A stretch of 32,000 bases of DNA from an uncultured Lentisphaeria bacterium (GTDB lineage: Bacteria; Verrucomicrobiota; Lentisphaeria; JABSQK01; JAJFLO01), in NCBI GenBank assembly GCA_951812855.1, contig OX638337.1, positions 1,770,001 to 1,802,000 on the forward strand, given 5' to 3'. Positions 1 through 32,000 of the stretch are shown here, piece after piece. The notes beneath the pieces were generated by a model, which searched no databases, was not told the origin of the DNA, and saw nothing but the letters and a program-made list of their open reading frames with translations. The position numbers and the translations under genes were made by a program. Numbering within the stretch: the stretch's first letter is position 1; the number at the start of each line of letters is the position of its first letter.

Positions 1-503
1 TCCATTGCTTTTGCCCCGGCTCCGCTGGCACTCTGGTAGGTGGAAACAATAATTCTGGTAATTCGGGAAAGATCATACAATGGTTTTAAAACGACCAGTA
101 AGATAATTGTTGTGCAATTGGGGTTGGCAATAATACCGTGATGTTTTTTTACGTCTTCCGGATTGACCTCGGGAACGACCAATGGAACAGAATCATCCAT
201 CCGAAATGCACTGGAATTATCAATAACAACCGTACCACTATTTACTGCTGCGGGAGCGAATTCTTTTGAACGCCCGCCGCCTGCGCTAAAAAGGGCAATA
301 TCGATATCGTCAAATGAGTTTTGATTTAATTCTTGAACTGCGATATTCTGTCCACAATATCTCAACGACTTTCCAGCGGAGCGTTTTGATGCTAATAATG
401 TCAGATTTTTTACCGGGAATTTACGTTCTTCTAATGTTTTGATCATTTCGATGCCAACAGCACCCGTTGCTCCGGCAATTGCGACATTAAAATTTTTACT
501 CAT
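1..503 (-). CDS. asd: Aspartate-semialdehyde dehydrogenase, N-terminal part (gene runs off the window edge)
   Basis: The minus-strand ATG is at 503-501. My translation reads MSKNFNVAIAGATGAVGIEMIKTLEERKFP...AFRMDDSVPLVVPEVNPEDV...IANPNCTTIILLVVLKPL. It shows the GATGxVG Rossmann motif and the ANPNC active-site Cys motif typical of Asd. This ORF is not in the supplied track because it is truncated by the window edge. Confidence 0.85.
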   Translation of the reverse strand, partial: MSKNFNVAIAGATGAVGIEMIKTLEERKFPVKNLTLLASKRSAGKSLRYCGQNIAVQELNQNSFDDIDIALFSAGGGRSKEFAPAAVNSGTVVIDNSSAFRMDDSVPLVVPEVNPEDVKKHHGIIANPNCTTIILLVVLKPLYDLSRITRIIVSTYQSASGAGAKAM

Positions 504-1222
504 TCAGTACCTTAATTTCTATCAATTTAAGATTGATTCATTAAACCATATTCTAAAATCGTCCTGCAAATAATATCAAATAAGCTCATAGTCTAATCTA
601 ATAGCATTTTACAAAAAGACAATTGTGGGAAAGGTTAATTCAGTCTGAAAAATAAGGCTGAATGGACCGATCAGGTGATTGGTGATTTCTTGTCGATAAA
701 ATTGGACTCGGTCCCGTATCATTTCACCTGGAACATGCATAGGGTATTGCGACTTTGACTATAGTGAATATTCTTAATTTTAAAGGGAGATTTAAGATTT
801 TGGGTTTTTTTGATCATTGTGTAAAGGATTCCAGGCGTCAATTGATTCAGATTGAGCATGCAATTTACGACCAATCTTTTTTTTGCTGCCGATAAATTAG
901 TTTAATCTACTGTTATTAGATAGACGATTGTTTTGACCAACATGAAGTTTATGATTCAGTTCTTCCCCTTCGATTGCACAGAATACAAGCCAATGAAATA
1001 AAGAGAGGTCTCAGGTATTAAGGCCGATGACCGGGACGAATCATTTAGCAATCATTTGTTGTTAATAACATTTTACGTATAGTCAGGATGCATTATTATT
1101 AATTTAGAGATTTTTAAATTGATATCAGGCACTATTATTTACTCATGATAAAGTATTTGTGCTTAATCACTGCATTTGTCAGAAAAATTGACAAAGAATC
1201 CTAAATTGGAGTTTATTTGAGA

Positions 1223-3910
1223 ATGTCAGAACCAGGTATGGCAAAAGCATATAATCCGAAGGAATGCGAAGAAAAATGGTATGATCAGTGGGATAGAAGC
1301 GGACACTTTCACGGTCATGTAAATGATGATAAAGAATCTTATACGATTGTTATCCCGCCACCCAATGTTACCGGTGTTCTCACGCTGGGCCATGTCCTCA
1401 ATAATACATTGCAGGATATTTTAATTCGATGGCAGAAAATGATGGGAAAAGAAGTTTGCTGGGTACCCGGAACTGATCATGCAGGAATTGCCACTCAGGC
1501 AAAGGTCGAGGCATATTTGAAAGAGGAGGAATCGTTAACACGATTTGATCTTGGCCGGGAAAAATTTCTGGGAAGGGTATGGGAGTGGAAAGAAAAATAC
1601 GGAGGTACAATCATCCGTCAGCTAAAAACCCTTGGTGTTTGCTGTGACTGGAGAAGGGAACGATTTACGCTTGATGATGGATTGTCAGATGCCGTGCAGG
1701 ATGTCTTTATCCGGTTGTATGAAAAAGGGCTTATATACAAAGGTAAACGTATTATCAACTGGTGTCCGAAATCACACACTGCGTTATCAGATGAAGAAGT
1801 TATCTATCGGTCGGCCAAAGGATCATTGTGGTATATAAACTATCCGATTAAAGATGGTTCAGGACATATAACCGTAGCAACCACCCGCCCCGAAACGATG
1901 CCGGGAGATACCGGAATTGCAGTTAACCCAGATGATGATCGATTTAAACACCTAATTGGTCAATCAGCCATTCTTCCGTTGGTGAATCGTGAAATCCCGA
2001 TTTTTGCGGATGATTATGTAGACAAAGAATTTGGGACAGGTGCTGTAAAGGTCACACCCGCACATGATCCGAATGATTATGAAATGGGACTCCGCCATGA
2101 TCTGAAGGTTATTAACGTTATGAATGAAGACGCATCATTGAATGAACACGCTGGAAATAACTACAAAGGGTTAGATCGGTATGTGTGCAGAGAGAAAATC
2201 ATTCAGGACTTAAAGGAACAGGGGTATCTTGATAAAATAGAGGATTACGAAAATCAGATTGGCTATTCCGAACGCGGACATGTGCCGGTAGAACCCCTCC
2301 TCAGTGAACAATGGTTTGTCGATATGAAGCCTCTTGCAGAGCCCGCATTAAAAGCGGTCAATGACGGACGCATTCGCTTTCACCCGGAACGCTGGGTAAA
2401 AACCTATAATCATTGGATGGAAAATATCAAAGACTGGTGCATCAGTCGCCAATTATGGTGGGGACATCGGATTCCTGCATATTATTGTAACAATTGTAAA
2501 GAAGCAGCCGTATCAAAAACAAAACCCGAATCATGTGCAAAATGTTCCCATACCGAATTTCATCAGGACAAAGATGTCCTGGATACCTGGTTCAGTTCCT
2601 GGCTCTGGCCGTTTTCAGTTTTTGACTGGCCAAAAGAAAATGCAGACCTAAGCCATTTTTACCCGACCCAATCCCTGGTAACAGGACCGGATATTATCTT
2701 TTTCTGGGTGGCTCGAATGATTATGTCCGGATTGGAATTTATGGGTGAAATACCCTTTAAAGACGTTTATTTCACGTCAATCATTCGCGACGATAAAGGC
2801 CGGAAATTATCCAAAAGCCTTAATAATTCACCTGATCCACTCGATGTCATAGAAACTTATGGTGCTGACGCACTTCGATATACCGTAATTTATATCGCTC
2901 CGGTAGGACAGGACATCCGGTACAGTAATGAAAAATGTGAGATCGGACGTAACTTCGCTAATAAATTGTGGAATGCAGCACGATTCCGCCAAATCCAGGG
3001 AGATATTTCTCCGGACTGGCAGAATTTAGACGGATTGAATTGTTCGGATTTACGCCCTGACGACCGCTGGCTGCTATCACGATTAAGCAGCGAAATAGAA
3101 ACGATTACCCACAGCCTGACCCAATTCGACTTCCATAGATATGCGATCCAATTATATGAATTTATCTGGAACGAATTTTGTGACTGGTACGTCGAATCCG
3201 CCAAAACCGCATTCTACAGTGAAGATGAGTCTTTAAAGGTGATCGTATTAAGAGTCTATGACTTTGTATTCTCTCATATTCTCCGACTTATGCACCCTGT
3301 CATGCCGTTTGTAACAGAGGAATTGTATAGTGCACTTAATTATATATCCAGTAACAATTCAATAATGATTGCAGATTGGCCTCAGTCCTTTACCAATGAA
3401 CTCAAAAACCAACTTGGATTAACGCAGCAATATGAAACCCTTGTGAAGGAAAAATTTAATCTGATAAAGTTGGGCCGTAACCTGAGAGGAAACTACAATA
3501 TTCCTTATAGCCGGAAAATTTCCTATATCATTAAACCAACCGATAAAAAATTCACTGAAATGCTGCAACAGGATGTTAATTCGACATTGGGATTATTGAA
3601 TGCCGACAATATTGACTTTGATTCGAACTATGTGGCAACAGGATCCGTGGTGACGTCCGCCATAGGTAATCTGGGATTGATTTTTATGCCGTTAACCGGG
3701 GTGATTGATATCGAATCAGAGCGTAAACGACTGGTCAGGCAGAAGGAAGAACTTGAGGGGTATCTGGCTTCAATAAATAAAAAACTGGAAAACGAAAATT
3801 TTCTCAACCGTGCACCCGAAGAAGTTATTCAAAAAGAGCGCGATCGAATGATCGAATATACCGAAAAAATTGATCACGTAAGTTCTGTATTAAACGATCT
3901 AAGCGAATAA
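1223..3910 (+). CDS. valS: Valyl-tRNA synthetase
   Basis: The 897-aa ORF shows a class I aaRS HIGH-type motif (PPPNVTGVLTLGHVLN), a KMSKS-type motif (GRKLSKSLNN) and a C-terminal coiled coil. The track ORF starts at TTG 1217. I prefer ATG 1223, which lies 11 nt after a GGAG at 1208-1211; ATG 1238 is also possible. Confidence 0.95.
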   Translation: MSEPGMAKAYNPKECEEKWYDQWDRSGHFHGHVNDDKESYTIVIPPPNVTGVLTLGHVLNNTLQDILIRWQKMMGKEVCWVPGTDHAGIATQAKVEAYLKEEESLTRFDLGREKFLGRVWEWKEKYGGTIIRQLKTLGVCCDWRRERFTLDDGLSDAVQDVFIRLYEKGLIYKGKRIINWCPKSHTALSDEEVIYRSAKGSLWYINYPIKDGSGHITVATTRPETMPGDTGIAVNPDDDRFKHLIGQSAILPLVNREIPIFADDYVDKEFGTGAVKVTPAHDPNDYEMGLRHDLKVINVMNEDASLNEHAGNNYKGLDRYVCREKIIQDLKEQGYLDKIEDYENQIGYSERGHVPVEPLLSEQWFVDMKPLAEPALKAVNDGRIRFHPERWVKTYNHWMENIKDWCISRQLWWGHRIPAYYCNNCKEAAVSKTKPESCAKCSHTEFHQDKDVLDTWFSSWLWPFSVFDWPKENADLSHFYPTQSLVTGPDIIFFWVARMIMSGLEFMGEIPFKDVYFTSIIRDDKGRKLSKSLNNSPDPLDVIETYGADALRYTVIYIAPVGQDIRYSNEKCEIGRNFANKLWNAARFRQIQGDISPDWQNLDGLNCSDLRPDDRWLLSRLSSEIETITHSLTQFDFHRYAIQLYEFIWNEFCDWYVESAKTAFYSEDESLKVIVLRVYDFVFSHILRLMHPVMPFVTEELYSALNYISSNNSIMIADWPQSFTNELKNQLGLTQQYETLVKEKFNLIKLGRNLRGNYNIPYSRKISYIIKPTDKKFTEMLQQDVNSTLGLLNADNIDFDSNYVATGSVVTSAIGNLGLIFMPLTGVIDIESERKRLVRQKEELEGYLASINKKLENENFLNRAPEEVIQKERDRMIEYTEKIDHVSSVLNDLSE

Positions 3911-4255
3911 AAATTAATTTATGAATTGTGTATCCTATCGAATATGATTCGGTTTTCAATAGGTTCTCGGCAATACAGCCACCGGGAAACACGGAGCTGA
4001 GTAAACTCACGTGTCATGTCCTGGCACTGTGCTCCAGAACGAGTCATTTGAGCCGTATTTGTTTATCGCTTCGCACACAAATATGCTTCACTCTGAACAA
4101 AATGGCTCAGCTCCAGGCTTAATTTTGGGCATAATTTATTTAATCTCAATGAATTCTGCTGAATATCACCAACTTATTTATTTCGTGATAATTACAAGCA
4201 AAAAATACGGAGTTATCACAAAACAGTTCAGACGTTTTACAAGATATCCATTTTG

Positions 4256-4272
4256 TGATAATAATATTATCA
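4256..4272. promoter_or_regulatory. Perfect 17-bp palindrome TGATAATAATATTATCA (Fur-family-like operator arms) just upstream of the RBS of the 4296 gene
   Basis: The palindrome was checked base by base: 4256 pairs with 4272 and so on inward to 4263/4265, with the centre at 4264. The arms TGATAAT/ATTATCA equal the arms of the 7-1-7 Fur box, but the spacer is 3 nt instead of 1. Further GTGATA/TATCAC half-sites occur at 4164-4169, 4185-4191 and 4213-4219. Confidence 0.4.
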
Positions 4273-4295
4273 GGTGACAAACGGAAGGAGCAAAA

Positions 4296-4688
4296 ATGAA
4301 GAAACGAATCTCTTTTGTTTTAATGCTAATTTCATTGGCTGGTCAAAGTTGGGCACAAGAAACAAACCGAAACCAATTCTCCAGTTCTCCAGAGACATCT
4401 CGCTGCCAGATTATACAGTCTGAACCGGCCGCAAGGATCACACTGAAAATTGATAAATATACAGGGCATGTCTTTCAACTTGTTCGAGGTAGTAAAGGGT
4501 TGTCCTGGCAATTGATAATGGCGGAAAAACACCCCGAAGATAATGCGACACCAAACCAAGTCAATTATCAGGTTTTTACATCTGGTCTGGCAGTAAGGAT
4601 GACATATTTGTTGAATGTAAATACTGGTGCCACGTGGCAGTTAGCCAGGGACGATACGTTTGGTGTTTTCTGGGCGGCTTTGGAGTGA
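4296..4688 (+). CDS. Small secreted hypothetical protein (130 aa) with an N-terminal signal peptide
   Basis: A strong RBS (AAGGAG at 4285-4290) precedes the ATG. The signal peptide reads MKKRISFVLMLISLAGQSWA/QE. The mature part contains two similar segments (KYTGHVFQLVRG... and NVNTGATWQLARD...). I recognise no family. Confidence 0.75.
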   Translation: MKKRISFVLMLISLAGQSWAQETNRNQFSSSPETSRCQIIQSEPAARITLKIDKYTGHVFQLVRGSKGLSWQLIMAEKHPEDNATPNQVNYQVFTSGLAVRMTYLLNVNTGATWQLARDDTFGVFWAALE

Positions 4689-4790
4689 GTATCATTTAAC
4701 AAGGGCTGCATTCGGATGGCAATTTCGCTACGCTTTATTGTTGCTGGTGAGCTGAGTTCTTATGTACAATAAAAATGGAGCAAAAAACAA

Positions 4791-5173
4791 ATGAAGTTTA
4801 AATATTTTAGCCTACTGATTTTAACGGCGTCCATTCTCTCCGGTTGTTCAACCACTGGCCTGGTTCAGGGATGCAGGCCAAGTCAATGCAAATTAGTCCT
4901 GGTACAACGAAAAGCGAGGTTATCTCTATTCCTGGCGTTCCAGGAGACCGGAGCTTCGAGGGCAAGGGTGAAGCCTGGCAATACTGTTCAACAGGGTTTT
5001 CTTATGATAAGTACATGATTGTATGGTTTCATGAGGGCATTGTTCACGGCCTTACTTCTTCTTATAGAAGCGATTCTGCCATGGGTATTTGTATGGAAAG
5101 ATTTTCCGGTGTTGATTGGTGGTTTCAAGCTCCTGAGGACTTGAAAAGAAAACTCAAAATGAAACATGAGTAA
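4791..5173 (+). pseudogene. Lipoprotein gene split across two frames, with a lipobox signal peptide in one frame and a possible SmpA/OmlA (BamE)-like body in the -1 frame
   Basis: ORF 4791-5018 begins MKFKYFSLLILTASILSGC (lipobox LSGC) and then becomes low-complexity Arg/Leu-rich sequence. ORF 4844-5173, in the -1 frame, has no signal peptide of its own. It reads like a folded periplasmic domain (MQISPGTTKSEVISIPGVPGDRSFEG..EAWQYC...). Both frames are open across 4820-5018, so one indel near 4855-4875 would join them. Confidence 0.5.
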
Positions 5174-5209
5174 CAGCGACTGCACGCATAATCGGGTAAA
5201 GCGGAGATT

Positions 5210-5530
5210 TTAACTCCCCCTTCCCAGACCACCGGGGATGCGGGTTCTGTTCATTAAGAGCCGGAGGCTCCGCAGTGAAGAACGATCCATTGATTGCTGC
5301 CTGATGTCAGGGACACCCTGATTCCGTAACCATTGATTGCTGAAGGTCTGTTGGACGATGCGATTACTGCTCATCCGCCGGTATCCTTTACGACTTCGAG
5401 CTGCCATCTTTACTTCATCGGGATTCGCTTCCAACCTGAGCAAGGTTAGCCGCCCGGCTCTTTGATTCATTAACAATTAACCGCAACCGTCTCTTCAGGT
5501 ATCGACACAAACTGCTCAAGACCGACGAGC
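5210..5530 (-). mobile_element. Remnant of a group II intron-encoded reverse transcriptase/maturase (C-terminal tail only)
   Basis: The 88-aa ORF contains ...EANPDEVKMAARSRKGYRRMSSNRIVQQTFSNQWLRNQGVPDI... This matches the characteristic C-terminal tail of bacterial group II intron IEPs (..SRKGYWRmS.s..l..al.n.w....GL.sl). Just upstream, in another frame, I read YLKRRLRLIV.ESKSR, resembling the maturase ..IRRRLR...WKQWK segment, which suggests a frameshifted relic. The RT palm/finger region is absent. The segment is visibly GC-richer than its surroundings. Confidence 0.55.
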
Positions 5531-5588
5531 TGCACTGATACTCTTGACGAAGATCAGAAAATCATCTGATAAAATATATTCCTGCTTC

Positions 5589-6992
5589 TTACTTTTCATA
5601 GTTAAGGCGTTTGTCCAATGTTGTTCGACTCATCCCGAATACGCGTTGCACCTCAGATTTATTACCCTCACAGTGATCCAGAGCAGATTTTGCAAACATA
5701 TAGTCTATTTTTCTTTCGATAATCTTCGGGTCGTGCCCCTGTTCAATTTCGTGTTTAATTAGAGATTGAATTTTCGAACTTAAATTATTTAAAGAGGGTT
5801 TTACATGGCTGCTGATATTTTTTTTAGGTTGGAGGAGGAGGGTGAATAGTTCAGTTTCCAGGGTTGAGCTTTCAGCACAAACTGCTGCACTTTGCATTAA
5901 TTGGTATAATTCACGAATATTTCCGGGCCATGAATAACTCTGGAGATAATCAATTGCATGGGGTGTTAAAGTCAAGGGAGGAACGTTCAGCAGGATTTGG
6001 AGTTTTGACAGAAAATGTTGTACCAATAAAGGAATGTCTTCAATTCGTTCGCGAAGTGCGGGTAAATCAATCTGACATCCTTTGATTCTATAAAACAGAT
6101 CCTCCCGAAATGTCTTTTTTTCTATCGCTTCTTCAAGATTACAATTTGTCGCTGCAATTATACGAATATCAACATGTAACGTTTCTTCTCCCCCGACCCG
6201 TTCGAATTGACCGTCTTCGAGTACCCGCAATAATTTAGATTGCGTATCCAGGGGCATATCACCGATTTCATCAAGGAACAATGTCCCGCCATCTGCACGT
6301 TCGAAATATCCTGTTCGCTGTTTAAGAGCACCGGTGAATGCACCTTTTTCATGACCAAATAATTCACTGTTTGCAAGTTCCGATGTGATTCCAGCACAAT
6401 TCAATGTGACAAACGGTGTTTTGTGTCGCGGTCCCTGGTTATGAATCACTCTTGCGAGTAACCCTTTACCCGTACCGGTTTCACCCAATATTAGAACTGA
6501 AATAAGATCAGCCGGTGCTATTTTTTTAACACTTTTAATCGCCTTTTTTATACTTACTGACTTCCCGATAATTTCCTGAATTACCGGTTCATTCTGTTCG
6601 TAGTCATTTTCTATTTCAAAAACTGAGAAATCAGATGTTACAATGCTGTCCGGCAGATGTTTTGAAATGGAATCATTCTCTAATTTGAATTCGTATTCAA
6701 GATGACCAAATCGAATGAGATCACCATCTGACAAAGGCTGTTTTGTTTGCTTCTCAAGCCGATTGAATGTGTGGAGCAATCCCTTCTTCTTCCACCATGT
6801 CCCATGTTTGCTTGCTGAATCATATAAACAAAATTCTCCATTTGTTTTTTCTATTACAGCATGAAACCTGGAAATATCGATGTCACCCGAAATCGTGATA
6901 AAACAGGAGCTGCTGCGTCCGATTTCATTCTTACCGTCCTGCAGTACATATTTTTCGGTGGATTTAACTTTCTGAAGAATGCCTTTTTCCAT
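5589..6992 (-). CDS. Sigma-54-dependent transcriptional activator (bEBP) with an N-terminal FHA domain, an AAA+ core and a C-terminal HTH
   Basis: An FHA-like N-terminus spans about aa 20-100 ([24 protein letters not shown]...[12 protein letters not shown]...DGDLIRFG). The AAA+ core shows Walker A GETGTGKG (aa 170-177), an intact GAFTGA (aa 217-222, nt 6327-6344) and Walker [12 protein letters not shown] Fis-type HTH lies at aa ~430-465. There is no receiver domain. Confidence 0.9.
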
Positions 6993-7187
6993 GAACGTTA
7001 TTTCTATGGCTGTGGCTACTATAAAATTATTTGCTGAAGAAATAAGTTTTCAGCATTGTATAAATAGTAAACTGTTACCGATATCTTAATTTATCCAAAT
7101 AGGATAAAGAACGTTTTATATTGATTGTGAAAAATAAATTCTGAAAATTATCAAAAACTGTACTCTGTTCCCGTAACATTTTTGTAT

Positions 7188-8732
7188 TCAATAGATTACA
7201 CCGAGATTACGGATTTCTACTGTTTCAGAATAATTTTCATTCAATGGGTTTGTAAACAATAATTTGAGTATCTGTATGCGTTTCACATCATCTTCCGTAA
7301 AATGACGTGAGTCAAGCTGAGGAAACGATTTTACCATATTTGAAATATTAAAACGAAACGACGTCCATTCACGGTTTACTAATTTTGAATCGTGCAGGCC
7401 TGATTCCAAATTTGCATCATCTAATGTTGAGATACCGGCATAGACACGTGTACCAGAACCGTGCTCCCCTTTGATATCAACCCTGAATTCCAGATTCCCT
7501 TCAACGTTTAGCGGTTCGTTAAACGTGACCATCACACCAACTCCCCACTGCGAATCATACCAGGAGACCTCTATTGCAAGTTTAGTGTTTTCAGGATTGA
7601 CATTTGAACTCAGTATGCCCGTACCAAAAGTTTTCCAATTTTCATCAAAGCGAACAAATGAAAGCTCATCGGTATCATTGACAACCGCATCATTAACCGT
7701 ATCGCTTGCGTTCAATTTGGGAGAATCGCTCAGACTAATATCAATTGCAGAAACCGGTGTATCCGGTTCCGGAATAATCGTTTCAGAATCACTATCCGTC
7801 TGAGTAACGACTAATTGCTGTTCCTCCTGAGAGAGGGCATCCGGTACGTTAATAACCTGAGTAATTGACTTCTGAGGTTTACTGTTGTTACTATTCCGGG
7901 ATAGTGAGAGAATAATAATTGCCATGACGAATAAAAAACTTAGAGGCAAATATAATTTGGAAATTTTGTTGGCATTTTTCGCAATTTTTACCAAGACTAC
8001 CGAGATATCATCTTTTGCCCCGCGCTCTTTTGAGATATCGATAAACTCTTTAGCAATAGACTCAACACCTTTTGTTTTATTATTTTTTAGAATATCTGCC
8101 ACTTCGCTATCACTTAGATGTCTGTTCAGACCGTCAGAGCAAAGCAGGAAAAGGTCATCTGCATTCACTTTTATTTTCGTTGAGTTCAATCGTAAATCTG
8201 ATTTAATGCCGACAGCATTTGTAATCCTGCCTTTTATAATAGAGGGGACCCTGGTTTCATCTTCATATCCCATTTGTGCGGCCATGCTGTGGTCCTGGGT
8301 GAGTCGTTTAAGGGAGTTTCGGCGAAACCTGTAAATCCTGCTGTCACCGGCATGCAATACCTGTGCGGACCCATTTTGTGGTTCCATTATCAATATTGCC
8401 ACTGTAGACCCCATCCCTTCAATATCGTTGGAATGGATTGTTTTGTTAACATCAGAAATTGCTGTTGTTATCGAATCTAAAACATTAAAATGACTGTAAT
8501 TTTGGGCAAATGACTCACATTCATGGGTGATTGAGTTGACGATTAAATCACTTGCCTCTTTACCTCCGGCTGCCCCCCCGATCCCGTCAGCGACACAAAA
8601 AACACCATAATTTTGATCGTACCAACTGGTATGAGAATCCTCATTTTCTGACTTTGTCGCACCTTTTTGGCTGAGGGCAGCACTGTGTTCAATACTGAAC
8701 GGGGAATTTAATAGAGATGTTATAGGATTCAT
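7188..8732 (-). CDS. Membrane-anchored PP2C-family Ser/Thr phosphatase with an extracytoplasmic beta-sandwich (CBM/CIA30-like) C-terminal domain
   Basis: PP2C motifs are present: ENEDSH, FCVADGIGGAAGGKEAS, VLHAGDSRIY, LLCSDGL and GAKDDISVVLVKI. One TM helix lies at aa 260-277 (LYLPLSFLFVMAIIILSL, nt 7902-7955). An acidic S/T/D-rich linker follows, then a ~160-aa C-terminal domain (nt 7191-7664). Confidence 0.9.
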   Translation of the reverse strand: MNPITSLLNSPFSIEHSAALSQKGATKSENEDSHTSWYDQNYGVFCVADGIGGAAGGKEASDLIVNSITHECESFAQNYSHFNVLDSITTAISDVNKTIHSNDIEGMGSTVAILIMEPQNGSAQVLHAGDSRIYRFRRNSLKRLTQDHSMAAQMGYEDETRVPSIIKGRITNAVGIKSDLRLNSTKIKVNADDLFLLCSDGLNRHLSDSEVADILKNNKTKGVESIAKEFIDISKERGAKDDISVVLVKIAKNANKISKLYLPLSFLFVMAIIILSLSRNSNNSKPQKSITQVINVPDALSQEEQQLVVTQTDSDSETIIPEPDTPVSAIDISLSDSPKLNASDTVNDAVVNDTDELSFVRFDENWKTFGTGILSSNVNPENTKLAIEVSWYDSQWGVGVMVTFNEPLNVEGNLEFRVDIKGEHGSGTRVYAGISTLDDANLESGLHDSKLVNREWTSFRFNISNMVKSFPQLDSRHFTEDDVKRIQILKLLFTNPLNENYSETVEIRNLGVIY

Positions 8733-8929
8733 CTATTGGGATTTACTACTTTCAATTCAGCCGGTTTCCCGGAACTTGTTCGATTATAATTTTTTGTAAT
8801 TCATTGGGCCCGGATATGTTGACAGAAAGACTCTGTTTATATGTCAATTGCTTCGAAAGAGAATTTTTAGTGTCCCGCTGAAACGATTCTGTTTCAGTCA
8901 AGTTATGCCTGTGCTCAAATCTACATATT

Positions 8930-8958
8930 TAATTTTGGGGAATTATATACTTAACTCC
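8930..8958. repeat. Left end of the R-M cassette, with direct repeat TAATTTT (8930-8936) followed by terminal inverted repeat ggggaattatatacttaactcc (8937-8958)
   Basis: The reverse complement of 8937-8958 is ggagttaagtatataattcccc. It aligns with 10187-10211 (ggagtcaagtatgtatataattccc) at 20 of 22 positions, with a 4-nt insertion (atgt) in the right copy. The 7-mer taatttt immediately outside is repeated exactly at 10212-10218. Confidence 0.75.
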
Positions 8959-8985
8959 AAAACATACACAATGTGGCGTATGTTT

Positions 8986-9522
8986 TTATGAAAAACATGA
9001 CTGGCACCATGTTTGGAATTGCACCATGTCCATAACCATTATTTTCCGATCATCATTTTTGGTGCGCATTTTTCTAGTTTCCACCGCTTTTTTTAACCAG
9101 TATAACGCCCCCTTTTTCCAACCCTTTCCATCAATTAAGATGATGATCTCTTTTTCCTCCCAACGCTCAATTGCGTTGAGATAAACATAGGGCAATTTTT
9201 CATCTACACTACCGCTAACAGCTTGCCATTTGCACTCTACCCTGCAAAATATATTGTTTTGTGGGTCAGATATTATAAATTCACTCCTACTTAAAGACTG
9301 GGAAGAAGGAGTTGGTACATGTTCAGTTTCAGCAACTTTATAAATTGATATATATGGTGCATTTTTAATCAGGTATCTCTGTTTTTTTTGTGCTTGTGTT
9401 AGTTTTATCCATTCACGATAGGGTATAATATCAAACCCTCTTGGTATTAGAGCGTTGCTAACAACCCCCTCAAGAATTTTCCCAGATTTATTGGCGTTTG
9501 AACCTTGACTAGGCATTGTCAT
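8986..9522 (-). CDS. Putative type II restriction endonuclease (PD-(D/E)XK fold)
   Basis: The 178-aa ORF has a candidate catalytic motif D86...E96-C-K98 (SEFIISDPQNNIFCRVECKWQ) followed by GSVDEKLPY. Its ATG overlaps the stop codon of the upstream methyltransferase gene (ATGA at 9519-9522), implying translational coupling. The family and specificity are not recognisable by eye. Confidence 0.55.
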   Translation of the reverse strand: MTMPSQGSNANKSGKILEGVVSNALIPRGFDIIPYREWIKLTQAQKKQRYLIKNAPYISIYKVAETEHVPTPSSQSLSRSEFIISDPQNNIFCRVECKWQAVSGSVDEKLPYVYLNAIERWEEKEIIILIDGKGWKKGALYWLKKAVETRKMRTKNDDRKIMVMDMVQFQTWCQSCFS

Positions 9523-10130
9523 CTAACTTTAATGCAAGTGCCATGCACTTTGAAATGTGTTTTGAATTTTTTATATTGTTCACCAAAATAAAAAAACACC
9601 TGACCCCGTGTGTTGTTGCTGACCACCTTATGATCGGTGTTCCAAAAACTAATACGATGATGGGTCAAGCACAACCCATTACAGCGGGCGATGATTGCCT
9701 GAAACCAACGTGTTTCTGTGGCGTTATTAGTCAAAATAATACCTGATTGTATATGCCCTGTCTTGTATTCATTTAGATACTTATTGACACAATCAATGAT
9801 TAACTTGGCTGAGTAGGGTGGGTTCATAAAAACAGAGACCCGTTTTGCTACTGCCCAGCTTTGATTTAACCCATTAGTATCCTCATTAAAATAATATTTT
9901 GCTTTTACGATTTTATTTGCCTGCGGACTTGAAAAAGGATCCAATATAATCTGTCCCATCACTGATTTCGCACTTTCTATATACTCTTCTGGCGTGAACC
10001 AGGCATCGCTCTTTCGATTATGACTAGGAGTGCGTCCGATATAGCCAAGACGATTTTTATTGGCTATACTCCTAGTCACTGGATTAGGACATGAGCGATG
10101 ATTAAATGTGGATATGGTATTGTCTTGCAT
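9519..10130 (-). CDS. DNA N6-adenine methyltransferase of the phage Dam-like family (small, single-domain)
   Basis: The 203-aa ORF shows WFTPEEY, ILDPFSS and catalytic motif IV NPPYS (aa 103-107, nt 9810-9824). This order is typical of the small phage-type Dam family (WxTP ... DP ... NPPY). The target sequence is unknown. Confidence 0.8.
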   Translation of the reverse strand: MQDNTISTFNHRSCPNPVTRSIANKNRLGYIGRTPSHNRKSDAWFTPEEYIESAKSVMGQIILDPFSSPQANKIVKAKYYFNEDTNGLNQSWAVAKRVSVFMNPPYSAKLIIDCVNKYLNEYKTGHIQSGIILTNNATETRWFQAIIARCNGLCLTHHRISFWNTDHKVVSNNTRGQVFFYFGEQYKKFKTHFKVHGTCIKVR

Positions 10131-10167
10131 TAGATGAGTTCCTGATTTAACGCCTTTATTATGATAG

Positions 10168-10194
10168 ATTATATCAGGCGTCTGTTGGAGTCAA
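10168..10194 (-). promoter_or_regulatory. Candidate sigma-70-type promoter for the MTase/REase pair, with the -35 element contributed by the right TIR
   Basis: The minus strand reads TTGACT (10194-10189), then 15 nt, then TATAAT (10173-10168), about 38 nt upstream of the MTase ATG at 10130. The 15-nt spacing is shorter than the optimal 17. An inverted repeat ACGCCT/AGGCGT (10150-10155 and 10176-10181) brackets the -10 element. Confidence 0.3.
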
Positions 10195-10218
10195 GTATGT
10201 ATATAATTCCCTAATTTT
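10187..10218. repeat. Right end of the R-M cassette, with terminal inverted repeat ggagtcaagtatgtatataattccc (10187-10211) followed by direct repeat TAATTTT (10212-10218)
   Basis: See the left-end entry for the alignment. The repeat ends 15 nt from the kinase stop codon (10233-10235). A further partial copy of the TIR tip (tatataatccc, 10221-10231) sits just outside the direct repeat. Confidence 0.75.
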
Positions 10219-10232
10219 GATATATAATCCCT

Positions 10233-13200
10233 TTACTGATCACGAATAGCTGTTGCCATTTTAGATACATCAGTTTGAGATTGACTGTTTAATTCCAATA
10301 TTCCAAATGTTGAAGGATTTCGAGATTTAAATCCCGGGGAGGATGAAATCAAGGTTTTTTTATCCCGATCAGAATCTGCAACAACAATATTAAATCCCAA
10401 CTGATACTCGGGGAAAAAATTTGCTTCCTTCTCATTATAAGGAGTATTAAAAAATTGTTCGTCAGAATCGGAATAAAGGACTCTGTTTTTTCCCATTGAT
10501 ACGGTTTTATTGTTGTAGAGCACCGGGAATGGAATTTCTATTTCCAAAGTATAACCATCAACTGATTTCGATGCGGCTGTTTTTATTTCCCGATTTAAAT
10601 CTGTACTCATTAACGGTATTGATACTGTGGTTTCAGGGGAATTTTTATCAAAATCACCCGGATTTACAAGTAATAAAAAGTCATCGCCGGACATAACACT
10701 TTCTGTAAAATCTTCAGACAACTGTAAATCCAGCCACAGTTCAATATGATCACGATCTTTAACACCGGCCGTCACATTTGTTTCGCTGAGATCTAAATCA
10801 AAAACCCGAAATGCCCAATAAATATAATCTTTATTCCACGCACTATAGTATTCGCATGAAATTGTGTCATTGACAGATTCTTTTTCTGTCAAATTTGATG
10901 TTGTTGACATTACAGCCGGTTCTAAATGTTGCCAATCTTTCAGATTACCATCAACCGATATCAACTGATTGGATTGATAAGAAACAAATCGTGTTAATTC
11001 AGTTTCCGAATTCCTCCATCGTAATAAATTCTGCGGCAATTTTTTTTCTTTGTGAAGATTCATATAAGACATAAATGAATCAATGACAATTCCCCCAAAT
11101 GCATTTTGATTGGTGTAATGATTTGTAACTAACTGAAGTTGCTCTTCCATTGATTTCCAGCCTTCTTCATAAAATGTATTATGTCGAAAAAAATGAATAC
11201 CATCGGCGAAATTTCCAGTTTGATTTGCAATTATCGTTTTTTTAGATACCTGGTTTGCAAATTTTATACAGTTCTCAGACGAATTAATAATTGAAAGGGC
11301 GTTATCATAATAATCTGATAAAATTGTGTAATCAACAATAGAAATAATCTCCTCCAATAACTTCAAATCTGTATTCATTTCACGTGAAAGCATGAAACTT
11401 AATTTGAAATTCTGACCTGGGAATGTCGCAATAAGACCGTTGATTTTTTTTAGCAAAATTAATAAGTTTTCCTGAAACGCCTTGTCACCAGCGATTTGAG
11501 CTGACTGATCTGCATTGAGACCAATTAATAAGCCTTCTATTTTTTGAGCATCCCGGGTTAATTCGTTAAACTCCAATATGCTGCGTATTTGCCGATGTAT
11601 TTCAGAATGTAAGTCTTTTGATGACCAATCCTCTTTGATCATGAAGAGATTTGGAGAAATCTCCTTAGTTTTACATTCATTCAGGAACTGGATTAGGAGA
11701 TTTTCGTTCCGTGAATCTTTAATAAAATAATGATCCGGATTATGGGTTAAAACAAATACAGTATCAATTGCAGCTGTTTCACATAATGAAAATAAATGAC
11801 GCTTTATGATCGGATATAAAACGGGATTTACATCTCTGATTATTAACCCTCGGGAAAGTACAGCATTAGACTCTGCTTCAGGATAGATTACATCATTGCC
11901 TATTTTATCTGACAGGAACATTAGGTCATCTATATAAACAACACCTTTTCCGATATTGTTAAAGGAAAAATTCAGGGAAATAACCTGACTTACGTCGTGC
12001 TCGGTTTTGACTAAATCTAAAGGGAAAATTATTTCCTGCCACTCTCGCGTGATTCCCTTAGGCAAAAAATACTCAGCCTGACCTAATGATATTAGCTGGG
12101 AATCAGATTTTTCGTTTTTATTGGTCACAGTTACTTCGAAGCTTTCATTCCCGACAGTGCCTTTTACCCAGAGTGAGAGCGTTGCGTATTTTTCAAGATT
12201 AAGCTCGTCGAACCGATAGATTAAATCACACATGCCGGCGATCTTATGATCATAAGATACTTTCATGGACATACCACGCTCGCCCTTGAAATATTCAAGA
12301 CTCTTTTTCGGGAGGATAAAATTCGGAGACTGTGCTGCAATTTCAATCCCGTTATTCAATGATAAATCGTTAAAATCGTCAATCAATTTATGACTGTTAT
12401 AATGAATTATTTCAGAAAATAATTTTGAGATGTCATGTCTTAATCTGTCCATGCTACCGGTTTTCACCGGTAATTGATTTAACCTTTCCCCCAATGCTGA
12501 TATTTCAGCAAAAAACAGAAGCTGATCATCCTTGATATCATGTTTGTTTAACGATTTCGGATAGTGATTCTGCAGATATAATAACTCTTTTCGGCATAGA
12601 GATTCAATCCAGATGATATCGTTTGTTGTAATACTTGATACGGAAATGTCCTGATAATTTTCAAAAATATTCCAGGCCAGATCAAAGTCATTACGATTAT
12701 ATCCTGAGAACGGTATTTTTTTCAAATGCCCAAACATATATGTATCTAAATCCCGTCTCAGTTCAGGTTCGGATTTTAAGTCAAAGTCCTGGAGGATCGT
12801 ATTTCTAAAATCAACCATATCCTGAATATTATTTCCTTTTTGGGTAATAATATTTTCACTTATACTTACGATGTGTTCATACACCAGATTCCCGAGTTTA
12901 GACAGATAAAGGAGACGGGTCGACTCAGCCAAACCGGCCTCTGTAATTACCTGGATTCGATGATAAAGAGCAGCCAGGCTGATTAACTGCTGTTCATTTG
13001 CAGTGCCCTGTAAAACAGTCTTAAATTCCGCAATCAAACCGGAGGATTGATTTTGTAAAAAAGAGTCAATAAACTGATAATAATCCTCTGATCTATTCAG
13101 CACATCATCAATAAAAAATTCATTCGGCTTATTTGCCTTTATCTGTTTCAAAGAGAACTTCAGAAACTCGATTGAATCCTGTGGATTACGATTCGCGATC

Positions 13201-16200
13201 ATCGCCATGCTTTCATACCAGGGATCCAGTTTATACCGATAATTATAAATCTGATTCAGTTTATCCGAATCATTTCTTAATGAATGAACTCCCATAAAGC
13301 CCAGCACGAAAGTCAGTGTCAAAAAACTGTATCTGAGAACCTTCATTGTCCAGTCAAATCGTGACGGAACCGGAATGAGATTTGTAATCGGTGTATCAAA
13401 TGATTCAGAGGTATTTCCCCGAGATTTCAGGCGGGATAATTTTCGTAAATTTTTTGAAATTTCACGGCGACATCCAACGACATTTGAATACCGGCTTCCG
13501 GGATCGGGGTGAAGCATTTTTTCAAAAATTTTCAGCGTTCCGGAATCAAACGGGTGATTTAATTTCGGCACCCACCACTTTGCCCCCTTTTTCTTTACCC
13601 ATGAACTTCGTTTAACACACAATTTTTCCCAGTTTGATTCCGGCAGTCTCCATGGATAGGCAGATTGTCCGTTTAAGGTTTCAAACAAACAGAGCCCCAG
13701 ACTGAATATATCTGTTCTGACATCGCCTCTTTCACCGGTTATAATGATTTCCGGTGCCATATATTCGGGTGTTCCGGGAATTGCACCATTTGTACTCTCA
13801 CCCGTATTATCCTTAGCAATTCCCAGATCCAACAGTATGGGAACATCATCATCGTTTATGAATAAATTATCCGGTTTAACATCTCGATGAATAAACCCAT
13901 TCTTATGGCAATGCTCAACGGCTGACAGGTATCCCAGAAACCACCTGAGACCTCGTTCGACATCAATTTTATAGTCGTTCTCCACATCTTCAATTGCATT
14001 TTTGAGAGTCATTCCCCGGAGATATTCCATGACTAACAAAGGTGGACGCTGAATGGTTACATCCATTTGATTGTGGTCTGAGGCGACGTCAATGAATTTT
14101 ACAATATTTTTATGTCGTAAAGATTTTAATATTTTAGATTCATCATTTGCTCGTTCTATAGCTGATTTACGTTTTGAAAAAGATGCATTTTCTGTTCTCT
14201 TACTTACTTTTTGAGGGAACAGTTCATCCTTCAGGCTCTTCATTACAACACTGTCACCGTTACTTAATTGTCTGGCTTTATGAACATCTGCATGTCCTCC
14301 CGTTTCAACAATCTTTTCCAGATATTCATAATGATCATTTGAACCAATAACCACATTGCCAAATTTTTTGTCAATAAGCTTTGCATTGACTAACGATTCC
14401 AGGCGATTAATCGTCTCATTAAGGGCTTTTGGTTGACTTAACATTTTCAAAAGAATCCGGCTGAGTTCCGGTAAACTTGATAATAATAATTCTTTATCGA
14501 GTTCCGGTAACGTAATGTCATCGTTATCTGAATATTCATGTGCATGCCTGCGAAAATGTTTCAAATAGTCTGACGACAAATTATCAGGCGAAAAAATAAC
14601 GATCAACAGTTCGGCAACTCTCCTGATATCCTGCAGCTGATTCTGAATCAGTGACTCATCAGAGCAGCTGTTCAACGTCGAATGCCTAATCAAAATGTCA
14701 TTATTGAGATGCTCGAAAATAACAATTGAATGATGTGTCAGATTCCCGTGATAAAGTCGAAGCGAATGAATCATTTTAAGTTTGTTCAAAATCGCCTTTA
14801 AGACATTGAGAATATCTATAATATGATTTTGCTTAATGTGATTTTTAATAAAATCAGGTAAGAAAGTATGGTTTGTTATTGGATCAAAAACCGCCCATGA
14901 TTTGTTTGTTTTTATATCAGTAATGACCGATTGCGGCAGTCTCAGGTGATTCTCAAGTTGCTTAACAGATGTCAGTTTTTTGAGAATTTTCGTCCGATCA
15001 TCTAAATTTGAATCGGTTACATCCTCTAAAAAAACTATTTTCGGATTACTATGGTTTTTATTTAGAATGATTGACATCACCTTTGCCGCATCATTCTGAA
15101 TTAATTGATAATTCGGATAGCAATCCTTAACACGGTCCAGTAAGTGATCTAAACGACTTGCTTTGGATAAACATTTATTTATAAATTGAGCGTTTGCTTT
15201 TTTACCAGTTTCAGAAACTGCCCGACTATTTTTTACCCGGACCTGAGTTAACAGCTCATTGAGACCTTCCAGTACGTCTGAAAATGTTCTATAACGACAT
15301 TCCCGCACCCAGGCAAACCCCGCCTTAATATGGTGAATTAGTTCTTCATTCATACTCTTTACAGTTTCACCATCATAATCTACCGGTTGATTGAAACCGA
15401 ATGCTGCTGTCGGATAGAATTTTAGAATTTGACCGAGACTGAATCGCTGGGTCCGTTTCCTGGCTAAGCAACGTGTTACAAACGTCCTTAGCTTAGGATT
15501 ATTCTGGAAAACTTCATTCGAAAAATCAGTATTTTCTTCATTGTACGATTTTGCCCACTCTAATAATTCCAGAGGCGTATATGTCTTTAGTTCCGGAATC
15601 GGATTTTTACCGGTAATTGTTTCGTAAAAACACACACCAAAACTAAAGATATCCGATTCTTCATCCCCCCTGTTTGATGACGAATAGAATAATTCAGGGG
15701 CTATATAACCATAGGTGCCCGCAGCTAATCCGGAATCTGCTGTGGCTGTACCGTCTTTTTCAGTGGCAATTGAAAAATCTGTCAACTTTAATGTTCCGTC
15801 ATCACATATGAAGATATTGCTCGGTTTAACATCTCGATGGATAATCTTTTTTTCGTTTATTCTGTGAGCATAGTGAAGTGCCTTTGCACATTGGATAAAA
15901 ATGTTTATTGCATCTTCGAGGGGCACATTGTTAACACGGCTTAATTCTTCTTTCAGAGTATTGCCGTTGAGCCACTCCATGACAAGGAAATCACGGACAA
16001 TCCCACTCTGAGTTGCTCGAATACATGACGTGGCAGAAACAATACTCTCATGCTTGAGATTGATTGGGTAGGCTTCTTTTTTGAGAGATGCGTTATATTT
16101 CAATCGTTTTAATGCAACTCTATTACCTGTCTGCTTATCTTTTGCCTCAAAAACATCACCGAAACTACCGGACCCGATACATTCACCAATGCTGAAAATT

Positions 16201-16223
16201 TGTTCGATATCGATTACAGACAT
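10233..16223 (-). CDS. Giant (1996 aa) transmembrane receptor with tandem Ser/Thr protein kinase domains and a ~1000-aa carbohydrate-binding-type ectodomain
   Basis: Kinase 1 spans aa ~10-270 with GSGSFGDV, VALK (K39), HRD at aa 129-131 (nt 15831-15839), DFS at 149-151 (nt 15771-15779) and GYIAPE. A degenerate kinase-like segment lies around aa 380-560 (LRLYHGNLTHHSIVI). Kinase 2 spans aa ~632-905 with VVMK, HRD at 779-781 (nt 13881-13889), DLG at 799-801 (nt 13821-13829) and PEYMAPE. A TM helix lies at aa ~962-982 (nt 13278-13340). The ectodomain has a beta-sandwich CBM/CIA30-like module (aa 1318-1440), a glycoside-hydrolase-like alpha/beta region (aa ~1455-1745) and a CBM9-like C-terminus (DGNLKDWQHLEP...YIYWAFRVFD...DHIELWLD, aa ~1750-1975). 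Confidence 0.9.
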   Translation of the reverse strand: MSVIDIEQIFSIGECIGSGSFGDVFEAKDKQTGNRVALKRLKYNASLKKEAYPINLKHESIVSATSCIRATQSGIVRDFLVMEWLNGNTLKEELSRVNNVPLEDAINIFIQCAKALHYAHRINEKKIIHRDVKPSNIFICDDGTLKLTDFSIATEKDGTATADSGLAAGTYGYIAPELFYSSSNRGDEESDIFSFGVCFYETITGKNPIPELKTYTPLELLEWAKSYNEENTDFSNEVFQNNPKLRTFVTRCLARKRTQRFSLGQILKFYPTAAFGFNQPVDYDGETVKSMNEELIHHIKAGFAWVRECRYRTFSDVLEGLNELLTQVRVKNSRAVSETGKKANAQFINKCLSKASRLDHLLDRVKDCYPNYQLIQNDAAKVMSIILNKNHSNPKIVFLEDVTDSNLDDRTKILKKLTSVKQLENHLRLPQSVITDIKTNKSWAVFDPITNHTFLPDFIKNHIKQNHIIDILNVLKAILNKLKMIHSLRLYHGNLTHHSIVIFEHLNNDILIRHSTLNSCSDESLIQNQLQDIRRVAELLIVIFSPDNLSSDYLKHFRRHAHEYSDNDDITLPELDKELLLSSLPELSRILLKMLSQPKALNETINRLESLVNAKLIDKKFGNVVIGSNDHYEYLEKIVETGGHADVHKARQLSNGDSVVMKSLKDELFPQKVSKRTENASFSKRKSAIERANDESKILKSLRHKNIVKFIDVASDHNQMDVTIQRPPLLVMEYLRGMTLKNAIEDVENDYKIDVERGLRWFLGYLSAVEHCHKNGFIHRDVKPDNLFINDDDVPILLDLGIAKDNTGESTNGAIPGTPEYMAPEIIITGERGDVRTDIFSLGLCLFETLNGQSAYPWRLPESNWEKLCVKRSSWVKKKGAKWWVPKLNHPFDSGTLKIFEKMLHPDPGSRYSNVVGCRREISKNLRKLSRLKSRGNTSESFDTPITNLIPVPSRFDWTMKVLRYSFLTLTFVLGFMGVHSLRNDSDKLNQIYNYRYKLDPWYESMAMIANRNPQDSIEFLKFSLKQIKANKPNEFFIDDVLNRSEDYYQFIDSFLQNQSSGLIAEFKTVLQGTANEQQLISLAALYHRIQVITEAGLAESTRLLYLSKLGNLVYEHIVSISENIITQKGNNIQDMVDFRNTILQDFDLKSEPELRRDLDTYMFGHLKKIPFSGYNRNDFDLAWNIFENYQDISVSSITTNDIIWIESLCRKELLYLQNHYPKSLNKHDIKDDQLLFFAEISALGERLNQLPVKTGSMDRLRHDISKLFSEIIHYNSHKLIDDFNDLSLNNGIEIAAQSPNFILPKKSLEYFKGERGMSMKVSYDHKIAGMCDLIYRFDELNLEKYATLSLWVKGTVGNESFEVTVTNKNEKSDSQLISLGQAEYFLPKGITREWQEIIFPLDLVKTEHDVSQVISLNFSFNNIGKGVVYIDDLMFLSDKIGNDVIYPEAESNAVLSRGLIIRDVNPVLYPIIKRHLFSLCETAAIDTVFVLTHNPDHYFIKDSRNENLLIQFLNECKTKEISPNLFMIKEDWSSKDLHSEIHRQIRSILEFNELTRDAQKIEGLLIGLNADQSAQIAGDKAFQENLLILLKKINGLIATFPGQNFKLSFMLSREMNTDLKLLEEIISIVDYTILSDYYDNALSIINSSENCIKFANQVSKKTIIANQTGNFADGIHFFRHNTFYEEGWKSMEEQLQLVTNHYTNQNAFGGIVIDSFMSYMNLHKEKKLPQNLLRWRNSETELTRFVSYQSNQLISVDGNLKDWQHLEPAVMSTTSNLTEKESVNDTISCEYYSAWNKDYIYWAFRVFDLDLSETNVTAGVKDRDHIELWLDLQLSEDFTESVMSGDDFLLLVNPGDFDKNSPETTVSIPLMSTDLNREIKTAASKSVDGYTLEIEIPFPVLYNNKTVSMGKNRVLYSDSDEQFFNTPYNEKEANFFPEYQLGFNIVVADSDRDKKTLISSSPGFKSRNPSTFGILELNSQSQTDVSKMATAIRDQ

Positions 16224-16440
16224 AATTTTGGAATGGATAACTGAAATAAAATTAGATTGAAAATTTTTTTACGCAGATTGAGTACTCTATACCCGATTGA
16301 ACTCATCAACCAGTAATTAAATTATTACTGATGTCAATACCCTTAACTTACATTGTTATAATAACTAACTAAACATGTTGGAGAGCAAAAAGAAAACACT
16401 AATAAATAGAATCGGAAATTTGTCAATCCAATCTCATCAA

Positions 16441-16462
16441 TACCTGGACAATTGTTCAGGTA
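16441..16462. promoter_or_regulatory. A 22-bp near-perfect palindrome TACCTGGACAATTGTTCAGGTA in the divergent kinase/lepA intergenic region
   Basis: The two arms are complementary at 10 of 11 positions; the exception is a G/T at 16447/16456. The site lies 218 bp upstream of the kinase ATG (minus strand) and 167 bp upstream of the lepA ATG. The central 2-nt spacer makes an RNA hairpin unlikely, so a dimeric protein binding site is more plausible. Confidence 0.3.
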
Positions 16463-16628
16463 TTGAGCAGATTTTTGAAAACCATTAATGAAATACACTT
16501 AACAAATTTCCAGTTAAAACTAATTGCGGAGACGTGATGACACAGTAGATTACAATTCTTTTCAATCATTCAGCCGCACCTTAATTTACGAACATAATTA
16601 TCCGGCAAATACCAGCGTTGTCACACGA

Positions 16629-18428
16629 ATGAACAGTCATATTAGAAATTTTTCAATCATTGCTCATATCGATCATGGTAAGTCCACATTAGCCGATCGA
16701 TTTCTACAATTTACAAAGAGTATTGATGAGCGTAAATTTCAGGATCAGCTTCTTGATGATATGGATCTGGAACGAGAGCGGGGAATAACAATTAAATCGC
16801 ATCCGGTAGTCATTTCATATACAGCAAAATCAGGAGAAACATACTCACTGAATTTCATTGATACTCCCGGTCATGTAGATTTCAGCTATGAAGTCAGTCG
16901 AAGCCTTGCAGCCTGTGAAGGTGCCCTGTTACTAATTGATGCATCCCAGGGAGTTCAGGCACAAACTGTTGCAAACGTAAATTTGGCCGTCAAAGGCAGT
17001 CTCACTGTCATTCCCGTTATTAATAAGATTGATTTACCTGCAGCGGATATTGATTTATGTACTGAACAGTTAGAAGAAATTTTGGCCATCCCTGCCGAAG
17101 AAGCTATTTTAGCCAGTGCCAAAGACGGTACGGGTGTTGAAGAAATATTCGAAGCAATTATTAAGCGAATTTCACCGCCGGAGGTTAAGAATGATGATTC
17201 GATAAAAGCCTTAATATTTGATTCTGTTTATGACACCTACAAGGGCGTCATAAATTATGTCCGGATCGTTTCCGGACTTATTCGCCGCAATACCATGATC
17301 CGCTATTTCAGCACAGAGATTGTTTCTGAAGTTAAAGAAGTCGGAATTTTTTCGCCACAAATGACTCCAGTAGACGAATTAAGTGAAGGAATGGTAGGGT
17401 ATGTCATTGCAAATATCAAATCTCCTGACGATTCCAAAATAGGTGATACGATTACCAACCAGAAAAATCCATGCACAGAACCGCTTCCCGGCTTCAAGGA
17501 AATCCAGCCGATGGTATTCAGCGGGATTTATCCCATTGATACCGCAGATTATGAAATGCTCAAGCAGAGTATGGCCAAGTTACGATTAAATGACTCTGCA
17601 TTTATTTTCCAACCCGAAACCTCTGCGGCATTGGGATTCGGCTGTCGCTGCGGATTTCTCGGACTGTTACACATGGAAATCATCCAGGAACGTCTCCGCC
17701 GTGAATATAATATGGATATTATTGCAACGTATCCAAGTGTTATCTACCATGTCTATATGAAAGACGGCAGCAAGTTAGAAATCGACAATCCGCTTCACTG
17801 GCCGGACCCAACACTTACCGACCGAATAGAAGAACCCATGGTTAACGCCAGCATTATTTCTCCAACAGACTATATTGGTCCTGTAATGAACCTTATAATG
17901 GAGAAACGAGGATTAAGTTCCGAAACGAATACAGTTGATCAACATCATGTTTTAATGACTGCCGAGCTGCCGCTTCATGAAATCGTTATTGATTTTCATG
18001 ATAAATTAAAAACAATTACCCGAGGTTACGGAAGTATGGATTACGAACCGGGCGATTATCGTGCTGCCAATTTGGTAAAAATGGAAATCAGAGTTAACAA
18101 TGAGCCGGTAGATGCGTTTACGACTATCGTTCATCGGGAACATGCCCACAGCCGTGGGAAATTACTTGCACAAAAGCTTAAAGACATTTTACCCGGTCAC
18201 CTGTTTCAGGTTGCTGTCCAGGCGGTGGTCGGCGGCTCTGTTGTGGCCAGAGAAACTGTCAGGGCTCTTAGAAAAGATGTAACCGCAAAATGCTACGGCG
18301 GAGATATAACGAGAAAGCGGAAATTGCTGGAAAAGCAGAAAGAGGGAAAAAAGAAAATGAAGCAAATTGGTAAAGTCAGTATTCCGCAAGATGCGTTTGT
18401 TAAAGTCCTAAAGACAAATCAGAATTGA
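16629..18428 (+). CDS. lepA: Translation elongation factor 4 (LepA)
   Basis: The ORF shows IRNFSIIAHIDHGKSTLADR (G1), DTPGHVDF (G3), NKIDL (G4) and the conserved LepA C-terminal domain (...AKCYGGDITRKRKLLEKQKEGKK). The track ORF starts at 16524. I use ATG 16629 (MNSHIRNFSII...) because the upstream 35 aa are not LepA-like. Confidence 0.93.
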   Translation: MNSHIRNFSIIAHIDHGKSTLADRFLQFTKSIDERKFQDQLLDDMDLERERGITIKSHPVVISYTAKSGETYSLNFIDTPGHVDFSYEVSRSLAACEGALLLIDASQGVQAQTVANVNLAVKGSLTVIPVINKIDLPAADIDLCTEQLEEILAIPAEEAILASAKDGTGVEEIFEAIIKRISPPEVKNDDSIKALIFDSVYDTYKGVINYVRIVSGLIRRNTMIRYFSTEIVSEVKEVGIFSPQMTPVDELSEGMVGYVIANIKSPDDSKIGDTITNQKNPCTEPLPGFKEIQPMVFSGIYPIDTADYEMLKQSMAKLRLNDSAFIFQPETSAALGFGCRCGFLGLLHMEIIQERLRREYNMDIIATYPSVIYHVYMKDGSKLEIDNPLHWPDPTLTDRIEEPMVNASIISPTDYIGPVMNLIMEKRGLSSETNTVDQHHVLMTAELPLHEIVIDFHDKLKTITRGYGSMDYEPGDYRAANLVKMEIRVNNEPVDAFTTIVHREHAHSRGKLLAQKLKDILPGHLFQVAVQAVVGGSVVARETVRALRKDVTAKCYGGDITRKRKLLEKQKEGKKKMKQIGKVSIPQDAFVKVLKTNQN

Positions 18429-18429
18429 T

Positions 18430-19725
18430 ATGATACAACTCCTGGCTAAATTTATATATAATGTATTCATTTTCGTCGTTTGGCCGTGCCAATTGCTTTT
18501 CAATGAATTGTTTTTGAGCAAACGACGAAAACAAAAACGTGACCTTGGGTTATTATTATCTCAAATCAACCATCGGTTAACCTGGGATAGAGATATAATT
18601 TCGATCCAGCAAAACAGCCAATTACTAAATCTAAAAACTAAGATTGAAACCCTGTCCGGCAATAAGGATACCGATCCGAAATCCCTAAGTGATTTTATCA
18701 GCAATACAACCGAAGAATTACAGAAACTGCTGCCTCAGACTAAATCACACATTAAAGATTGGCTTGAATTACTTGTGGTTGTTTTCGGGGTTGTAATGGG
18801 TGCAAGAGCACTGTTTTTGCAACCCTTTAAGATCCCGACAGGCAGTATGCAGCCAACCTTGTTTGGAATCCACTTTGACTATGATGATAAGATTGAAGAC
18901 CCGAATATTTTTAAAAAAATTTATGATTACGCCAATGAATCGTATCGATACACCAATGTCATCATTGAAGAAGACGGATATTACAAAGGAATAGAACGTA
19001 AGAACCCATTTTATTTTTTCCCCTACTGCAATGTAAAAATAGGCAATAAATCCTATAAAATTCCTGGAGAAAGAGAAAACGTCCTGAAGTATTTAGGAAT
19101 TTACAGGAAAACTCATTATGGCGAAGAAGAATTTAATTATTTCAGAAAAGGACAAGTACTGTTAAAAGGGAAACTGATTTTGGGTGATCATTTATTCGTG
19201 GATCGGGTCCGTTTTAATTTTACAGAACCTAAACGCGGCGACATTACCGTTTTCATCACCGACGGTATAACTGATACAATGGGGAAATCATTAAGGGGAC
19301 GGTATTATATTAAGCGATTGGCGGGATTGCCGGGAGATACACTTCGAATATCTGATCGGAAGTTATATGTAAAAGAAAAGAATGATCACAGATTCAAACT
19401 GGTCGATGGATCAATTCATCCTTCATTTGAAAGGCTTTACAGCTTTAAAGGTGGGTACCGGGGTTATAGTCATTCGGGATTCAGCCGATTTTTGAGAAAT
19501 AACACAGACACCTGTAAATTGGAAGATGATGAATATTTTATGTTAGGAGATAATAGTGAAAACAGTCAAGACAGCCGTTATTGGGGGATAGTACCCCGCA
19601 AAAATATCGTTGGCAGAGCGAATATTGTTTATTGGCCATTTTCCCGGCGATGGGGGTTCACGGATAAAGCAGAACCTGAAGAATTTGATTCGCCCCCTTC
19701 CCGGCATAATCAAGTTATAAATTAA
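18430..19725 (+). CDS. lepB: Signal peptidase I (S26 family), an unusually long form
   Basis: The ORF shows the catalytic Ser motif TGSMQPTL, GDHLFVDRV, the catalytic Lys box YIKRLAGLPGDTL and MLGDNSENSQDSRYWG. The gene starts 2 nt after the lepA stop, preserving the conserved lepA-lepB arrangement. It has a ~120-aa N-terminal extension and a ~100-aa insertion compared with minimal LepB proteins. Confidence 0.9.
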   Translation: MIQLLAKFIYNVFIFVVWPCQLLFNELFLSKRRKQKRDLGLLLSQINHRLTWDRDIISIQQNSQLLNLKTKIETLSGNKDTDPKSLSDFISNTTEELQKLLPQTKSHIKDWLELLVVVFGVVMGARALFLQPFKIPTGSMQPTLFGIHFDYDDKIEDPNIFKKIYDYANESYRYTNVIIEEDGYYKGIERKNPFYFFPYCNVKIGNKSYKIPGERENVLKYLGIYRKTHYGEEEFNYFRKGQVLLKGKLILGDHLFVDRVRFNFTEPKRGDITVFITDGITDTMGKSLRGRYYIKRLAGLPGDTLRISDRKLYVKEKNDHRFKLVDGSIHPSFERLYSFKGGYRGYSHSGFSRFLRNNTDTCKLEDDEYFMLGDNSENSQDSRYWGIVPRKNIVGRANIVYWPFSRRWGFTDKAEPEEFDSPPSRHNQVIN

Positions 19726-19888
19726 AATCCAATATTATTCAAAATAAAAGCAAATGACAATGGTAAGAAGTAATACCAAATTTCTAATTGTCCGGCACGA
19801 TATTCTTCCTATTTATTTCAGTTTTTGCACACTTAAACCTCAATGGACCGGGACATCTCAAGCGTCCGAATGAATTCAACTGTGATTC

Positions 19889-22057
19889 ATGTCAATTGAT
19901 CAACCTGATAATCAAGTTTTTCCAACTGTCCCCGGACATATCAGGCTAATCATTATTCTGGTTTTTCTGAGTATTGGAATAGTGATCTATAAAAAGACAT
20001 TGGACGATCAATTTCACTTCGATGATCTTCATGTATTTGCGAGTTTATCCTTTGAACACATCGTCCAAAAATGTAAACATCCAAATCGCTTTTTCCCACA
20101 CCTGAGTTTTCTCTTCAATCGATATTTGCATGGATCTAATGTATATGGATACCATATTCTCAATATTCTCATTCATATCGTTAATGCCTGCCTGGTTATG
20201 TATGTCGTCTATCAATTAAATCTACTGTATCCCGGGGACAAAAATAAGGAAAAATCATTTCAACAGGGAATGTTACTATGTGTTTCAACTGTTGCCGGGT
20301 TACTTTTTTTAGTCCACCCTCTCGCAACCCAGTCAGTTTCCTATATCAGCCAACGGTATACATCGATTGCAGCATTTTTCTATTTACTCTCAATAATCTG
20401 TTATATCAATGCACGAATAATCTACAAATCTCAAGGTCTCTTTACCGCCCGATCTCATCTTATGTGGTACCTACTGTGTATTTTAACTGCAATCTGTGCA
20501 GTACTGTCAAAGGAATATGCAGTCACCCTTCCGGCAATAATCATTTTGACAGAGTGTTTTTTTATTCAACCTGATTTTCGTGAAATTAAAAAACGACTGG
20601 TCTATATCGCACCGATATTCTCTTCCTCCCTTCTCATCGTTGTTATCCATTTTAATCTCTTTCAAATACCAAATGAAAGTGGATCATTGACGCAGTCCAT
20701 TACCTCAGCAATTGATCAGCACTTACCACGATGGGCCTCTGATGAAATACCAAGACATGTGTATTTTCTAAGTCAAATACCGATTATTGTTACGGTATAT
20801 CTGAAGTTATTCTTTTATCCGTGCCGACAAAATATTGATCATGATTTTCTGATCATCGATTCGTTTTTTAATATCAATGTACTGATATCAATTTCAGTAA
20901 TAATTTTTCTTCTGTTTCTGAGTATCCTTTCCTTCAGAAAATTGCGACTCATCTCATTCGGAATTTTATGGTTTTTCATAACGATTTTCCCAACGTCGTC
21001 GATTATTCCAAATTCAGAATTTGTCTCTGAACATCGAACGTATTTGTCCATGACAGGCTTAATCTTTTTATATATTGAGTTCTTCAGACAAAGCCGTTAT
21101 AAGCGTATATTTTTAACACTCTCAATTTGCCTGATTGCTATTCTGGGATATTTGACAAATCAACGAAATGACGTTTGGGAAAATGATATTGCACTGTGGC
21201 AGGATTCGGTAAAAAAATCACCGGACAAAGCAAGACCCTGGTTTGCTTTAGGTGTCGCATTTGAAACGGCCGGGCAGTTTGAAAAAGCGAAACACTCTTA
21301 TGCAACATCAATTAAAATATTTCCGGATTATGTTCTTGCCCTCAATAATTTAGGCAATATTTATCAACACTGCGGTGATCTGAACGCCGCTGTCAAATTC
21401 TACAATAGAGCAATCGAACTTAATCCTGATTATGCAGAAGCCCATTATAATCTGGGCTTAATTTATAATAAACAAAATAAGTTGGCTCAGGCATTGGAAA
21501 AAACACAAAAAGCACTGGCATTAAAACCAGGATATGTCGATGCAATTTATAATTTGGGTTTCATCTATGAAAAATATGGCCGTTTACAGGACGCAATTGA
21601 CCACTATAAAACGGTCTTGAAATATAACAATTCTCACGAGGCAACGCATTATAATCTGGCGATCCTTGCGATTCGATCTGGAAACACAGACATTGCAACT
21701 TTTCATTTACAGCAGGTTGTTACAATAAATCCAAAGCATATCCACGCTAATATTGTGTTAGCAAATCTATATCTCGATACCGGTAACCTGTCTGCAGCAC
21801 TTAAACGGACGAATCAGGCAGCAAACATTTCATCCGGACATAATGCAGATACACATATGCAGATTGGCAGATTATTTGAGAAAACAAATTTTAACGATGC
21901 TGCGATTAACGAATATAACCTTGCCTTAAAATACAATCCGAAAAGCACAAAAATACATAACTGTTTAGGAATACTTTACAACAGGATGGGAAATGAATCG
22001 ATGGCACTGCATCATAAGAAGTTATCCAAAACGTATCATCATGACACGAAAGAGTGA
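19889..22057 (+). CDS. Polytopic GT-C-like membrane protein with C-terminal TPR repeats (TMTC/DUF1736-like putative protein glycosyltransferase)
   Basis: The ~430-aa N-terminus is multi-TM, with an FHFDD acidic motif in the first loop, as in PMT/TMTC-type GT-C enzymes. The C-terminal ~290 aa contain about 8 TPR units (repeated ...A..Y..AI...P.Y..A..NLG..Y...). Confidence 0.75.
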   Translation: MSIDQPDNQVFPTVPGHIRLIIILVFLSIGIVIYKKTLDDQFHFDDLHVFASLSFEHIVQKCKHPNRFFPHLSFLFNRYLHGSNVYGYHILNILIHIVNACLVMYVVYQLNLLYPGDKNKEKSFQQGMLLCVSTVAGLLFLVHPLATQSVSYISQRYTSIAAFFYLLSIICYINARIIYKSQGLFTARSHLMWYLLCILTAICAVLSKEYAVTLPAIIILTECFFIQPDFREIKKRLVYIAPIFSSSLLIVVIHFNLFQIPNESGSLTQSITSAIDQHLPRWASDEIPRHVYFLSQIPIIVTVYLKLFFYPCRQNIDHDFLIIDSFFNINVLISISVIIFLLFLSILSFRKLRLISFGILWFFITIFPTSSIIPNSEFVSEHRTYLSMTGLIFLYIEFFRQSRYKRIFLTLSICLIAILGYLTNQRNDVWENDIALWQDSVKKSPDKARPWFALGVAFETAGQFEKAKHSYATSIKIFPDYVLALNNLGNIYQHCGDLNAAVKFYNRAIELNPDYAEAHYNLGLIYNKQNKLAQALEKTQKALALKPGYVDAIYNLGFIYEKYGRLQDAIDHYKTVLKYNNSHEATHYNLAILAIRSGNTDIATFHLQQVVTINPKHIHANIVLANLYLDTGNLSAALKRTNQAANISSGHNADTHMQIGRLFEKTNFNDAAINEYNLALKYNPKSTKIHNCLGILYNRMGNESMALHHKKLSKTYHHDTKE

Positions 22058-22183
22058 TCTACATTTTTACTATCTGGAAACATCTTGAAAACACCCGGTT
22101 TTCTTATTACCGGATTCTAACTAATCAGCCTCATCATCTGAATCATAATCGAAGTTCTTATTCTTGTGTGCTTTGCTAAATAT

Positions 22184-23041
22184 TTATTCATTAACAGTCG
22201 ATTCAGTTTTATCTGCTGTTCCCTCTTCAACGATCGGATCAGTTTCAGAAGATTTTTCTTCAACAGCGGAATCAGCAGCCGTTAGTGGTAAGATTGCATT
22301 TTTAAATTCCGGACCTGAAACAATTTCCAGTTTGGCCAGAATAGATTGTACTTTTTTCTTCAATACATCATCGTTGGATGATGCCAGAATATCGTTTAGT
22401 AATGTAGAGGCTTCTTCAAATTTGTCCGTTAATATGTTGCATAAAACCAATTGAAATTTAGCCTGTTCCAGGAAATAAGGCAGCTTTGCAGCATTTTGCG
22501 AATCATTGATAACAGTGGTGAACTTGTTTCTTGCTTCAGCAAAATTATGTTGTGCCAGATAACAGTTTGCTTCAGCAATTTTAGCTTTTATAGAAAACGG
22601 TTGAGCATCCGGATATTTACTATAAAAATTTTTGAATCCAGAAATTGCATCAATATACTTTTTCAGGCTGAAATCAATTGATGCTTTATAAAATTCAGCG
22701 TCTATAACAGCGGATGTATCAGAATAATCGGCAATAATATTATCCAAAATCTCTCTTTTTTCTGTCGCTTTTTTCTCTAATGATGCCTGGTCAGAAGAAT
22801 CATCGAGTGATATTATCATGGCTTTCTGCAGTTCTGCATAGGCTTCGGCAATATGTAAATCCCGTTTATTTTTATTCACAATTGTCATTGTTGTAATGAT
22901 AATTCCGACAATAACAATTATAATAATCGGTAAGATTAAGGGTTTAATATTGAGTATAAAACGCTCAAGTTCCAACTCAAAATTAAATGGTTCATCCGGA
23001 GCATTTCTTGTTCCTGCTCCAACGTTATCAGGCGATGCCAT
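22184..23041 (-). CDS. Membrane-anchored TPR-like protein (YfgM/TPR_21-like), function unknown
   Basis: The 285-aa ORF has a single N-terminal TM helix (PLILPIIIIVIVGIIITTMTIV), then a helical repeat region (..AEANCYLAQHNFAEARNKF..) and an acidic tail. The product assignment is tentative. Confidence 0.65.
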   Translation of the reverse strand: MASPDNVGAGTRNAPDEPFNFELELERFILNIKPLILPIIIIVIVGIIITTMTIVNKNKRDLHIAEAYAELQKAMIISLDDSSDQASLEKKATEKREILDNIIADYSDTSAVIDAEFYKASIDFSLKKYIDAISGFKNFYSKYPDAQPFSIKAKIAEANCYLAQHNFAEARNKFTTVINDSQNAAKLPYFLEQAKFQLVLCNILTDKFEEASTLLNDILASSNDDVLKKKVQSILAKLEIVSGPEFKNAILPLTAADSAVEEKSSETDPIVEEGTADKTESTVNE

Positions 23042-23141
23042 ATAGGTTCTCCATACTGATTTAGATTTTAAGTTTTAGTCCGAATACGTAAAAGAATAGA
23101 TTCAATTTATAAAATAACAATCGCGACGACTATATATCAAC

Positions 23142-24131
23142 ATGAACTCTGACGCCACAACGATAAACCCAAAACCTAATTTACGGTTAATACAGTTTGG
23201 ACGCGGCATCGTCGGGATATTATTTCTTTTTTCTGCAGTATCAAAATTAATGTCTGTCGGGCAATTCGAAATTATAATCCTGCAACAGCATATTATTGAT
23301 AATAGATTAATTGCAGCCTATCTGGCACGTGGCGTAATAATACTTGAGTTATTTCTGGGCCTGTCGTTCTTCCAAAATCGATACCTGAAGTCCCTTATTT
23401 ATCCCGCTACATTTATCGTGATCAGTCTATTCACACTGCATCTTATCTATTTGATTACCTTCACAGAATACTCAGAGAATTGTGGATGTTTTGGTGAATT
23501 AATAAAAATGTCTCCAGCAGAATCTGTTGCAAAAAATATAACTTTGTTAATCATCGTGATTCTTTTGTGGTTAAAAGATGACTGTATAAATTCTAAAAAG
23601 GAGAAACCTCTATTATTAATTTCGTTCGCACTTTTACCAATCATCATCGTGTTACTGGCATTCCCCATAAATATTATAACAAAATCAACCGTGGAAGAAG
23701 CAACCGTTTCGGATAATTCAAACGGCAGGGGCAGAGAAAAAATATCCAAATTTTCAATTTTCAACCAGACGAAACCGGACGGCACATTAATTGAATTAAC
23801 AACGGATAACTGTTTAGCAGCGTTTTTCAGCTTAGAATGTGATCATTGTAAAGAAATTTCAGAAATCATGGGCGATTTGAGCCTGCGCATTCCAGAAATG
23901 CGGATGTACTGCATGTTCTTAGGAAAAGAAGAACAAGTCGCTGGTTTTTTTGAAGAAACGTATTCCAATTTTCCTTACCTTGTTATCAACCCATTTGAGT
24001 TTTTTAATTTCATTGGGAATGCACCACCACGAATTTATTCATTGTCAGACGGAGAAATTTTGAAATTTTGGGATCTCGATGATTTTGATATTGATGAAAT
24101 CGAAAATCACGTTAGATCAATGTCTCAATAG
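23142..24131 (+). CDS. MauE/DoxX-family membrane domain fused to a thioredoxin-fold domain with a CxxC motif
   Basis: The N-terminal four-TM region ends with the family hallmark CGCFG (ENCGCFGELIKM). After another TM helix, the C-terminal ~130 aa carry FFSLECDHCKEIS (CxxC), as in TlpA/thioredoxin-like proteins. Confidence 0.7.
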   Translation: MNSDATTINPKPNLRLIQFGRGIVGILFLFSAVSKLMSVGQFEIIILQQHIIDNRLIAAYLARGVIILELFLGLSFFQNRYLKSLIYPATFIVISLFTLHLIYLITFTEYSENCGCFGELIKMSPAESVAKNITLLIIVILLWLKDDCINSKKEKPLLLISFALLPIIIVLLAFPINIITKSTVEEATVSDNSNGRGREKISKFSIFNQTKPDGTLIELTTDNCLAAFFSLECDHCKEISEIMGDLSLRIPEMRMYCMFLGKEEQVAGFFEETYSNFPYLVINPFEFFNFIGNAPPRIYSLSDGEILKFWDLDDFDIDEIENHVRSMSQ

Positions 24132-24141
24132 AATTTAAGAA

Positions 24142-24630
24142 TTACAGATTTATAAAAATCTGACCCAAAATATGCCGGATCCATTTCCGAACAGTGTATG
24201 CAGCAGCCAATAATACGTTCATGTCATCGCCTTCGATACCTTTCAGGAAATTTCCGGATAATCTGAAATATTCTTGAGACGTCCTGTTACCAGTTCAATT
24301 ACTGCTCCTGGGCGGACGCCTCTACTTGTTTCCATGTCTGTTAATACTTCAGGCAATGTATGTGCGACGCAGTCTCACACCGTCGGCTTCCGCAATTTTC
24401 AGACAGTCTTCAGCAATCTTATGACGAAAATGAACCCGGTCTGATGGGTCACAGGGAAAATTCCACAGACACTCTGATTCACCACTGAAATACTGCCGAT
24501 AAGGATTTTGAACCCAGCCTTCAACTGCTGTCTCATCTCTATAATCACACAACGGCTTTAACAGCAACAAAGACACCATCAAACGAGTTCTCGCCGCAGG
24601 ACGACCAAAATCCGTGTAATACTTCGCCAA
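24142..24630 (-). pseudogene. IS5-family transposase remnant with the N-terminal DUF772-like part joined to the extreme C-terminus and the DDE core deleted
   Basis: ORF 24349-24630 reads ..DFGRPAARTRLMVSLLLLKPLCDYRDETAVEGWVQNPYRQYFSGE..FPCDPSDRVHFRHKI.., the InsH/IS5 N-terminal domain pattern. My translation of 24142-24345 (minus strand, two frames) gives ..RPGAVIELVTGRLKN.. and ..RLSGNFLKGIEGDDMNVLLAAAYTVRKWIRHIL.., the conserved IS5 C-terminal end. Only about 0.5 kb remains of an expected ~1.3-1.5 kb. The segment is GC-richer than its flanks. Confidence 0.6.
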
Positions 24631-24636
24631 ATAAAC

Positions 24637-25203
24637 CTAATTTAATCGAGGATCATCTGGAAAATTTACTAATAAATCGTATTCAGGCCCCATTGTAGCA
24701 AATATTTTTCGCCAATGGTTCTGACAATCATCGAAGAAAATAAGATCAGGTGTTGCCTTTCTTGAAAACCAGGAATCCCGTTTAATTTCATCTTCAAGTT
24801 GCCCTTTTCCCCAACCTGAGTAACCAACAAAAAATCGAAAATCTAAAGGGGATAAATTTGCTGTTATAAATCTTTCATTTAATGCATCAAAATCTCCTCC
24901 CCAAAAAATTCCGGGCATTATTTCTTTACTGTCGATTTTTAAATCAGGACAGCGATGTAAAAAATGAAGGGTATTTTCCTGCACTGGACCTCCTCTATAT
25001 AATTGACCCTCCCAATTATGAGTTTTATTCACAACATCAGAAACGTTTAATGGCAAAGGCTGGTTTAGTATTAAACCAAACGAGCCATCTGAATTGTGAT
25101 CACATAAAAAAATTACCGACCTGGAAAAATTTGGATCCAGCATATTCACAGTTGATATTAGTAATATTCCTGCTTCAGGTGGATTTTTTGGTATTTTTAT
25201 CAT
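24637..25203 (-). CDS. yqgE: YqgE/AlgH-family protein (UPF0301)
   Basis: The 188-aa ORF shows GILLISTVNMLDPNFSRSVIFLCDHNSDGSFGLILNQP, YRGGPVQ and GYSGWGKGQLEDEI..DSW, the characteristic YqgE/AlgH signature. Confidence 0.85.
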   Translation of the reverse strand: MIKIPKNPPEAGILLISTVNMLDPNFSRSVIFLCDHNSDGSFGLILNQPLPLNVSDVVNKTHNWEGQLYRGGPVQENTLHFLHRCPDLKIDSKEIMPGIFWGGDFDALNERFITANLSPLDFRFFVGYSGWGKGQLEDEIKRDSWFSRKATPDLIFFDDCQNHWRKIFATMGPEYDLLVNFPDDPRLN

Positions 25204-25555
25204 ATTTAAACGTATTCAATATTTGATTTGTTCCACGTTCAAAGGCTGAATCAACAGACAGCCAATTTACGTTTCGTGCAGGGTTTTGTTAACACCGTAA
25301 TTCCCAAGACTGAATAAGGGTTGGATATCTGCCTGAGTATTGTGATATTTAACTCATGAGTAAGATTAAATTTATTCGGTAACGTCAGAGAAAAATTCAG
25401 TTCCGTGCATACCATATTATATTTCTATCATAATTTAAATACAACGATCAGCCATCAAATCATTTTAACTAATCTATCTTATTTTGTTTAATGTTTAACG
25501 TCATAGCCAAATTAGTTATACAATTCTATCAGTCTCAGGTGACATCATTTCTTAT

Positions 25556-28417
25556 ATGATAAATAAATTAGAATCAGAATTAAAAAGAGAAATAGAAGGC
25601 GATGTCAAGTTTGATGTGTTTTCTCGCAATGCATACAGCATTGATGCATCAATCTATCAAATCCAACCTGTCGGCATCGTTTCGCCGAAATCAAAATTTG
25701 ACATTCTGACTGCCAATGAAATAGCTGAATCTCATAACATACCAATAATTTCCAGGGGAGCAGGAACCGGAATTACAGGAGGATGCCTGGGGAACGGGCT
25801 GATTTTAGACTTTTCAAAATACTTACATGACATCCAATCCATTGATCTTGACCGGCAGATCGTTGTTTGTCAGCCCGGCGTTGTACAAGACCAGTTAAAT
25901 AAAAGGCTTGGTGAGCATGGATTCCGGCTTGGACCTGATACATCGACAGGAAATCGAGCGACACTTGGCGGTATGCTCGCGAACAATTCTTCCGGTGCAC
26001 ATTCTATGCGATATGGCAAAATGGCAGATAGTGTCCTGGCGGCAGAAGTGATTCGATCTTCCGGTGCAATAAAACAGTGCGAAACAATAGACAAGTCAAT
26101 TGATAATGATTCAGAATTCGAATCGCAGCTGAAAGCCTATATCCAATCTGTAAGAGAAAACCTTGCCGGCGAAATAGAGAATACCTTTCCAAAAATCAGA
26201 AAACGTGTATCTGGATACAACCTTGATGAAATTATAAATACTGAAAACATAAATCTGGCAAAATTGATTGCCGGTTCAGAAGGAACTCTTGGGATTACAT
26301 CTGAAATTACACTTAAAATCTTTAGAAACCCAAATTTTTGCTCACTTTATGTCTTGGCATTTCATGATTTAGCAGATTGCCTCGATTTTATACCGGGCAT
26401 CTATGAATTTGATCCTTATTCGATTGAATTGATTGATGATAAAATCATAAAAAGTGGAAGACAAAGTCCAGCATTTAAGGGAAAACTAAATTGGTTAAAC
26501 GGAGCCCCCGGAGCTCTCCTGTTAGTTGAGTTTGATTCAGATTCAGAATCTGCTTTAAGCATTAAACGCAGCCAGTTCGAAAACTGTGTTACTAAATACA
26601 AAAGCTGTTATTATTTTTTCCAGGCTATAGACAGAACAACGATTAATAACGTTTGGCAGCTGAGAAAAACAGGATTAGGCCTCTTAATGGCAAAACGCTC
26701 GAATAACAGGGCAATCGCATTTCTGGAGGACATAACCATACCTCCTGAAAAGGTTAGTAATTTTATCAAAGAATTTCGCAATTATATAAGGGAGTTGGGA
26801 AAAGAATCAGGTATTTATGGCCATGCCGGCGAAGGGTGTATTCATTTTCGACCAATGCTGGACCTAAAACAGAAAACTGACACGGAACTTATGTTTCAAA
26901 TGTTCAATGATATCTCATCACTTGTAAAGAATTACGGGGGGACTTTAAGCGGTGAACATGGCGACGGGATTATACGTTCATGGTTAATTGAAAAAATGTT
27001 TGGAAAAAAGATTTATGATTCCTTTAGAGAATTAAAATTTATTTTCGATCCTGAAAATCGAATGAATCCCGGTAAAATTGTTAATCCTCTGGATCCAAAG
27101 AAAAATTTACGAACAAACCCGGATCAAATCTATATTGAACTCGATACGATTCAAGATTTTCAACGTGAAGGCGGGTTATCATTTGCAACAGAAATGTGCA
27201 ACGGCAATGGCGAATGCCGTAAAACCAATAGAGGTATTATGTGTCCATCGTTCCAGGTGACCGGTGATGAACGCGATACAACGCGTGCCAGAGCTCAAAG
27301 TCTTATGGCAGTTATTAAAGGAATTATTCCCAATCGTGAGTATACCGGGAAAAGTATGTACGACATAATGGACCTTTGTATCCAGTGTAAAGGTTGTAAA
27401 AAAGAATGTCCATCACAAGTGGATATGGCAAAAATGAAGTCTGAATTTCTACACCATTATTACACAGTACACGGACAGCCAATTCGTAACAGGATATTTG
27501 GAAACATTGATCGTATCAATCAAATTACTTCAGCAATGCCGAATCTGTCCAACTGGATATTAAATTCAAAATTAAACAAATTTGCGTTAAAAACAATCGG
27601 AATCCATCCAGCACGATCGCTTCCGAAATTGTGTAAACAGCCATTTTCTAAATGGTATAAAATCAATCACAAAACCAATGATACTGAAAATGGAAATTCT
27701 GTTGTTTTATTCATTGATACATTCACAGAATATAATCACCCTGAAATAGGTATCTCAGCCTACAACGTTTTCAAAAAATTGGGTAAAAATGTAATTATTC
27801 CACCGATTCAATGTTGTGGCCGACCACTTATTTCCAAGGGATTCCTGAACAAAGCAAAACGAAAAGCCGAACAACTTTATCTCAGCCTTGCCCCCTATGT
27901 GGAGAGAGGGTACGACATTATCGGGCTTGAACCCAGCTGTATTTTTACAATGCAGGATGACTATTTAAATTTGTTAAACCTCAATACTGACAAACTCGAT
28001 AAATTCAAAGCCGCATGTATCTCCATTGATTCATACCTTGATAAAATTCAAACGAAAAATTCAATTTCAAACTACTTTCGAAAATTGGATGATAAAATTA
28101 TATTCCATGGACATTGTCACCAAAAATCACTGGAAGGTTCAGAATCATCTATCCGGGTACTCAAGGGGTTGTTAAGAGCCGAAGTCGAAGAAATTAATTC
28201 CGGATGTTGCGGCATGGCCGGATCATTTGGATACGAAACCGAACATTATGATTTTTCTCAGAAAATTGCAGAATCAAGGTTGTTTCCCAGGATAAGATCA
28301 TGCAATAATAGCGATATACTTATTTCAAATGGAATATCGTGCAGACAACAAATAAAACATGGAACACATACTGAAGCAAAACACCTGATACAGATAGTTG
28401 AAGAGCATTTACGATGA
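25556..28417 (+). CDS. Fused FAD-linked oxidase / 4Fe-4S / CCG-domain oxidoreductase (YdiJ-like; D-2-hydroxyacid such as D-lactate or D-2-hydroxyglutarate dehydrogenase type)
   Basis: An N-terminal FAD_binding_4-type domain reads PIISRGAGTGITGG. The middle region has ferredoxin-type Cys clusters (CNGNGECRKTNRGIMCP and CIQCKGCKKECP). Two CCG motifs lie at the C-terminus (QCCGRPL and GCCGMAGSFG). The 953-aa length is comparable to E. coli YdiJ. Confidence 0.85.
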   Translation: MINKLESELKREIEGDVKFDVFSRNAYSIDASIYQIQPVGIVSPKSKFDILTANEIAESHNIPIISRGAGTGITGGCLGNGLILDFSKYLHDIQSIDLDRQIVVCQPGVVQDQLNKRLGEHGFRLGPDTSTGNRATLGGMLANNSSGAHSMRYGKMADSVLAAEVIRSSGAIKQCETIDKSIDNDSEFESQLKAYIQSVRENLAGEIENTFPKIRKRVSGYNLDEIINTENINLAKLIAGSEGTLGITSEITLKIFRNPNFCSLYVLAFHDLADCLDFIPGIYEFDPYSIELIDDKIIKSGRQSPAFKGKLNWLNGAPGALLLVEFDSDSESALSIKRSQFENCVTKYKSCYYFFQAIDRTTINNVWQLRKTGLGLLMAKRSNNRAIAFLEDITIPPEKVSNFIKEFRNYIRELGKESGIYGHAGEGCIHFRPMLDLKQKTDTELMFQMFNDISSLVKNYGGTLSGEHGDGIIRSWLIEKMFGKKIYDSFRELKFIFDPENRMNPGKIVNPLDPKKNLRTNPDQIYIELDTIQDFQREGGLSFATEMCNGNGECRKTNRGIMCPSFQVTGDERDTTRARAQSLMAVIKGIIPNREYTGKSMYDIMDLCIQCKGCKKECPSQVDMAKMKSEFLHHYYTVHGQPIRNRIFGNIDRINQITSAMPNLSNWILNSKLNKFALKTIGIHPARSLPKLCKQPFSKWYKINHKTNDTENGNSVVLFIDTFTEYNHPEIGISAYNVFKKLGKNVIIPPIQCCGRPLISKGFLNKAKRKAEQLYLSLAPYVERGYDIIGLEPSCIFTMQDDYLNLLNLNTDKLDKFKAACISIDSYLDKIQTKNSISNYFRKLDDKIIFHGHCHQKSLEGSESSIRVLKGLLRAEVEEINSGCCGMAGSFGYETEHYDFSQKIAESRLFPRIRSCNNSDILISNGISCRQQIKHGTHTEAKHLIQIVEEHLR

Positions 28418-28794
28418 ACACTCCAATTAATTTTCATACCAAACGTTTTAAGGTCTGTTTTTCACTGTCAATATTAGCACATTTGGTTTTGGGTCTGATT
28501 ATTTTTTTAAGTTTTAATCAAAATTCTGAAACAGTATCAGTACATAATAAGAGAGATGATTCTCAAAAATCAGGGAAAATTCAACACATTAAACCGTATG
28601 AAAATAAGATTGATTCACCTAACGAAAAATCCAGAAGTGCAAACGTCATTATTCATCACGTCAAACCGGGTCAGAGTTTTTGGAAAATTGCAAATAAATA
28701 TAATGTTGAGATTGAATCGATACTCCGGCTTAACAGTCTAAAATCCAATCATATTCTTAAAGTCGGGGAAAAAATAAAAATCCCGGTGAGATAA
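28414..28794 (+). CDS. Membrane-anchored LysM-domain protein
   Basis: The 126-aa ORF has an N-terminal TM helix (VCFSLSILAHLVLGLIIFLSF) and a C-terminal LysM domain (HHVKPGQSFWKIANKYNVEIESILRLNSLKSNHILKVGEKIKIP). Its ATG overlaps the upstream stop codon (ATGA at 28414-28417). Confidence 0.8.
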   Translation: MNTPINFHTKRFKVCFSLSILAHLVLGLIIFLSFNQNSETVSVHNKRDDSQKSGKIQHIKPYENKIDSPNEKSRSANVIIHHVKPGQSFWKIANKYNVEIESILRLNSLKSNHILKVGEKIKIPVR

Positions 28795-28870
28795 CCGATG
28801 GGATGTGTATGACGGCATAATTTTTAAGCAGACAACCAGTATTAATTATCAAATTTTAAAAGGCAGAATC

Positions 28871-29557
28871 ATGATAGATCTCGCAGCATATAAAAGAGAT
28901 TTTATCAAATTTTTAATTCAATCTAAAGTTCTTACATTTGGGAATTTTGTTACAAAAAGTGGACGTAAAACGCCATACTTCATAAATATTGGCAATATTT
29001 CAAGTGGCGAAAGCATTTATAGACTTGGAGAATTTTATGCCAGGGCTATTTACGAAGAACTCGGAACAGATTACGATAATTTATACGGACCCGCCTATAA
29101 AGGGATTCCGCTGGTCGTTGTCACTTCTGCATGCTTACATAATTTGTACTCCTGTAATGTCTCATTCACATTTAATCGAAAAGAAGCCAAGAGTCATGGT
29201 GAGAAGGGTATATTTATAGGACATCAGCCCCAGAAAAGCGATAAGGTTATTATCGTTGAAGATGTCATTACTGCAGGAACGTCAATCTATGAATCAGTGC
29301 CATTATTAAAAAAATCTGCAGAAATCGATCTAAAAGCAGTCGTTGTATCGGTCGATAGACAAGAAAAAGGGTCTACTGAAAATTCAGCGTTATCTGAAAT
29401 TTGCAAAACATTTGGAATCAAAACATTTGGAATCGTAACTGTGACAGAAATTATAGAATTTCTGTATGAAAACAAAATTGATGGTAAAGTCTACATCGAT
29501 AAGAATTCCATTTGTAAAATCAATGAATACAGAGAACAATACGGTGCGACTGGTTAA
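28871..29557 (+). CDS. pyrE: Orotate phosphoribosyltransferase
   Basis: The ORF shows LTFGNFVTKSGRKTPYFIN, GPAYKGIPL and the PRPP-binding loop VIIVEDVITAGTS. The track ORF begins at 28805. I use ATG 28871 (MIDLAAYKRDFIKFL...), which gives a typical 228-aa PyrE. Confidence 0.9.
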   Translation: MIDLAAYKRDFIKFLIQSKVLTFGNFVTKSGRKTPYFINIGNISSGESIYRLGEFYARAIYEELGTDYDNLYGPAYKGIPLVVVTSACLHNLYSCNVSFTFNRKEAKSHGEKGIFIGHQPQKSDKVIIVEDVITAGTSIYESVPLLKKSAEIDLKAVVVSVDRQEKGSTENSALSEICKTFGIKTFGIVTVTEIIEFLYENKIDGKVYIDKNSICKINEYREQYGATG

Positions 29558-29709
29558 TTCATAAAAGAAAATAACTAAACCTGCAAATTAAACTCTGATG
29601 CTATATGGAAGAAGTTAATAATGCAGTTGATTCTTAAAGAGTATTTTTATGGATTTATGAATTGGCATAAGGTGGTATTGCGATTGAGAATTTTCATAAT
29701 TTTATGATC

Positions 29710-29733
29710 ACGCACAAAAAATGCTGTGCGTTT
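29710..29733 (+). terminator. Possible intrinsic terminator downstream of pyrE
   Basis: A 7-bp stem ACGCACA (29710-29716) / TGTGCGT (29725-29731) has an 8-nt loop. The T run after it is short (TT), with a longer T run 10 nt further on. It lies about 150 nt after the pyrE stop codon, so the assignment is weak. Confidence 0.3.
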
Positions 29734-29892
29734 CGCATCCATTTTTTGATATTGTATGCGGCAGAACGTTAATATGATCGCCTTGGGTTGCCTTATCGTT
29801 TTTTAGGATCGACGAATTACATCTGGTACAAGATAACGACTGACCAGAGTAAGATGACAGGAAAATTTAAGGGAAAGAAAATGGCTGGAGAA

Positions 29893-30765
29893 TTATAACT
29901 CTTGCTTAACCGTTTTACCTATATCTGCAGGGGATTCGACGACATGAATGCCACATTCCTGCATTATTTCCATCTTTGCCGCTGCTGATTCATCTGCACC
30001 TCCGGCAATAGCACCTGCGTGTCCCATTCGTCTTCCAGGCGGTGCGGTTCTGCCGGCGATAAAACCGAAGACAGGTTTAGAAATATTATCCTTAACATAT
30101 CGAGCGGTTTCAATTTCCATTTGCCCGCCAATTTCACCAATGACAACGACTGCATCGGTATCATTATCTTTTTCAAACAGACCTAATAAATCGATCATAT
30201 CTGTTCCAATGACAGGATCCCCGCCAATCCCGATACAAGTAGACTGACCTAATCCTGCACTAACGAGTTGATGAACTGCTTCATACGTTAAGGTTCCAGA
30301 TTTCGAGATAACCCCGATTTTTCCTTTTTTTGCTATAAATCCAGGCATAATTCCTGCTTTTGCTTCCCCAGGAGTAAGTAGACCGGGGCAATTCGGGCCA
30401 ATGAGTCTGACGCCCTGCTGCTTAACATATTGGTGGGTCTCGACCATATCATTAACAGGTATTCCCTCGGTTATACAAATAATTAATTCAATTCCGGCGT
30501 AAGCTGCTTCCTTTATTGCATTCGCTGCAAATGATGCGGGTACAAAAATTATGCTGACATTTGCTCCTGTTTGTTGTTTGGCTTCAATGCACTGATTAAA
30601 AACGGGAAGTTTTTCATCAAAAACGGTTTGTCCGCCTTTTCCCGGTGTAACCCCACCGACAACATTTCCACCATAGTCAAGGCATTGTCTTGCGTGAAAT
30701 GACCCTTCTGAACCCGTGATACCCTGAACAATAATTCTTGAATCTTTATTAAGCAGTATTGACAT
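29893..30765 (-). CDS. sucD: Succinyl-CoA synthetase alpha subunit
   Basis: The 290-aa ORF shows [20 protein letters not shown] and the phosphohistidine loop GHAGAI ([11 protein letters not shown]). Confidence 0.95.
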
Positions 30766-30779
30766 GATCTATACCCTGA

Positions 30780-31958
30780 CTATTTAGAAATTGCGACTTC
30801 AACTGTTTTCTCTGCGGCCTCGTCCAATGAACTTGCGGGAATTATTGCAACTCCGGAAGATGCGAGAATTTCCTTTGCTTCTGTTGCATTTGTTCCTTCC
30901 AGCCGAACGACAACAGGAACATTTAAATCCAACACTTTTACCGCTTCAACAATACCATTGGCAACGCGGTCACAACGAACAATTCCGCCAAAAATGTTAA
31001 TTAATACTGCGGTAACATTCTTATCAGATAAAATGATACGAAAACCGTTTTTTACTGTTTCTACATTTGCACCCCCTCCAACATCAAGGAAATTAGCGGG
31101 TTCTCCGCCTTTTAACTTTATGATATCCATGGCAGCCATTGCTAAACCGGCACCATTAACCATACAGCCCACGTTGCCATCGAGTTTTATGTAATTTAAA
31201 TTGAATTTTGATGCTTCAACATCAGCTGGATCTTCTTCGAAAATATCTCTCATTGTGTTGATGTTTTCCTGTCTGAACAAGGCATTGTCATCAAAATTAA
31301 ACTTTGCGTCAAGTGCAAAAATCCGGTCATCTTTCGTGAGTACAAGGGGATTTATTTCAGCGAGTGATACATCACTGTTCACATATGATTTGTATAGATC
31401 AGAAATTACCTTACACGCCTCCTTTAAAGCATGACCGGTTAATCCAAGACTGGCTGAAATCCGATAAGATTGAAAAGGCTGAAGCCCGAATATTGGATCG
31501 ATTCGTTCCTTAATTATTTTTTCAGGAGATGAATGGGCAAGTTCTTCAATTTCCATTCCACCTTCTGCAGATGCGATTATTATTGGTTGTGAACTGCTTC
31601 TGTCTAATGTAATTGCCAAATAATATTCTCTTGCAATATCTATTGCCTGTGTTATATACAATTTTCTTACAGTCTGTCCTTCACCCGATGTTTGAGGTGT
31701 TATTAATTGCATGCCCAATATTGATTTAGCATTGTCAACAGCCGAATTCAGGTCTGGTGAAAATTTAACTCCGCCACCTTTACCTCGGCCCCCTGCATGA
31801 ATTTGGGCTTTAACGACGACCGCGGCATTATTGGATTCCTTTTGAATTGTTTCGACGGTGGCTTTTACTTCGTCTAAATTATCAATCATATATCCAATTG
31901 GCACTGGAATACCATTTGATTTTAAAATTTCTGCGGCTTGATATTCATGGATCTTCAA
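30780..31958 (-). CDS. sucC: Succinyl-CoA synthetase beta subunit
   Basis: The 392-aa ORF shows MKIHEYQAAEILKSNGIPVP, an ATP-grasp region (VVVKAQIHAGGRGKGGGVKF) and GNVGCMVNGAGLAMA. It lies 14 nt upstream of sucD on the same strand. Confidence 0.95.
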   Translation of the reverse strand: MKIHEYQAAEILKSNGIPVPIGYMIDNLDEVKATVETIQKESNNAAVVVKAQIHAGGRGKGGGVKFSPDLNSAVDNAKSILGMQLITPQTSGEGQTVRKLYITQAIDIAREYYLAITLDRSSSQPIIIASAEGGMEIEELAHSSPEKIIKERIDPIFGLQPFQSYRISASLGLTGHALKEACKVISDLYKSYVNSDVSLAEINPLVLTKDDRIFALDAKFNFDDNALFRQENINTMRDIFEEDPADVEASKFNLNYIKLDGNVGCMVNGAGLAMAAMDIIKLKGGEPANFLDVGGGANVETVKNGFRIILSDKNVTAVLINIFGGIVRCDRVANGIVEAVKVLDLNVPVVVRLEGTNATEAKEILASSGVAIIPASSLDEAAEKTVEVAISK

Positions 31959-32000
31959 GATAAACCTCCATATACATAATGTGATTAAATTTATGCTTTT

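Follow-up and report, generated by a model that had tools for sequence, protein, structure and literature searches.

The window analysed here, a stretch of 32,000 nt, comes from the 1.94-Mb contig or genome of an uncultured, Verrucomicrobia-related bacterium. Between positions 5589 and 16223, ORF calls on its minus strand give a receptor Ser/Thr kinase, a methylase and nuclease pair, a membrane PP2C phosphatase and a sigma-54 activator (bEBP) whose N-terminus carries an FHA domain (Table 1). A sequence-only reading of this DNA had described three co-directional signalling genes broken only by a restriction-modification (R-M) cassette, and the ORF boundaries agree with it exactly. The intergenic gaps in the block measure 103–254 nt. 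No terminator-like site was found between the block genes on the coding strand, while one lies at 5514–5530, just past the bEBP stop; judged from this layout, the genes may be co-transcribed. Rfam and tRNA scans of the whole window were both empty.

Table 1. Coordinates of the signalling block and associated features, in window positions.
Feature	Position	Strand	Evidence
Palindrome, 30 bp, TCAATACCTGGACAATTGTTCAGGTATTGA	16437..16466	.	divergent kinase/lepA intergenic region
Receptor Ser/Thr kinase, 1996 aa	10233..16223	-	ORF, Pfam, translation
Kinase domain 1 (KD1), residues 11-268	15420..16193	-	Pfam, translation, orthologue alignment
Inter-kinase region, residues 269-625	14349..15419	-	between KD1 and KD2
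Kinase domain 2 (KD2), residues 626-925	13449..14348	-	Pfam, translation, orthologue alignment
Predicted membrane helix of kinase, residues 962-979	13287..13340	-	hydropathy, orthologue alignment
CBM9-like domain, residues 1757-1979, C-terminal end of kinase ectodomain	10287..10955	-	Pfam
Inserted element, 1,275 bp, carrying R-M pair	8937..10211	.	inverted and direct repeats, absence in relatives
Dam-family N6-adenine DNA methyltransferase, 203 aa	9519..10130	-	Pfam Dam 4.2e-18
PD-(D/E)XK nuclease, PDDEXK_11, 178 aa	8986..9522	-	Pfam 1.1e-33
Membrane PP2C phosphatase, 514 aa	7188..8732	-	ORF, Pfam, NCBIfam, AF2, Foldseek
FHA/AAA+/HTH sigma-54 activator (bEBP), 467 aa	5589..6992	-	Pfam, NCBIfam, translation
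FHA domain (PF00498), residues 24-96	6705..6923	-	Pfam, alignment to M. tuberculosis FhaA
Linker motif SIVTSD, residues 116-121, FHA-AAA+ linker	6630..6647	-	orthologue alignment
GAFTGA sigma-54 contact loop, residues 217-222	6327..6344	-	translation
Fis-type HTH, residues 437-464	5601..5684	-	Pfam HTH_8, 22.8 bits vs cutoff 22

Only two relatives were found, the Verrucomicrobia MAGs L001/L005 and L003/L008, and in each of them the kinase, phosphatase and activator genes are contiguous. In L003/L008 the flanking genes are entirely different: instead of lepA and valS there are a Mur ligase and a hydrolase upstream, and a Laminin_B-like gene and phosphonate genes on the downstream side. The neighbourhood comparison supports co-conservation of the trio in two of two relatives. 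Full-length relatives of the bEBP and of the PP2C were confined to the same three lineages in a collection of 5.8 billion proteins, and a genome scan with the kinase alignment returned the same two relative genomes. Two further matches in that scan proved to be ordinary kinases of Planctomycetota that lack a neighbouring PP2C or bEBP, and they were discarded. As the trio occurs in only three genomes, its co-conservation rests on two independent comparisons.

The R-M cassette does not share this history. It is bounded by terminal inverted repeats, GGGGAATTATATAC and GTATATAATTCCC (2 matches vs 0.14 expected), and flanked on both sides by the 7-bp direct repeat TAATTTT (8930–8936 and 10212–10218). 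In both L001 and L003 it is missing and the kinase gene stands next to the PP2C gene, which corroborates the earlier description of the cassette as inserted; strain-variant contigs from the same sample carry it as well. The element is a later insertion, unrelated to the trio. Its methylase additionally gave a phage_N6A_met match below cutoff and a weak PADLOC match to MTase_II. The nuclease, whose start overlaps the methylase stop by 4 nt, passed none of the NCBIfam and PADLOC models; a homologue, 36% identical, lies beside a Dam-family methylase on the Alicyclobacillus plasmid NZ_CP044435.1, and the nuclease is presumed to be the restriction enzyme of the pair. The element has in common with mobile type II R-M units a methylase and a PD-(D/E)XK nuclease in overlapping genes, inverted repeats with a short direct repeat, and presence or absence among related genomes, but differs from them in encoding no transposase.

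The receptor kinase is predicted to run from a cytoplasmic KD1 through the inter-kinase region and KD2 to a single membrane helix, beyond which lies an ectodomain of about 1000 aa. Pfam assigns two Pkinase stretches (PF00069, E = 9.5e-84), and the orthologues of 1996 and 2004 aa align with the protein from end to end at 68% and 36% identity. Translation of KD1 reveals GSGSFG, VALK39, HRD129-131, DFS149-151 and APE motifs, and KD2, which is 33% identical to KD1, has a GG-x-A loop, VMK662, HRD779-781, DLG799-801 (DFG in L001) and APE. In neither domain do the three orthologues vary at the catalytic Lys, HRD Asp, Asn, metal-binding Asp or APE Glu, and the activation loops are Thr-rich and nearly invariant. 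With the full motif set present in each domain, the claim of a receptor with two catalytically plausible Hanks-type kinase domains is upheld. KD1 is 90% and 64% identical to its orthologues, and the best solved relatives are M. tuberculosis PknA for KD1 (1.9e-27) and PknB for KD2 (3.1e-21).

The inter-kinase region has no significant Pfam match and, by BLAST, no similarity to KD1 or KD2. The sequence LYHGNL occupies residues 490–495, where HRD would stand, and the top matches of a PDB profile search, the pseudokinase STRAD-alpha and DAPK1, align at the catalytic loop with non-significant E-values of 0.2–1. As a weak lead, the region may contain a degenerate pseudokinase. Beyond KD2, the three orthologues share a hydrophobic segment at one alignment position, and the hydropathy threshold is exceeded only in the two relatives (1.87 and 2.53, with <1.5 for the window protein). 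In the ectodomain, the C-terminal match to CBM9_1 (PF06452) scores 35.6–41.9 bits against a cutoff of 23.4, a CBM30-like stretch at residues 1346–1436 is sub-threshold (24.5 vs 27), and the one match from a PDB profile search, CBM74, is weak (E = 0.64). AF2 modelling of residues 1290–1996 from the single sequence gave an unusable model (pLDDT 33), and a homologue search with residues 1010–1996 was uninformative, as it returned zero matches, not even the query itself. The single above-threshold CBM9_1 match suggests that the kinase ectodomain possibly responds to a polysaccharide or glycan cue.

The PP2C phosphatase (PPM/PP2C family, PF13672/PF00481) is made up of a catalytic domain (residues 21–252), a helix (260–279), a disordered linker (289–353) and a beta-sandwich ectodomain (357–513). 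It matches PP2C_2 in Pfam (2.1e-14) and Stp1/IreP in NCBIfam (5.7e-45), its translation contains NED, DGIGG, GDSR, SDGL and DDIS motifs, and 40 homologues show no change at the metal-binding residues D32, D49, D130, D200 and D241. In the AF2 model pLDDT is >90 across the catalytic domain, for which Foldseek retrieved tPphA, PppA and PstP with target-normalised TM-scores of 0.83–0.88, PppA being the second-best structural match. Searching Foldseek with the full model gave catalytic-domain matches only and none for the ectodomain, which also has no Pfam match. A relationship between this ectodomain and part of the kinase ectodomain was considered and rejected, as BLASTP found no significant similarity. 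Residues 260–277 have a hydropathy of 2.34 and overlap an AF2 helix at 262–279; as modelled, the phosphatase is a single-pass protein with its catalytic domain inside and its beta-sandwich outside.

Pfam divides the bEBP, a soluble protein, into FHA (7.6e-14), Sigma54_activat (PF00158, 4e-69), AAA_lid_14 and HTH_8 regions. Pfam and the translation together bear out the earlier claim that the FHA domain is the only input domain, placed before an AAA+ core with an intact GAFTGA. The core also has Walker A (GETGTGKG, 170–177) and Walker B (LFLDEIG, 238–244) motifs, and the L003 orthologue reads GAFTSA in place of GAFTGA. Overall identity to the orthologues is 81% and 68%. The AAA+ core is 73–85% conserved among them, and conservation peaks in the C-terminal segment (421–467), with 87% and 83% identity. 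Conservation of 66–87% in the FHA, AAA+ and HTH segments while the linkers drift is the pattern expected of a working activator. The exception within the FHA-AAA+ linker is SIVTSD, which is invariant in the three orthologues whereas the rest of the linker is only 33–58% conserved, making Thr119 a candidate phospho-acceptor.

The FHA residues of interest are G25-R26, S41-R42-F43-H44 and S61-K62-H63-G64-T65. The first two groups, in the beta3-beta4 and beta4-beta5 loops respectively, align to the GR and SRRH of FhaA and are invariant in the orthologues. In the third, the (S/T)-N-G-T loop between beta6 and beta7, the alignment to FhaA places His63 at the canonical Asn position, and His is found there in all three orthologues. 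The Arg/Ser/Asn set that the sequence-only reading had named for phosphothreonine (pThr) binding is therefore present in part: Arg26 and Ser41 (and His44) are in place, and Asn is replaced by His63. Among 309 related FHA domains, 188 have Asn at this position and 16 (about 5%) have His, and those 16 are otherwise canonical. Since the variant recurs in otherwise canonical domains, pThr binding by the bEBP is plausible, not assured.

The conserved Asn-to-His63 replacement in the pThr-peptide-binding loop bears on a different reading of the locus, in which the kinase and PP2C would be a general envelope or growth-control pair, similar to PknA/PknB-PstP, with other substrates, and the activator's FHA domain would be phosphate-independent or read a different kinase. 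This would also fit a weak, sub-threshold Pfam match to the YscD-type cytoplasmic FHA-like family, as well as the intergenic gaps, which are wide enough to hold separate promoters. Adjacency is no general rule for the FHA-bEBP class, since the neighbourhood of another member, P0045, contains neither kinase nor phosphatase. We nevertheless consider a general pair unlikely: the trio is contiguous although its surroundings differ completely, the remaining pThr-binding residues are canonical and the His recurs in FHA domains that are otherwise so, and the distributions of bEBP, PP2C and kinase relatives coincide in the same few genomes. Taken together, we find it probable that kinase, phosphatase and activator belong to one phosphothreonine signalling module, the sigma-54 activator being its output and the two enzymes a likely matched pair for an activator of the little-studied FHA-bEBP class. 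The closest relatives of the catalytic domains, PknA and PknB for KD1 and KD2 and PppA and PstP for the PP2C, are all partners of FHA proteins, which further supports such a module.

The window was also searched for sigma-54 promoters. TGGCAC-N5-TTGCW with up to two mismatches gave 12 matches against 12.3 expected, and a position-weight scan found nothing above shuffled controls and nothing in the intergenic gaps of the block, in agreement with the earlier statement that the window holds no convincing TGGCAC-N5-TTGC. Neither a -24/-12 (GG-N10-GC) promoter nor a conserved enhancer rose above chance in the window, L001 or L003, and the target promoter may lie elsewhere in the genome. The palindrome upstream of the kinase gene occurs once against 0.01 expected, and L005 has a homologous palindrome at the equivalent position plus a second related copy. 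A sigma-54-like sequence, TGGCTTTTAAATTGC, lies between the two palindromes upstream of the L005 kinase; it was rejected as a shared autoregulatory promoter because it falls in an L005-specific insertion and is not conserved in the window.

No rpoN lies in the ~32 kb of the 1.94-Mb contig that the window covers. The promoter scans raise the alternative that the activator is no longer sigma-54-dependent, either because rpoN was lost from a small genome or because the protein acts as a conventional sigma-70 regulator. Sigma-54 is frequently missing from small genomes (PMC3162934), and the GAFTSA of one orthologue points in the same direction. On the other hand, conservation of GAFTGA, the Walker motifs and the AAA+ core would be unexpected without selection for sigma-54 contact, and Chlamydia, despite its small genome, keeps sigma-54 with a single activator (PMC3162934). 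We regard loss of sigma-54 dependence as very improbable.

In the signalling module that we favour, binding of a ligand, possibly a glycan, to the kinase ectodomain would lead to autophosphorylation on the Thr-rich activation loops, on which the bEBP would dock through its FHA domain. The bEBP would then itself be phosphorylated, most plausibly at the Thr of SIVTSD in the FHA-AAA+ linker, and FHA-pThr contacts among protomers would lift repression or favour formation of the AAA+ hexamer. The hexamer, through GAFTGA, would open sigma-54 promoters elsewhere in the genome, and the PP2C would reset the phosphorylation state. The phosphatase's own ectodomain suggests that the same extracytoplasmic environment regulates the enzyme or determines its position. 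The same anatomy could also operate with the opposite sign, in which case the FHA domain would bind the activator to the phosphorylated, membrane-located kinase and keep it off DNA until PP2C activity or loss of the external cue set it free to activate transcription. The nearly invariant, Thr-rich activation loops of both kinase domains are compatible with such sequestration, and with an ectodomain on each enzyme either the kinase or the phosphatase could be the regulated step. Although the sequence does not distinguish sequestration from activation by phosphorylation, the conserved linker Thr is easier to explain if the activator is a substrate, and we judge sequestration to be quite unlikely.

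As to the origin of the FHA-AAA+ combination, the 148 proteins whose FHA domains are most similar all lack a sigma-54 AAA+ domain, an FHA domain is present in only 1 of the 117 non-orthologous matches listed for the full-length bEBP, and the closest AAA+ cores are those of activators of the receiver, GAF and PAS types. Common descent with the Myxococcus-type FHA-bEBP lineage is not supported by these 148 nearest FHA proteins and 117 listed matches. A bolder and rather doubtful version of the module is that an FHA domain and a sigma-54 AAA+ core were joined independently in this trio, giving a self-contained circuit of one kinase, one phosphatase and one activator that possibly controls the only sigma-54 regulon of the 1.94-Mb genome; here a kinase-(pseudokinase)-kinase receptor would mark SIVTSD, and neighbouring FHA domains would read the mark for hexamer assembly. 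If true, the circuit would be the phosphothreonine equivalent of receiver-domain control in NtrC.

The trio points to one specific kinase-phosphatase-activator pairing that is kept when its surroundings change. If the pairing is true, it would show a route from eukaryote-like Ser/Thr signalling into sigma-54 transcription, and would do so in the poorly studied PVC group, in a small genome whose regulon is perhaps simple. As a deduction from gene content and conservation, it is a sound prediction of comparative genomics that draws on known part types, not a new mechanism. Our best reading by analogy is a relay of the PknH-EmbR or PknB-PstP-FhaA kind with a sigma-54 activator as the proposed output, a rare arrangement of known kinds of parts.

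FHA-type sigma-54 activators were reportedly described in Myxococcus xanthus by Jelsbak, Givskov and Kaiser in 2005. In those proteins, as in the present bEBP, an N-terminal FHA domain precedes the sigma-54 AAA+ core and the HTH, and Ser/Thr kinase input is proposed in both cases, although no close relationship between them was detected. Myxococcus has about a hundred Ser/Thr kinases, and we know of no cognate kinase assigned to any of its FHA-bEBPs; here, in contrast, the activator has a candidate cognate kinase and phosphatase as immediate neighbours. The Pseudomonas aeruginosa PpkA-PppA-Fha1 system of H1 type VI secretion likewise links a membrane kinase, a PP2C and an FHA protein, but Fha1 acts post-translationally on assembly of the secretion apparatus, whereas the present locus has no type VI genes and its FHA protein is a sigma-54 activator. 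In M. tuberculosis PknH-EmbR, the FHA domain of EmbR docks on pThr. That pair resembles the one predicted here in joining a receptor Hanks kinase with an extracytoplasmic sensor to an FHA transcription factor. EmbR, a sigma-70 activator of the SARP/OmpR type, has its FHA domain at the C-terminus, in contrast to the AAA+ sigma-54 activator with an N-terminal FHA domain found here, where a PP2C is also encoded in the same block. At the M. tuberculosis pknA-pknB-pstP-fhaA-fhaB locus, FHA proteins are likewise encoded together with two Hanks kinases and a single-pass membrane PP2C that has an extracellular tail, and the correspondence extends to the parts, with KD1 closest to PknA, KD2 to PknB, the PP2C matching PstP and the FHA domain aligning best to FhaA. 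The present locus differs in that the kinase domains are fused in one polypeptide, the sensor is not PASTA, and the FHA protein, an adaptor in M. tuberculosis, is a transcription activator.

A search of 5.8 billion protein clusters recovered just two full-length relatives of the 467-aa sigma-54 activator (bEBP), with 81% and 68% identity, and both are in Verrucomicrobia MAGs, OFTM167 and OFTM198. When the activator's FHA domain and linker (residues 1–135) were used as a query against 1.84 billion representatives, only the activator's own cluster and one 95-aa fragment were recovered, the remaining matches being generic FHA domains of at most 47% identity. OFTM167 shares the window's gene order (lepA, kinase, PP2C, bEBP), and its LepA is 91% identical to that of the window. 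The trio is also contiguous in OFTM198, where its neighbours are instead Mur-ligase and hydrolase genes at one end and, at the other, a Laminin_B-like gene and genes for phosphonate synthesis, so the linkage is kept while the surroundings differ. Co-conservation, on which the sequence-only reading had staked its proposal that the kinase and PP2C set a phosphorylation state read by the activator, was thus found in both comparisons. Linkage kept despite differing surroundings is the strongest indication that the three are functionally connected, albeit from two comparisons only. Given this linkage, we consider it unlikely that the activator is merely a neighbour of the kinase and PP2C genes. A second FHA-bEBP that we examined had no kinase or PP2C neighbours, indicating that the linkage is not general to the class.

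All five minus-strand ORFs between 5589 and 16223 have the boundaries first assigned to them. The 1996-aa receptor matched Pfam Pkinase in two stretches (9.5e-84), and the motifs of both Hanks-type domains, KD1 and KD2, are intact, in agreement with their description as catalytically plausible. The catalytic Lys, HRD Asp, catalytic-loop Asn, metal-binding Asp and APE Glu are invariant in KD1 and KD2 of the 3 orthologues. The two domains share 33% identity, and their closest solved structures are M. tuberculosis PknA for KD1 and PknB for KD2. The best PDB profile matches of the region between them, the pseudokinase STRAD-alpha and DAPK1, were non-significant (E 0.2–1); the receptor may have a kinase-pseudokinase-kinase arrangement. 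A hydrophobic segment at residues 962–979, the position of which is kept in the alignment of orthologues, is predicted to cross the membrane between a cytoplasmic part of ~960 residues and an ectodomain of ~1000. The proposed polysaccharide cue is plausible but thin, its basis being one match above the Pfam threshold, a CBM9_1 domain at the C-terminal end, together with a sub-threshold CBM30 and CBM74 at E 0.64.

The 514-aa phosphatase matched PP2C_2 (2.1e-14) and the Stp1/IreP family (5.7e-45), and its metal-binding aspartates are all invariant across 40 homologues. In the AF2 model, a confidently predicted catalytic domain leads into helix 262–279, beyond which a disordered linker connects to a beta-sandwich ectodomain, in agreement with the assignment as a membrane PP2C. 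The phosphatase is structurally nearest to tPphA, the type VI regulator PppA and the membrane phosphatase PstP. Full-length relatives come from the same two genomes as those of the activator, and the catalytic domain is otherwise nearest to Kiritimatiellia and Verrucomicrobia phosphatases. The ectodomain, seen in three orthologues only, matched nothing in Pfam and showed no detectable resemblance to that of the kinase.

Features of the window, with identities of trio domains to the orthologous loci of OFTM167 (L001) and OFTM198 (L003)
Feature	Window position (strand)	Particulars	Identity to L001 / L003
KD1		GSGSFG, VALK39, HRD129-131, DFS149-151, APE; read from translation	90% / 64%
Inter-kinase region	14349-15419	kinase residues 269-625; LYHGNL at would-be catalytic loop	
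KD2		GG-x-A loop, VMK662, HRD779-781, DLG799-801, APE; read from translation	84% / 53%
Kinase ectodomain regions			49-65% / 19-37%
R-M element	8937-10211	1,275 bp; terminal inverted repeats ~30 nt, 13-nt exact core	
PP2C catalytic domain			73% / 50%
PP2C extracytoplasmic beta-sandwich	7194-7664	residues 357-513; AF2 pLDDT about 45-90	
bEBP FHA			80% / 66%
bEBP AAA+			85% / 73%
bEBP C-terminal HTH segment		residues 421-467	87% / 83%
Palindrome	16437-16466	30 bp, core TGAACAATTGTTCA; kinase/lepA divergent region	
valS-to-bEBP interval	3911-5588	~1.7 kb	
Signal peptidase I gene	18430-19725 (+)	431 aa	
DUF772 ORF	24349-24630 (-)	93 aa	

The kinase and PP2C genes, which adjoin in both relatives, are separated in the window by genes for a Dam-family methylase and a PDDEXK_11 nuclease that overlap by 4 nt. 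The inverted-repeat core of this R-M element matched twice versus 0.14 expected, a 7-bp direct repeat, TAATTTT, flanks it (8930–10218 with flanks), and no transposase is encoded inside it. The repeats are the signature of a transposed cassette, and the element resembles a non-autonomous mobile R-M cassette. Its absence from both relatives, along with these repeats, corroborates the original view that it was inserted into the trio. An Alicyclobacillus plasmid carries the same methylase-nuclease pairing, and strain-variant contigs of the same metagenome also contain the element, which is fixed among these variants. Since no terminator-like site was found on the coding strand between any two of the five genes, the insertion need not interrupt their putative co-transcription.

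Two short alternative contigs from this metagenome, L009 and L010, carry the same five-gene block with proteins near-identical to those of the window; with a second contig on record (1,947,381 bp) beside the 1,941,460-bp contig of ENA assembly ERZ18545485 that contains the window, they indicate that several closely related strains coexist in the sample. Between valS and the bEBP gene there are only small ORFs (88–130 aa), none of them matched by Pfam or NCBIfam; two are annotated as genes in L009. The DUF772 transposase domain (2.3e-07) of the 93-aa ORF marks what is probably an IS remnant. As the S26 domain of the signal peptidase I is confined to residues 249–402, its N-terminal extension is unusually long.

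The activator has an FHA/AAA+/HTH architecture with canonical Walker motifs, and, as first read, GAFTGA is intact and FHA is the sole sensory domain. Alignment to M. tuberculosis FhaA revealed the Gly-Arg, Ser-Arg-x-His and beta6-beta7 Ser..Gly-Thr motifs, with His63 at the canonical Asn and Lys62 at the preceding Thr/Ser, both invariant in the 3 orthologues. Of the Arg, Ser and Asn expected for pThr binding, Arg and Ser are therefore present and Asn is conservatively changed to His. In the 148 most similar proteins, which together supply 309 FHA domains, 188 domains have Asn at this position, 28 Ser, 20 Gly and 16 His; nearly all those with His are otherwise canonical, and Lys or Arg is common at the position before (81/309). 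As His recurs in otherwise canonical domains and a basic residue commonly precedes it, the domain is, judged by its residues, a recurrent minority variant and not degenerate. None of the 148 proteins carries a sigma-54 AAA+ domain and the nearest AAA+ cores are those of receiver-, GAF- and PAS-type activators, which suggests that the FHA-AAA+ fusion may be independent of the Myxococcus FHA-bEBPs. The linker motif SIVTSD, which contains Thr119, is invariant while the rest of the linker drifts. In the OFTM198 orthologue (L003), GAFTSA replaces GAFTGA (residues 217–222) in an AAA+ core that is otherwise kept.

A scan of the window for TGGCAC-N5-TTGCW with up to 2 mismatches gave 12 matches versus 12.3 expected. 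A weighted scan, which approximated the published consensus, gave a best score of 11.7, within the range of maxima from 20 shuffles (10.7–17.2), and found nothing in any of the block's four intergenic gaps. The window thus holds no convincing sigma-54 promoter, as previously noted, and the regulon may lie elsewhere. That the activator has instead lost its sigma-54 function would also accommodate this null result and is, with its AAA+ motifs intact, very unlikely. The palindrome is matched by a homologue at the corresponding position in OFTM167, where two copies (8803–8832 and 8970–8990 of locus L005) bracket a sigma-54-like element, TGGCTTTTAAATTGC (8903–8918), that is absent from the window. 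A sigma-70-like TTGACA ~100 nt upstream of the kinase start is conserved between the window and OFTM167, which suggests that the module itself is ordinarily transcribed.

We propose that a ligand would trigger autophosphorylation of the receptor, onto which the FHA domain would then dock. The activator would in turn be phosphorylated, with Thr119 as the candidate site, FHA-pThr contacts could drive assembly of the AAA+ ring, and the PP2C would reset the system. Sequestration, in which the signal would have the opposite sign, calls on the same components and strikes us as rather improbable. FHA-bEBPs as a class and linked kinase/PP2C/FHA modules are already known; what is new is a rare PVC-group lineage that keeps kinase, PP2C and FHA-bEBP as one block. 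For an FHA-bEBP, the block supplies a specific candidate kinase and phosphatase, and the tandem kinases of the receptor are unusual. To a specialist the arrangement is expected rather than surprising, yet the specific pairing is made testable in vitro. The parts of the trio match those of the PknA/PknB-PstP-FhaA/FhaB and PpkA-PppA-Fha1 phosphothreonine modules and, above all, those of PknH-EmbR, in which a receptor kinase acts on a transcription factor bearing an FHA domain.

Follow-up and report, generated by a model that had tools for sequence, protein, structure and literature searches.

Distantly related carbohydrate-binding-type modules in the predicted ectodomains of a Ser/Thr kinase and a PP2C phosphatase from a Verrucomicrobia-like bacterium

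A 32,000-nucleotide stretch of DNA from a Verrucomicrobia-like bacterium, here called the window, encodes a receptor-type Ser/Thr kinase and a membrane PP2C phosphatase, two enzymes of antagonistic function. A sequence-only reading of the locus proposed that both proteins carry one shared β-sandwich sensor module outside the membrane and may thus read the same ligand as a push-pull receptor pair. This raises the question of whether the two modules are related at all and, if so, whether they are copies of one sensor. Here, we describe a computational analysis of the modules, of the families to which they belong, and of the gene neighborhood in which they are found.

On the explanation that we favor, and consider reasonably probable, the region is a three-gene Ser/Thr signalling cassette transcribed from the minus strand. 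It comprises open reading frames for the 1996-residue receptor kinase (10233..16223; Pfam Pkinase E 9.5e-84 in two stretches, and CBM9_1) and the 514-residue membrane PP2C phosphatase (7188..8732; PP2C_2 E 2.1e-14, with PP2C and SpoIIE), followed by the gene for an FHA-domain σ54 enhancer-binding protein (5589..6992; FHA E 7.6e-14, Sigma54_activat E 4e-69, HTH_8), which probably serves as the cassette's output. Between the kinase and PP2C genes, also on the minus strand, lie genes encoding a Dam-like DNA N6-adenine methyltransferase (9519..10130; Pfam Dam E 4.2e-18) and its partner, a PD-(D/E)XK nuclease (8986..9522; PDDEXK_11 E 1.1e-33, and a weak DpnII match). An orthologous cassette is present in L003, the Verrucomicrobia MAG OFTM198, in which a kinase of 2004 residues and identical architecture adjoins a PP2C phosphatase of 601 residues (P0004), with the gene for the FHA/σ54 activator next after it. 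Both the methyltransferase and nuclease genes are missing from the L003 cassette, and the methyltransferase gene is an insertion that separates the genes for kinase and phosphatase. Just two such orthologous cassettes were recovered (n=2), and no σ54 promoter motif stands out within the window. Between the orthologues, identity is 43-44% for the PP2C module and 32% for the kinase module, and both modules have therefore been maintained.

The phosphatase is predicted to span the membrane once. Its catalytic domain (aa 26-250; 7983..8657, minus strand) is spanned by the PP2C_2, PP2C and SpoIIE models and possesses the motifs ADGIGG, GDSR, SDGL and DDIS. It is followed by a transmembrane helix (aa 260-278; 7899..7955, minus strand), LYLPLSFLFVMAIIILSLS, with a hydropathy of 2.34 over 19 residues, the only segment of such hydropathy in the protein. 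A Ser/Thr/Asp/Glu/Pro-rich stalk, recognized by its composition (aa 279-364; 7641..7898, minus strand) and without a match to any Pfam family, then leads to a 145-residue module (aa 365-509; 7206..7640, minus strand; family HMM 160.7 bits). Searched against 1.84 billion proteins with phmmer, this module returned 45 representative clusters at E <= 1e-3; the family alignment (A1) comprises 48 sequences. Neither the module nor its family matched any Pfam model, CBM_11 included, and on these profile searches we assign it to an unannotated domain family. The AlphaFold2 model of the module is confident and all-beta (pLDDT 94.3, pTM 0.88), and the top Foldseek matches were to CBM4, CBM11 and CBM30 (E ~1e-5, TM 0.53-0.66), with CBM11 at E 1.2e-5 and TM 0.63-0.66. 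By sequence profile, the closest solved relative of the family is CBM11 of Clostridium thermocellum Lic26A-Cel5E (PDB 1v0a, 2lro, 6r31), a jelly-roll β-sandwich like the PP2C module; a PDB-wide search found 1v0a/2lro at E 1.1e-3 over 100 columns, and hhalign gave a probability of 93.6% (P 2e-7). Unlike CBM11, which accompanies a glycoside hydrolase, the module occurs on a signalling phosphatase or on porins. Furthermore, the position of the cleft tyrosine of CBM11, Tyr129, is non-aromatic in most family members in the profile alignment, and sugar binding by the PP2C module is therefore putative.

The kinase is the larger protein. Two kinase domains (aa 11-268; 15420..16193, and aa 640-913; 13485..14306, both minus strand) precede a single probable transmembrane helix. 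The first is the best Pfam Pkinase stretch, with HRDVKPSN and the Gly-rich loop IGSGSFGDV in its translation, and the second matches Pkinase at E 3.9e-40 (stretch 40-313 of the fragment aa 601-950). The helix (aa ~962-982; 13278..13340, minus strand), VLRYSFLTLTFVLGFMGVH, is the top hydropathy segment of the kinase and follows an Arg/Lys-rich stretch; its value of 1.37 over 19 residues is weaker than that of the PP2C helix, so that we infer its presence. The ectodomain of ~1,000 residues contains a β-sandwich module (aa ~1279-1443; 11895..12389, minus strand), identified with Pfam CBM30 and a family profile. This is followed by a glycoside-hydrolase-like middle domain (aa ~1445-1750; 10974..11891, minus strand), which matched no Pfam family but whose profile, built from 4 homologues (A5), matches PDB 10yv, a 'putative GH97 from Cellulomonas fimi' (E 7.1e-9). 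A CBM9-like domain completes the protein (aa 1757-1979; 10287..10955, minus strand; CBM9_1 E 1.4e-9, 38.5 bits against a cutoff of 23.4). A glycan theme is apparent here, the putative glycoside hydrolase match being followed by CBM9, and the ectodomain is organized like a carbohydrate-active enzyme.

The kinase β-sandwich module is a divergent domain of the CBM30/CBM11 type. In the family alignment of 7 sequences (A4), the module and all six homologues match the CBM30 model (PF21582; best E 5e-12), and 5/7 match CBM_11. The family profile finds CBM30 in the PDB (1wmx/2c24) at E 2.2e-11 and CBM11 (1v0a) at E 1.2e-5, and its hhalign comparison with CBM30 gives 97.7% (P 2.5e-12). The copy in the window scores 24.8 bits (E 2.4e-5), slightly below the curated CBM30 cutoff of 27, and the Trp of the family GWCG motif is replaced by M in the window and by Q in L003. 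The loss of the Trp means that this module, which unlike CBM30 sits in a protein-kinase ectodomain, may bind no sugar at all. Its structure was modelled with low confidence (pLDDT 50).

The placement of both modules outside the cytoplasmic membrane, as the sequence-only reading had predicted, is well supported and very probable. For the PP2C module this placement is supported by the family, in which 36/38 N-terminal copies are preceded by a hydrophobic signal-like stretch and some are fused to porins. For the kinase module it is supported by recurrence of the module in L014, where the proteins that carry it have hydrophobic N-termini. As a counterpoint, the membrane helix of the kinase is only moderately hydrophobic (1.37).

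Are the two modules then related? The peptides and coordinates on which their kinship was proposed are exact (nt 7191-7664, PP2C aa 357-514; nt 11904-12272, kinase aa 1318-1440; both minus strand), and the kinase segment falls within the module as now delimited; the boundaries themselves were revised, the actual domains (PP2C aa 365-509, kinase aa ~1279-1443) being wider than had been drawn. Pairwise, the resemblance is at chance level, with ~20% identity, a BLASTP E of 0.40 over 41 residues, and a single-sequence hhalign value of 0.3%. Smith-Waterman scores against shuffles gave p 0.002-0.044, varying with gap costs, and the claimed kinase region scored 59, barely more than the 53 obtained elsewhere in that protein. 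When the kinase-family profile was aligned with the PP2C module as a single sequence, hhalign likewise gave 0.5%, and strand periodicity is lost in the shuffle controls. These points speak for a resemblance by chance or by convergence from β-strand periodicity, without common ancestry. The family profiles, however, make that explanation very unlikely. A1 against the single kinase module scored 29.4 (P 1.4e-4), a value reached by 0/200 shuffles (maximum 21.4), with the remaining kinase at <=19.5. Profile-profile comparison of A1 with A4 by hhalign gave 88-90% probability and P 1.4-2.8e-6 over 96-97 columns; reversed alignments fell to 0.2%, column-shuffled A4 reached a maximum of 24.1 versus the real 41.0, and CBM9, another β-sandwich of the same kinase, scored 0.3% with A1. 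In addition, both family profiles independently find CBM11 1v0a in PDB-wide searches, and a Foldseek search with the confidently modelled PP2C module returns CBM11 and CBM30. Four of the five shared anchors were recovered in the same register by profile alignment (PP2C/kinase: EVSW/KVSY, FNEPLNVE/FDELNLE, IKGEHG/VKGTVG, REWTSFRF/REWQEIIF). These observations indicate that the modules are distantly homologous members of the CBM11/CBM30 jelly-roll superfamily, of carbohydrate-binding type.

Homology at this level is a different matter from a shared sensor. A single signal with opposite effects on the two enzymes, activating one and silencing the other, would fit with homologous, probably periplasmic modules that are kept in the orthologous pair, with adjacent genes of antagonistic function, and with the kinship of CBM11 and CBM30, related CAZy families that bind β-glucan chains. 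The PP2C family, however, matches Clostridium CBM11 (93.6%, P 2e-7) no less well than it matches the kinase family (88%, P 2.8e-6), and for the kinase family CBM30 is by far the better match (P 2.5e-12), which argues that the modules belong to separate families and are superfamily-level homologues rather than duplicates of one sensor. The PP2C-family HMMER profile gives just 2.7-4.6 bits on the kinase, the kinase was absent from the results of the exhaustive phmmer search that had the PP2C module as query, and no other locus examined contains both families. CBM11 and CBM30 also have the motif W-x-x-[FV]-x-[FI]-P and the strands surrounding KG that are common to the two modules; these are core-fold features rather than specificity determinants. 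Divergence at the superfamily level gives no information on ligand specificity, and the ectodomains are very unequal, three domains and ~1,000 residues against a single module atop a disordered stalk. A shared ligand is therefore unsupported, and we regard the push-pull pair as improbable. The PP2C module might instead be an anchor, holding the phosphatase, and the porins that bear it, at periplasmic or cell-wall polysaccharide; on this view the enzyme would reset the system constitutively and locally. The family consists mostly of small exported proteins and of N-terminal modules, 7 of them fused to OprB-type porins and 6 to long C-terminal regions of another kind; only 2/45 are PP2C fusions, and the long stalk suits a reach from membrane to wall layer. 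The porin fusions place the module before the barrel, as in the SLH-OprB outer-membrane porins of cyanobacteria, whose N-terminal module binds the peptidoglycan layer (PMC8707739). The module of the PP2C family is, however, a CBM11-like β-sandwich and not SLH, the orientation of the porin N-termini is taken from other porin families, a fold of this type does not by itself identify a ligand, and anchoring and sensing can coexist. We consider a pure anchor possible but doubtful.

The cassette that we favor resembles known Ser/Thr signalling loci. The Mycobacterium tuberculosis operon fhaA-fhaB-pstP-rodA-pbpA-pknA-pknB includes the gene for PknB, which senses through PASTA repeats. As here, a membrane receptor kinase, a single-pass PP2C with an extracellular domain, and FHA partners are encoded together. 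In PstP, a cytoplasmic catalytic domain of 237 residues is linked through one membrane helix to an extracellular domain of 191 residues (PMC3052367), and STK and STP genes are often adjacent (PMC6213207). The present proteins differ in their carbohydrate-binding-module-like ectodomains, in the absence of PASTA repeats from the kinase in a Pfam search, in the two kinase domains, and in an FHA partner that is a σ54 activator. Such activators, with FHA, AAA+ σ54 interaction and HTH domains, probably respond to Ser/Thr kinases and not to histidine kinases; they were reportedly described in Myxococcus xanthus by Jelsbak, Givskov and Kaiser in 2005 (cited in PMC4320627). In contrast to those of M. 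xanthus, the present activator is encoded immediately after one particular kinase/phosphatase pair, in another phylum, and this adjacency is kept in two genomes.

Taken together, these features make a glycan-responsive Ser/Thr switch plausible. Of its elements, the order of the genes with its conservation, the identities of the domains, the PP2C-module fold and the remote kinship of the modules are shown by the analysis, and topology, ligand class, phosphotransfer partners and a coupling of the ectodomains are predictions. A glycan would bind the kinase ectodomain, joined by one membrane helix to two cytoplasmic kinase domains, and would thereby change kinase activity; the σ54 activator would recognize, through its FHA domain, phosphothreonine made by the kinase; and the phosphatase, with its cytoplasmic catalytic domain, membrane helix, disordered stalk and periplasmic CBM11-like module, would reset the system. 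The PP2C module may serve as a tether to periplasmic or cell-wall glycan or may provide a separate glycan-dependent control.

The window is part of an ENA metagenome assembly. All genes relevant here lie on its minus strand, and outside them it carries an ordinary chromosomal gene set, with ValRS, LepA, signal peptidase, and SucCD among the products. The kinase gene (10233-16223) encodes a protein of 1996 aa in which two domains, aa 11-268 and aa 640-913, are Hanks-type kinases (Pfam Pkinase, E 9.5e-84), the PP2C phosphatase gene (7188-8732) a protein of 514 aa (PP2C_2, E 2.1e-14), and a third gene (5589-6992) a σ54 activator with an FHA domain (Pfam FHA and Sigma54_activat). This gene order is shared with L003, a locus of the Verrucomicrobia MAG OFTM198 that was reached through the contig encoding the phosphatase P0004, and in both genomes the FHA/σ54 activator gene is directly downstream. 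A genome scan returned this already known orthologue as the sole one, with CBM9-only matches otherwise, and orthologous cassettes number only two in the collections searched. In L003, only 69 nt separate the kinase gene from the PP2C gene, its direct neighbour, whereas in the window the two are kept apart by genes for a Dam-like N6-adenine methyltransferase (9519-10130; assigned by Pfam) and a PD-(D/E)XK nuclease (8986-9522; PDDEXK_11, weak DpnII). Given the close spacing in L003, this pair appears to have been inserted into the operon as a small unit of restriction-modification type. The GC content of the insert (8986-10130, minus strand) is 0.380, which is not distinct from that of its neighbours. 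A scan of the window for σ54 promoter motifs gave 18 matches against 20.6 expected, and none stands out. In L003, genes for a penicillin-binding protein (PBP_dimer/Transpeptidase) and a Mur ligase (L003 1-2470) stand immediately upstream of the cassette, a neighbourhood that would fit a cell-wall connection; the window does not share it and has the kinase gene flanked by LepA and signal peptidase genes.

The phosphatase ends in a module whose relatives are found mainly on other proteins. An exhaustive phmmer search with PP2C aa 337-514 against 1.84 billion representative proteins yielded 45 proteins at E <= 1e-3, 35 of these at E <= 1e-10, the matched stretch being aa 365-509. Word-indexed protein searches with the module and with its family alignment (A1, 48 sequences) returned nothing, and the homologues came from the exhaustive search and from contig look-ups. 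The domain is near the N-terminus in 38 members, 36 of which carry it behind a hydrophobic, signal-like stretch. Stand-alone proteins of ~190 aa make up 26 members, tandem copies are present in seven, and fusions join the domain to OprB-type porins in seven (Pfam OprB confirmed for P0002) and to another type of long C-terminal region in six. Fusion to a PP2C occurs in only two, the window's protein and P0004. In the porin-fused members (P0002, P0005, P0013, P0017, P0030, P0031, and P0045) the module forms the N-terminal part, sometimes in tandem, a position suggestive of a tether to envelope glycan in Verrucomicrobia-like bacteria; P0002 is encoded at 2171-4873 of locus L034, with a CBM9 protein encoded just upstream.

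Cluster names of the family members are uninformative, one being 'porin'. Pfam gave no family for the window's PP2C module at a threshold as loose as E <= 10, and among the 48 members CBM_11 (PF03425) was found in none and faint CBM_4_9 or CBM30 matches in two. An AlphaFold2 model built with A1 is all-beta (pLDDT 94.3, pTM 0.88), and Foldseek matched it in the PDB to CBM4 (1gu3, E 1.0e-5), CBM11 (1v0a/2lro/6r31, E 1.2-2.2e-5, TM 0.62-0.66), and CBM30 (2c24/1wmx, E 2-3e-4). The model thus provides a confident fold assignment, the module being predicted to form a beta-jelly-roll sandwich of CBM4/11/30 type. A single-sequence PDB search with the module gave nothing meaningful; the A1 profile picked up 1v0a and 2lro, both CBM11 of C. 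thermocellum, with E 1.1e-3 across 100 columns. The homology of the module to CBM11 is visible only from the family profile, in this PDB search and in hhalign.

The kinase module is closest to another CBM family. The window's copy matches Pfam CBM30 (PF21582) at E 2.4e-5 with 24.7-24.8 bits, just under the cutoff of 27. Neither a word-indexed protein search with the module nor a first metagenome scan (alignment A2) found relatives. A second metagenome scan led to locus L014, which encodes five modules of the kinase type in proteins whose N-termini are hydrophobic; one such protein joins the module to a hydrolase-like domain and a CBM9 in the same layout as the kinase ectodomain. The run of genes involved, on a GC-rich metagenome contig (L014 5109-11187), holds five CBM30-like modules, two hydrolase-like domains, and one CBM9, which are also the components of the kinase ectodomain, and no kinase. 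The resulting alignment of seven sequences (A4) sets the span of the kinase module at aa ~1279-1443. Pfam CBM30 was detected in all seven members (best E 5.1e-12) and CBM_11 in five, and the A4 profile matched CBM30 (1wmx/2c24, E 2.2e-11) and CBM11 (E 1.2e-5) in the PDB, where a single-sequence search with the kinase module gave nothing meaningful. A weak single-sequence model (pLDDT 50.3) matched CBM-type sandwiches in Foldseek, including CBM11, CBM61, and CBM4, which is only suggestive. On these profile matches we class the kinase module as CBM30/CBM11-like.

Two parts of the kinase ectodomain depart from their relatives at sequence motifs. At the G-W-C-G-[YW]-Y motif of A4 (window 12170-12200, minus strand; kinase aa ~1342-1351), the invariant Cys is retained in both kinases and the Trp is not (window AGMCDL, L003 GSQCEW), suggesting that their binding site has been changed or has disappeared. 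The hydrolase-like domain that follows (kinase aa ~1445-1750; 10974-11891, minus strand) has no Pfam family and matches PDB 10yv, a 'putative GH97 from Cellulomonas fimi', at E 7e-9. Its stand-alone homologues in L014 (5991-6938 and 10201-11184) carry a G-V-H-x-D-[IV]-E motif, and the two kinases read GLLIGLNAD and GFLINPDLS at the same position; with the motif replaced, the kinase copies may be catalytically dead sensor versions. From its sequence, the ectodomain appears to be a carbohydrate-active-enzyme arrangement turned to use as a sensor, consisting of the CBM30-like module, this relative of a 'putative GH97' structure, and a CBM9. No family match was obtained for two long parts of the kinase, aa 269-639 (14307-15419) and aa 983-1278 (12390-13277); the former is a 370-residue spacer between the kinase domains and the latter comprises ~300 residues just outside the membrane.

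The PP2C contains one strong membrane helix, at aa 260-278, with a hydropathy of 2.34; the catalytic domain precedes it and an acidic stalk rich in Ser, Thr, and Pro follows. In the kinase the best candidate helix is at aa ~962-982 (hydropathy 1.37), with a basic stretch before it. Both module families otherwise sit behind signal-like sequences. As the kinase and phosphatase domains have to work in the cytoplasm, we infer from the helix positions and the signal-like sequences of the relatives that both modules are extracytoplasmic, as the sequence-only reading had it, and consider this location well supported.

That reading had also aligned the two modules by eye and taken them for the same sensor. 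The aligned peptides are exact at nt 7191-7664 (PP2C aa 357-514) and nt 11904-12272 (kinase aa 1318-1440). BLASTP between the two segments gave E 0.40 over 41 residues, and between the whole proteins nothing better. Smith-Waterman scores showed a modest excess over shuffles (p 0.044 to 0.002, depending on gap costs), with 59 for the claimed kinase region versus 53 for other parts of the kinase. Pairwise similarity being at chance, the eye alignment alone would not stand. Profile comparison gave a different result. With hhalign, A1 matched the single kinase module at 50-52% (P 1.4e-4); the score of 29.4 was reached by none of 200 shuffles (maximum 21.4), and the rest of the kinase scored <= 19.5. 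Against A4 the match rose to 88-90% (P 1.4-2.8e-6, 96-97 columns), with controls at background: 0.2% for reversed alignments, a maximum of 24.1 for column-shuffled A4 against 41.0 for the real one, and 0.3% for A1 against the kinase's CBM9. The register of the A1-A4 match is that of the eye alignment (VSW/VSY, FNEPLNVE/FDELNLE, IKGEHG/VKGTVG, REWTSFRF/REWQEIIF, then a hydrophobic strand), and so the homology is significant and, we conclude, real. The HMMER model of A1 scored only 2.7-4.6 bits on the kinase, its best position being exactly the claimed one.

The two modules are not each other's nearest relatives. A1 matched one CBM11 sequence at 93.6% (P 2e-7) and one CBM30 sequence at 13%, and A4 matched CBM30 at 97.7% (P 2.5e-12) and CBM11 at 94%; A1 is therefore no more distant from CBM11 than from A4, and A4 is much nearer to CBM30 than to A1. 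The profiles divide the modules between two families of a single superfamily, whose common hub is CBM11. The kinase is absent from the 45 proteins found with the PP2C module, and none of the other loci L014 and L033-L035 carries the two families together. The motifs on which the eye alignment was built are also present in the alignments to CBM11 and CBM30, and are thus features of a shared fold rather than of shared specificity. What survives of the original interpretation is a pair of related extracytoplasmic beta-sandwiches; a single sensor family does not, since the modules belong to different families and phmmer with one misses the other. CBM-type sandwiches are often remotely homologous to one another, and such homology alone does not imply a shared ligand, which tempers the original claim.

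In the most economical model, glycan binding outside the cell would control kinase activity, phosphothreonine produced by the kinase would be read by the FHA domain of the σ54 activator, and the PP2C would reset the state. The PP2C module may provide a second glycan input to such a pathway, or it may be a plain anchor of the phosphatase to envelope polysaccharide. By analogy, the anchor is suggested by the place of the module on OprB porins, which is that of the peptidoglycan-binding SLH domain ahead of OprB in cyanobacterial SLH/OprB porins (PMC8707739). Sugar binding by the kinase module is called into question by the loss of the Trp from its family's GWCG motif. For the PP2C module the ligand-cleft aromatics of CtCBM11, which we take to be Tyr22, Tyr53, and Tyr129, are the relevant comparison: in the HMMER alignment to 1v0a, Tyr129 is not conserved, being mostly Lys, Arg, or Met in the PP2C family and Phe in the window, which may count against sugar binding there. 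The invariant Trp of the family's W-G-V-G motif is by eye near Tyr53-Trp54 of CBM11, a region outside the reported alignment.

The sequence-only reading went further and suggested that both enzymes may sense one ligand as a push-pull pair. We regard it as improbable that both ectodomains bind the same polysaccharide, whether an envelope glycan or an environmental beta-glucan, with its occupancy reciprocally tuning kinase and phosphatase and the PP2C module constituting a new glycan-binding family. If true, the arrangement would drive a σ54 regulon through the FHA activator by means of a push-pull Ser/Thr switch gated by glycan, and would amount to a receptor-phosphatase principle of which we know no description in bacteria. 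The PP2C module would then also represent a new family of envelope-glycan binders, taking the place of SLH domains on the OprB porins of this lineage.

Adjacent genes for a kinase and a PP2C, with FHA partners, are a classical arrangement (PMC6213207; PMC3052367), and the present cassette resembles such Hanks-type systems in encoding all three together. The window's PP2C is likewise single-pass with an outer domain, as is PstP of M. tuberculosis, whose extracellular domain has 191 residues (PMC3052367). Unlike the wall-sensing kinases of the PknB/PrkC type, which have extracellular PASTA repeats, the window's kinase gave no Pfam match to PASTA in the whole protein or in pieces of its ectodomain. 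Bacterial Ser/Thr kinase/phosphatase pairs are well known, FHA-type σ54 activators are reportedly known from Myxococcus (work cited in PMC4320627), and to our knowledge no function has been assigned to the outer part of a membrane PP2C, PstP included. New here are the CBM-type ectodomains on both enzymes, the unannotated family of the PP2C module, and the direct genetic coupling to a σ54 activator in Verrucomicrobia, whose phylum is one of polysaccharide specialists. A phosphatase ectodomain has thereby received a confident fold assignment, as a predicted CBM11-like sandwich whose family otherwise occurs on exported proteins and at the N-termini of OprB porins, and the ectodomain of its partner kinase appears to be put together from carbohydrate-active-enzyme parts. 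The cassette offers a concrete hypothesis for Verrucomicrobia, in which a glycan-responsive Ser/Thr pathway would feed a σ54 activator.

What the first reader, a model, noticed from the sequence alone, without database searches (positions are those of the whole stretch)
8930..10218. Restriction-modification cassette with terminal inverted repeats and a perfect 7-bp target-site duplication, but no transposase
Seen in sequence: the reverse complement of 8937-8958 (ggagttaagtatataattcccc) matches 10187-10211 (ggagtcaagtatgtatataattccc) at 20 of 22 positions, with a 4-nt insertion in the right copy. Immediately outside both ends is the identical direct repeat TAATTTT (8930-8936 and 10212-10218). 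The cargo is exactly two translationally coupled genes, a Dam-like MTase and a PD-(D/E)XK nuclease. Established knowledge: TIRs plus a TSD are the footprint of DDE-type transposition, and R-M systems are known to behave as mobile units. A compact TIR/TSD-bounded R-M unit lacking its own transposase would be a MITE-like cargo element mobilised in trans. The insertion splits the kinase gene from the phosphatase and bEBP genes, so it may have uncoupled their co-transcription.
Basis: seen in the sequence. Interest (0 to 1): 0.7.

Follow-up and report, generated by a model that had tools for sequence, protein, structure and literature searches.

The report
Transposase-less IS1595 element carrying restriction-modification genes
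A 1.27-kb restriction-modification gene pair sits between the ends of an IS1595-type jumping gene but has no transposase of its own, a known kind of hitch-hiking cassette, and here the mobilising family can be named.

Summary
The target duplication is 8 bp, not 7: TAATTTTG at 8930-8937 and 10212-10219. The element spans 8938-10211.

Its left end is an exact 21-nt match to a terminal repeat, GGGAATTATATACTT(G/A)ACTCC. The right end is the same repeat with a 4-nt ATAC duplication. A scan of public genomes and one of viral contigs each hit their 120-stretch limit with this repeat.

In the fetched loci, 143 inverted pairs were found, and 100 have perfect 8-bp AT-rich duplications. Most pairs enclose an IS1595-family transposase, often with passenger genes that include DNA methyltransferases and restriction-modification pairs. 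Nineteen carry cargo but no transposase.

The window element is one of these cargo-only forms, a "mobile insertion cassette". It carries a Dam-like methyltransferase and a PD-(D/E)XK nuclease, probably specific for GATC.

Two related Lentisphaeria-like genomes have the kinase-phosphatase spacer without the cassette and without the repeat.

Mobilisation in trans by an IS1595-family transposase is well supported by analogy but is not shown in this genome.

The kind is already known: repeat-flanked restriction-modification units with 8-bp duplications were described by Furuta et al. in 2010, and cargo-only and passenger-carrying IS forms are also described. This is a new member of a known kind and is of moderate interest.

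The parts
8930..8937 (.). Left copy of the 8-bp target-site duplication, TAATTTTG
   Evidence: Read directly. It is identical to 10212-10219. It fits the family's AT-rich target pattern N-W-W-N-N-W-W-N, derived from 100 perfect duplications.
8938..8958 (+). Left terminal inverted repeat, GGGAATTATATACTTAACTCC (21 nt), at the end distal to the cargo promoter
   Evidence: Exact match to the family repeat variant seen 22 times in genome loci. No match at up to 3 mismatches in 100 shuffles of the window.
8959..8986 (-). AT-rich hairpin (AAAACATAC / GTATGTTTT) overlapping the nuclease stop codon; a possible weak terminator
   Evidence: Seen in the sequence. The terminator scan did not score it, so function is only inferred.
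8986..9522 (-). PD-(D/E)XK nuclease gene (178 aa), the putative restriction endonuclease
   Evidence: PF20472 PDDEXK_11 at 1.1e-33 and a weak DpnII hit at 1.9e-4. The motif R-[VI]-E-C-K-W-Q...G-S-V-D-E-K-L-P is invariant across 16 homologs. Homologs sit next to an m6A methyltransferase in most loci. The structure model has pLDDT 78, but no significant PDB neighbour was found.
9519..10130 (-). Dam-like N6-adenine DNA methyltransferase gene (203 aa); its stop overlaps the nuclease start (ATGA)
   Evidence: PF05869 Dam at 4.2e-18. TIGR01712 phage N6A methyltransferase at 1e-13, below that model's cut-off. The motifs ILDPF and FMNPPYS are visible in the translation.
10168..10194 (-). Putative inward promoter: -35 TTGACT (10194-10189, inside the terminal repeat), a 15-nt spacer, then an extended -10 TGATATAAT (10176-10168), 38 nt upstream of the methyltransferase ATG
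   Evidence: Read from the sequence. In autonomous relatives, 33 of 64 transposase-proximal ends have a -10-like hexamer 16-18 nt after the same TTGACT, against 2 of 64 distal ends. Function in this element is inferred.
10187..10211 (-). Right terminal inverted repeat, GGGAATTATATAC-ATAC-TTGACTCC (25 nt): the family consensus plus a 4-nt tandem ATAC duplication
   Evidence: I3, I7. The consensus GGGAATTATATACTTGACTCC was seen 111 times in genome loci.
10212..10219 (.). Right copy of the 8-bp target-site duplication, TAATTTTG
   Evidence: Read directly.
10220..10231 (-). Partial third copy of the repeat tip (GGGATTATATAT), just outside the duplication; a possible relic or chance match
   Evidence: The background for the 13-mer with up to 2 edits is about 3.3 per window, so significance is marginal.

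Best explanation
Window 8938-10211 is a non-autonomous derivative of an IS1595-family insertion sequence. It is a 'mobile insertion cassette': two IS ends enclosing passenger genes and no transposase.

The passengers are a compact Type II restriction-modification pair. A Dam-like m6A methyltransferase comes first and a PD-(D/E)XK endonuclease second, with ATGA overlap. They are probably GATC-specific. They sit where autonomous relatives carry the transposase, directly behind the promoter whose -35 box lies inside the terminal repeat.

The cassette was inserted by an IS1595-family DDE transposase supplied in trans. That enzyme bound the 21-nt ends and made a staggered 8-bp cut at the AT-rich site TAATTTTG, in the spacer between a giant Ser/Thr kinase gene and its PP2C phosphatase partner, in a Lentisphaeria-like bacterium.

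The insertion predates the split of two strains that differ by 0.43% and postdates divergence from genus-level relatives. The genes look maintained by selection. The 4-nt duplication in one end may have since immobilised the element.

Shown here: the ends, the duplication, the family link, the gene-order-level empty sites, and the mobility of sister cassettes.

Inferred: supply of transposase in trans for this copy, GATC specificity, promoter use, and present immobility.
For: The ends and the 8-bp duplication are read in the sequence. Zero matches to the repeat in 100 shuffles.

The same 21-nt repeat occurs in at least 120 genome stretches from many phyla and at least 120 viral contigs. There are 143 inverted pairs, 100 of them with perfect 8-bp duplications that are 84.5% A+T.

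The roughly 305-aa ORF inside these pairs is an IS1595-family transposase: PF12762 at 1e-42, PF12760, and NF033547 at 193 bits against a cut-off of 75.

Of 107 elements, 48 have transposase plus cargo, 16 transposase only, 8 a partial transposase, 19 cargo without transposase, and 16 are MITEs.

Cargo includes N6/N4, C5 and D12 methyltransferases, Mom, methyltransferase+MvaI/BcnI, methyltransferase+SfiI and methyltransferase-HNH.

The same transposase-less methyltransferase cassette (L268 and L273, 91% identical) and the same MITEs are found at different sites with different duplications.

Empty kinase-PP2C spacers without the repeat are seen in L005-L008.

The strain locus L001 carries the same insertion. 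SNP density inside equals that of the flanks, and only 1 of 5 differences changes an amino acid.

On R-M identity: Pfam hits. The Dam-like partner is conserved in the closest nuclease homologs. In 62 of 81 loci the nuclease family follows a Dam-family D12 methyltransferase (TIGR00571, 284 bits), in 5 a PF05869 Dam, and in 3 an N6_N4 methyltransferase.

On concepts: MICs and MITEs can be activated by a cognate transposase, and passenger-carrying IS forms (tIS) were defined from the IS1595 family (PMC3129680; PMC11891212).
Against: No autonomous IS1595 copy could be looked for in the rest of this 1.95-Mb genome; only 32 kb of it was readable.

No second copy of this particular cassette was found. 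None of the 120 genome repeat-bearing loci searched with tblastn carries a homolog of these R-M genes; the viral loci were not searched. None of 80 metagenome loci with homologs of the nuclease carries the repeat.

The right end has a 4-nt duplication that may prevent transposase binding.

The empty sites come from relatives so diverged (62% and 40% PP2C identity) that the spacer does not align base for base. The pre-insertion sequence is therefore reconstructed, not observed.

Nuclease activity and specificity rest on family membership only. The fold search gave no significant hit.

The repeat loci were retrieved with an exact pattern, so the apparent ultra-conservation of the ends is partly an ascertainment effect.
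Confidence: 0.75

Rival explanations
1. The element arrived as an autonomous passenger-carrying IS (transposase plus R-M, as in L112 or L128) and lost its transposase gene by deletion after insertion. On this reading it was never mobilised in trans.
For: Forty-eight sister elements carry transposase plus cargo, several of them with R-M pairs. Eight elements retain partial transposase genes, so decay in place does occur.
Against: No transposase remnant is present. Only 56 nt separate the end from the methyltransferase ATG, and 27 nt separate the nuclease stop from the other end. The cargo sits exactly behind the end-borne promoter, as in 19 other clean transposase-less cassettes. Sister cassettes demonstrably insert at new sites.
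Confidence: 0.2
2. The R-M enzymes themselves, or host recombination at their cleavage sites, inserted the unit, and the inverted repeats are incidental. Furuta et al. (2010) left this possibility open for repeat-flanked R-M units.
For: Furuta et al. state they could not tell whether R-M products act as the transposase in such units.
Against: The ends are the exact ends of a transposase-bearing IS1595 clade. The 8-bp AT-rich duplication matches that clade's target pattern. Elements with the same ends carry unrelated cargo or none.
Confidence: 0.03
3. The repeats are a chance or regulatory feature of the kinase-PP2C spacer, and the R-M genes are ancestral there.
For: None found. The cassette's G+C content (37.6%) equals that of the window (38.1%).
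Against: Relatives lack both the genes and the repeats in the spacer. Zero matches to the repeat in 100 shuffles. The repeat is found in hundreds of unrelated loci.
Confidence: 0.01

Closest known systems
Transposon-like R-M units flanked by imperfect inverted repeats with an 8-bp target duplication (Furuta, Abe & Kobayashi 2010, NAR 38:2428; PMC2853133): a Xanthomonas oryzae Type II R-M with 65-bp repeats, and a Neisseria gonorrhoeae unit with 26-bp repeats
   Same: R-M genes lie between imperfect terminal inverted repeats. There is an 8-bp direct duplication, an empty site in a related genome, and no functional transposase inside. The authors raised the non-autonomous-transposon reading.
   Different: In those cases the repeats were unique to the unit and no mobilising family was identified. 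Here the ends are the exact ends of a widespread IS1595-family clade with autonomous, cargo-bearing and miniature members. The host is a Lentisphaeria-like MAG, and the R-M genes belong to different families.
Mobile insertion cassettes (MICs, e.g. MIC231 of IS231, Bacillus cereus group; De Palmenaer et al. 2004, cited in PMC3129680)
   Same: IS ends flank passenger genes unrelated to transposition. There is no transposase, and mobilisation is by the cognate IS in trans.
   Different: The IS family differs (IS1595 rather than IS4). The cargo here is an R-M system. Trans-mobilisation was shown experimentally for MIC231 (from my own knowledge) but is only inferred here.
Transporter IS (tIS) of the IS1595 family (Siguier, Gagnevin & Chandler 2009, Res Microbiol 160:232). 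From my memory of ISfinder's family table, the ISNwi1 subgroup has ends ggnnatTAT, 8-bp duplications and passenger-carrying derivatives
   Same: The transposase family matches (PF12762/NF033547 in sister elements). Duplications are 8 bp. The ends begin GGGAATTAT, which fits the remembered subgroup consensus. Passenger genes are common.
   Different: The window element has no transposase, so it is not a tIS. Subgroup assignment could not be tested because the 2009 paper and ISfinder are not held.
DpnII/MboI-type GATC R-M systems
   Same: An m6A methyltransferase is paired with a small PD-(D/E)XK endonuclease. The nuclease has a weak PF04556 DpnII hit. Its family pairs with D12 Dam-family, PF05869 Dam and N6_N4 methyltransferases. 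D12 and N6_N4 are the classes of the two DpnII methyltransferases, and PF05869-type phage Dam enzymes also methylate GATC (both from my own knowledge).
   Different: The DpnII hit is below Pfam's cut-off. No solved relative exists. GATC is not specifically depleted: observed/expected is 0.77 here against 0.74 in a relative without the cassette. Specificity is untested.

Membership tests
Non-autonomous IS1595-family element (mobile insertion cassette) | Terminal inverted repeats that match those of autonomous copies encoding the family's transposase | tested here: met
   The left end is an exact 21/21 match, and the right end is 21/21 plus a 4-nt duplication. Sister elements with the same ends encode PF12762+PF12760 / NF033547 transposases.
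Non-autonomous IS1595-family element (mobile insertion cassette) | Target-site duplication of the family's length (8 bp) | tested here: met
   TAATTTTG on both sides. 100 of 143 sister pairs have perfect 8-bp duplications with the same AT-rich pattern.
Non-autonomous IS1595-family element (mobile insertion cassette) | No transposase gene between the ends; passenger genes unrelated to transposition | tested here: met
   The only long ORFs between the ends are the two R-M genes, and the flanks between them and the ends are 27 and 56 nt.
Non-autonomous IS1595-family element (mobile insertion cassette) | Insertion polymorphism: an empty site in related genomes | tested here: met
   L005/L006 and L007/L008 have kinase-PP2C spacers of 153 and 68 bp without the genes or the repeat. 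The evidence is at gene-order level only, because the spacer is too diverged to align base for base.
Non-autonomous IS1595-family element (mobile insertion cassette) | A cognate autonomous IS in the same cell to supply transposase | not testable with these tools
   Only 32 kb of the roughly 1.95-Mb genome is readable. The window holds no other copy of the repeat.
Non-autonomous IS1595-family element (mobile insertion cassette) | Demonstrated mobilisation in trans | not testable with these tools
   Indirect support only: sister cassettes and MITEs lie at different sites with different duplications.
ISNwi1 subgroup of IS1595 | Subgroup end consensus (ggnnatTAT, from my memory) and transposase phylogeny | not testable with these tools
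   GGGAATTAT fits the remembered consensus. Neither ISfinder nor the defining paper is held.
MITE | Short (tens to a few hundred bp) and non-coding | tested here: not met
   The element is 1274 bp with two intact genes. True MITEs of the same family, 48-523 bp, exist elsewhere.
Type II restriction-modification system | DNA methyltransferase with catalytic and SAM-binding motifs | tested here: met
   PF05869 at 4e-18. The NPPY and DPF motifs are visible in the translation.
Type II restriction-modification system | Separate endonuclease with a nuclease catalytic core, genetically linked to the methyltransferase | tested here: met
   PF20472 at 1e-33. Invariant E-C-K and D-E-K motifs. Linkage to an m6A methyltransferase in about 70 of 81 homolog loci.
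Type II restriction-modification system | Structural similarity of the nuclease to a solved restriction enzyme | tested here: inconclusive
   The model has pLDDT 78. The best PDB matches have E >= 0.1. PD-(D/E)XK enzymes (MspJI, MunI, BamHI, Mus81) appear in the list but not significantly.
Type II restriction-modification system | Sequence-specific cleavage blocked by the cognate methylation | not testable with these tools
   Needs enzymology or methylome data. GATC is predicted from the partner methyltransferase families.

The most novel reading that the evidence does not exclude
The clade of IS1595-family elements that shares this near-invariant 21-nt end may be a specialised, cross-phylum vehicle for DNA-modification and restriction genes, moving between phage and bacterial chromosomes. 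In it, methyltransferase or R-M cargo repeatedly replaces the transposase behind the end-borne promoter. The resulting cargo-only cassettes ride on transposase supplied by autonomous copies. The Lentisphaeria cassette would be one output of that process. It would offer a general, previously unquantified route for horizontal spread of R-M systems and of phage anti-restriction methyltransferases.
Probability: 0.3. Interest if true: 0.6.

Novelty: new member of a known kind. Interest (0 to 1): 0.42.

Why it matters
How R-M systems move between genomes is only partly understood. Repeat-flanked R-M units with short duplications have been reported, but no transposase had been assigned to them.

This case links such a unit to a specific, widespread IS1595-family clade. 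That makes the trans-mobilisation model directly testable with a defined transposase and a defined 21-nt end.

It also shows a selfish R-M cassette lodged inside a conserved kinase-phosphatase-sigma54 activator operon, where it could affect signalling-gene expression.

Finally, the survey suggests that this clade often carries DNA-modification genes, including in viral contigs. That bears on phage-host arms races.

Tried and rejected
- An exact-protein look-up of the nuclease found nothing. A 99%-identical homolog led to the same locus in another strain, which is occupied, not an empty site.
- The homologous R-M pair in L002 and 80 metagenome loci with nuclease homologs were searched for the repeat. 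None has it. This cassette therefore seems to be a one-off capture rather than a circulating unit.
- The 120 genome repeat-bearing loci were searched for homologs of the window's R-M genes. None was found. The viral loci were not searched.
- GATC depletion was tried as a read-out of specificity. It is uninformative: 0.77 here against 0.74 in a relative lacking the cassette.
- PDB sequence searches for both proteins, and a fold search with an AlphaFold model of the nuclease, gave no significant relative.
- The promoter/terminator scan found nothing above background in the region. The promoter proposed here has a 15-nt spacer that the scan does not allow.
- A base-level alignment of the reconstructed empty site with L005 failed because the spacers are too diverged.
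- The IS1595 subgroup paper could not be read, and plasmid records hold only transposases at most 45% identical. No ISfinder name could therefore be assigned.
- Organism names for the relatives were not on record. LepA homologs place the host near Lentisphaeria.
- Composition does not mark the cassette as foreign.
Full report
**Observation.** On the + strand, 8930-8937 is TAATTTTG. It is followed by GGGAATTATATACTTAACTCC at 8938-8958. At the other side, 10187-10211 is the reverse complement of GGGAATTATATACATACTTGACTCC, followed by TAATTTTG at 10212-10219. The repeat finder recovers the two halves of the gapped inverted repeat as I3 and I7.

Between the ends lie two minus-strand ORFs. The first, 9519-10130, encodes 203 aa. 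The second, 8986-9522, encodes 178 aa. They overlap by ATGA. The first matches PF05869 Dam at 4e-18. The second matches PF20472 PDDEXK_11 at 1e-33, with a weak DpnII hit. No transposase lies inside.

The flanking genes, all on the minus strand, are a 1996-aa double Ser/Thr kinase (10233-16223), a PP2C phosphatase (7188-8732) and an FHA-sigma54 activator (5589-6992).

**Two corrections.** The duplication is 8 bp, not 7, and the repeat starts at GGGAATT (8938). The 4-nt 'insertion' in the right arm is a tandem ATAC duplication.

**Is it an insertion?**
- A 99.57%-identical copy of the locus from another strain (L001; also L003 and L004) carries the same cassette, ends and duplication. SNP density inside the cassette equals that of the flanks.
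- Only 1 of the 5 differences inside the R-M genes changes an amino acid. The insertion is therefore older than the strain split, and the genes look maintained.
- Orthologous loci in two more distant relatives keep the kinase-PP2C-activator order. These are GCA_021772675.1 (PP2C 62% identical) and GCA_021772635.1 (40% identical). Their spacers are 153 and 68 bp, with no R-M genes and no trace of the repeat.
- The spacers are too diverged to align base for base. The empty site is therefore shown at gene-order level only.
- LepA homologs place the host near Lentisphaeria.

**What are the ends?** A pattern built from the two arms hit at least 120 stretches in the species-representative genome collection. 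These come from Acidobacteriota, Alpha-, Beta- and Gammaproteobacteria, Planctomycetota, Verrucomicrobiia, Chloroflexota, candidate-phyla-radiation groups and others. The ungapped 21-nt consensus hit at least 120 IMG/VR viral contigs.

The 21 nt GGGAATTATATACTT(G/A)ACTCC are followed inward by unrelated sequences. When the partner end was allowed up to four mismatches, 143 inverted pairs were found. Of these, 100 have perfect 8-bp direct repeats immediately outside. The repeats are 84.5% A+T, in loci averaging 55% G+C, and follow the pattern N-W-W-N-N-W-W-N. The window's TAATTTTG fits this pattern.

Most pairs enclose a roughly 305-aa ORF starting about 49-80 nt from one end. It is an IS1595-family transposase: PF12762 at 1e-42, the PF12760 zinc ribbon, and NCBIfam NF033547 at 193 bits against a cut-off of 75.

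Among 107 elements whose duplications have at most one mismatch:

| Class | Count |
|---|---|
| Transposase plus at least 600 bp of extra DNA | 48 |
| Transposase only | 16 |
| Partial transposase | 8 |
| At least 600 bp, no transposase | 19 |
| Miniature, under 600 bp | 16 |

The loci were fished with an exact end, so the apparent invariance of the repeat is partly an ascertainment effect.

**Cargo.** Passenger ORFs are diverse: 74 clusters among 103 ORFs. Many of those annotated are DNA-modification or restriction genes:
- N6/N4 methyltransferases, the largest cluster of sizeable cargo proteins (7 elements)
- C5 and D12 methyltransferases
- a Mom-family protein
- methyltransferase + MvaI/BcnI endonuclease (L128)
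- methyltransferase + SfiI-type endonuclease (L112)
- a methyltransferase-HNH fusion with a P63C protein (L071, L115)
- a dCTP-deaminase-like protein, a PAPS reductase, KilA-N, ankyrin and membrane proteins

Seven of the annotated transposase-less cassettes carry one DNA-modification gene. A subset of them shares a 20-nt leader between the end and the ATG, while the gene behind it differs.

A transposase-less cassette (L268/L273) and related MITEs occur at different sites with different duplications. Non-autonomous members of this family therefore do move.

**Position of the cargo.** The repeat contains TTGACT pointing inward. At 33 of 64 transposase-proximal ends, a -10-like hexamer follows 16-18 nt later. 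This is seen at only 2 of 64 distal ends. The end therefore supplies the -35 box of the transposase promoter.

In the window, the end upstream of the methyltransferase has TTGACT, a 15-nt spacer and TGATATAAT, an extended -10 box. This lies 38 nt before the ATG. The R-M genes thus occupy the transposase's place. This promoter is inferred; the generic scan, which requires 16-18 nt spacers, did not list it.

Downstream of the nuclease there is only a weak AT-rich hairpin. Read-through into the PP2C gene remains possible.

**Is the cargo a restriction-modification system?** The methyltransferase has the DPF and NPPY motifs. The nuclease family has invariant E-C-K and D-E-K motifs.

The closest nuclease homologs (55-61% identical) keep the Dam-like partner. 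Across 81 loci, the nuclease is preceded by a D12 Dam-family methyltransferase in 62 (TIGR00571, 284 bits). It is adjacent to a PF05869 Dam in 5 (preceding it in 3, following it in 2) and preceded by an N6_N4 enzyme in 3.

D12 and N6_N4 are the methyltransferase classes of the DpnII system, and PF05869-type phage Dam enzymes also methylate GATC (my own knowledge). Together with the weak DpnII hit, this makes GATC the most likely specificity, as an inference. Word statistics do not help: observed/expected is 0.77 here and 0.74 in a relative without the cassette. No solved structure is related by sequence or fold.

**Uniqueness of this cassette.** None of the 120 genome repeat-bearing loci searched has homologs of these two genes. 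None of 80 metagenome loci with nuclease homologs has the repeat. This pairing of cargo and ends was seen only here.

**Mechanism.** The best-supported account is that an IS1595-family transposase, supplied in trans, bound the two ends. It inserted the 1274-bp cassette at TAATTTTG with a staggered 8-bp cut.

The main rival is that a transposase-bearing version inserted and then lost its transposase in place. That is less likely because no remnant is left and the cargo abuts both ends. It cannot be excluded.

Self-insertion by the R-M enzymes, and chance, are effectively ruled out by the identity of the ends with those of a transposase-bearing clade.

A partner transposase in this genome could not be sought. 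The ATAC duplication in one end may mean the copy is now immobile.

**Comparison with what is known.**
- Furuta et al. (2010) described 'transposon-like' R-M units flanked by imperfect inverted repeats with 8-bp duplications and empty sites. They raised the non-autonomous-transposon idea but found the repeats only in the units themselves.
- Mobile insertion cassettes and MITEs are recognised IS derivatives that a cognate transposase can activate. Passenger-carrying 'transporter IS' were defined from the IS1595 family.
- From my memory of ISfinder's table, the ISNwi1 subgroup has ends ggnnatTAT, 8-bp duplications and passenger-carrying forms, which fits. I could not check this.

The element is therefore a new member of a known kind. 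What is added is the explicit link between a repeat-bounded R-M cassette and a named transposase family. A preliminary picture also emerges of a widespread clade whose cargo often modifies DNA.

**Verdict.** Confidence in the cargo-cassette reading is about 0.75. Interest is moderate (0.42).

Noticed in passing
window 1-32000 (whole window); compare L005: GCGC is strongly under-represented in the window (5 observed against 25.8 expected, O/E 0.19), and CTAG is too (0.20). The relative L005 has GCGC at 1.13. This may reflect a GCGC-specific restriction system elsewhere in this lineage.
   Followed up: no
window 10220-10231 and 8888-8906: A degenerate copy of the repeat tip (GGGATTATATAT) lies just outside the right duplication. 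A 19-20-nt stretch in the left flank resembles the inner repeat plus leader of the right end (17/19 plus one indel). These may be relics of an older insertion in this spacer, or chance; background is about 3.3 loose 13-mer matches per window.
   Followed up: partly
window 5589-16223; L005 3857-13573; L007 3918-13244: A conserved three-gene unit is shared by Lentisphaeria-like genomes. It comprises a roughly 2000-aa protein with two Ser/Thr kinase domains and a CBM9 domain, a 514-601-aa PP2C phosphatase with a long C-terminal extension, and an FHA-sigma54 activator.
   Followed up: no
L268 2259-3327, L273 732-1800, L308 9945-11102, L276 7892-8941, L239 11961-12588 (viral contigs): These transposase-less cassettes share the terminal repeat and a roughly 20-nt leader (consensus CACAGCGGAATCAGCGGGTT before the ATG; diverged in L239). 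They carry different DNA-modification genes: D12, N6_N4 and C5 methyltransferases, and Mom. This suggests modular swapping of cargo behind a fixed junction.
   Followed up: partly
L022 5202-5234: One element sits immediately after a truncated repeat tip (tgGGAATTATAT|GGGAATTATATAC...). It has inserted into the AATTATAT of another copy's end, which implies self-targeting of the AT-rich repeat.
   Followed up: no
L040 1466-2196 (Alphaproteobacteria MAG OZ252220.1): Three same-strand copies of the terminal repeat, with identical inner sequence, are spaced exactly 355 bp apart. This is a tandem array of a one-ended unit.
   Followed up: no
L129-L208 (metagenome loci with PF20472 nuclease homologs): The same small nuclease family is partnered with three unrelated m6A methyltransferase families: D12 Dam-family in 62 loci, PF05869 in 5 and N6_N4 in 3. 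Several public records name the nuclease '4-diphosphocytidyl-2C-methyl-D-erythritol kinase', which looks like a propagated misannotation.
   Followed up: partly
L077 1632-2782; L110 867-2981: Other cargo in the same repeat family includes a dCTP-deaminase-like gene and a PAPS-reductase-domain gene. Both protein types are associated with anti-phage defence (from my own knowledge).
   Followed up: no

What the first reader, a model, noticed from the sequence alone, without database searches (positions are those of the whole stretch)
10233..16223. Tandem-kinase receptor with non-canonical DFG motifs, a pseudokinase-like spacer and a three-module glycan-type ectodomain
Seen in sequence: there are two complete Hanks kinase domains in one polypeptide. 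Both keep the VAIK-type Lys, the alphaC Glu, HRDxKxxN and APE. Both replace DFG, with DFS in domain 1 and DLG in domain 2, and domain 2 has a degenerate Gly loop (ETGGHADV). Between them lies a kinase-like segment with the catalytic loop mutated (YHGNLTHHS). After one TM helix come about 1000 extracytoplasmic residues: a helical region, a CBM/CIA30-like sandwich, a glycoside-hydrolase-like alpha/beta region and a CBM9-like domain. Established knowledge: bacterial receptor STKs usually have one kinase domain with PASTA, PQQ or TPR sensors, and tandem-kinase proteins are best known from plant immunity. Inference: one domain may regulate or prime the other, and the sensor probably recognises a polysaccharide.
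Basis: partly seen in the sequence, partly recalled or inferred. Interest (0 to 1): 0.7.

Follow-up and report, generated by a model that had tools for sequence, protein, structure and literature searches.

The report
Bacterial kinase–pseudokinase–kinase glycan receptor
This is a real 1996-residue membrane receptor from an uncultured Verrucomicrobia bacterium: inside the cell it has two intact Ser/Thr kinase domains flanking a dead kinase domain, and outside it has a carbohydrate-binding cassette built around an inactivated glycosidase-like barrel, and it probably signals through a neighbouring phosphatase and a phosphothreonine-reading sigma-54 activator.

Summary
ORF 10233..16223 (-) encodes 1996 aa with two Hanks kinase domains. 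K1 aligns with PknA and K2 with PknB, and every catalytic residue is in register. The spacer is a full pseudokinase: hhalign gives 95% probability against the protein's own kinases, and its AlphaFold model (pLDDT 75) matches only kinase or pseudokinase structures among the listed hits. It has lost the catalytic Lys and both Asp (HRD→HGN).

One TM helix follows, then a helical region, a CBM11/30-like sandwich, a TIM-barrel glycosidase-like module and CBM9. The sandwich–barrel–CBM9 cassette also occurs as free-standing proteins (about 2000 relatives). In this receptor both candidate catalytic Glu of the barrel are replaced (N1570, Q1668), so it probably binds but does not cut.

The ORF is not a mis-assembly: colinear orthologs exist at 68% and 36% identity, plus a fourth, more distant member (P0123).

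The DFG emphasis is overstated. DLG is a common variant, and the 68% ortholog has DFG there. DFS is invariant in the family but keeps the metal-binding Asp.

New context: a membrane PP2C and an FHA-sigma54 activator are conserved downstream. In one relative, rpoN and a Tad pilus cluster follow. The Dam/nuclease pair next to the kinase is a lineage-specific insertion.

Verdict: a rare new variant of receptor Ser/Thr kinase. All evidence is computational.

The parts
10233..16223 (-). Whole receptor gene, 1996 aa (K1 - linker - pseudokinase - K2 - TM - ectodomain)
   Evidence: ORF. Identical protein P0001 and colinear orthologs P0002 and P0003.
15414..16202 (-). Kinase domain 1 (residues ~8-270): GSGSFG, K39, E50, HRDVKPSN, DFS149-151, APE. 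The beta3-alphaC segment is 8 residues shorter than in PknA.
   Evidence: Pfam Pkinase 11-268. Alignment to PknA at E 1.8e-27. 62% identical between 36%-identity orthologs, making it the best-conserved part. DFS is invariant.
15171..15413 (-). Linker (residues ~271-351) with no recognisable family
   Evidence: No Pfam hit. Poorly conserved in alignment A1.
14340..15170 (-). Pseudokinase domain (residues ~352-628): no Gly loop; IVFLE in place of VAIK; HGN492-494 in place of HRD; S499 in place of the catalytic-loop Asn; H514-S-T in place of DFG; conserved C-terminal 'PELSRILL' helix.
   Evidence: hhalign against the protein's own kinase domains: probability 94.9%, E 4.7e-8. A profile search of PDB returns 430 matches at E<1, and all 60 listed are kinases. 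AlphaFold2 pLDDT 74.9, pTM 0.75, with kinase secondary-structure order. Foldseek gives 1210 PDB hits at E<=1e-3, topped by Pan3 and the JAK2 JH2 pseudokinase.
13434..14339 (-). Kinase domain 2 (residues ~629-930): ETGGHA loop, K662, HRDVKPDN, DLG799-801, GTPEYMAPE, and an insertion of about 15 residues between beta3 and alphaC.
   Evidence: Second Pfam Pkinase stretch. Alignment to PknB at E 4.4e-21. The 68% ortholog has DFG here.
13347..13433 (-). Juxtamembrane segment (residues ~931-959) with invariant F942, T944 and T947 (T947-N-L-I fits the pT-x-x-I/L type); candidate FHA docking site.
   Evidence: Invariant columns in A1 and sequences. The docking role is inferred and untested.
13281..13346 (-). 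Single transmembrane helix (residues ~960-981)
   Evidence: The only hydrophobic peak in the protein. A TM segment lies at the equivalent position in P0002, P0003, P0123, P0004 and P0005.
12399..13271 (-). Membrane-proximal all-helical extracytoplasmic region (residues ~985-1275), family unknown
   Evidence: AlphaFold2 predicts 12 helices at pLDDT ~60-80. No Pfam hit. In the exhaustive search only the orthologs covered this region.
11904..12395 (-). CBM11/CBM30-like beta-sandwich (residues ~1277-1440)
   Evidence: Pfam CBM30 at 19.8 bits, below the cut-off. Homologous modules in relatives score up to 111.8 bits for CBM30 and also hit CBM_11. The low-confidence model matches CBM11 structures at TM 0.5.
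11034..11903 (-). TIM-barrel glycoside-hydrolase-like module (residues ~1441-1730) with the family's conserved acidic motifs lost: LD[VI]EP reads I-G1568-L-N1570-A; VETQD reads N-Q1668-T-G-N; AIHxY reads V-I-D1715-S-F.
   Evidence: Alignment with 28 relatives. The family profile hits PDB 10yv 'Putative GH97 from Cellulomonas fimi' at E 9e-18 and, weakly, the GH18 catalytic strand. The model matches CBM+TIM-barrel glycosidases.
10287..10955 (-). CBM9-like domain (residues 1757-1979)
   Evidence: Pfam CBM9_1 E 1.1e-8, 35.6 bits against a cut-off of 23.4.
7188..8732 (-). Partner PP2C phosphatase (514 aa), membrane-anchored (TM ~260-278), with a conserved extracytoplasmic domain of ~235 aa from no known family
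   Evidence: Pfam PP2C_2. TM and C-terminal domain are conserved in three genomes. It lies downstream of the kinase in the three orthologous loci, and P0004 and P0005 have a PP2C immediately upstream.
5589..6992 (-). Partner FHA - sigma54-AAA+ - HTH_8 enhancer-binding protein (467 aa)
   Evidence: Pfam FHA, Sigma54_activat and HTH_8. Walker A GETGTGK and GAFTGA217 are present, as are FHA residues G25-R26 and S41-x-x-H44. It follows the receptor in all four family loci.
8986..10130 (-). Inserted Dam-type methyltransferase (9519..10130) plus PD-(D/E)XK nuclease (8986..9522). This pair is not part of the signalling module.
   Evidence: Pfam Dam and PDDEXK_11, with weak DpnII similarity. The pair is absent between kinase and PP2C in the 68% and 36% orthologous loci.

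Best explanation
The gene encodes a single-pass receptor Ser/Thr kinase. The N-terminal 960 residues are cytoplasmic and the C-terminal ~1000 residues are extracytoplasmic. The cytoplasmic part is an ordered array: kinase 1, a catalytically dead pseudokinase, and kinase 2. Both kinases are RD-type with all catalytic residues and conserved activation-loop threonines, so both are predicted to be active.

The outside part is a helical stalk followed by a cassette taken from a widespread family of free-standing secreted proteins: a CBM11/30-like sandwich, a TIM-barrel glycosidase-like module and CBM9. In this lineage the barrel has lost both candidate catalytic glutamates, so it most likely binds a glycan without cleaving it.

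Proposed mechanism (inferred). Glycan binding in the periplasm changes the oligomeric or conformational state of the receptor. The pseudokinase acts as a scaffold or allosteric partner for the two kinases, much as JH2 does for JH1 in JAKs. The kinases phosphorylate each other's activation loops and juxtamembrane threonines. The FHA domain of the co-encoded sigma-54 enhancer-binding protein reads these phosphothreonines, or is itself phosphorylated, and switches on sigma-54 promoters. The co-encoded membrane PP2C resets the system.

Shown here: the domain architecture, the state of the catalytic residues, the conserved gene linkage and the loss of the hydrolase motifs. Inferred: the ligand class, the activity of both kinases, the role of the pseudokinase, the kinase-to-FHA link and the regulon.
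For: Two kinase domains with complete catalytic residues, aligned to PknA and PknB. Both are far better conserved than the rest of the protein (62% and 53% against 25-28% between the 36%-identity orthologs). K1-type and K2-type domains keep their positions in P0123 and P0004-6. The pseudokinase is supported by profile and fold evidence. The TM helix is conserved in position. The ectodomain cassette is homologous to about 2000 proteins, including free-standing 730-805 aa proteins with CBM30/CBM11 and CBM9. The barrel family matches a solved putative glycosidase and the GH18 catalytic strand. The motifs D-x-E-P and E-T-Q-D are kept in the free-standing proteins and in P0123 but are replaced in all three Verrucomicrobia orthologs. 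The order kinase, PP2C, FHA-sigma54 EBP is conserved in three genomes down to 36% identity. The EBP also follows the receptor in the fourth member, where rpoN and a Tad/Flp pilus cluster with an FHA-bearing ATPase come next. The EBP has GAFTGA and the FHA phosphothreonine-binding residues.
Against: Nothing has been tested experimentally, and all sequences come from MAGs or metagenomes. The catalytic residues of the barrel family are assigned from conservation and a weak GH18 alignment, not from biochemistry. The ectodomain model is poor (pLDDT 52). K1 has a Ser in DFS and an alphaC region shortened by 8 residues, and in P0123 K1 lacks a Gly loop and reads DFD, so K1 may be weakly active or regulatory. 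No sigma-54 promoter was detected in the window or upstream of flp in L012. The PP2C is not adjacent in the P0123 locus. The TM segment of the window protein is only moderately hydrophobic (KD 1.37).
Confidence: 0.6

Rival explanations
1. Only K2 is the working kinase. K1, like the middle domain, is mainly a regulatory, docking or decoy module, as in kinase-pseudokinase pairs of plant tandem kinases or JAKs. The protein would then effectively be one kinase with two regulatory kinase-fold domains.
For: K1 carries DFS instead of DFG in all orthologs, and DFD in P0123, where its Gly loop is also lost. K1 has an 8-residue deletion before alphaC. The NCBIfam and Pfam matches are generic.
Against: In the window protein K1 has a perfect GSGSFG loop, K39, E50, HRDVKPSN, the D of DFS, and APE. 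K1 is the most conserved part of the whole protein (62% identity at 36% overall), including an invariant activation loop with T159, T161 and T170. That pattern suggests constraint on catalysis or on being a substrate.
Confidence: 0.2
2. The extracytoplasmic part is an enzyme rather than a sensor: a membrane-anchored glycoside hydrolase whose activity is coupled to the kinases.
For: The barrel belongs to a family with strongly conserved acidic motifs and matches a solved putative glycosidase and GH18 chitinases. It is flanked by CBMs, as in real glycosidases.
Against: In the window protein the conserved D-x-E-P reads G-L-N-A, E-T-Q-D reads Q-T-G-N, and the conserved His reads Asp. The 68% and 36% orthologs are also degenerate at these sites, though in different ways. 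Only the distant member P0123 keeps the motifs.
Confidence: 0.07
3. The kinase is part of an anti-phage defence island, working with the adjacent Dam-type methyltransferase and PD-(D/E)XK nuclease (MADS-like, BREX-PglW-like or PD-T4-6-like).
For: PADLOC models mad6 (346 bits) and PD-T4-6 (301 bits) and NCBIfam MADS6 (203 bits) match the kinase domains. A methyltransferase and a nuclease lie immediately downstream.
Against: The NCBIfam scores are far below the curated cut-offs (203 against 460 for MAD6; 111 against 990 for PglW), which marks them as generic kinase similarity. The methyltransferase/nuclease pair is absent from the orthologous loci, where PP2C follows the kinase directly. The protein has a TM helix and a 1000-residue glycan-type ectodomain, and its conserved partners are PP2C and an FHA-sigma54 activator.
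Confidence: 0.03
4. The long ORF is an assembly or gene-fusion artefact joining two kinase genes.
For: None was found.
Against: The identical ORF is on several contigs, including one of 1.95 Mb. Colinear orthologs of 1996 and 2004 aa exist in other MAGs, and the 2516-aa P0123 has the same domain order. The middle region is itself a conserved, folded pseudokinase.
Confidence: 0.01

Closest known systems
PknB/PknA-type bacterial receptor Ser/Thr kinases (Hanks type; kinase - juxtamembrane - one TM - extracytoplasmic sensor), with a PP2C partner (PstP/PrpC) and FHA-domain readers (GarA, FhaA)
   Same: Same topology. The closest solved kinase domains are PknA and PknB. A PP2C is co-encoded, and so is an FHA-domain protein that could read phosphothreonine.
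   Different: Three kinase-fold domains instead of one. There are no PASTA repeats (NF033483 scores 271 against a cut-off of 450). The sensor is a CBM / dead-glycosidase / CBM9 cassette. The FHA reader is fused to a sigma-54 AAA+ activator. The PP2C has its own extracytoplasmic domain.
Eukaryotic kinase-pseudokinase tandems: JAK JH2-JH1, GCN2, plant tandem kinase proteins (WTK1/Yr15, RPG1, Sr62)
   Same: Kinase-fold domains in tandem in one chain, one of them catalytically dead. The pseudokinase model's best structural matches include JAK2 JH2, GCN2 and Pan3. A regulatory role for the dead domain is the natural hypothesis.
   Different: No specific sequence relationship was found: the fold matches have TM ~0.5 and 11-18% identity. 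The order here is kinase-pseudokinase-kinase, with two apparently active domains. The protein is a membrane receptor, whereas plant TKPs are soluble and have no receptor domain (PMC8761531, PMC6170490).
Bacterial pseudokinase families in the Atlas of bacterial STKs (bioRxiv 10.1101/2025.01.12.632604), e.g. the 'GLW' family, which lacks Lys, HRD-Asp and DFG-Asp
   Same: The middle domain likewise lacks all three catalytic-triad residues. Relatives carry 'GLWHGN' at the catalytic loop (P0005).
   Different: I could not establish identity with the GLW family, because neither its sequences nor its logo were available to me. My term searches of the Atlas main text found no mention of tandem or two-kinase-domain proteins.
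Free-standing CBM30/11 - TIM-barrel - CBM9 proteins (e.g. P0121, P0122, P0124, P0125, P0127) and the solved 'Putative GH97 from Cellulomonas fimi' (PDB 10yv)
   Same: The receptor's ectodomain residues ~1277-1990 are homologous over the whole cassette (E down to 1e-198).
   Different: Those proteins have no kinase and keep the conserved D-x-E-P, E-T-Q-D and His motifs, which the receptor has lost.
Bacteroides hybrid two-component systems and other periplasmic oligosaccharide sensors
   Same: Functional analogy only: a large periplasmic glycan-binding domain controls transcription.
   Different: The signalling chemistry is unrelated (His-Asp phosphorelay against Ser/Thr kinase, FHA and sigma-54). 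No homology was tested or claimed; this comparison rests on my own knowledge.

Membership tests
Hanks-type Ser/Thr protein kinase (Pfam PF00069), domain K1 | Gly-rich loop, beta3 Lys, alphaC Glu, HRDxKxxN catalytic loop, metal-binding Asp of DFG, and APE | tested here: met
   GSGSFG17-22, K39, E50, HRDVKPSN129-136, D149 (as DFS) and APE175, in register with PknA at E 1.8e-27. Pfam E 9.5e-84 for the two domains together. The Gly of DFG is Ser, and beta3-alphaC is 8 residues shorter.
Hanks-type Ser/Thr protein kinase (Pfam PF00069), domain K2 | The same catalytic residues | tested here: met
   K662, the alphaC Glu in 'NDESKIL', HRDVKPDN779-786, D799 (as DLG; DFG in P0002) and APE823, in register with PknB at E 4.4e-21. 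The Gly loop is E-T-G-G-H-A, against PknB's G-F-G-G-M-S.
Pseudokinase (kinase fold lacking catalytic-triad residues) | Protein-kinase fold | tested here: met
   hhalign probability 94.9%, E 4.7e-8. AlphaFold2 pLDDT 74.9 / pTM 0.75. Foldseek gives 1210 PDB hits at E<=1e-3, and the 50 listed are all kinases or pseudokinases at TM ~0.5.
Pseudokinase (kinase fold lacking catalytic-triad residues) | Loss of the VAIK Lys, the HRD Asp and/or the DFG Asp | tested here: met
   The beta3 strand reads K-I-V-F-L-E with no conserved Lys. HRD reads H492-G-N494. DFG aligns to H514-S-T. ATP binding is not testable here.
PASTA kinase (NCBIfam NF033483, Stk1/PknB) | Whole-protein score above the cut-off, and extracellular PASTA repeats | tested here: not met
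   271.5 bits against a cut-off of 450, with the match confined to the kinase domain. No PASTA hit in Pfam.
Plant tandem kinase proteins (TKP) | Soluble protein made essentially of two kinase-fold domains, without a TM or receptor domain | tested here: not met
   This protein has tandem kinase-fold domains, but also a TM helix and a 1000-aa ectodomain. It is bacterial. The TKP definition is taken from PMC8761531 and PMC6170490 (titles and abstracts only).
Defence kinases: MADS MAD6 (NF047741), BREX PglW (NF033442) | Score above the curated cut-off, and conserved linkage to the other genes of the system | tested here: not met
   203 against 460 bits and 111 against 990 bits. The adjacent methyltransferase/nuclease pair is absent in orthologous loci. 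The PADLOC hits are generic kinase matches.
CBM9 (Pfam PF06452) | Score above the gathering threshold | tested here: met
   35.6 bits against 23.4 at residues 1757-1979. Homologous modules in relatives score up to 87 bits. Ligand-binding residues were not examined.
CBM30 / CBM11-like beta-sandwich | Score above the gathering threshold, or fold match | tested here: inconclusive
   19.8 bits against 27 in this protein. The homologous module in P0121 scores 111.8 bits. The CBM11 fold match (TM 0.5) comes from a low-confidence model.
TIM-barrel glycosidase-like family (relatives of PDB 10yv; GH18-like beta4 strand) | Homology of the alpha/beta module to the family | tested here: met
   A profile of the three orthologs finds family members at E down to 1e-198. 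The family profile hits 10yv at E 9e-18.
TIM-barrel glycosidase-like family (relatives of PDB 10yv; GH18-like beta4 strand) | Conserved acidic motifs D-x-E-P (beta4) and E-T-Q-D, and the conserved His (putative catalytic set) | tested here: not met
   The window protein reads G1568-L-N1570-A, Q1668-T-G-N and D1715. P0002 and P0003 are also degenerate at these sites, while P0123 and the free-standing proteins keep the motifs. The catalytic role of these residues is inferred.
Sigma-54 enhancer-binding protein with FHA input domain (partner gene 5589..6992) | AAA+ Sigma54_activat domain with GAFTGA, an HTH, and an FHA domain with pThr-binding residues | tested here: met
   Pfam FHA, Sigma54_activat and HTH_8. 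GETGTGK170, GAFTGA217, G25-R26 and S41-x-x-H44 are present. Phospho-dependent binding is not testable here.

The most novel reading that the evidence does not exclude
This is a bacterial counterpart of pseudokinase-gated receptors. A kinase-pseudokinase-kinase array has the dead central domain allosterically coupling two active Ser/Thr kinases. A glycosidase turned into a glycan-binding pseudoenzyme drives it from outside. A phosphothreonine-reading FHA-sigma54 activator provides the output, in at least one lineage controlling Tad/Flp pilus genes. The receptor would thus use a dead enzyme on each side of the membrane.
Probability: 0.3. Interest if true: 0.75.

Novelty: new variant of a known kind. 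Interest (0 to 1): 0.55.

Why it matters
Bacterial Hanks-type kinases are mostly studied as single-domain enzymes with PASTA, TPR or beta-propeller sensors. This family would give a bacterial system in which to ask how a pseudokinase regulates neighbouring kinases, a question so far studied in JAKs, GCN2 and plant immune tandem kinases. It also shows a receptor built by capturing a whole secreted glycosidase cassette and inactivating it, which suggests a route by which new sensors arise. Finally it links Ser/Thr phosphorylation directly to sigma-54 transcription through an FHA domain. The conserved three-gene module (kinase, membrane PP2C, FHA-EBP) is small enough to reconstitute. The limits are that the family is rare, known only from uncultured PVC-group bacteria, and characterised here only by computation.

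Tried and rejected
1. The word-index homology search with the ectodomain alone and with the spacer alignment returned nothing, not even the protein itself. I treat this as a tool limitation, not as evidence. The exhaustive HMMER search and local HMM searches replaced it.

2. Pfam on the isolated spacer, the helical ectodomain region and the PP2C ectodomain gave no hits, even at E<=10.

3. I tested whether the PP2C ectodomain is related to the kinase's beta-sandwich. There is no HMM or BLAST similarity, so I dropped the idea.

4. Sigma-54 promoter consensus scans of the window and of the P0123 locus were at chance level (18 found against 20.6 expected; 24 against 23.7). No site lies upstream of flp, so no regulon can be named.

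5. Sigma-70 promoter and terminator scans across the operon were not above chance, so the operon structure is unresolved.

6. I could not establish whether the spacer is the Atlas 'GLW' pseudokinase family.

7. Literature searches for bacterial tandem or dual kinase domains found only plant and eukaryotic papers.

The scan with the full alignment found only two close fragments (85% and 92%), and the rest were generic kinases.

9. The full ectodomain AlphaFold model is of low confidence (pLDDT 52). I used its fold matches only as weak corroboration.

Full report
**1. The observation**

The window holds a 1996-codon ORF on the minus strand at 10233..16223. Pfam finds two Pkinase domains (combined E 9.5e-84), a CBM9_1 domain at 1757-1979 above its gathering score, and a sub-threshold CBM30 match at 1346-1436. 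There is a single hydrophobic segment, at residues ~960-981.

**2. Is the ORF real?**

The identical protein (P0001) is listed on four contigs, one of 1.95 Mb, and I read two further contigs of 23 and 13 kb that carry it. Full-length colinear orthologs exist in two other MAGs titled 'Verrucomicrobia bacterium': OFTM167 at 68% identity (1996 aa) and OFTM198 at 36% (2004 aa). A fourth, more distant member (P0123, 2516 aa; MAG GCA_021772615.1) turned up through the ectodomain search and has the same domain order. The fusion or artefact explanation is rejected.

**3. The two kinase domains**

K1 aligns with M. tuberculosis PknA (E 1.8e-27) and K2 with PknB (E 4.4e-21). The Gly loop, beta3 Lys, alphaC Glu, HRDxKxxN, the Asp of DFG and APE are all in register. 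K1 has an 8-residue deletion between beta3 and alphaC, and K2 has an insertion of about 15 residues there.

Between the 36%-identity orthologs, K1 is 62% identical and K2 53%, against 25% for the spacer and 28% for the ectodomain. Both kinase domains are therefore under strong constraint.

In 140 kinase domains from the proteins fetched here (a biased sample), DFG occurs 113 times, DLG 12 times and DFS 3 times. The 68% ortholog has plain DFG in K2. K2's ETGGHA loop is close to PknB's own GFGGMS. DFS in K1 is distinctive: it is invariant in the three orthologs and reads DFD in P0123. It keeps the metal-binding Asp.

**4. The spacer is a pseudokinase**

Pfam sees nothing in residues 272-628. However, P0004-P0006 and P0123 carry the same module just before their last kinase domain: 'LWHGDL', 'GLWHGNI', 'NIWHGNLSPDNIVI...FFLDPAL', and a shared 'PELSRILL' helix.

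A seven-sequence profile of the module matches the protein's own kinase domains by hhalign at 94.9% probability (E 4.7e-8), from beta5 through the catalytic loop to the DFG position. Against PDB sequences it finds 430 matches at E<1, and the 60 listed are all protein kinases. An AlphaFold2 model of residues 352-632 has pLDDT 74.9 and pTM 0.75, with the secondary-structure order of a kinase. Foldseek returns 1210 PDB matches at E<=0.001, led by the Pan3 pseudokinase, the JAK2 JH2 pseudokinase, GCN2 and Abl, at TM ~0.5 over ~280 columns.

The domain has no Gly loop and no beta3 Lys. HGN replaces HRD, Ser replaces the catalytic-loop Asn, and H-S-T sits at the DFG position. By the usual definition (as used in bioRxiv 10.1101/2025.01.12.632604) it is a pseudokinase. 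The cytoplasmic part is therefore kinase - pseudokinase - kinase.

K1-type and K2-type domains keep their relative positions in P0123. P0004-6 have the order K1-type, K1-type, pseudokinase, K2-type. The array therefore predates the divergence of these lineages.

**5. The ectodomain**

An exhaustive HMMER search with a profile of residues 985-1996 found 2014 proteins at E<=0.001. The membrane-proximal ~290 residues matched only the orthologs and have no Pfam hit. AlphaFold2 predicts them as all-helical at moderate confidence.

The remaining ~700 residues match free-standing proteins of 730-805 aa over their whole length (E down to 1e-198). In Pfam these proteins carry CBM30/CBM_11 at the front and CBM9 at the end, with an unannotated middle module that hits GH18 weakly.

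A profile of that middle module hits the solved 'Putative GH97 from Cellulomonas fimi' (PDB 10yv, E 9e-18). It also hits, weakly, the catalytic beta4 strand of GH18 chitinases. Even the low-confidence whole-ectodomain model retrieves CBM-plus-TIM-barrel glycosidases and CBM11.

**6. The barrel looks inactivated**

Across 28 relatives the barrel has strongly conserved motifs: DG-x-x-LD[VI]EP, which resembles the acid/base strand of GH18 and clan GH-A enzymes; VETQD; TFYEEGW; and AIHxYxSY.

| Protein | D-x-E-P motif | VETQD motif | AIHxY motif |
|---|---|---|---|
| Window protein | I-G1568-L-N1570-A | N-Q1668-T-G-N | V-I-D1715-S-F |
| 68% ortholog (P0002) | G-L-E-S | N-Q-T-G | not recorded |
| 36% ortholog (P0003) | N-P-D-L | C-R-T-G | not recorded |
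| P0123 and free-standing proteins | kept | kept | kept |

The most economical reading is that a glycosidase-like cassette was captured as a sensor and that, in the Verrucomicrobia lineage, its catalytic machinery decayed while the fold and the flanking CBMs were kept. That would make it a binding pseudoenzyme. The catalytic assignment is inferred, not demonstrated.

Simpler receptors of the form kinase - TM - CBM9 (615-817 aa) also exist. A CBM9 sensor on a bacterial kinase is therefore not unique in itself.

**7. Genomic context**

On the same strand, downstream of the receptor gene, the window has four genes:

- a Dam-type methyltransferase (9519..10130);
- a PD-(D/E)XK nuclease with weak DpnII similarity (8986..9522);
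- a PP2C phosphatase (7188..8732);
- an FHA - sigma54-AAA+ - HTH_8 enhancer-binding protein (5589..6992).

In the 68% and 36% orthologous loci the PP2C follows the kinase directly and the EBP follows the PP2C. The methyltransferase/nuclease pair is absent there, so it is a lineage-specific insertion and not part of the system.

The PP2C has a strong TM helix (residues ~260-278) and a conserved ~235-aa extracytoplasmic domain of no known family. The EBP has Walker A, GAFTGA and the FHA Gly-Arg / Ser-x-x-His residues.

In the P0123 locus the receptor is followed by the FHA-EBP, then rpoN itself, then Flp pilin, RcpC, a secretin, an FHA-bearing TadA-type ATPase and TadB. P0004 and P0005 each have a PP2C immediately upstream.

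The receptor's conserved partners are thus a PP2C and a phosphothreonine-reading sigma-54 activator. One locus hints at Tad pili as an output, but consensus sigma-54 promoters were not detected.

**8. Mechanism**

Shown: topology, architecture, the state of the catalytic residues, the gene linkage and the decay of the hydrolase motifs.

Inferred: a periplasmic glycan binds the CBM / dead-barrel / CBM9 cassette. This changes receptor association or conformation through the helical stalk and the TM helix. The pseudokinase scaffolds or allosterically couples K1 and K2. Both are RD kinases with invariant activation-loop threonines, and they phosphorylate each other and the juxtamembrane threonines (T944 and T947 are invariant, and T947-N-L-I fits the FHA pT-x-x-I/L preference known from PknB-type systems; that preference is from my own knowledge). 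The EBP's FHA domain docks or is phosphorylated, and sigma-54 transcription is activated. The membrane PP2C resets the system. I put about 0.6 on this overall picture: higher on the architecture, lower on the pathway.

**9. Rivals**

- K1 as a mainly regulatory domain (0.2). DFS/DFD, the short alphaC segment and the loss of the Gly loop in P0123 speak for it. The perfect catalytic set and the very high conservation of K1 in the window protein speak against it.
- An enzymatically active ectodomain (0.07), contradicted by the motif losses.
- An anti-phage defence kinase (0.03). The NCBIfam MAD6 and PglW scores are far below their cut-offs, the PADLOC hits are generic, and the RM-like pair is not conserved.
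- An assembly artefact (0.01).

**10. Comparison and novelty**

It works like a PknB-type receptor kinase with PP2C and FHA partners. As a Hanks kinase it passes every membership test. It is not a PASTA kinase, not a plant-type tandem kinase and not a defence kinase.

Bacterial proteins with several kinase domains are common in metagenomes: 37 of the 120 best hits have two or more. However, I found no description of them, or of a kinase-pseudokinase-kinase receptor, in the searchable literature.

The family itself is rare. Four sequence clusters have the full architecture and three have the K-K-pseudokinase-K variant. A scan of JGI metagenomes found only two close fragments.

I rate it a new variant of a known kind. 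It is interesting to specialists for three things: a pseudokinase between two kinases, a pseudo-glycosidase sensor, and the FHA-sigma54 output. It is computational only, and it comes from uncultured organisms.

Noticed in passing
window 8986..10130 (-): A Dam-family N6-adenine methyltransferase (203 aa) overlaps by 4 bp a PD-(D/E)XK nuclease (PDDEXK_11, with weak DpnII similarity). The pair is inserted between the kinase and PP2C genes in this genome only, and it looks like a small type II restriction-modification module. GATC is not depleted against base composition (122 observed, 111 expected) but is lower than a Markov estimate (159).
   Followed up: partly
window 7188..8732 (-); L003 15715-17274; L004 16084-17889: The partner PP2C phosphatase is itself a membrane protein: TM at ~260-278, then a conserved ~235-aa extracytoplasmic domain ('NWKxFGxG...RVYAGxSTLDDANLE...LKLLFT') with no Pfam hit and no similarity to the kinase ectodomain. 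Both the kinase and the phosphatase may therefore sense something outside the cell.
   Followed up: partly
L012 15568-23551 (locus of P0123, GCA_021772615.1): Directly after the related receptor come an FHA-sigma54 activator, rpoN, and a Flp/Tad pilus cluster (Flp pilin, RcpC, secretin, a TadA-type ATPase carrying an FHA domain, TadB). This is a possible output of the pathway. No consensus sigma-54 promoter was found upstream of flp.
   Followed up: partly
window 16437..16466; L003 8805-8830: A perfect 13-bp-arm palindrome (TCAATACCTGGACAATTGTTCAGGTATTGA) lies in the divergent kinase/lepA intergenic region. The 68% ortholog's equivalent region has a different palindrome with the same core (TGAACAATTGTTCA). 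It could be an operator or activator binding site, but it cannot be assigned to either gene.
   Followed up: partly
proteins P0004-P0040: Many bacterial metagenome proteins carry two to four kinase-like domains, combined with TPR, WD40, FGE-sulfatase, FHA and other modules (for example P0019 with four kinase-like regions, and P0012 and P0013 with three). Multi-kinase proteins seem to be an under-described class in bacteria.
   Followed up: no
proteins P0216, P0222, P0227, P0244: These are single-kinase receptors of 615-817 aa with one TM helix and a C-terminal CBM9 domain (one also has TPR repeats). They are a simpler kinase-plus-CBM9 receptor type related to the ectodomain end of this protein.
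   Followed up: partly
window, whole: Palindromic tetranucleotide biases are strong. CTAG occurs 4 times (111 expected from composition) and GCGC 5 times (42 expected), while CCGG is enriched (146 against 42).
   Followed up: no
window 16524..18428 (+): The LepA (EF4) ORF as listed starts at a TTG and is 634 aa, while the ortholog in L003 is called at 600 aa. The true start is probably about 34 codons further downstream.
   Followed up: no
window 19889..24131: A 722-aa TPR protein, a 285-aa TPR protein and a MauE-family membrane protein are syntenic with the 68% ortholog's locus (L003). Their relation to the receptor is unknown.
   Followed up: no
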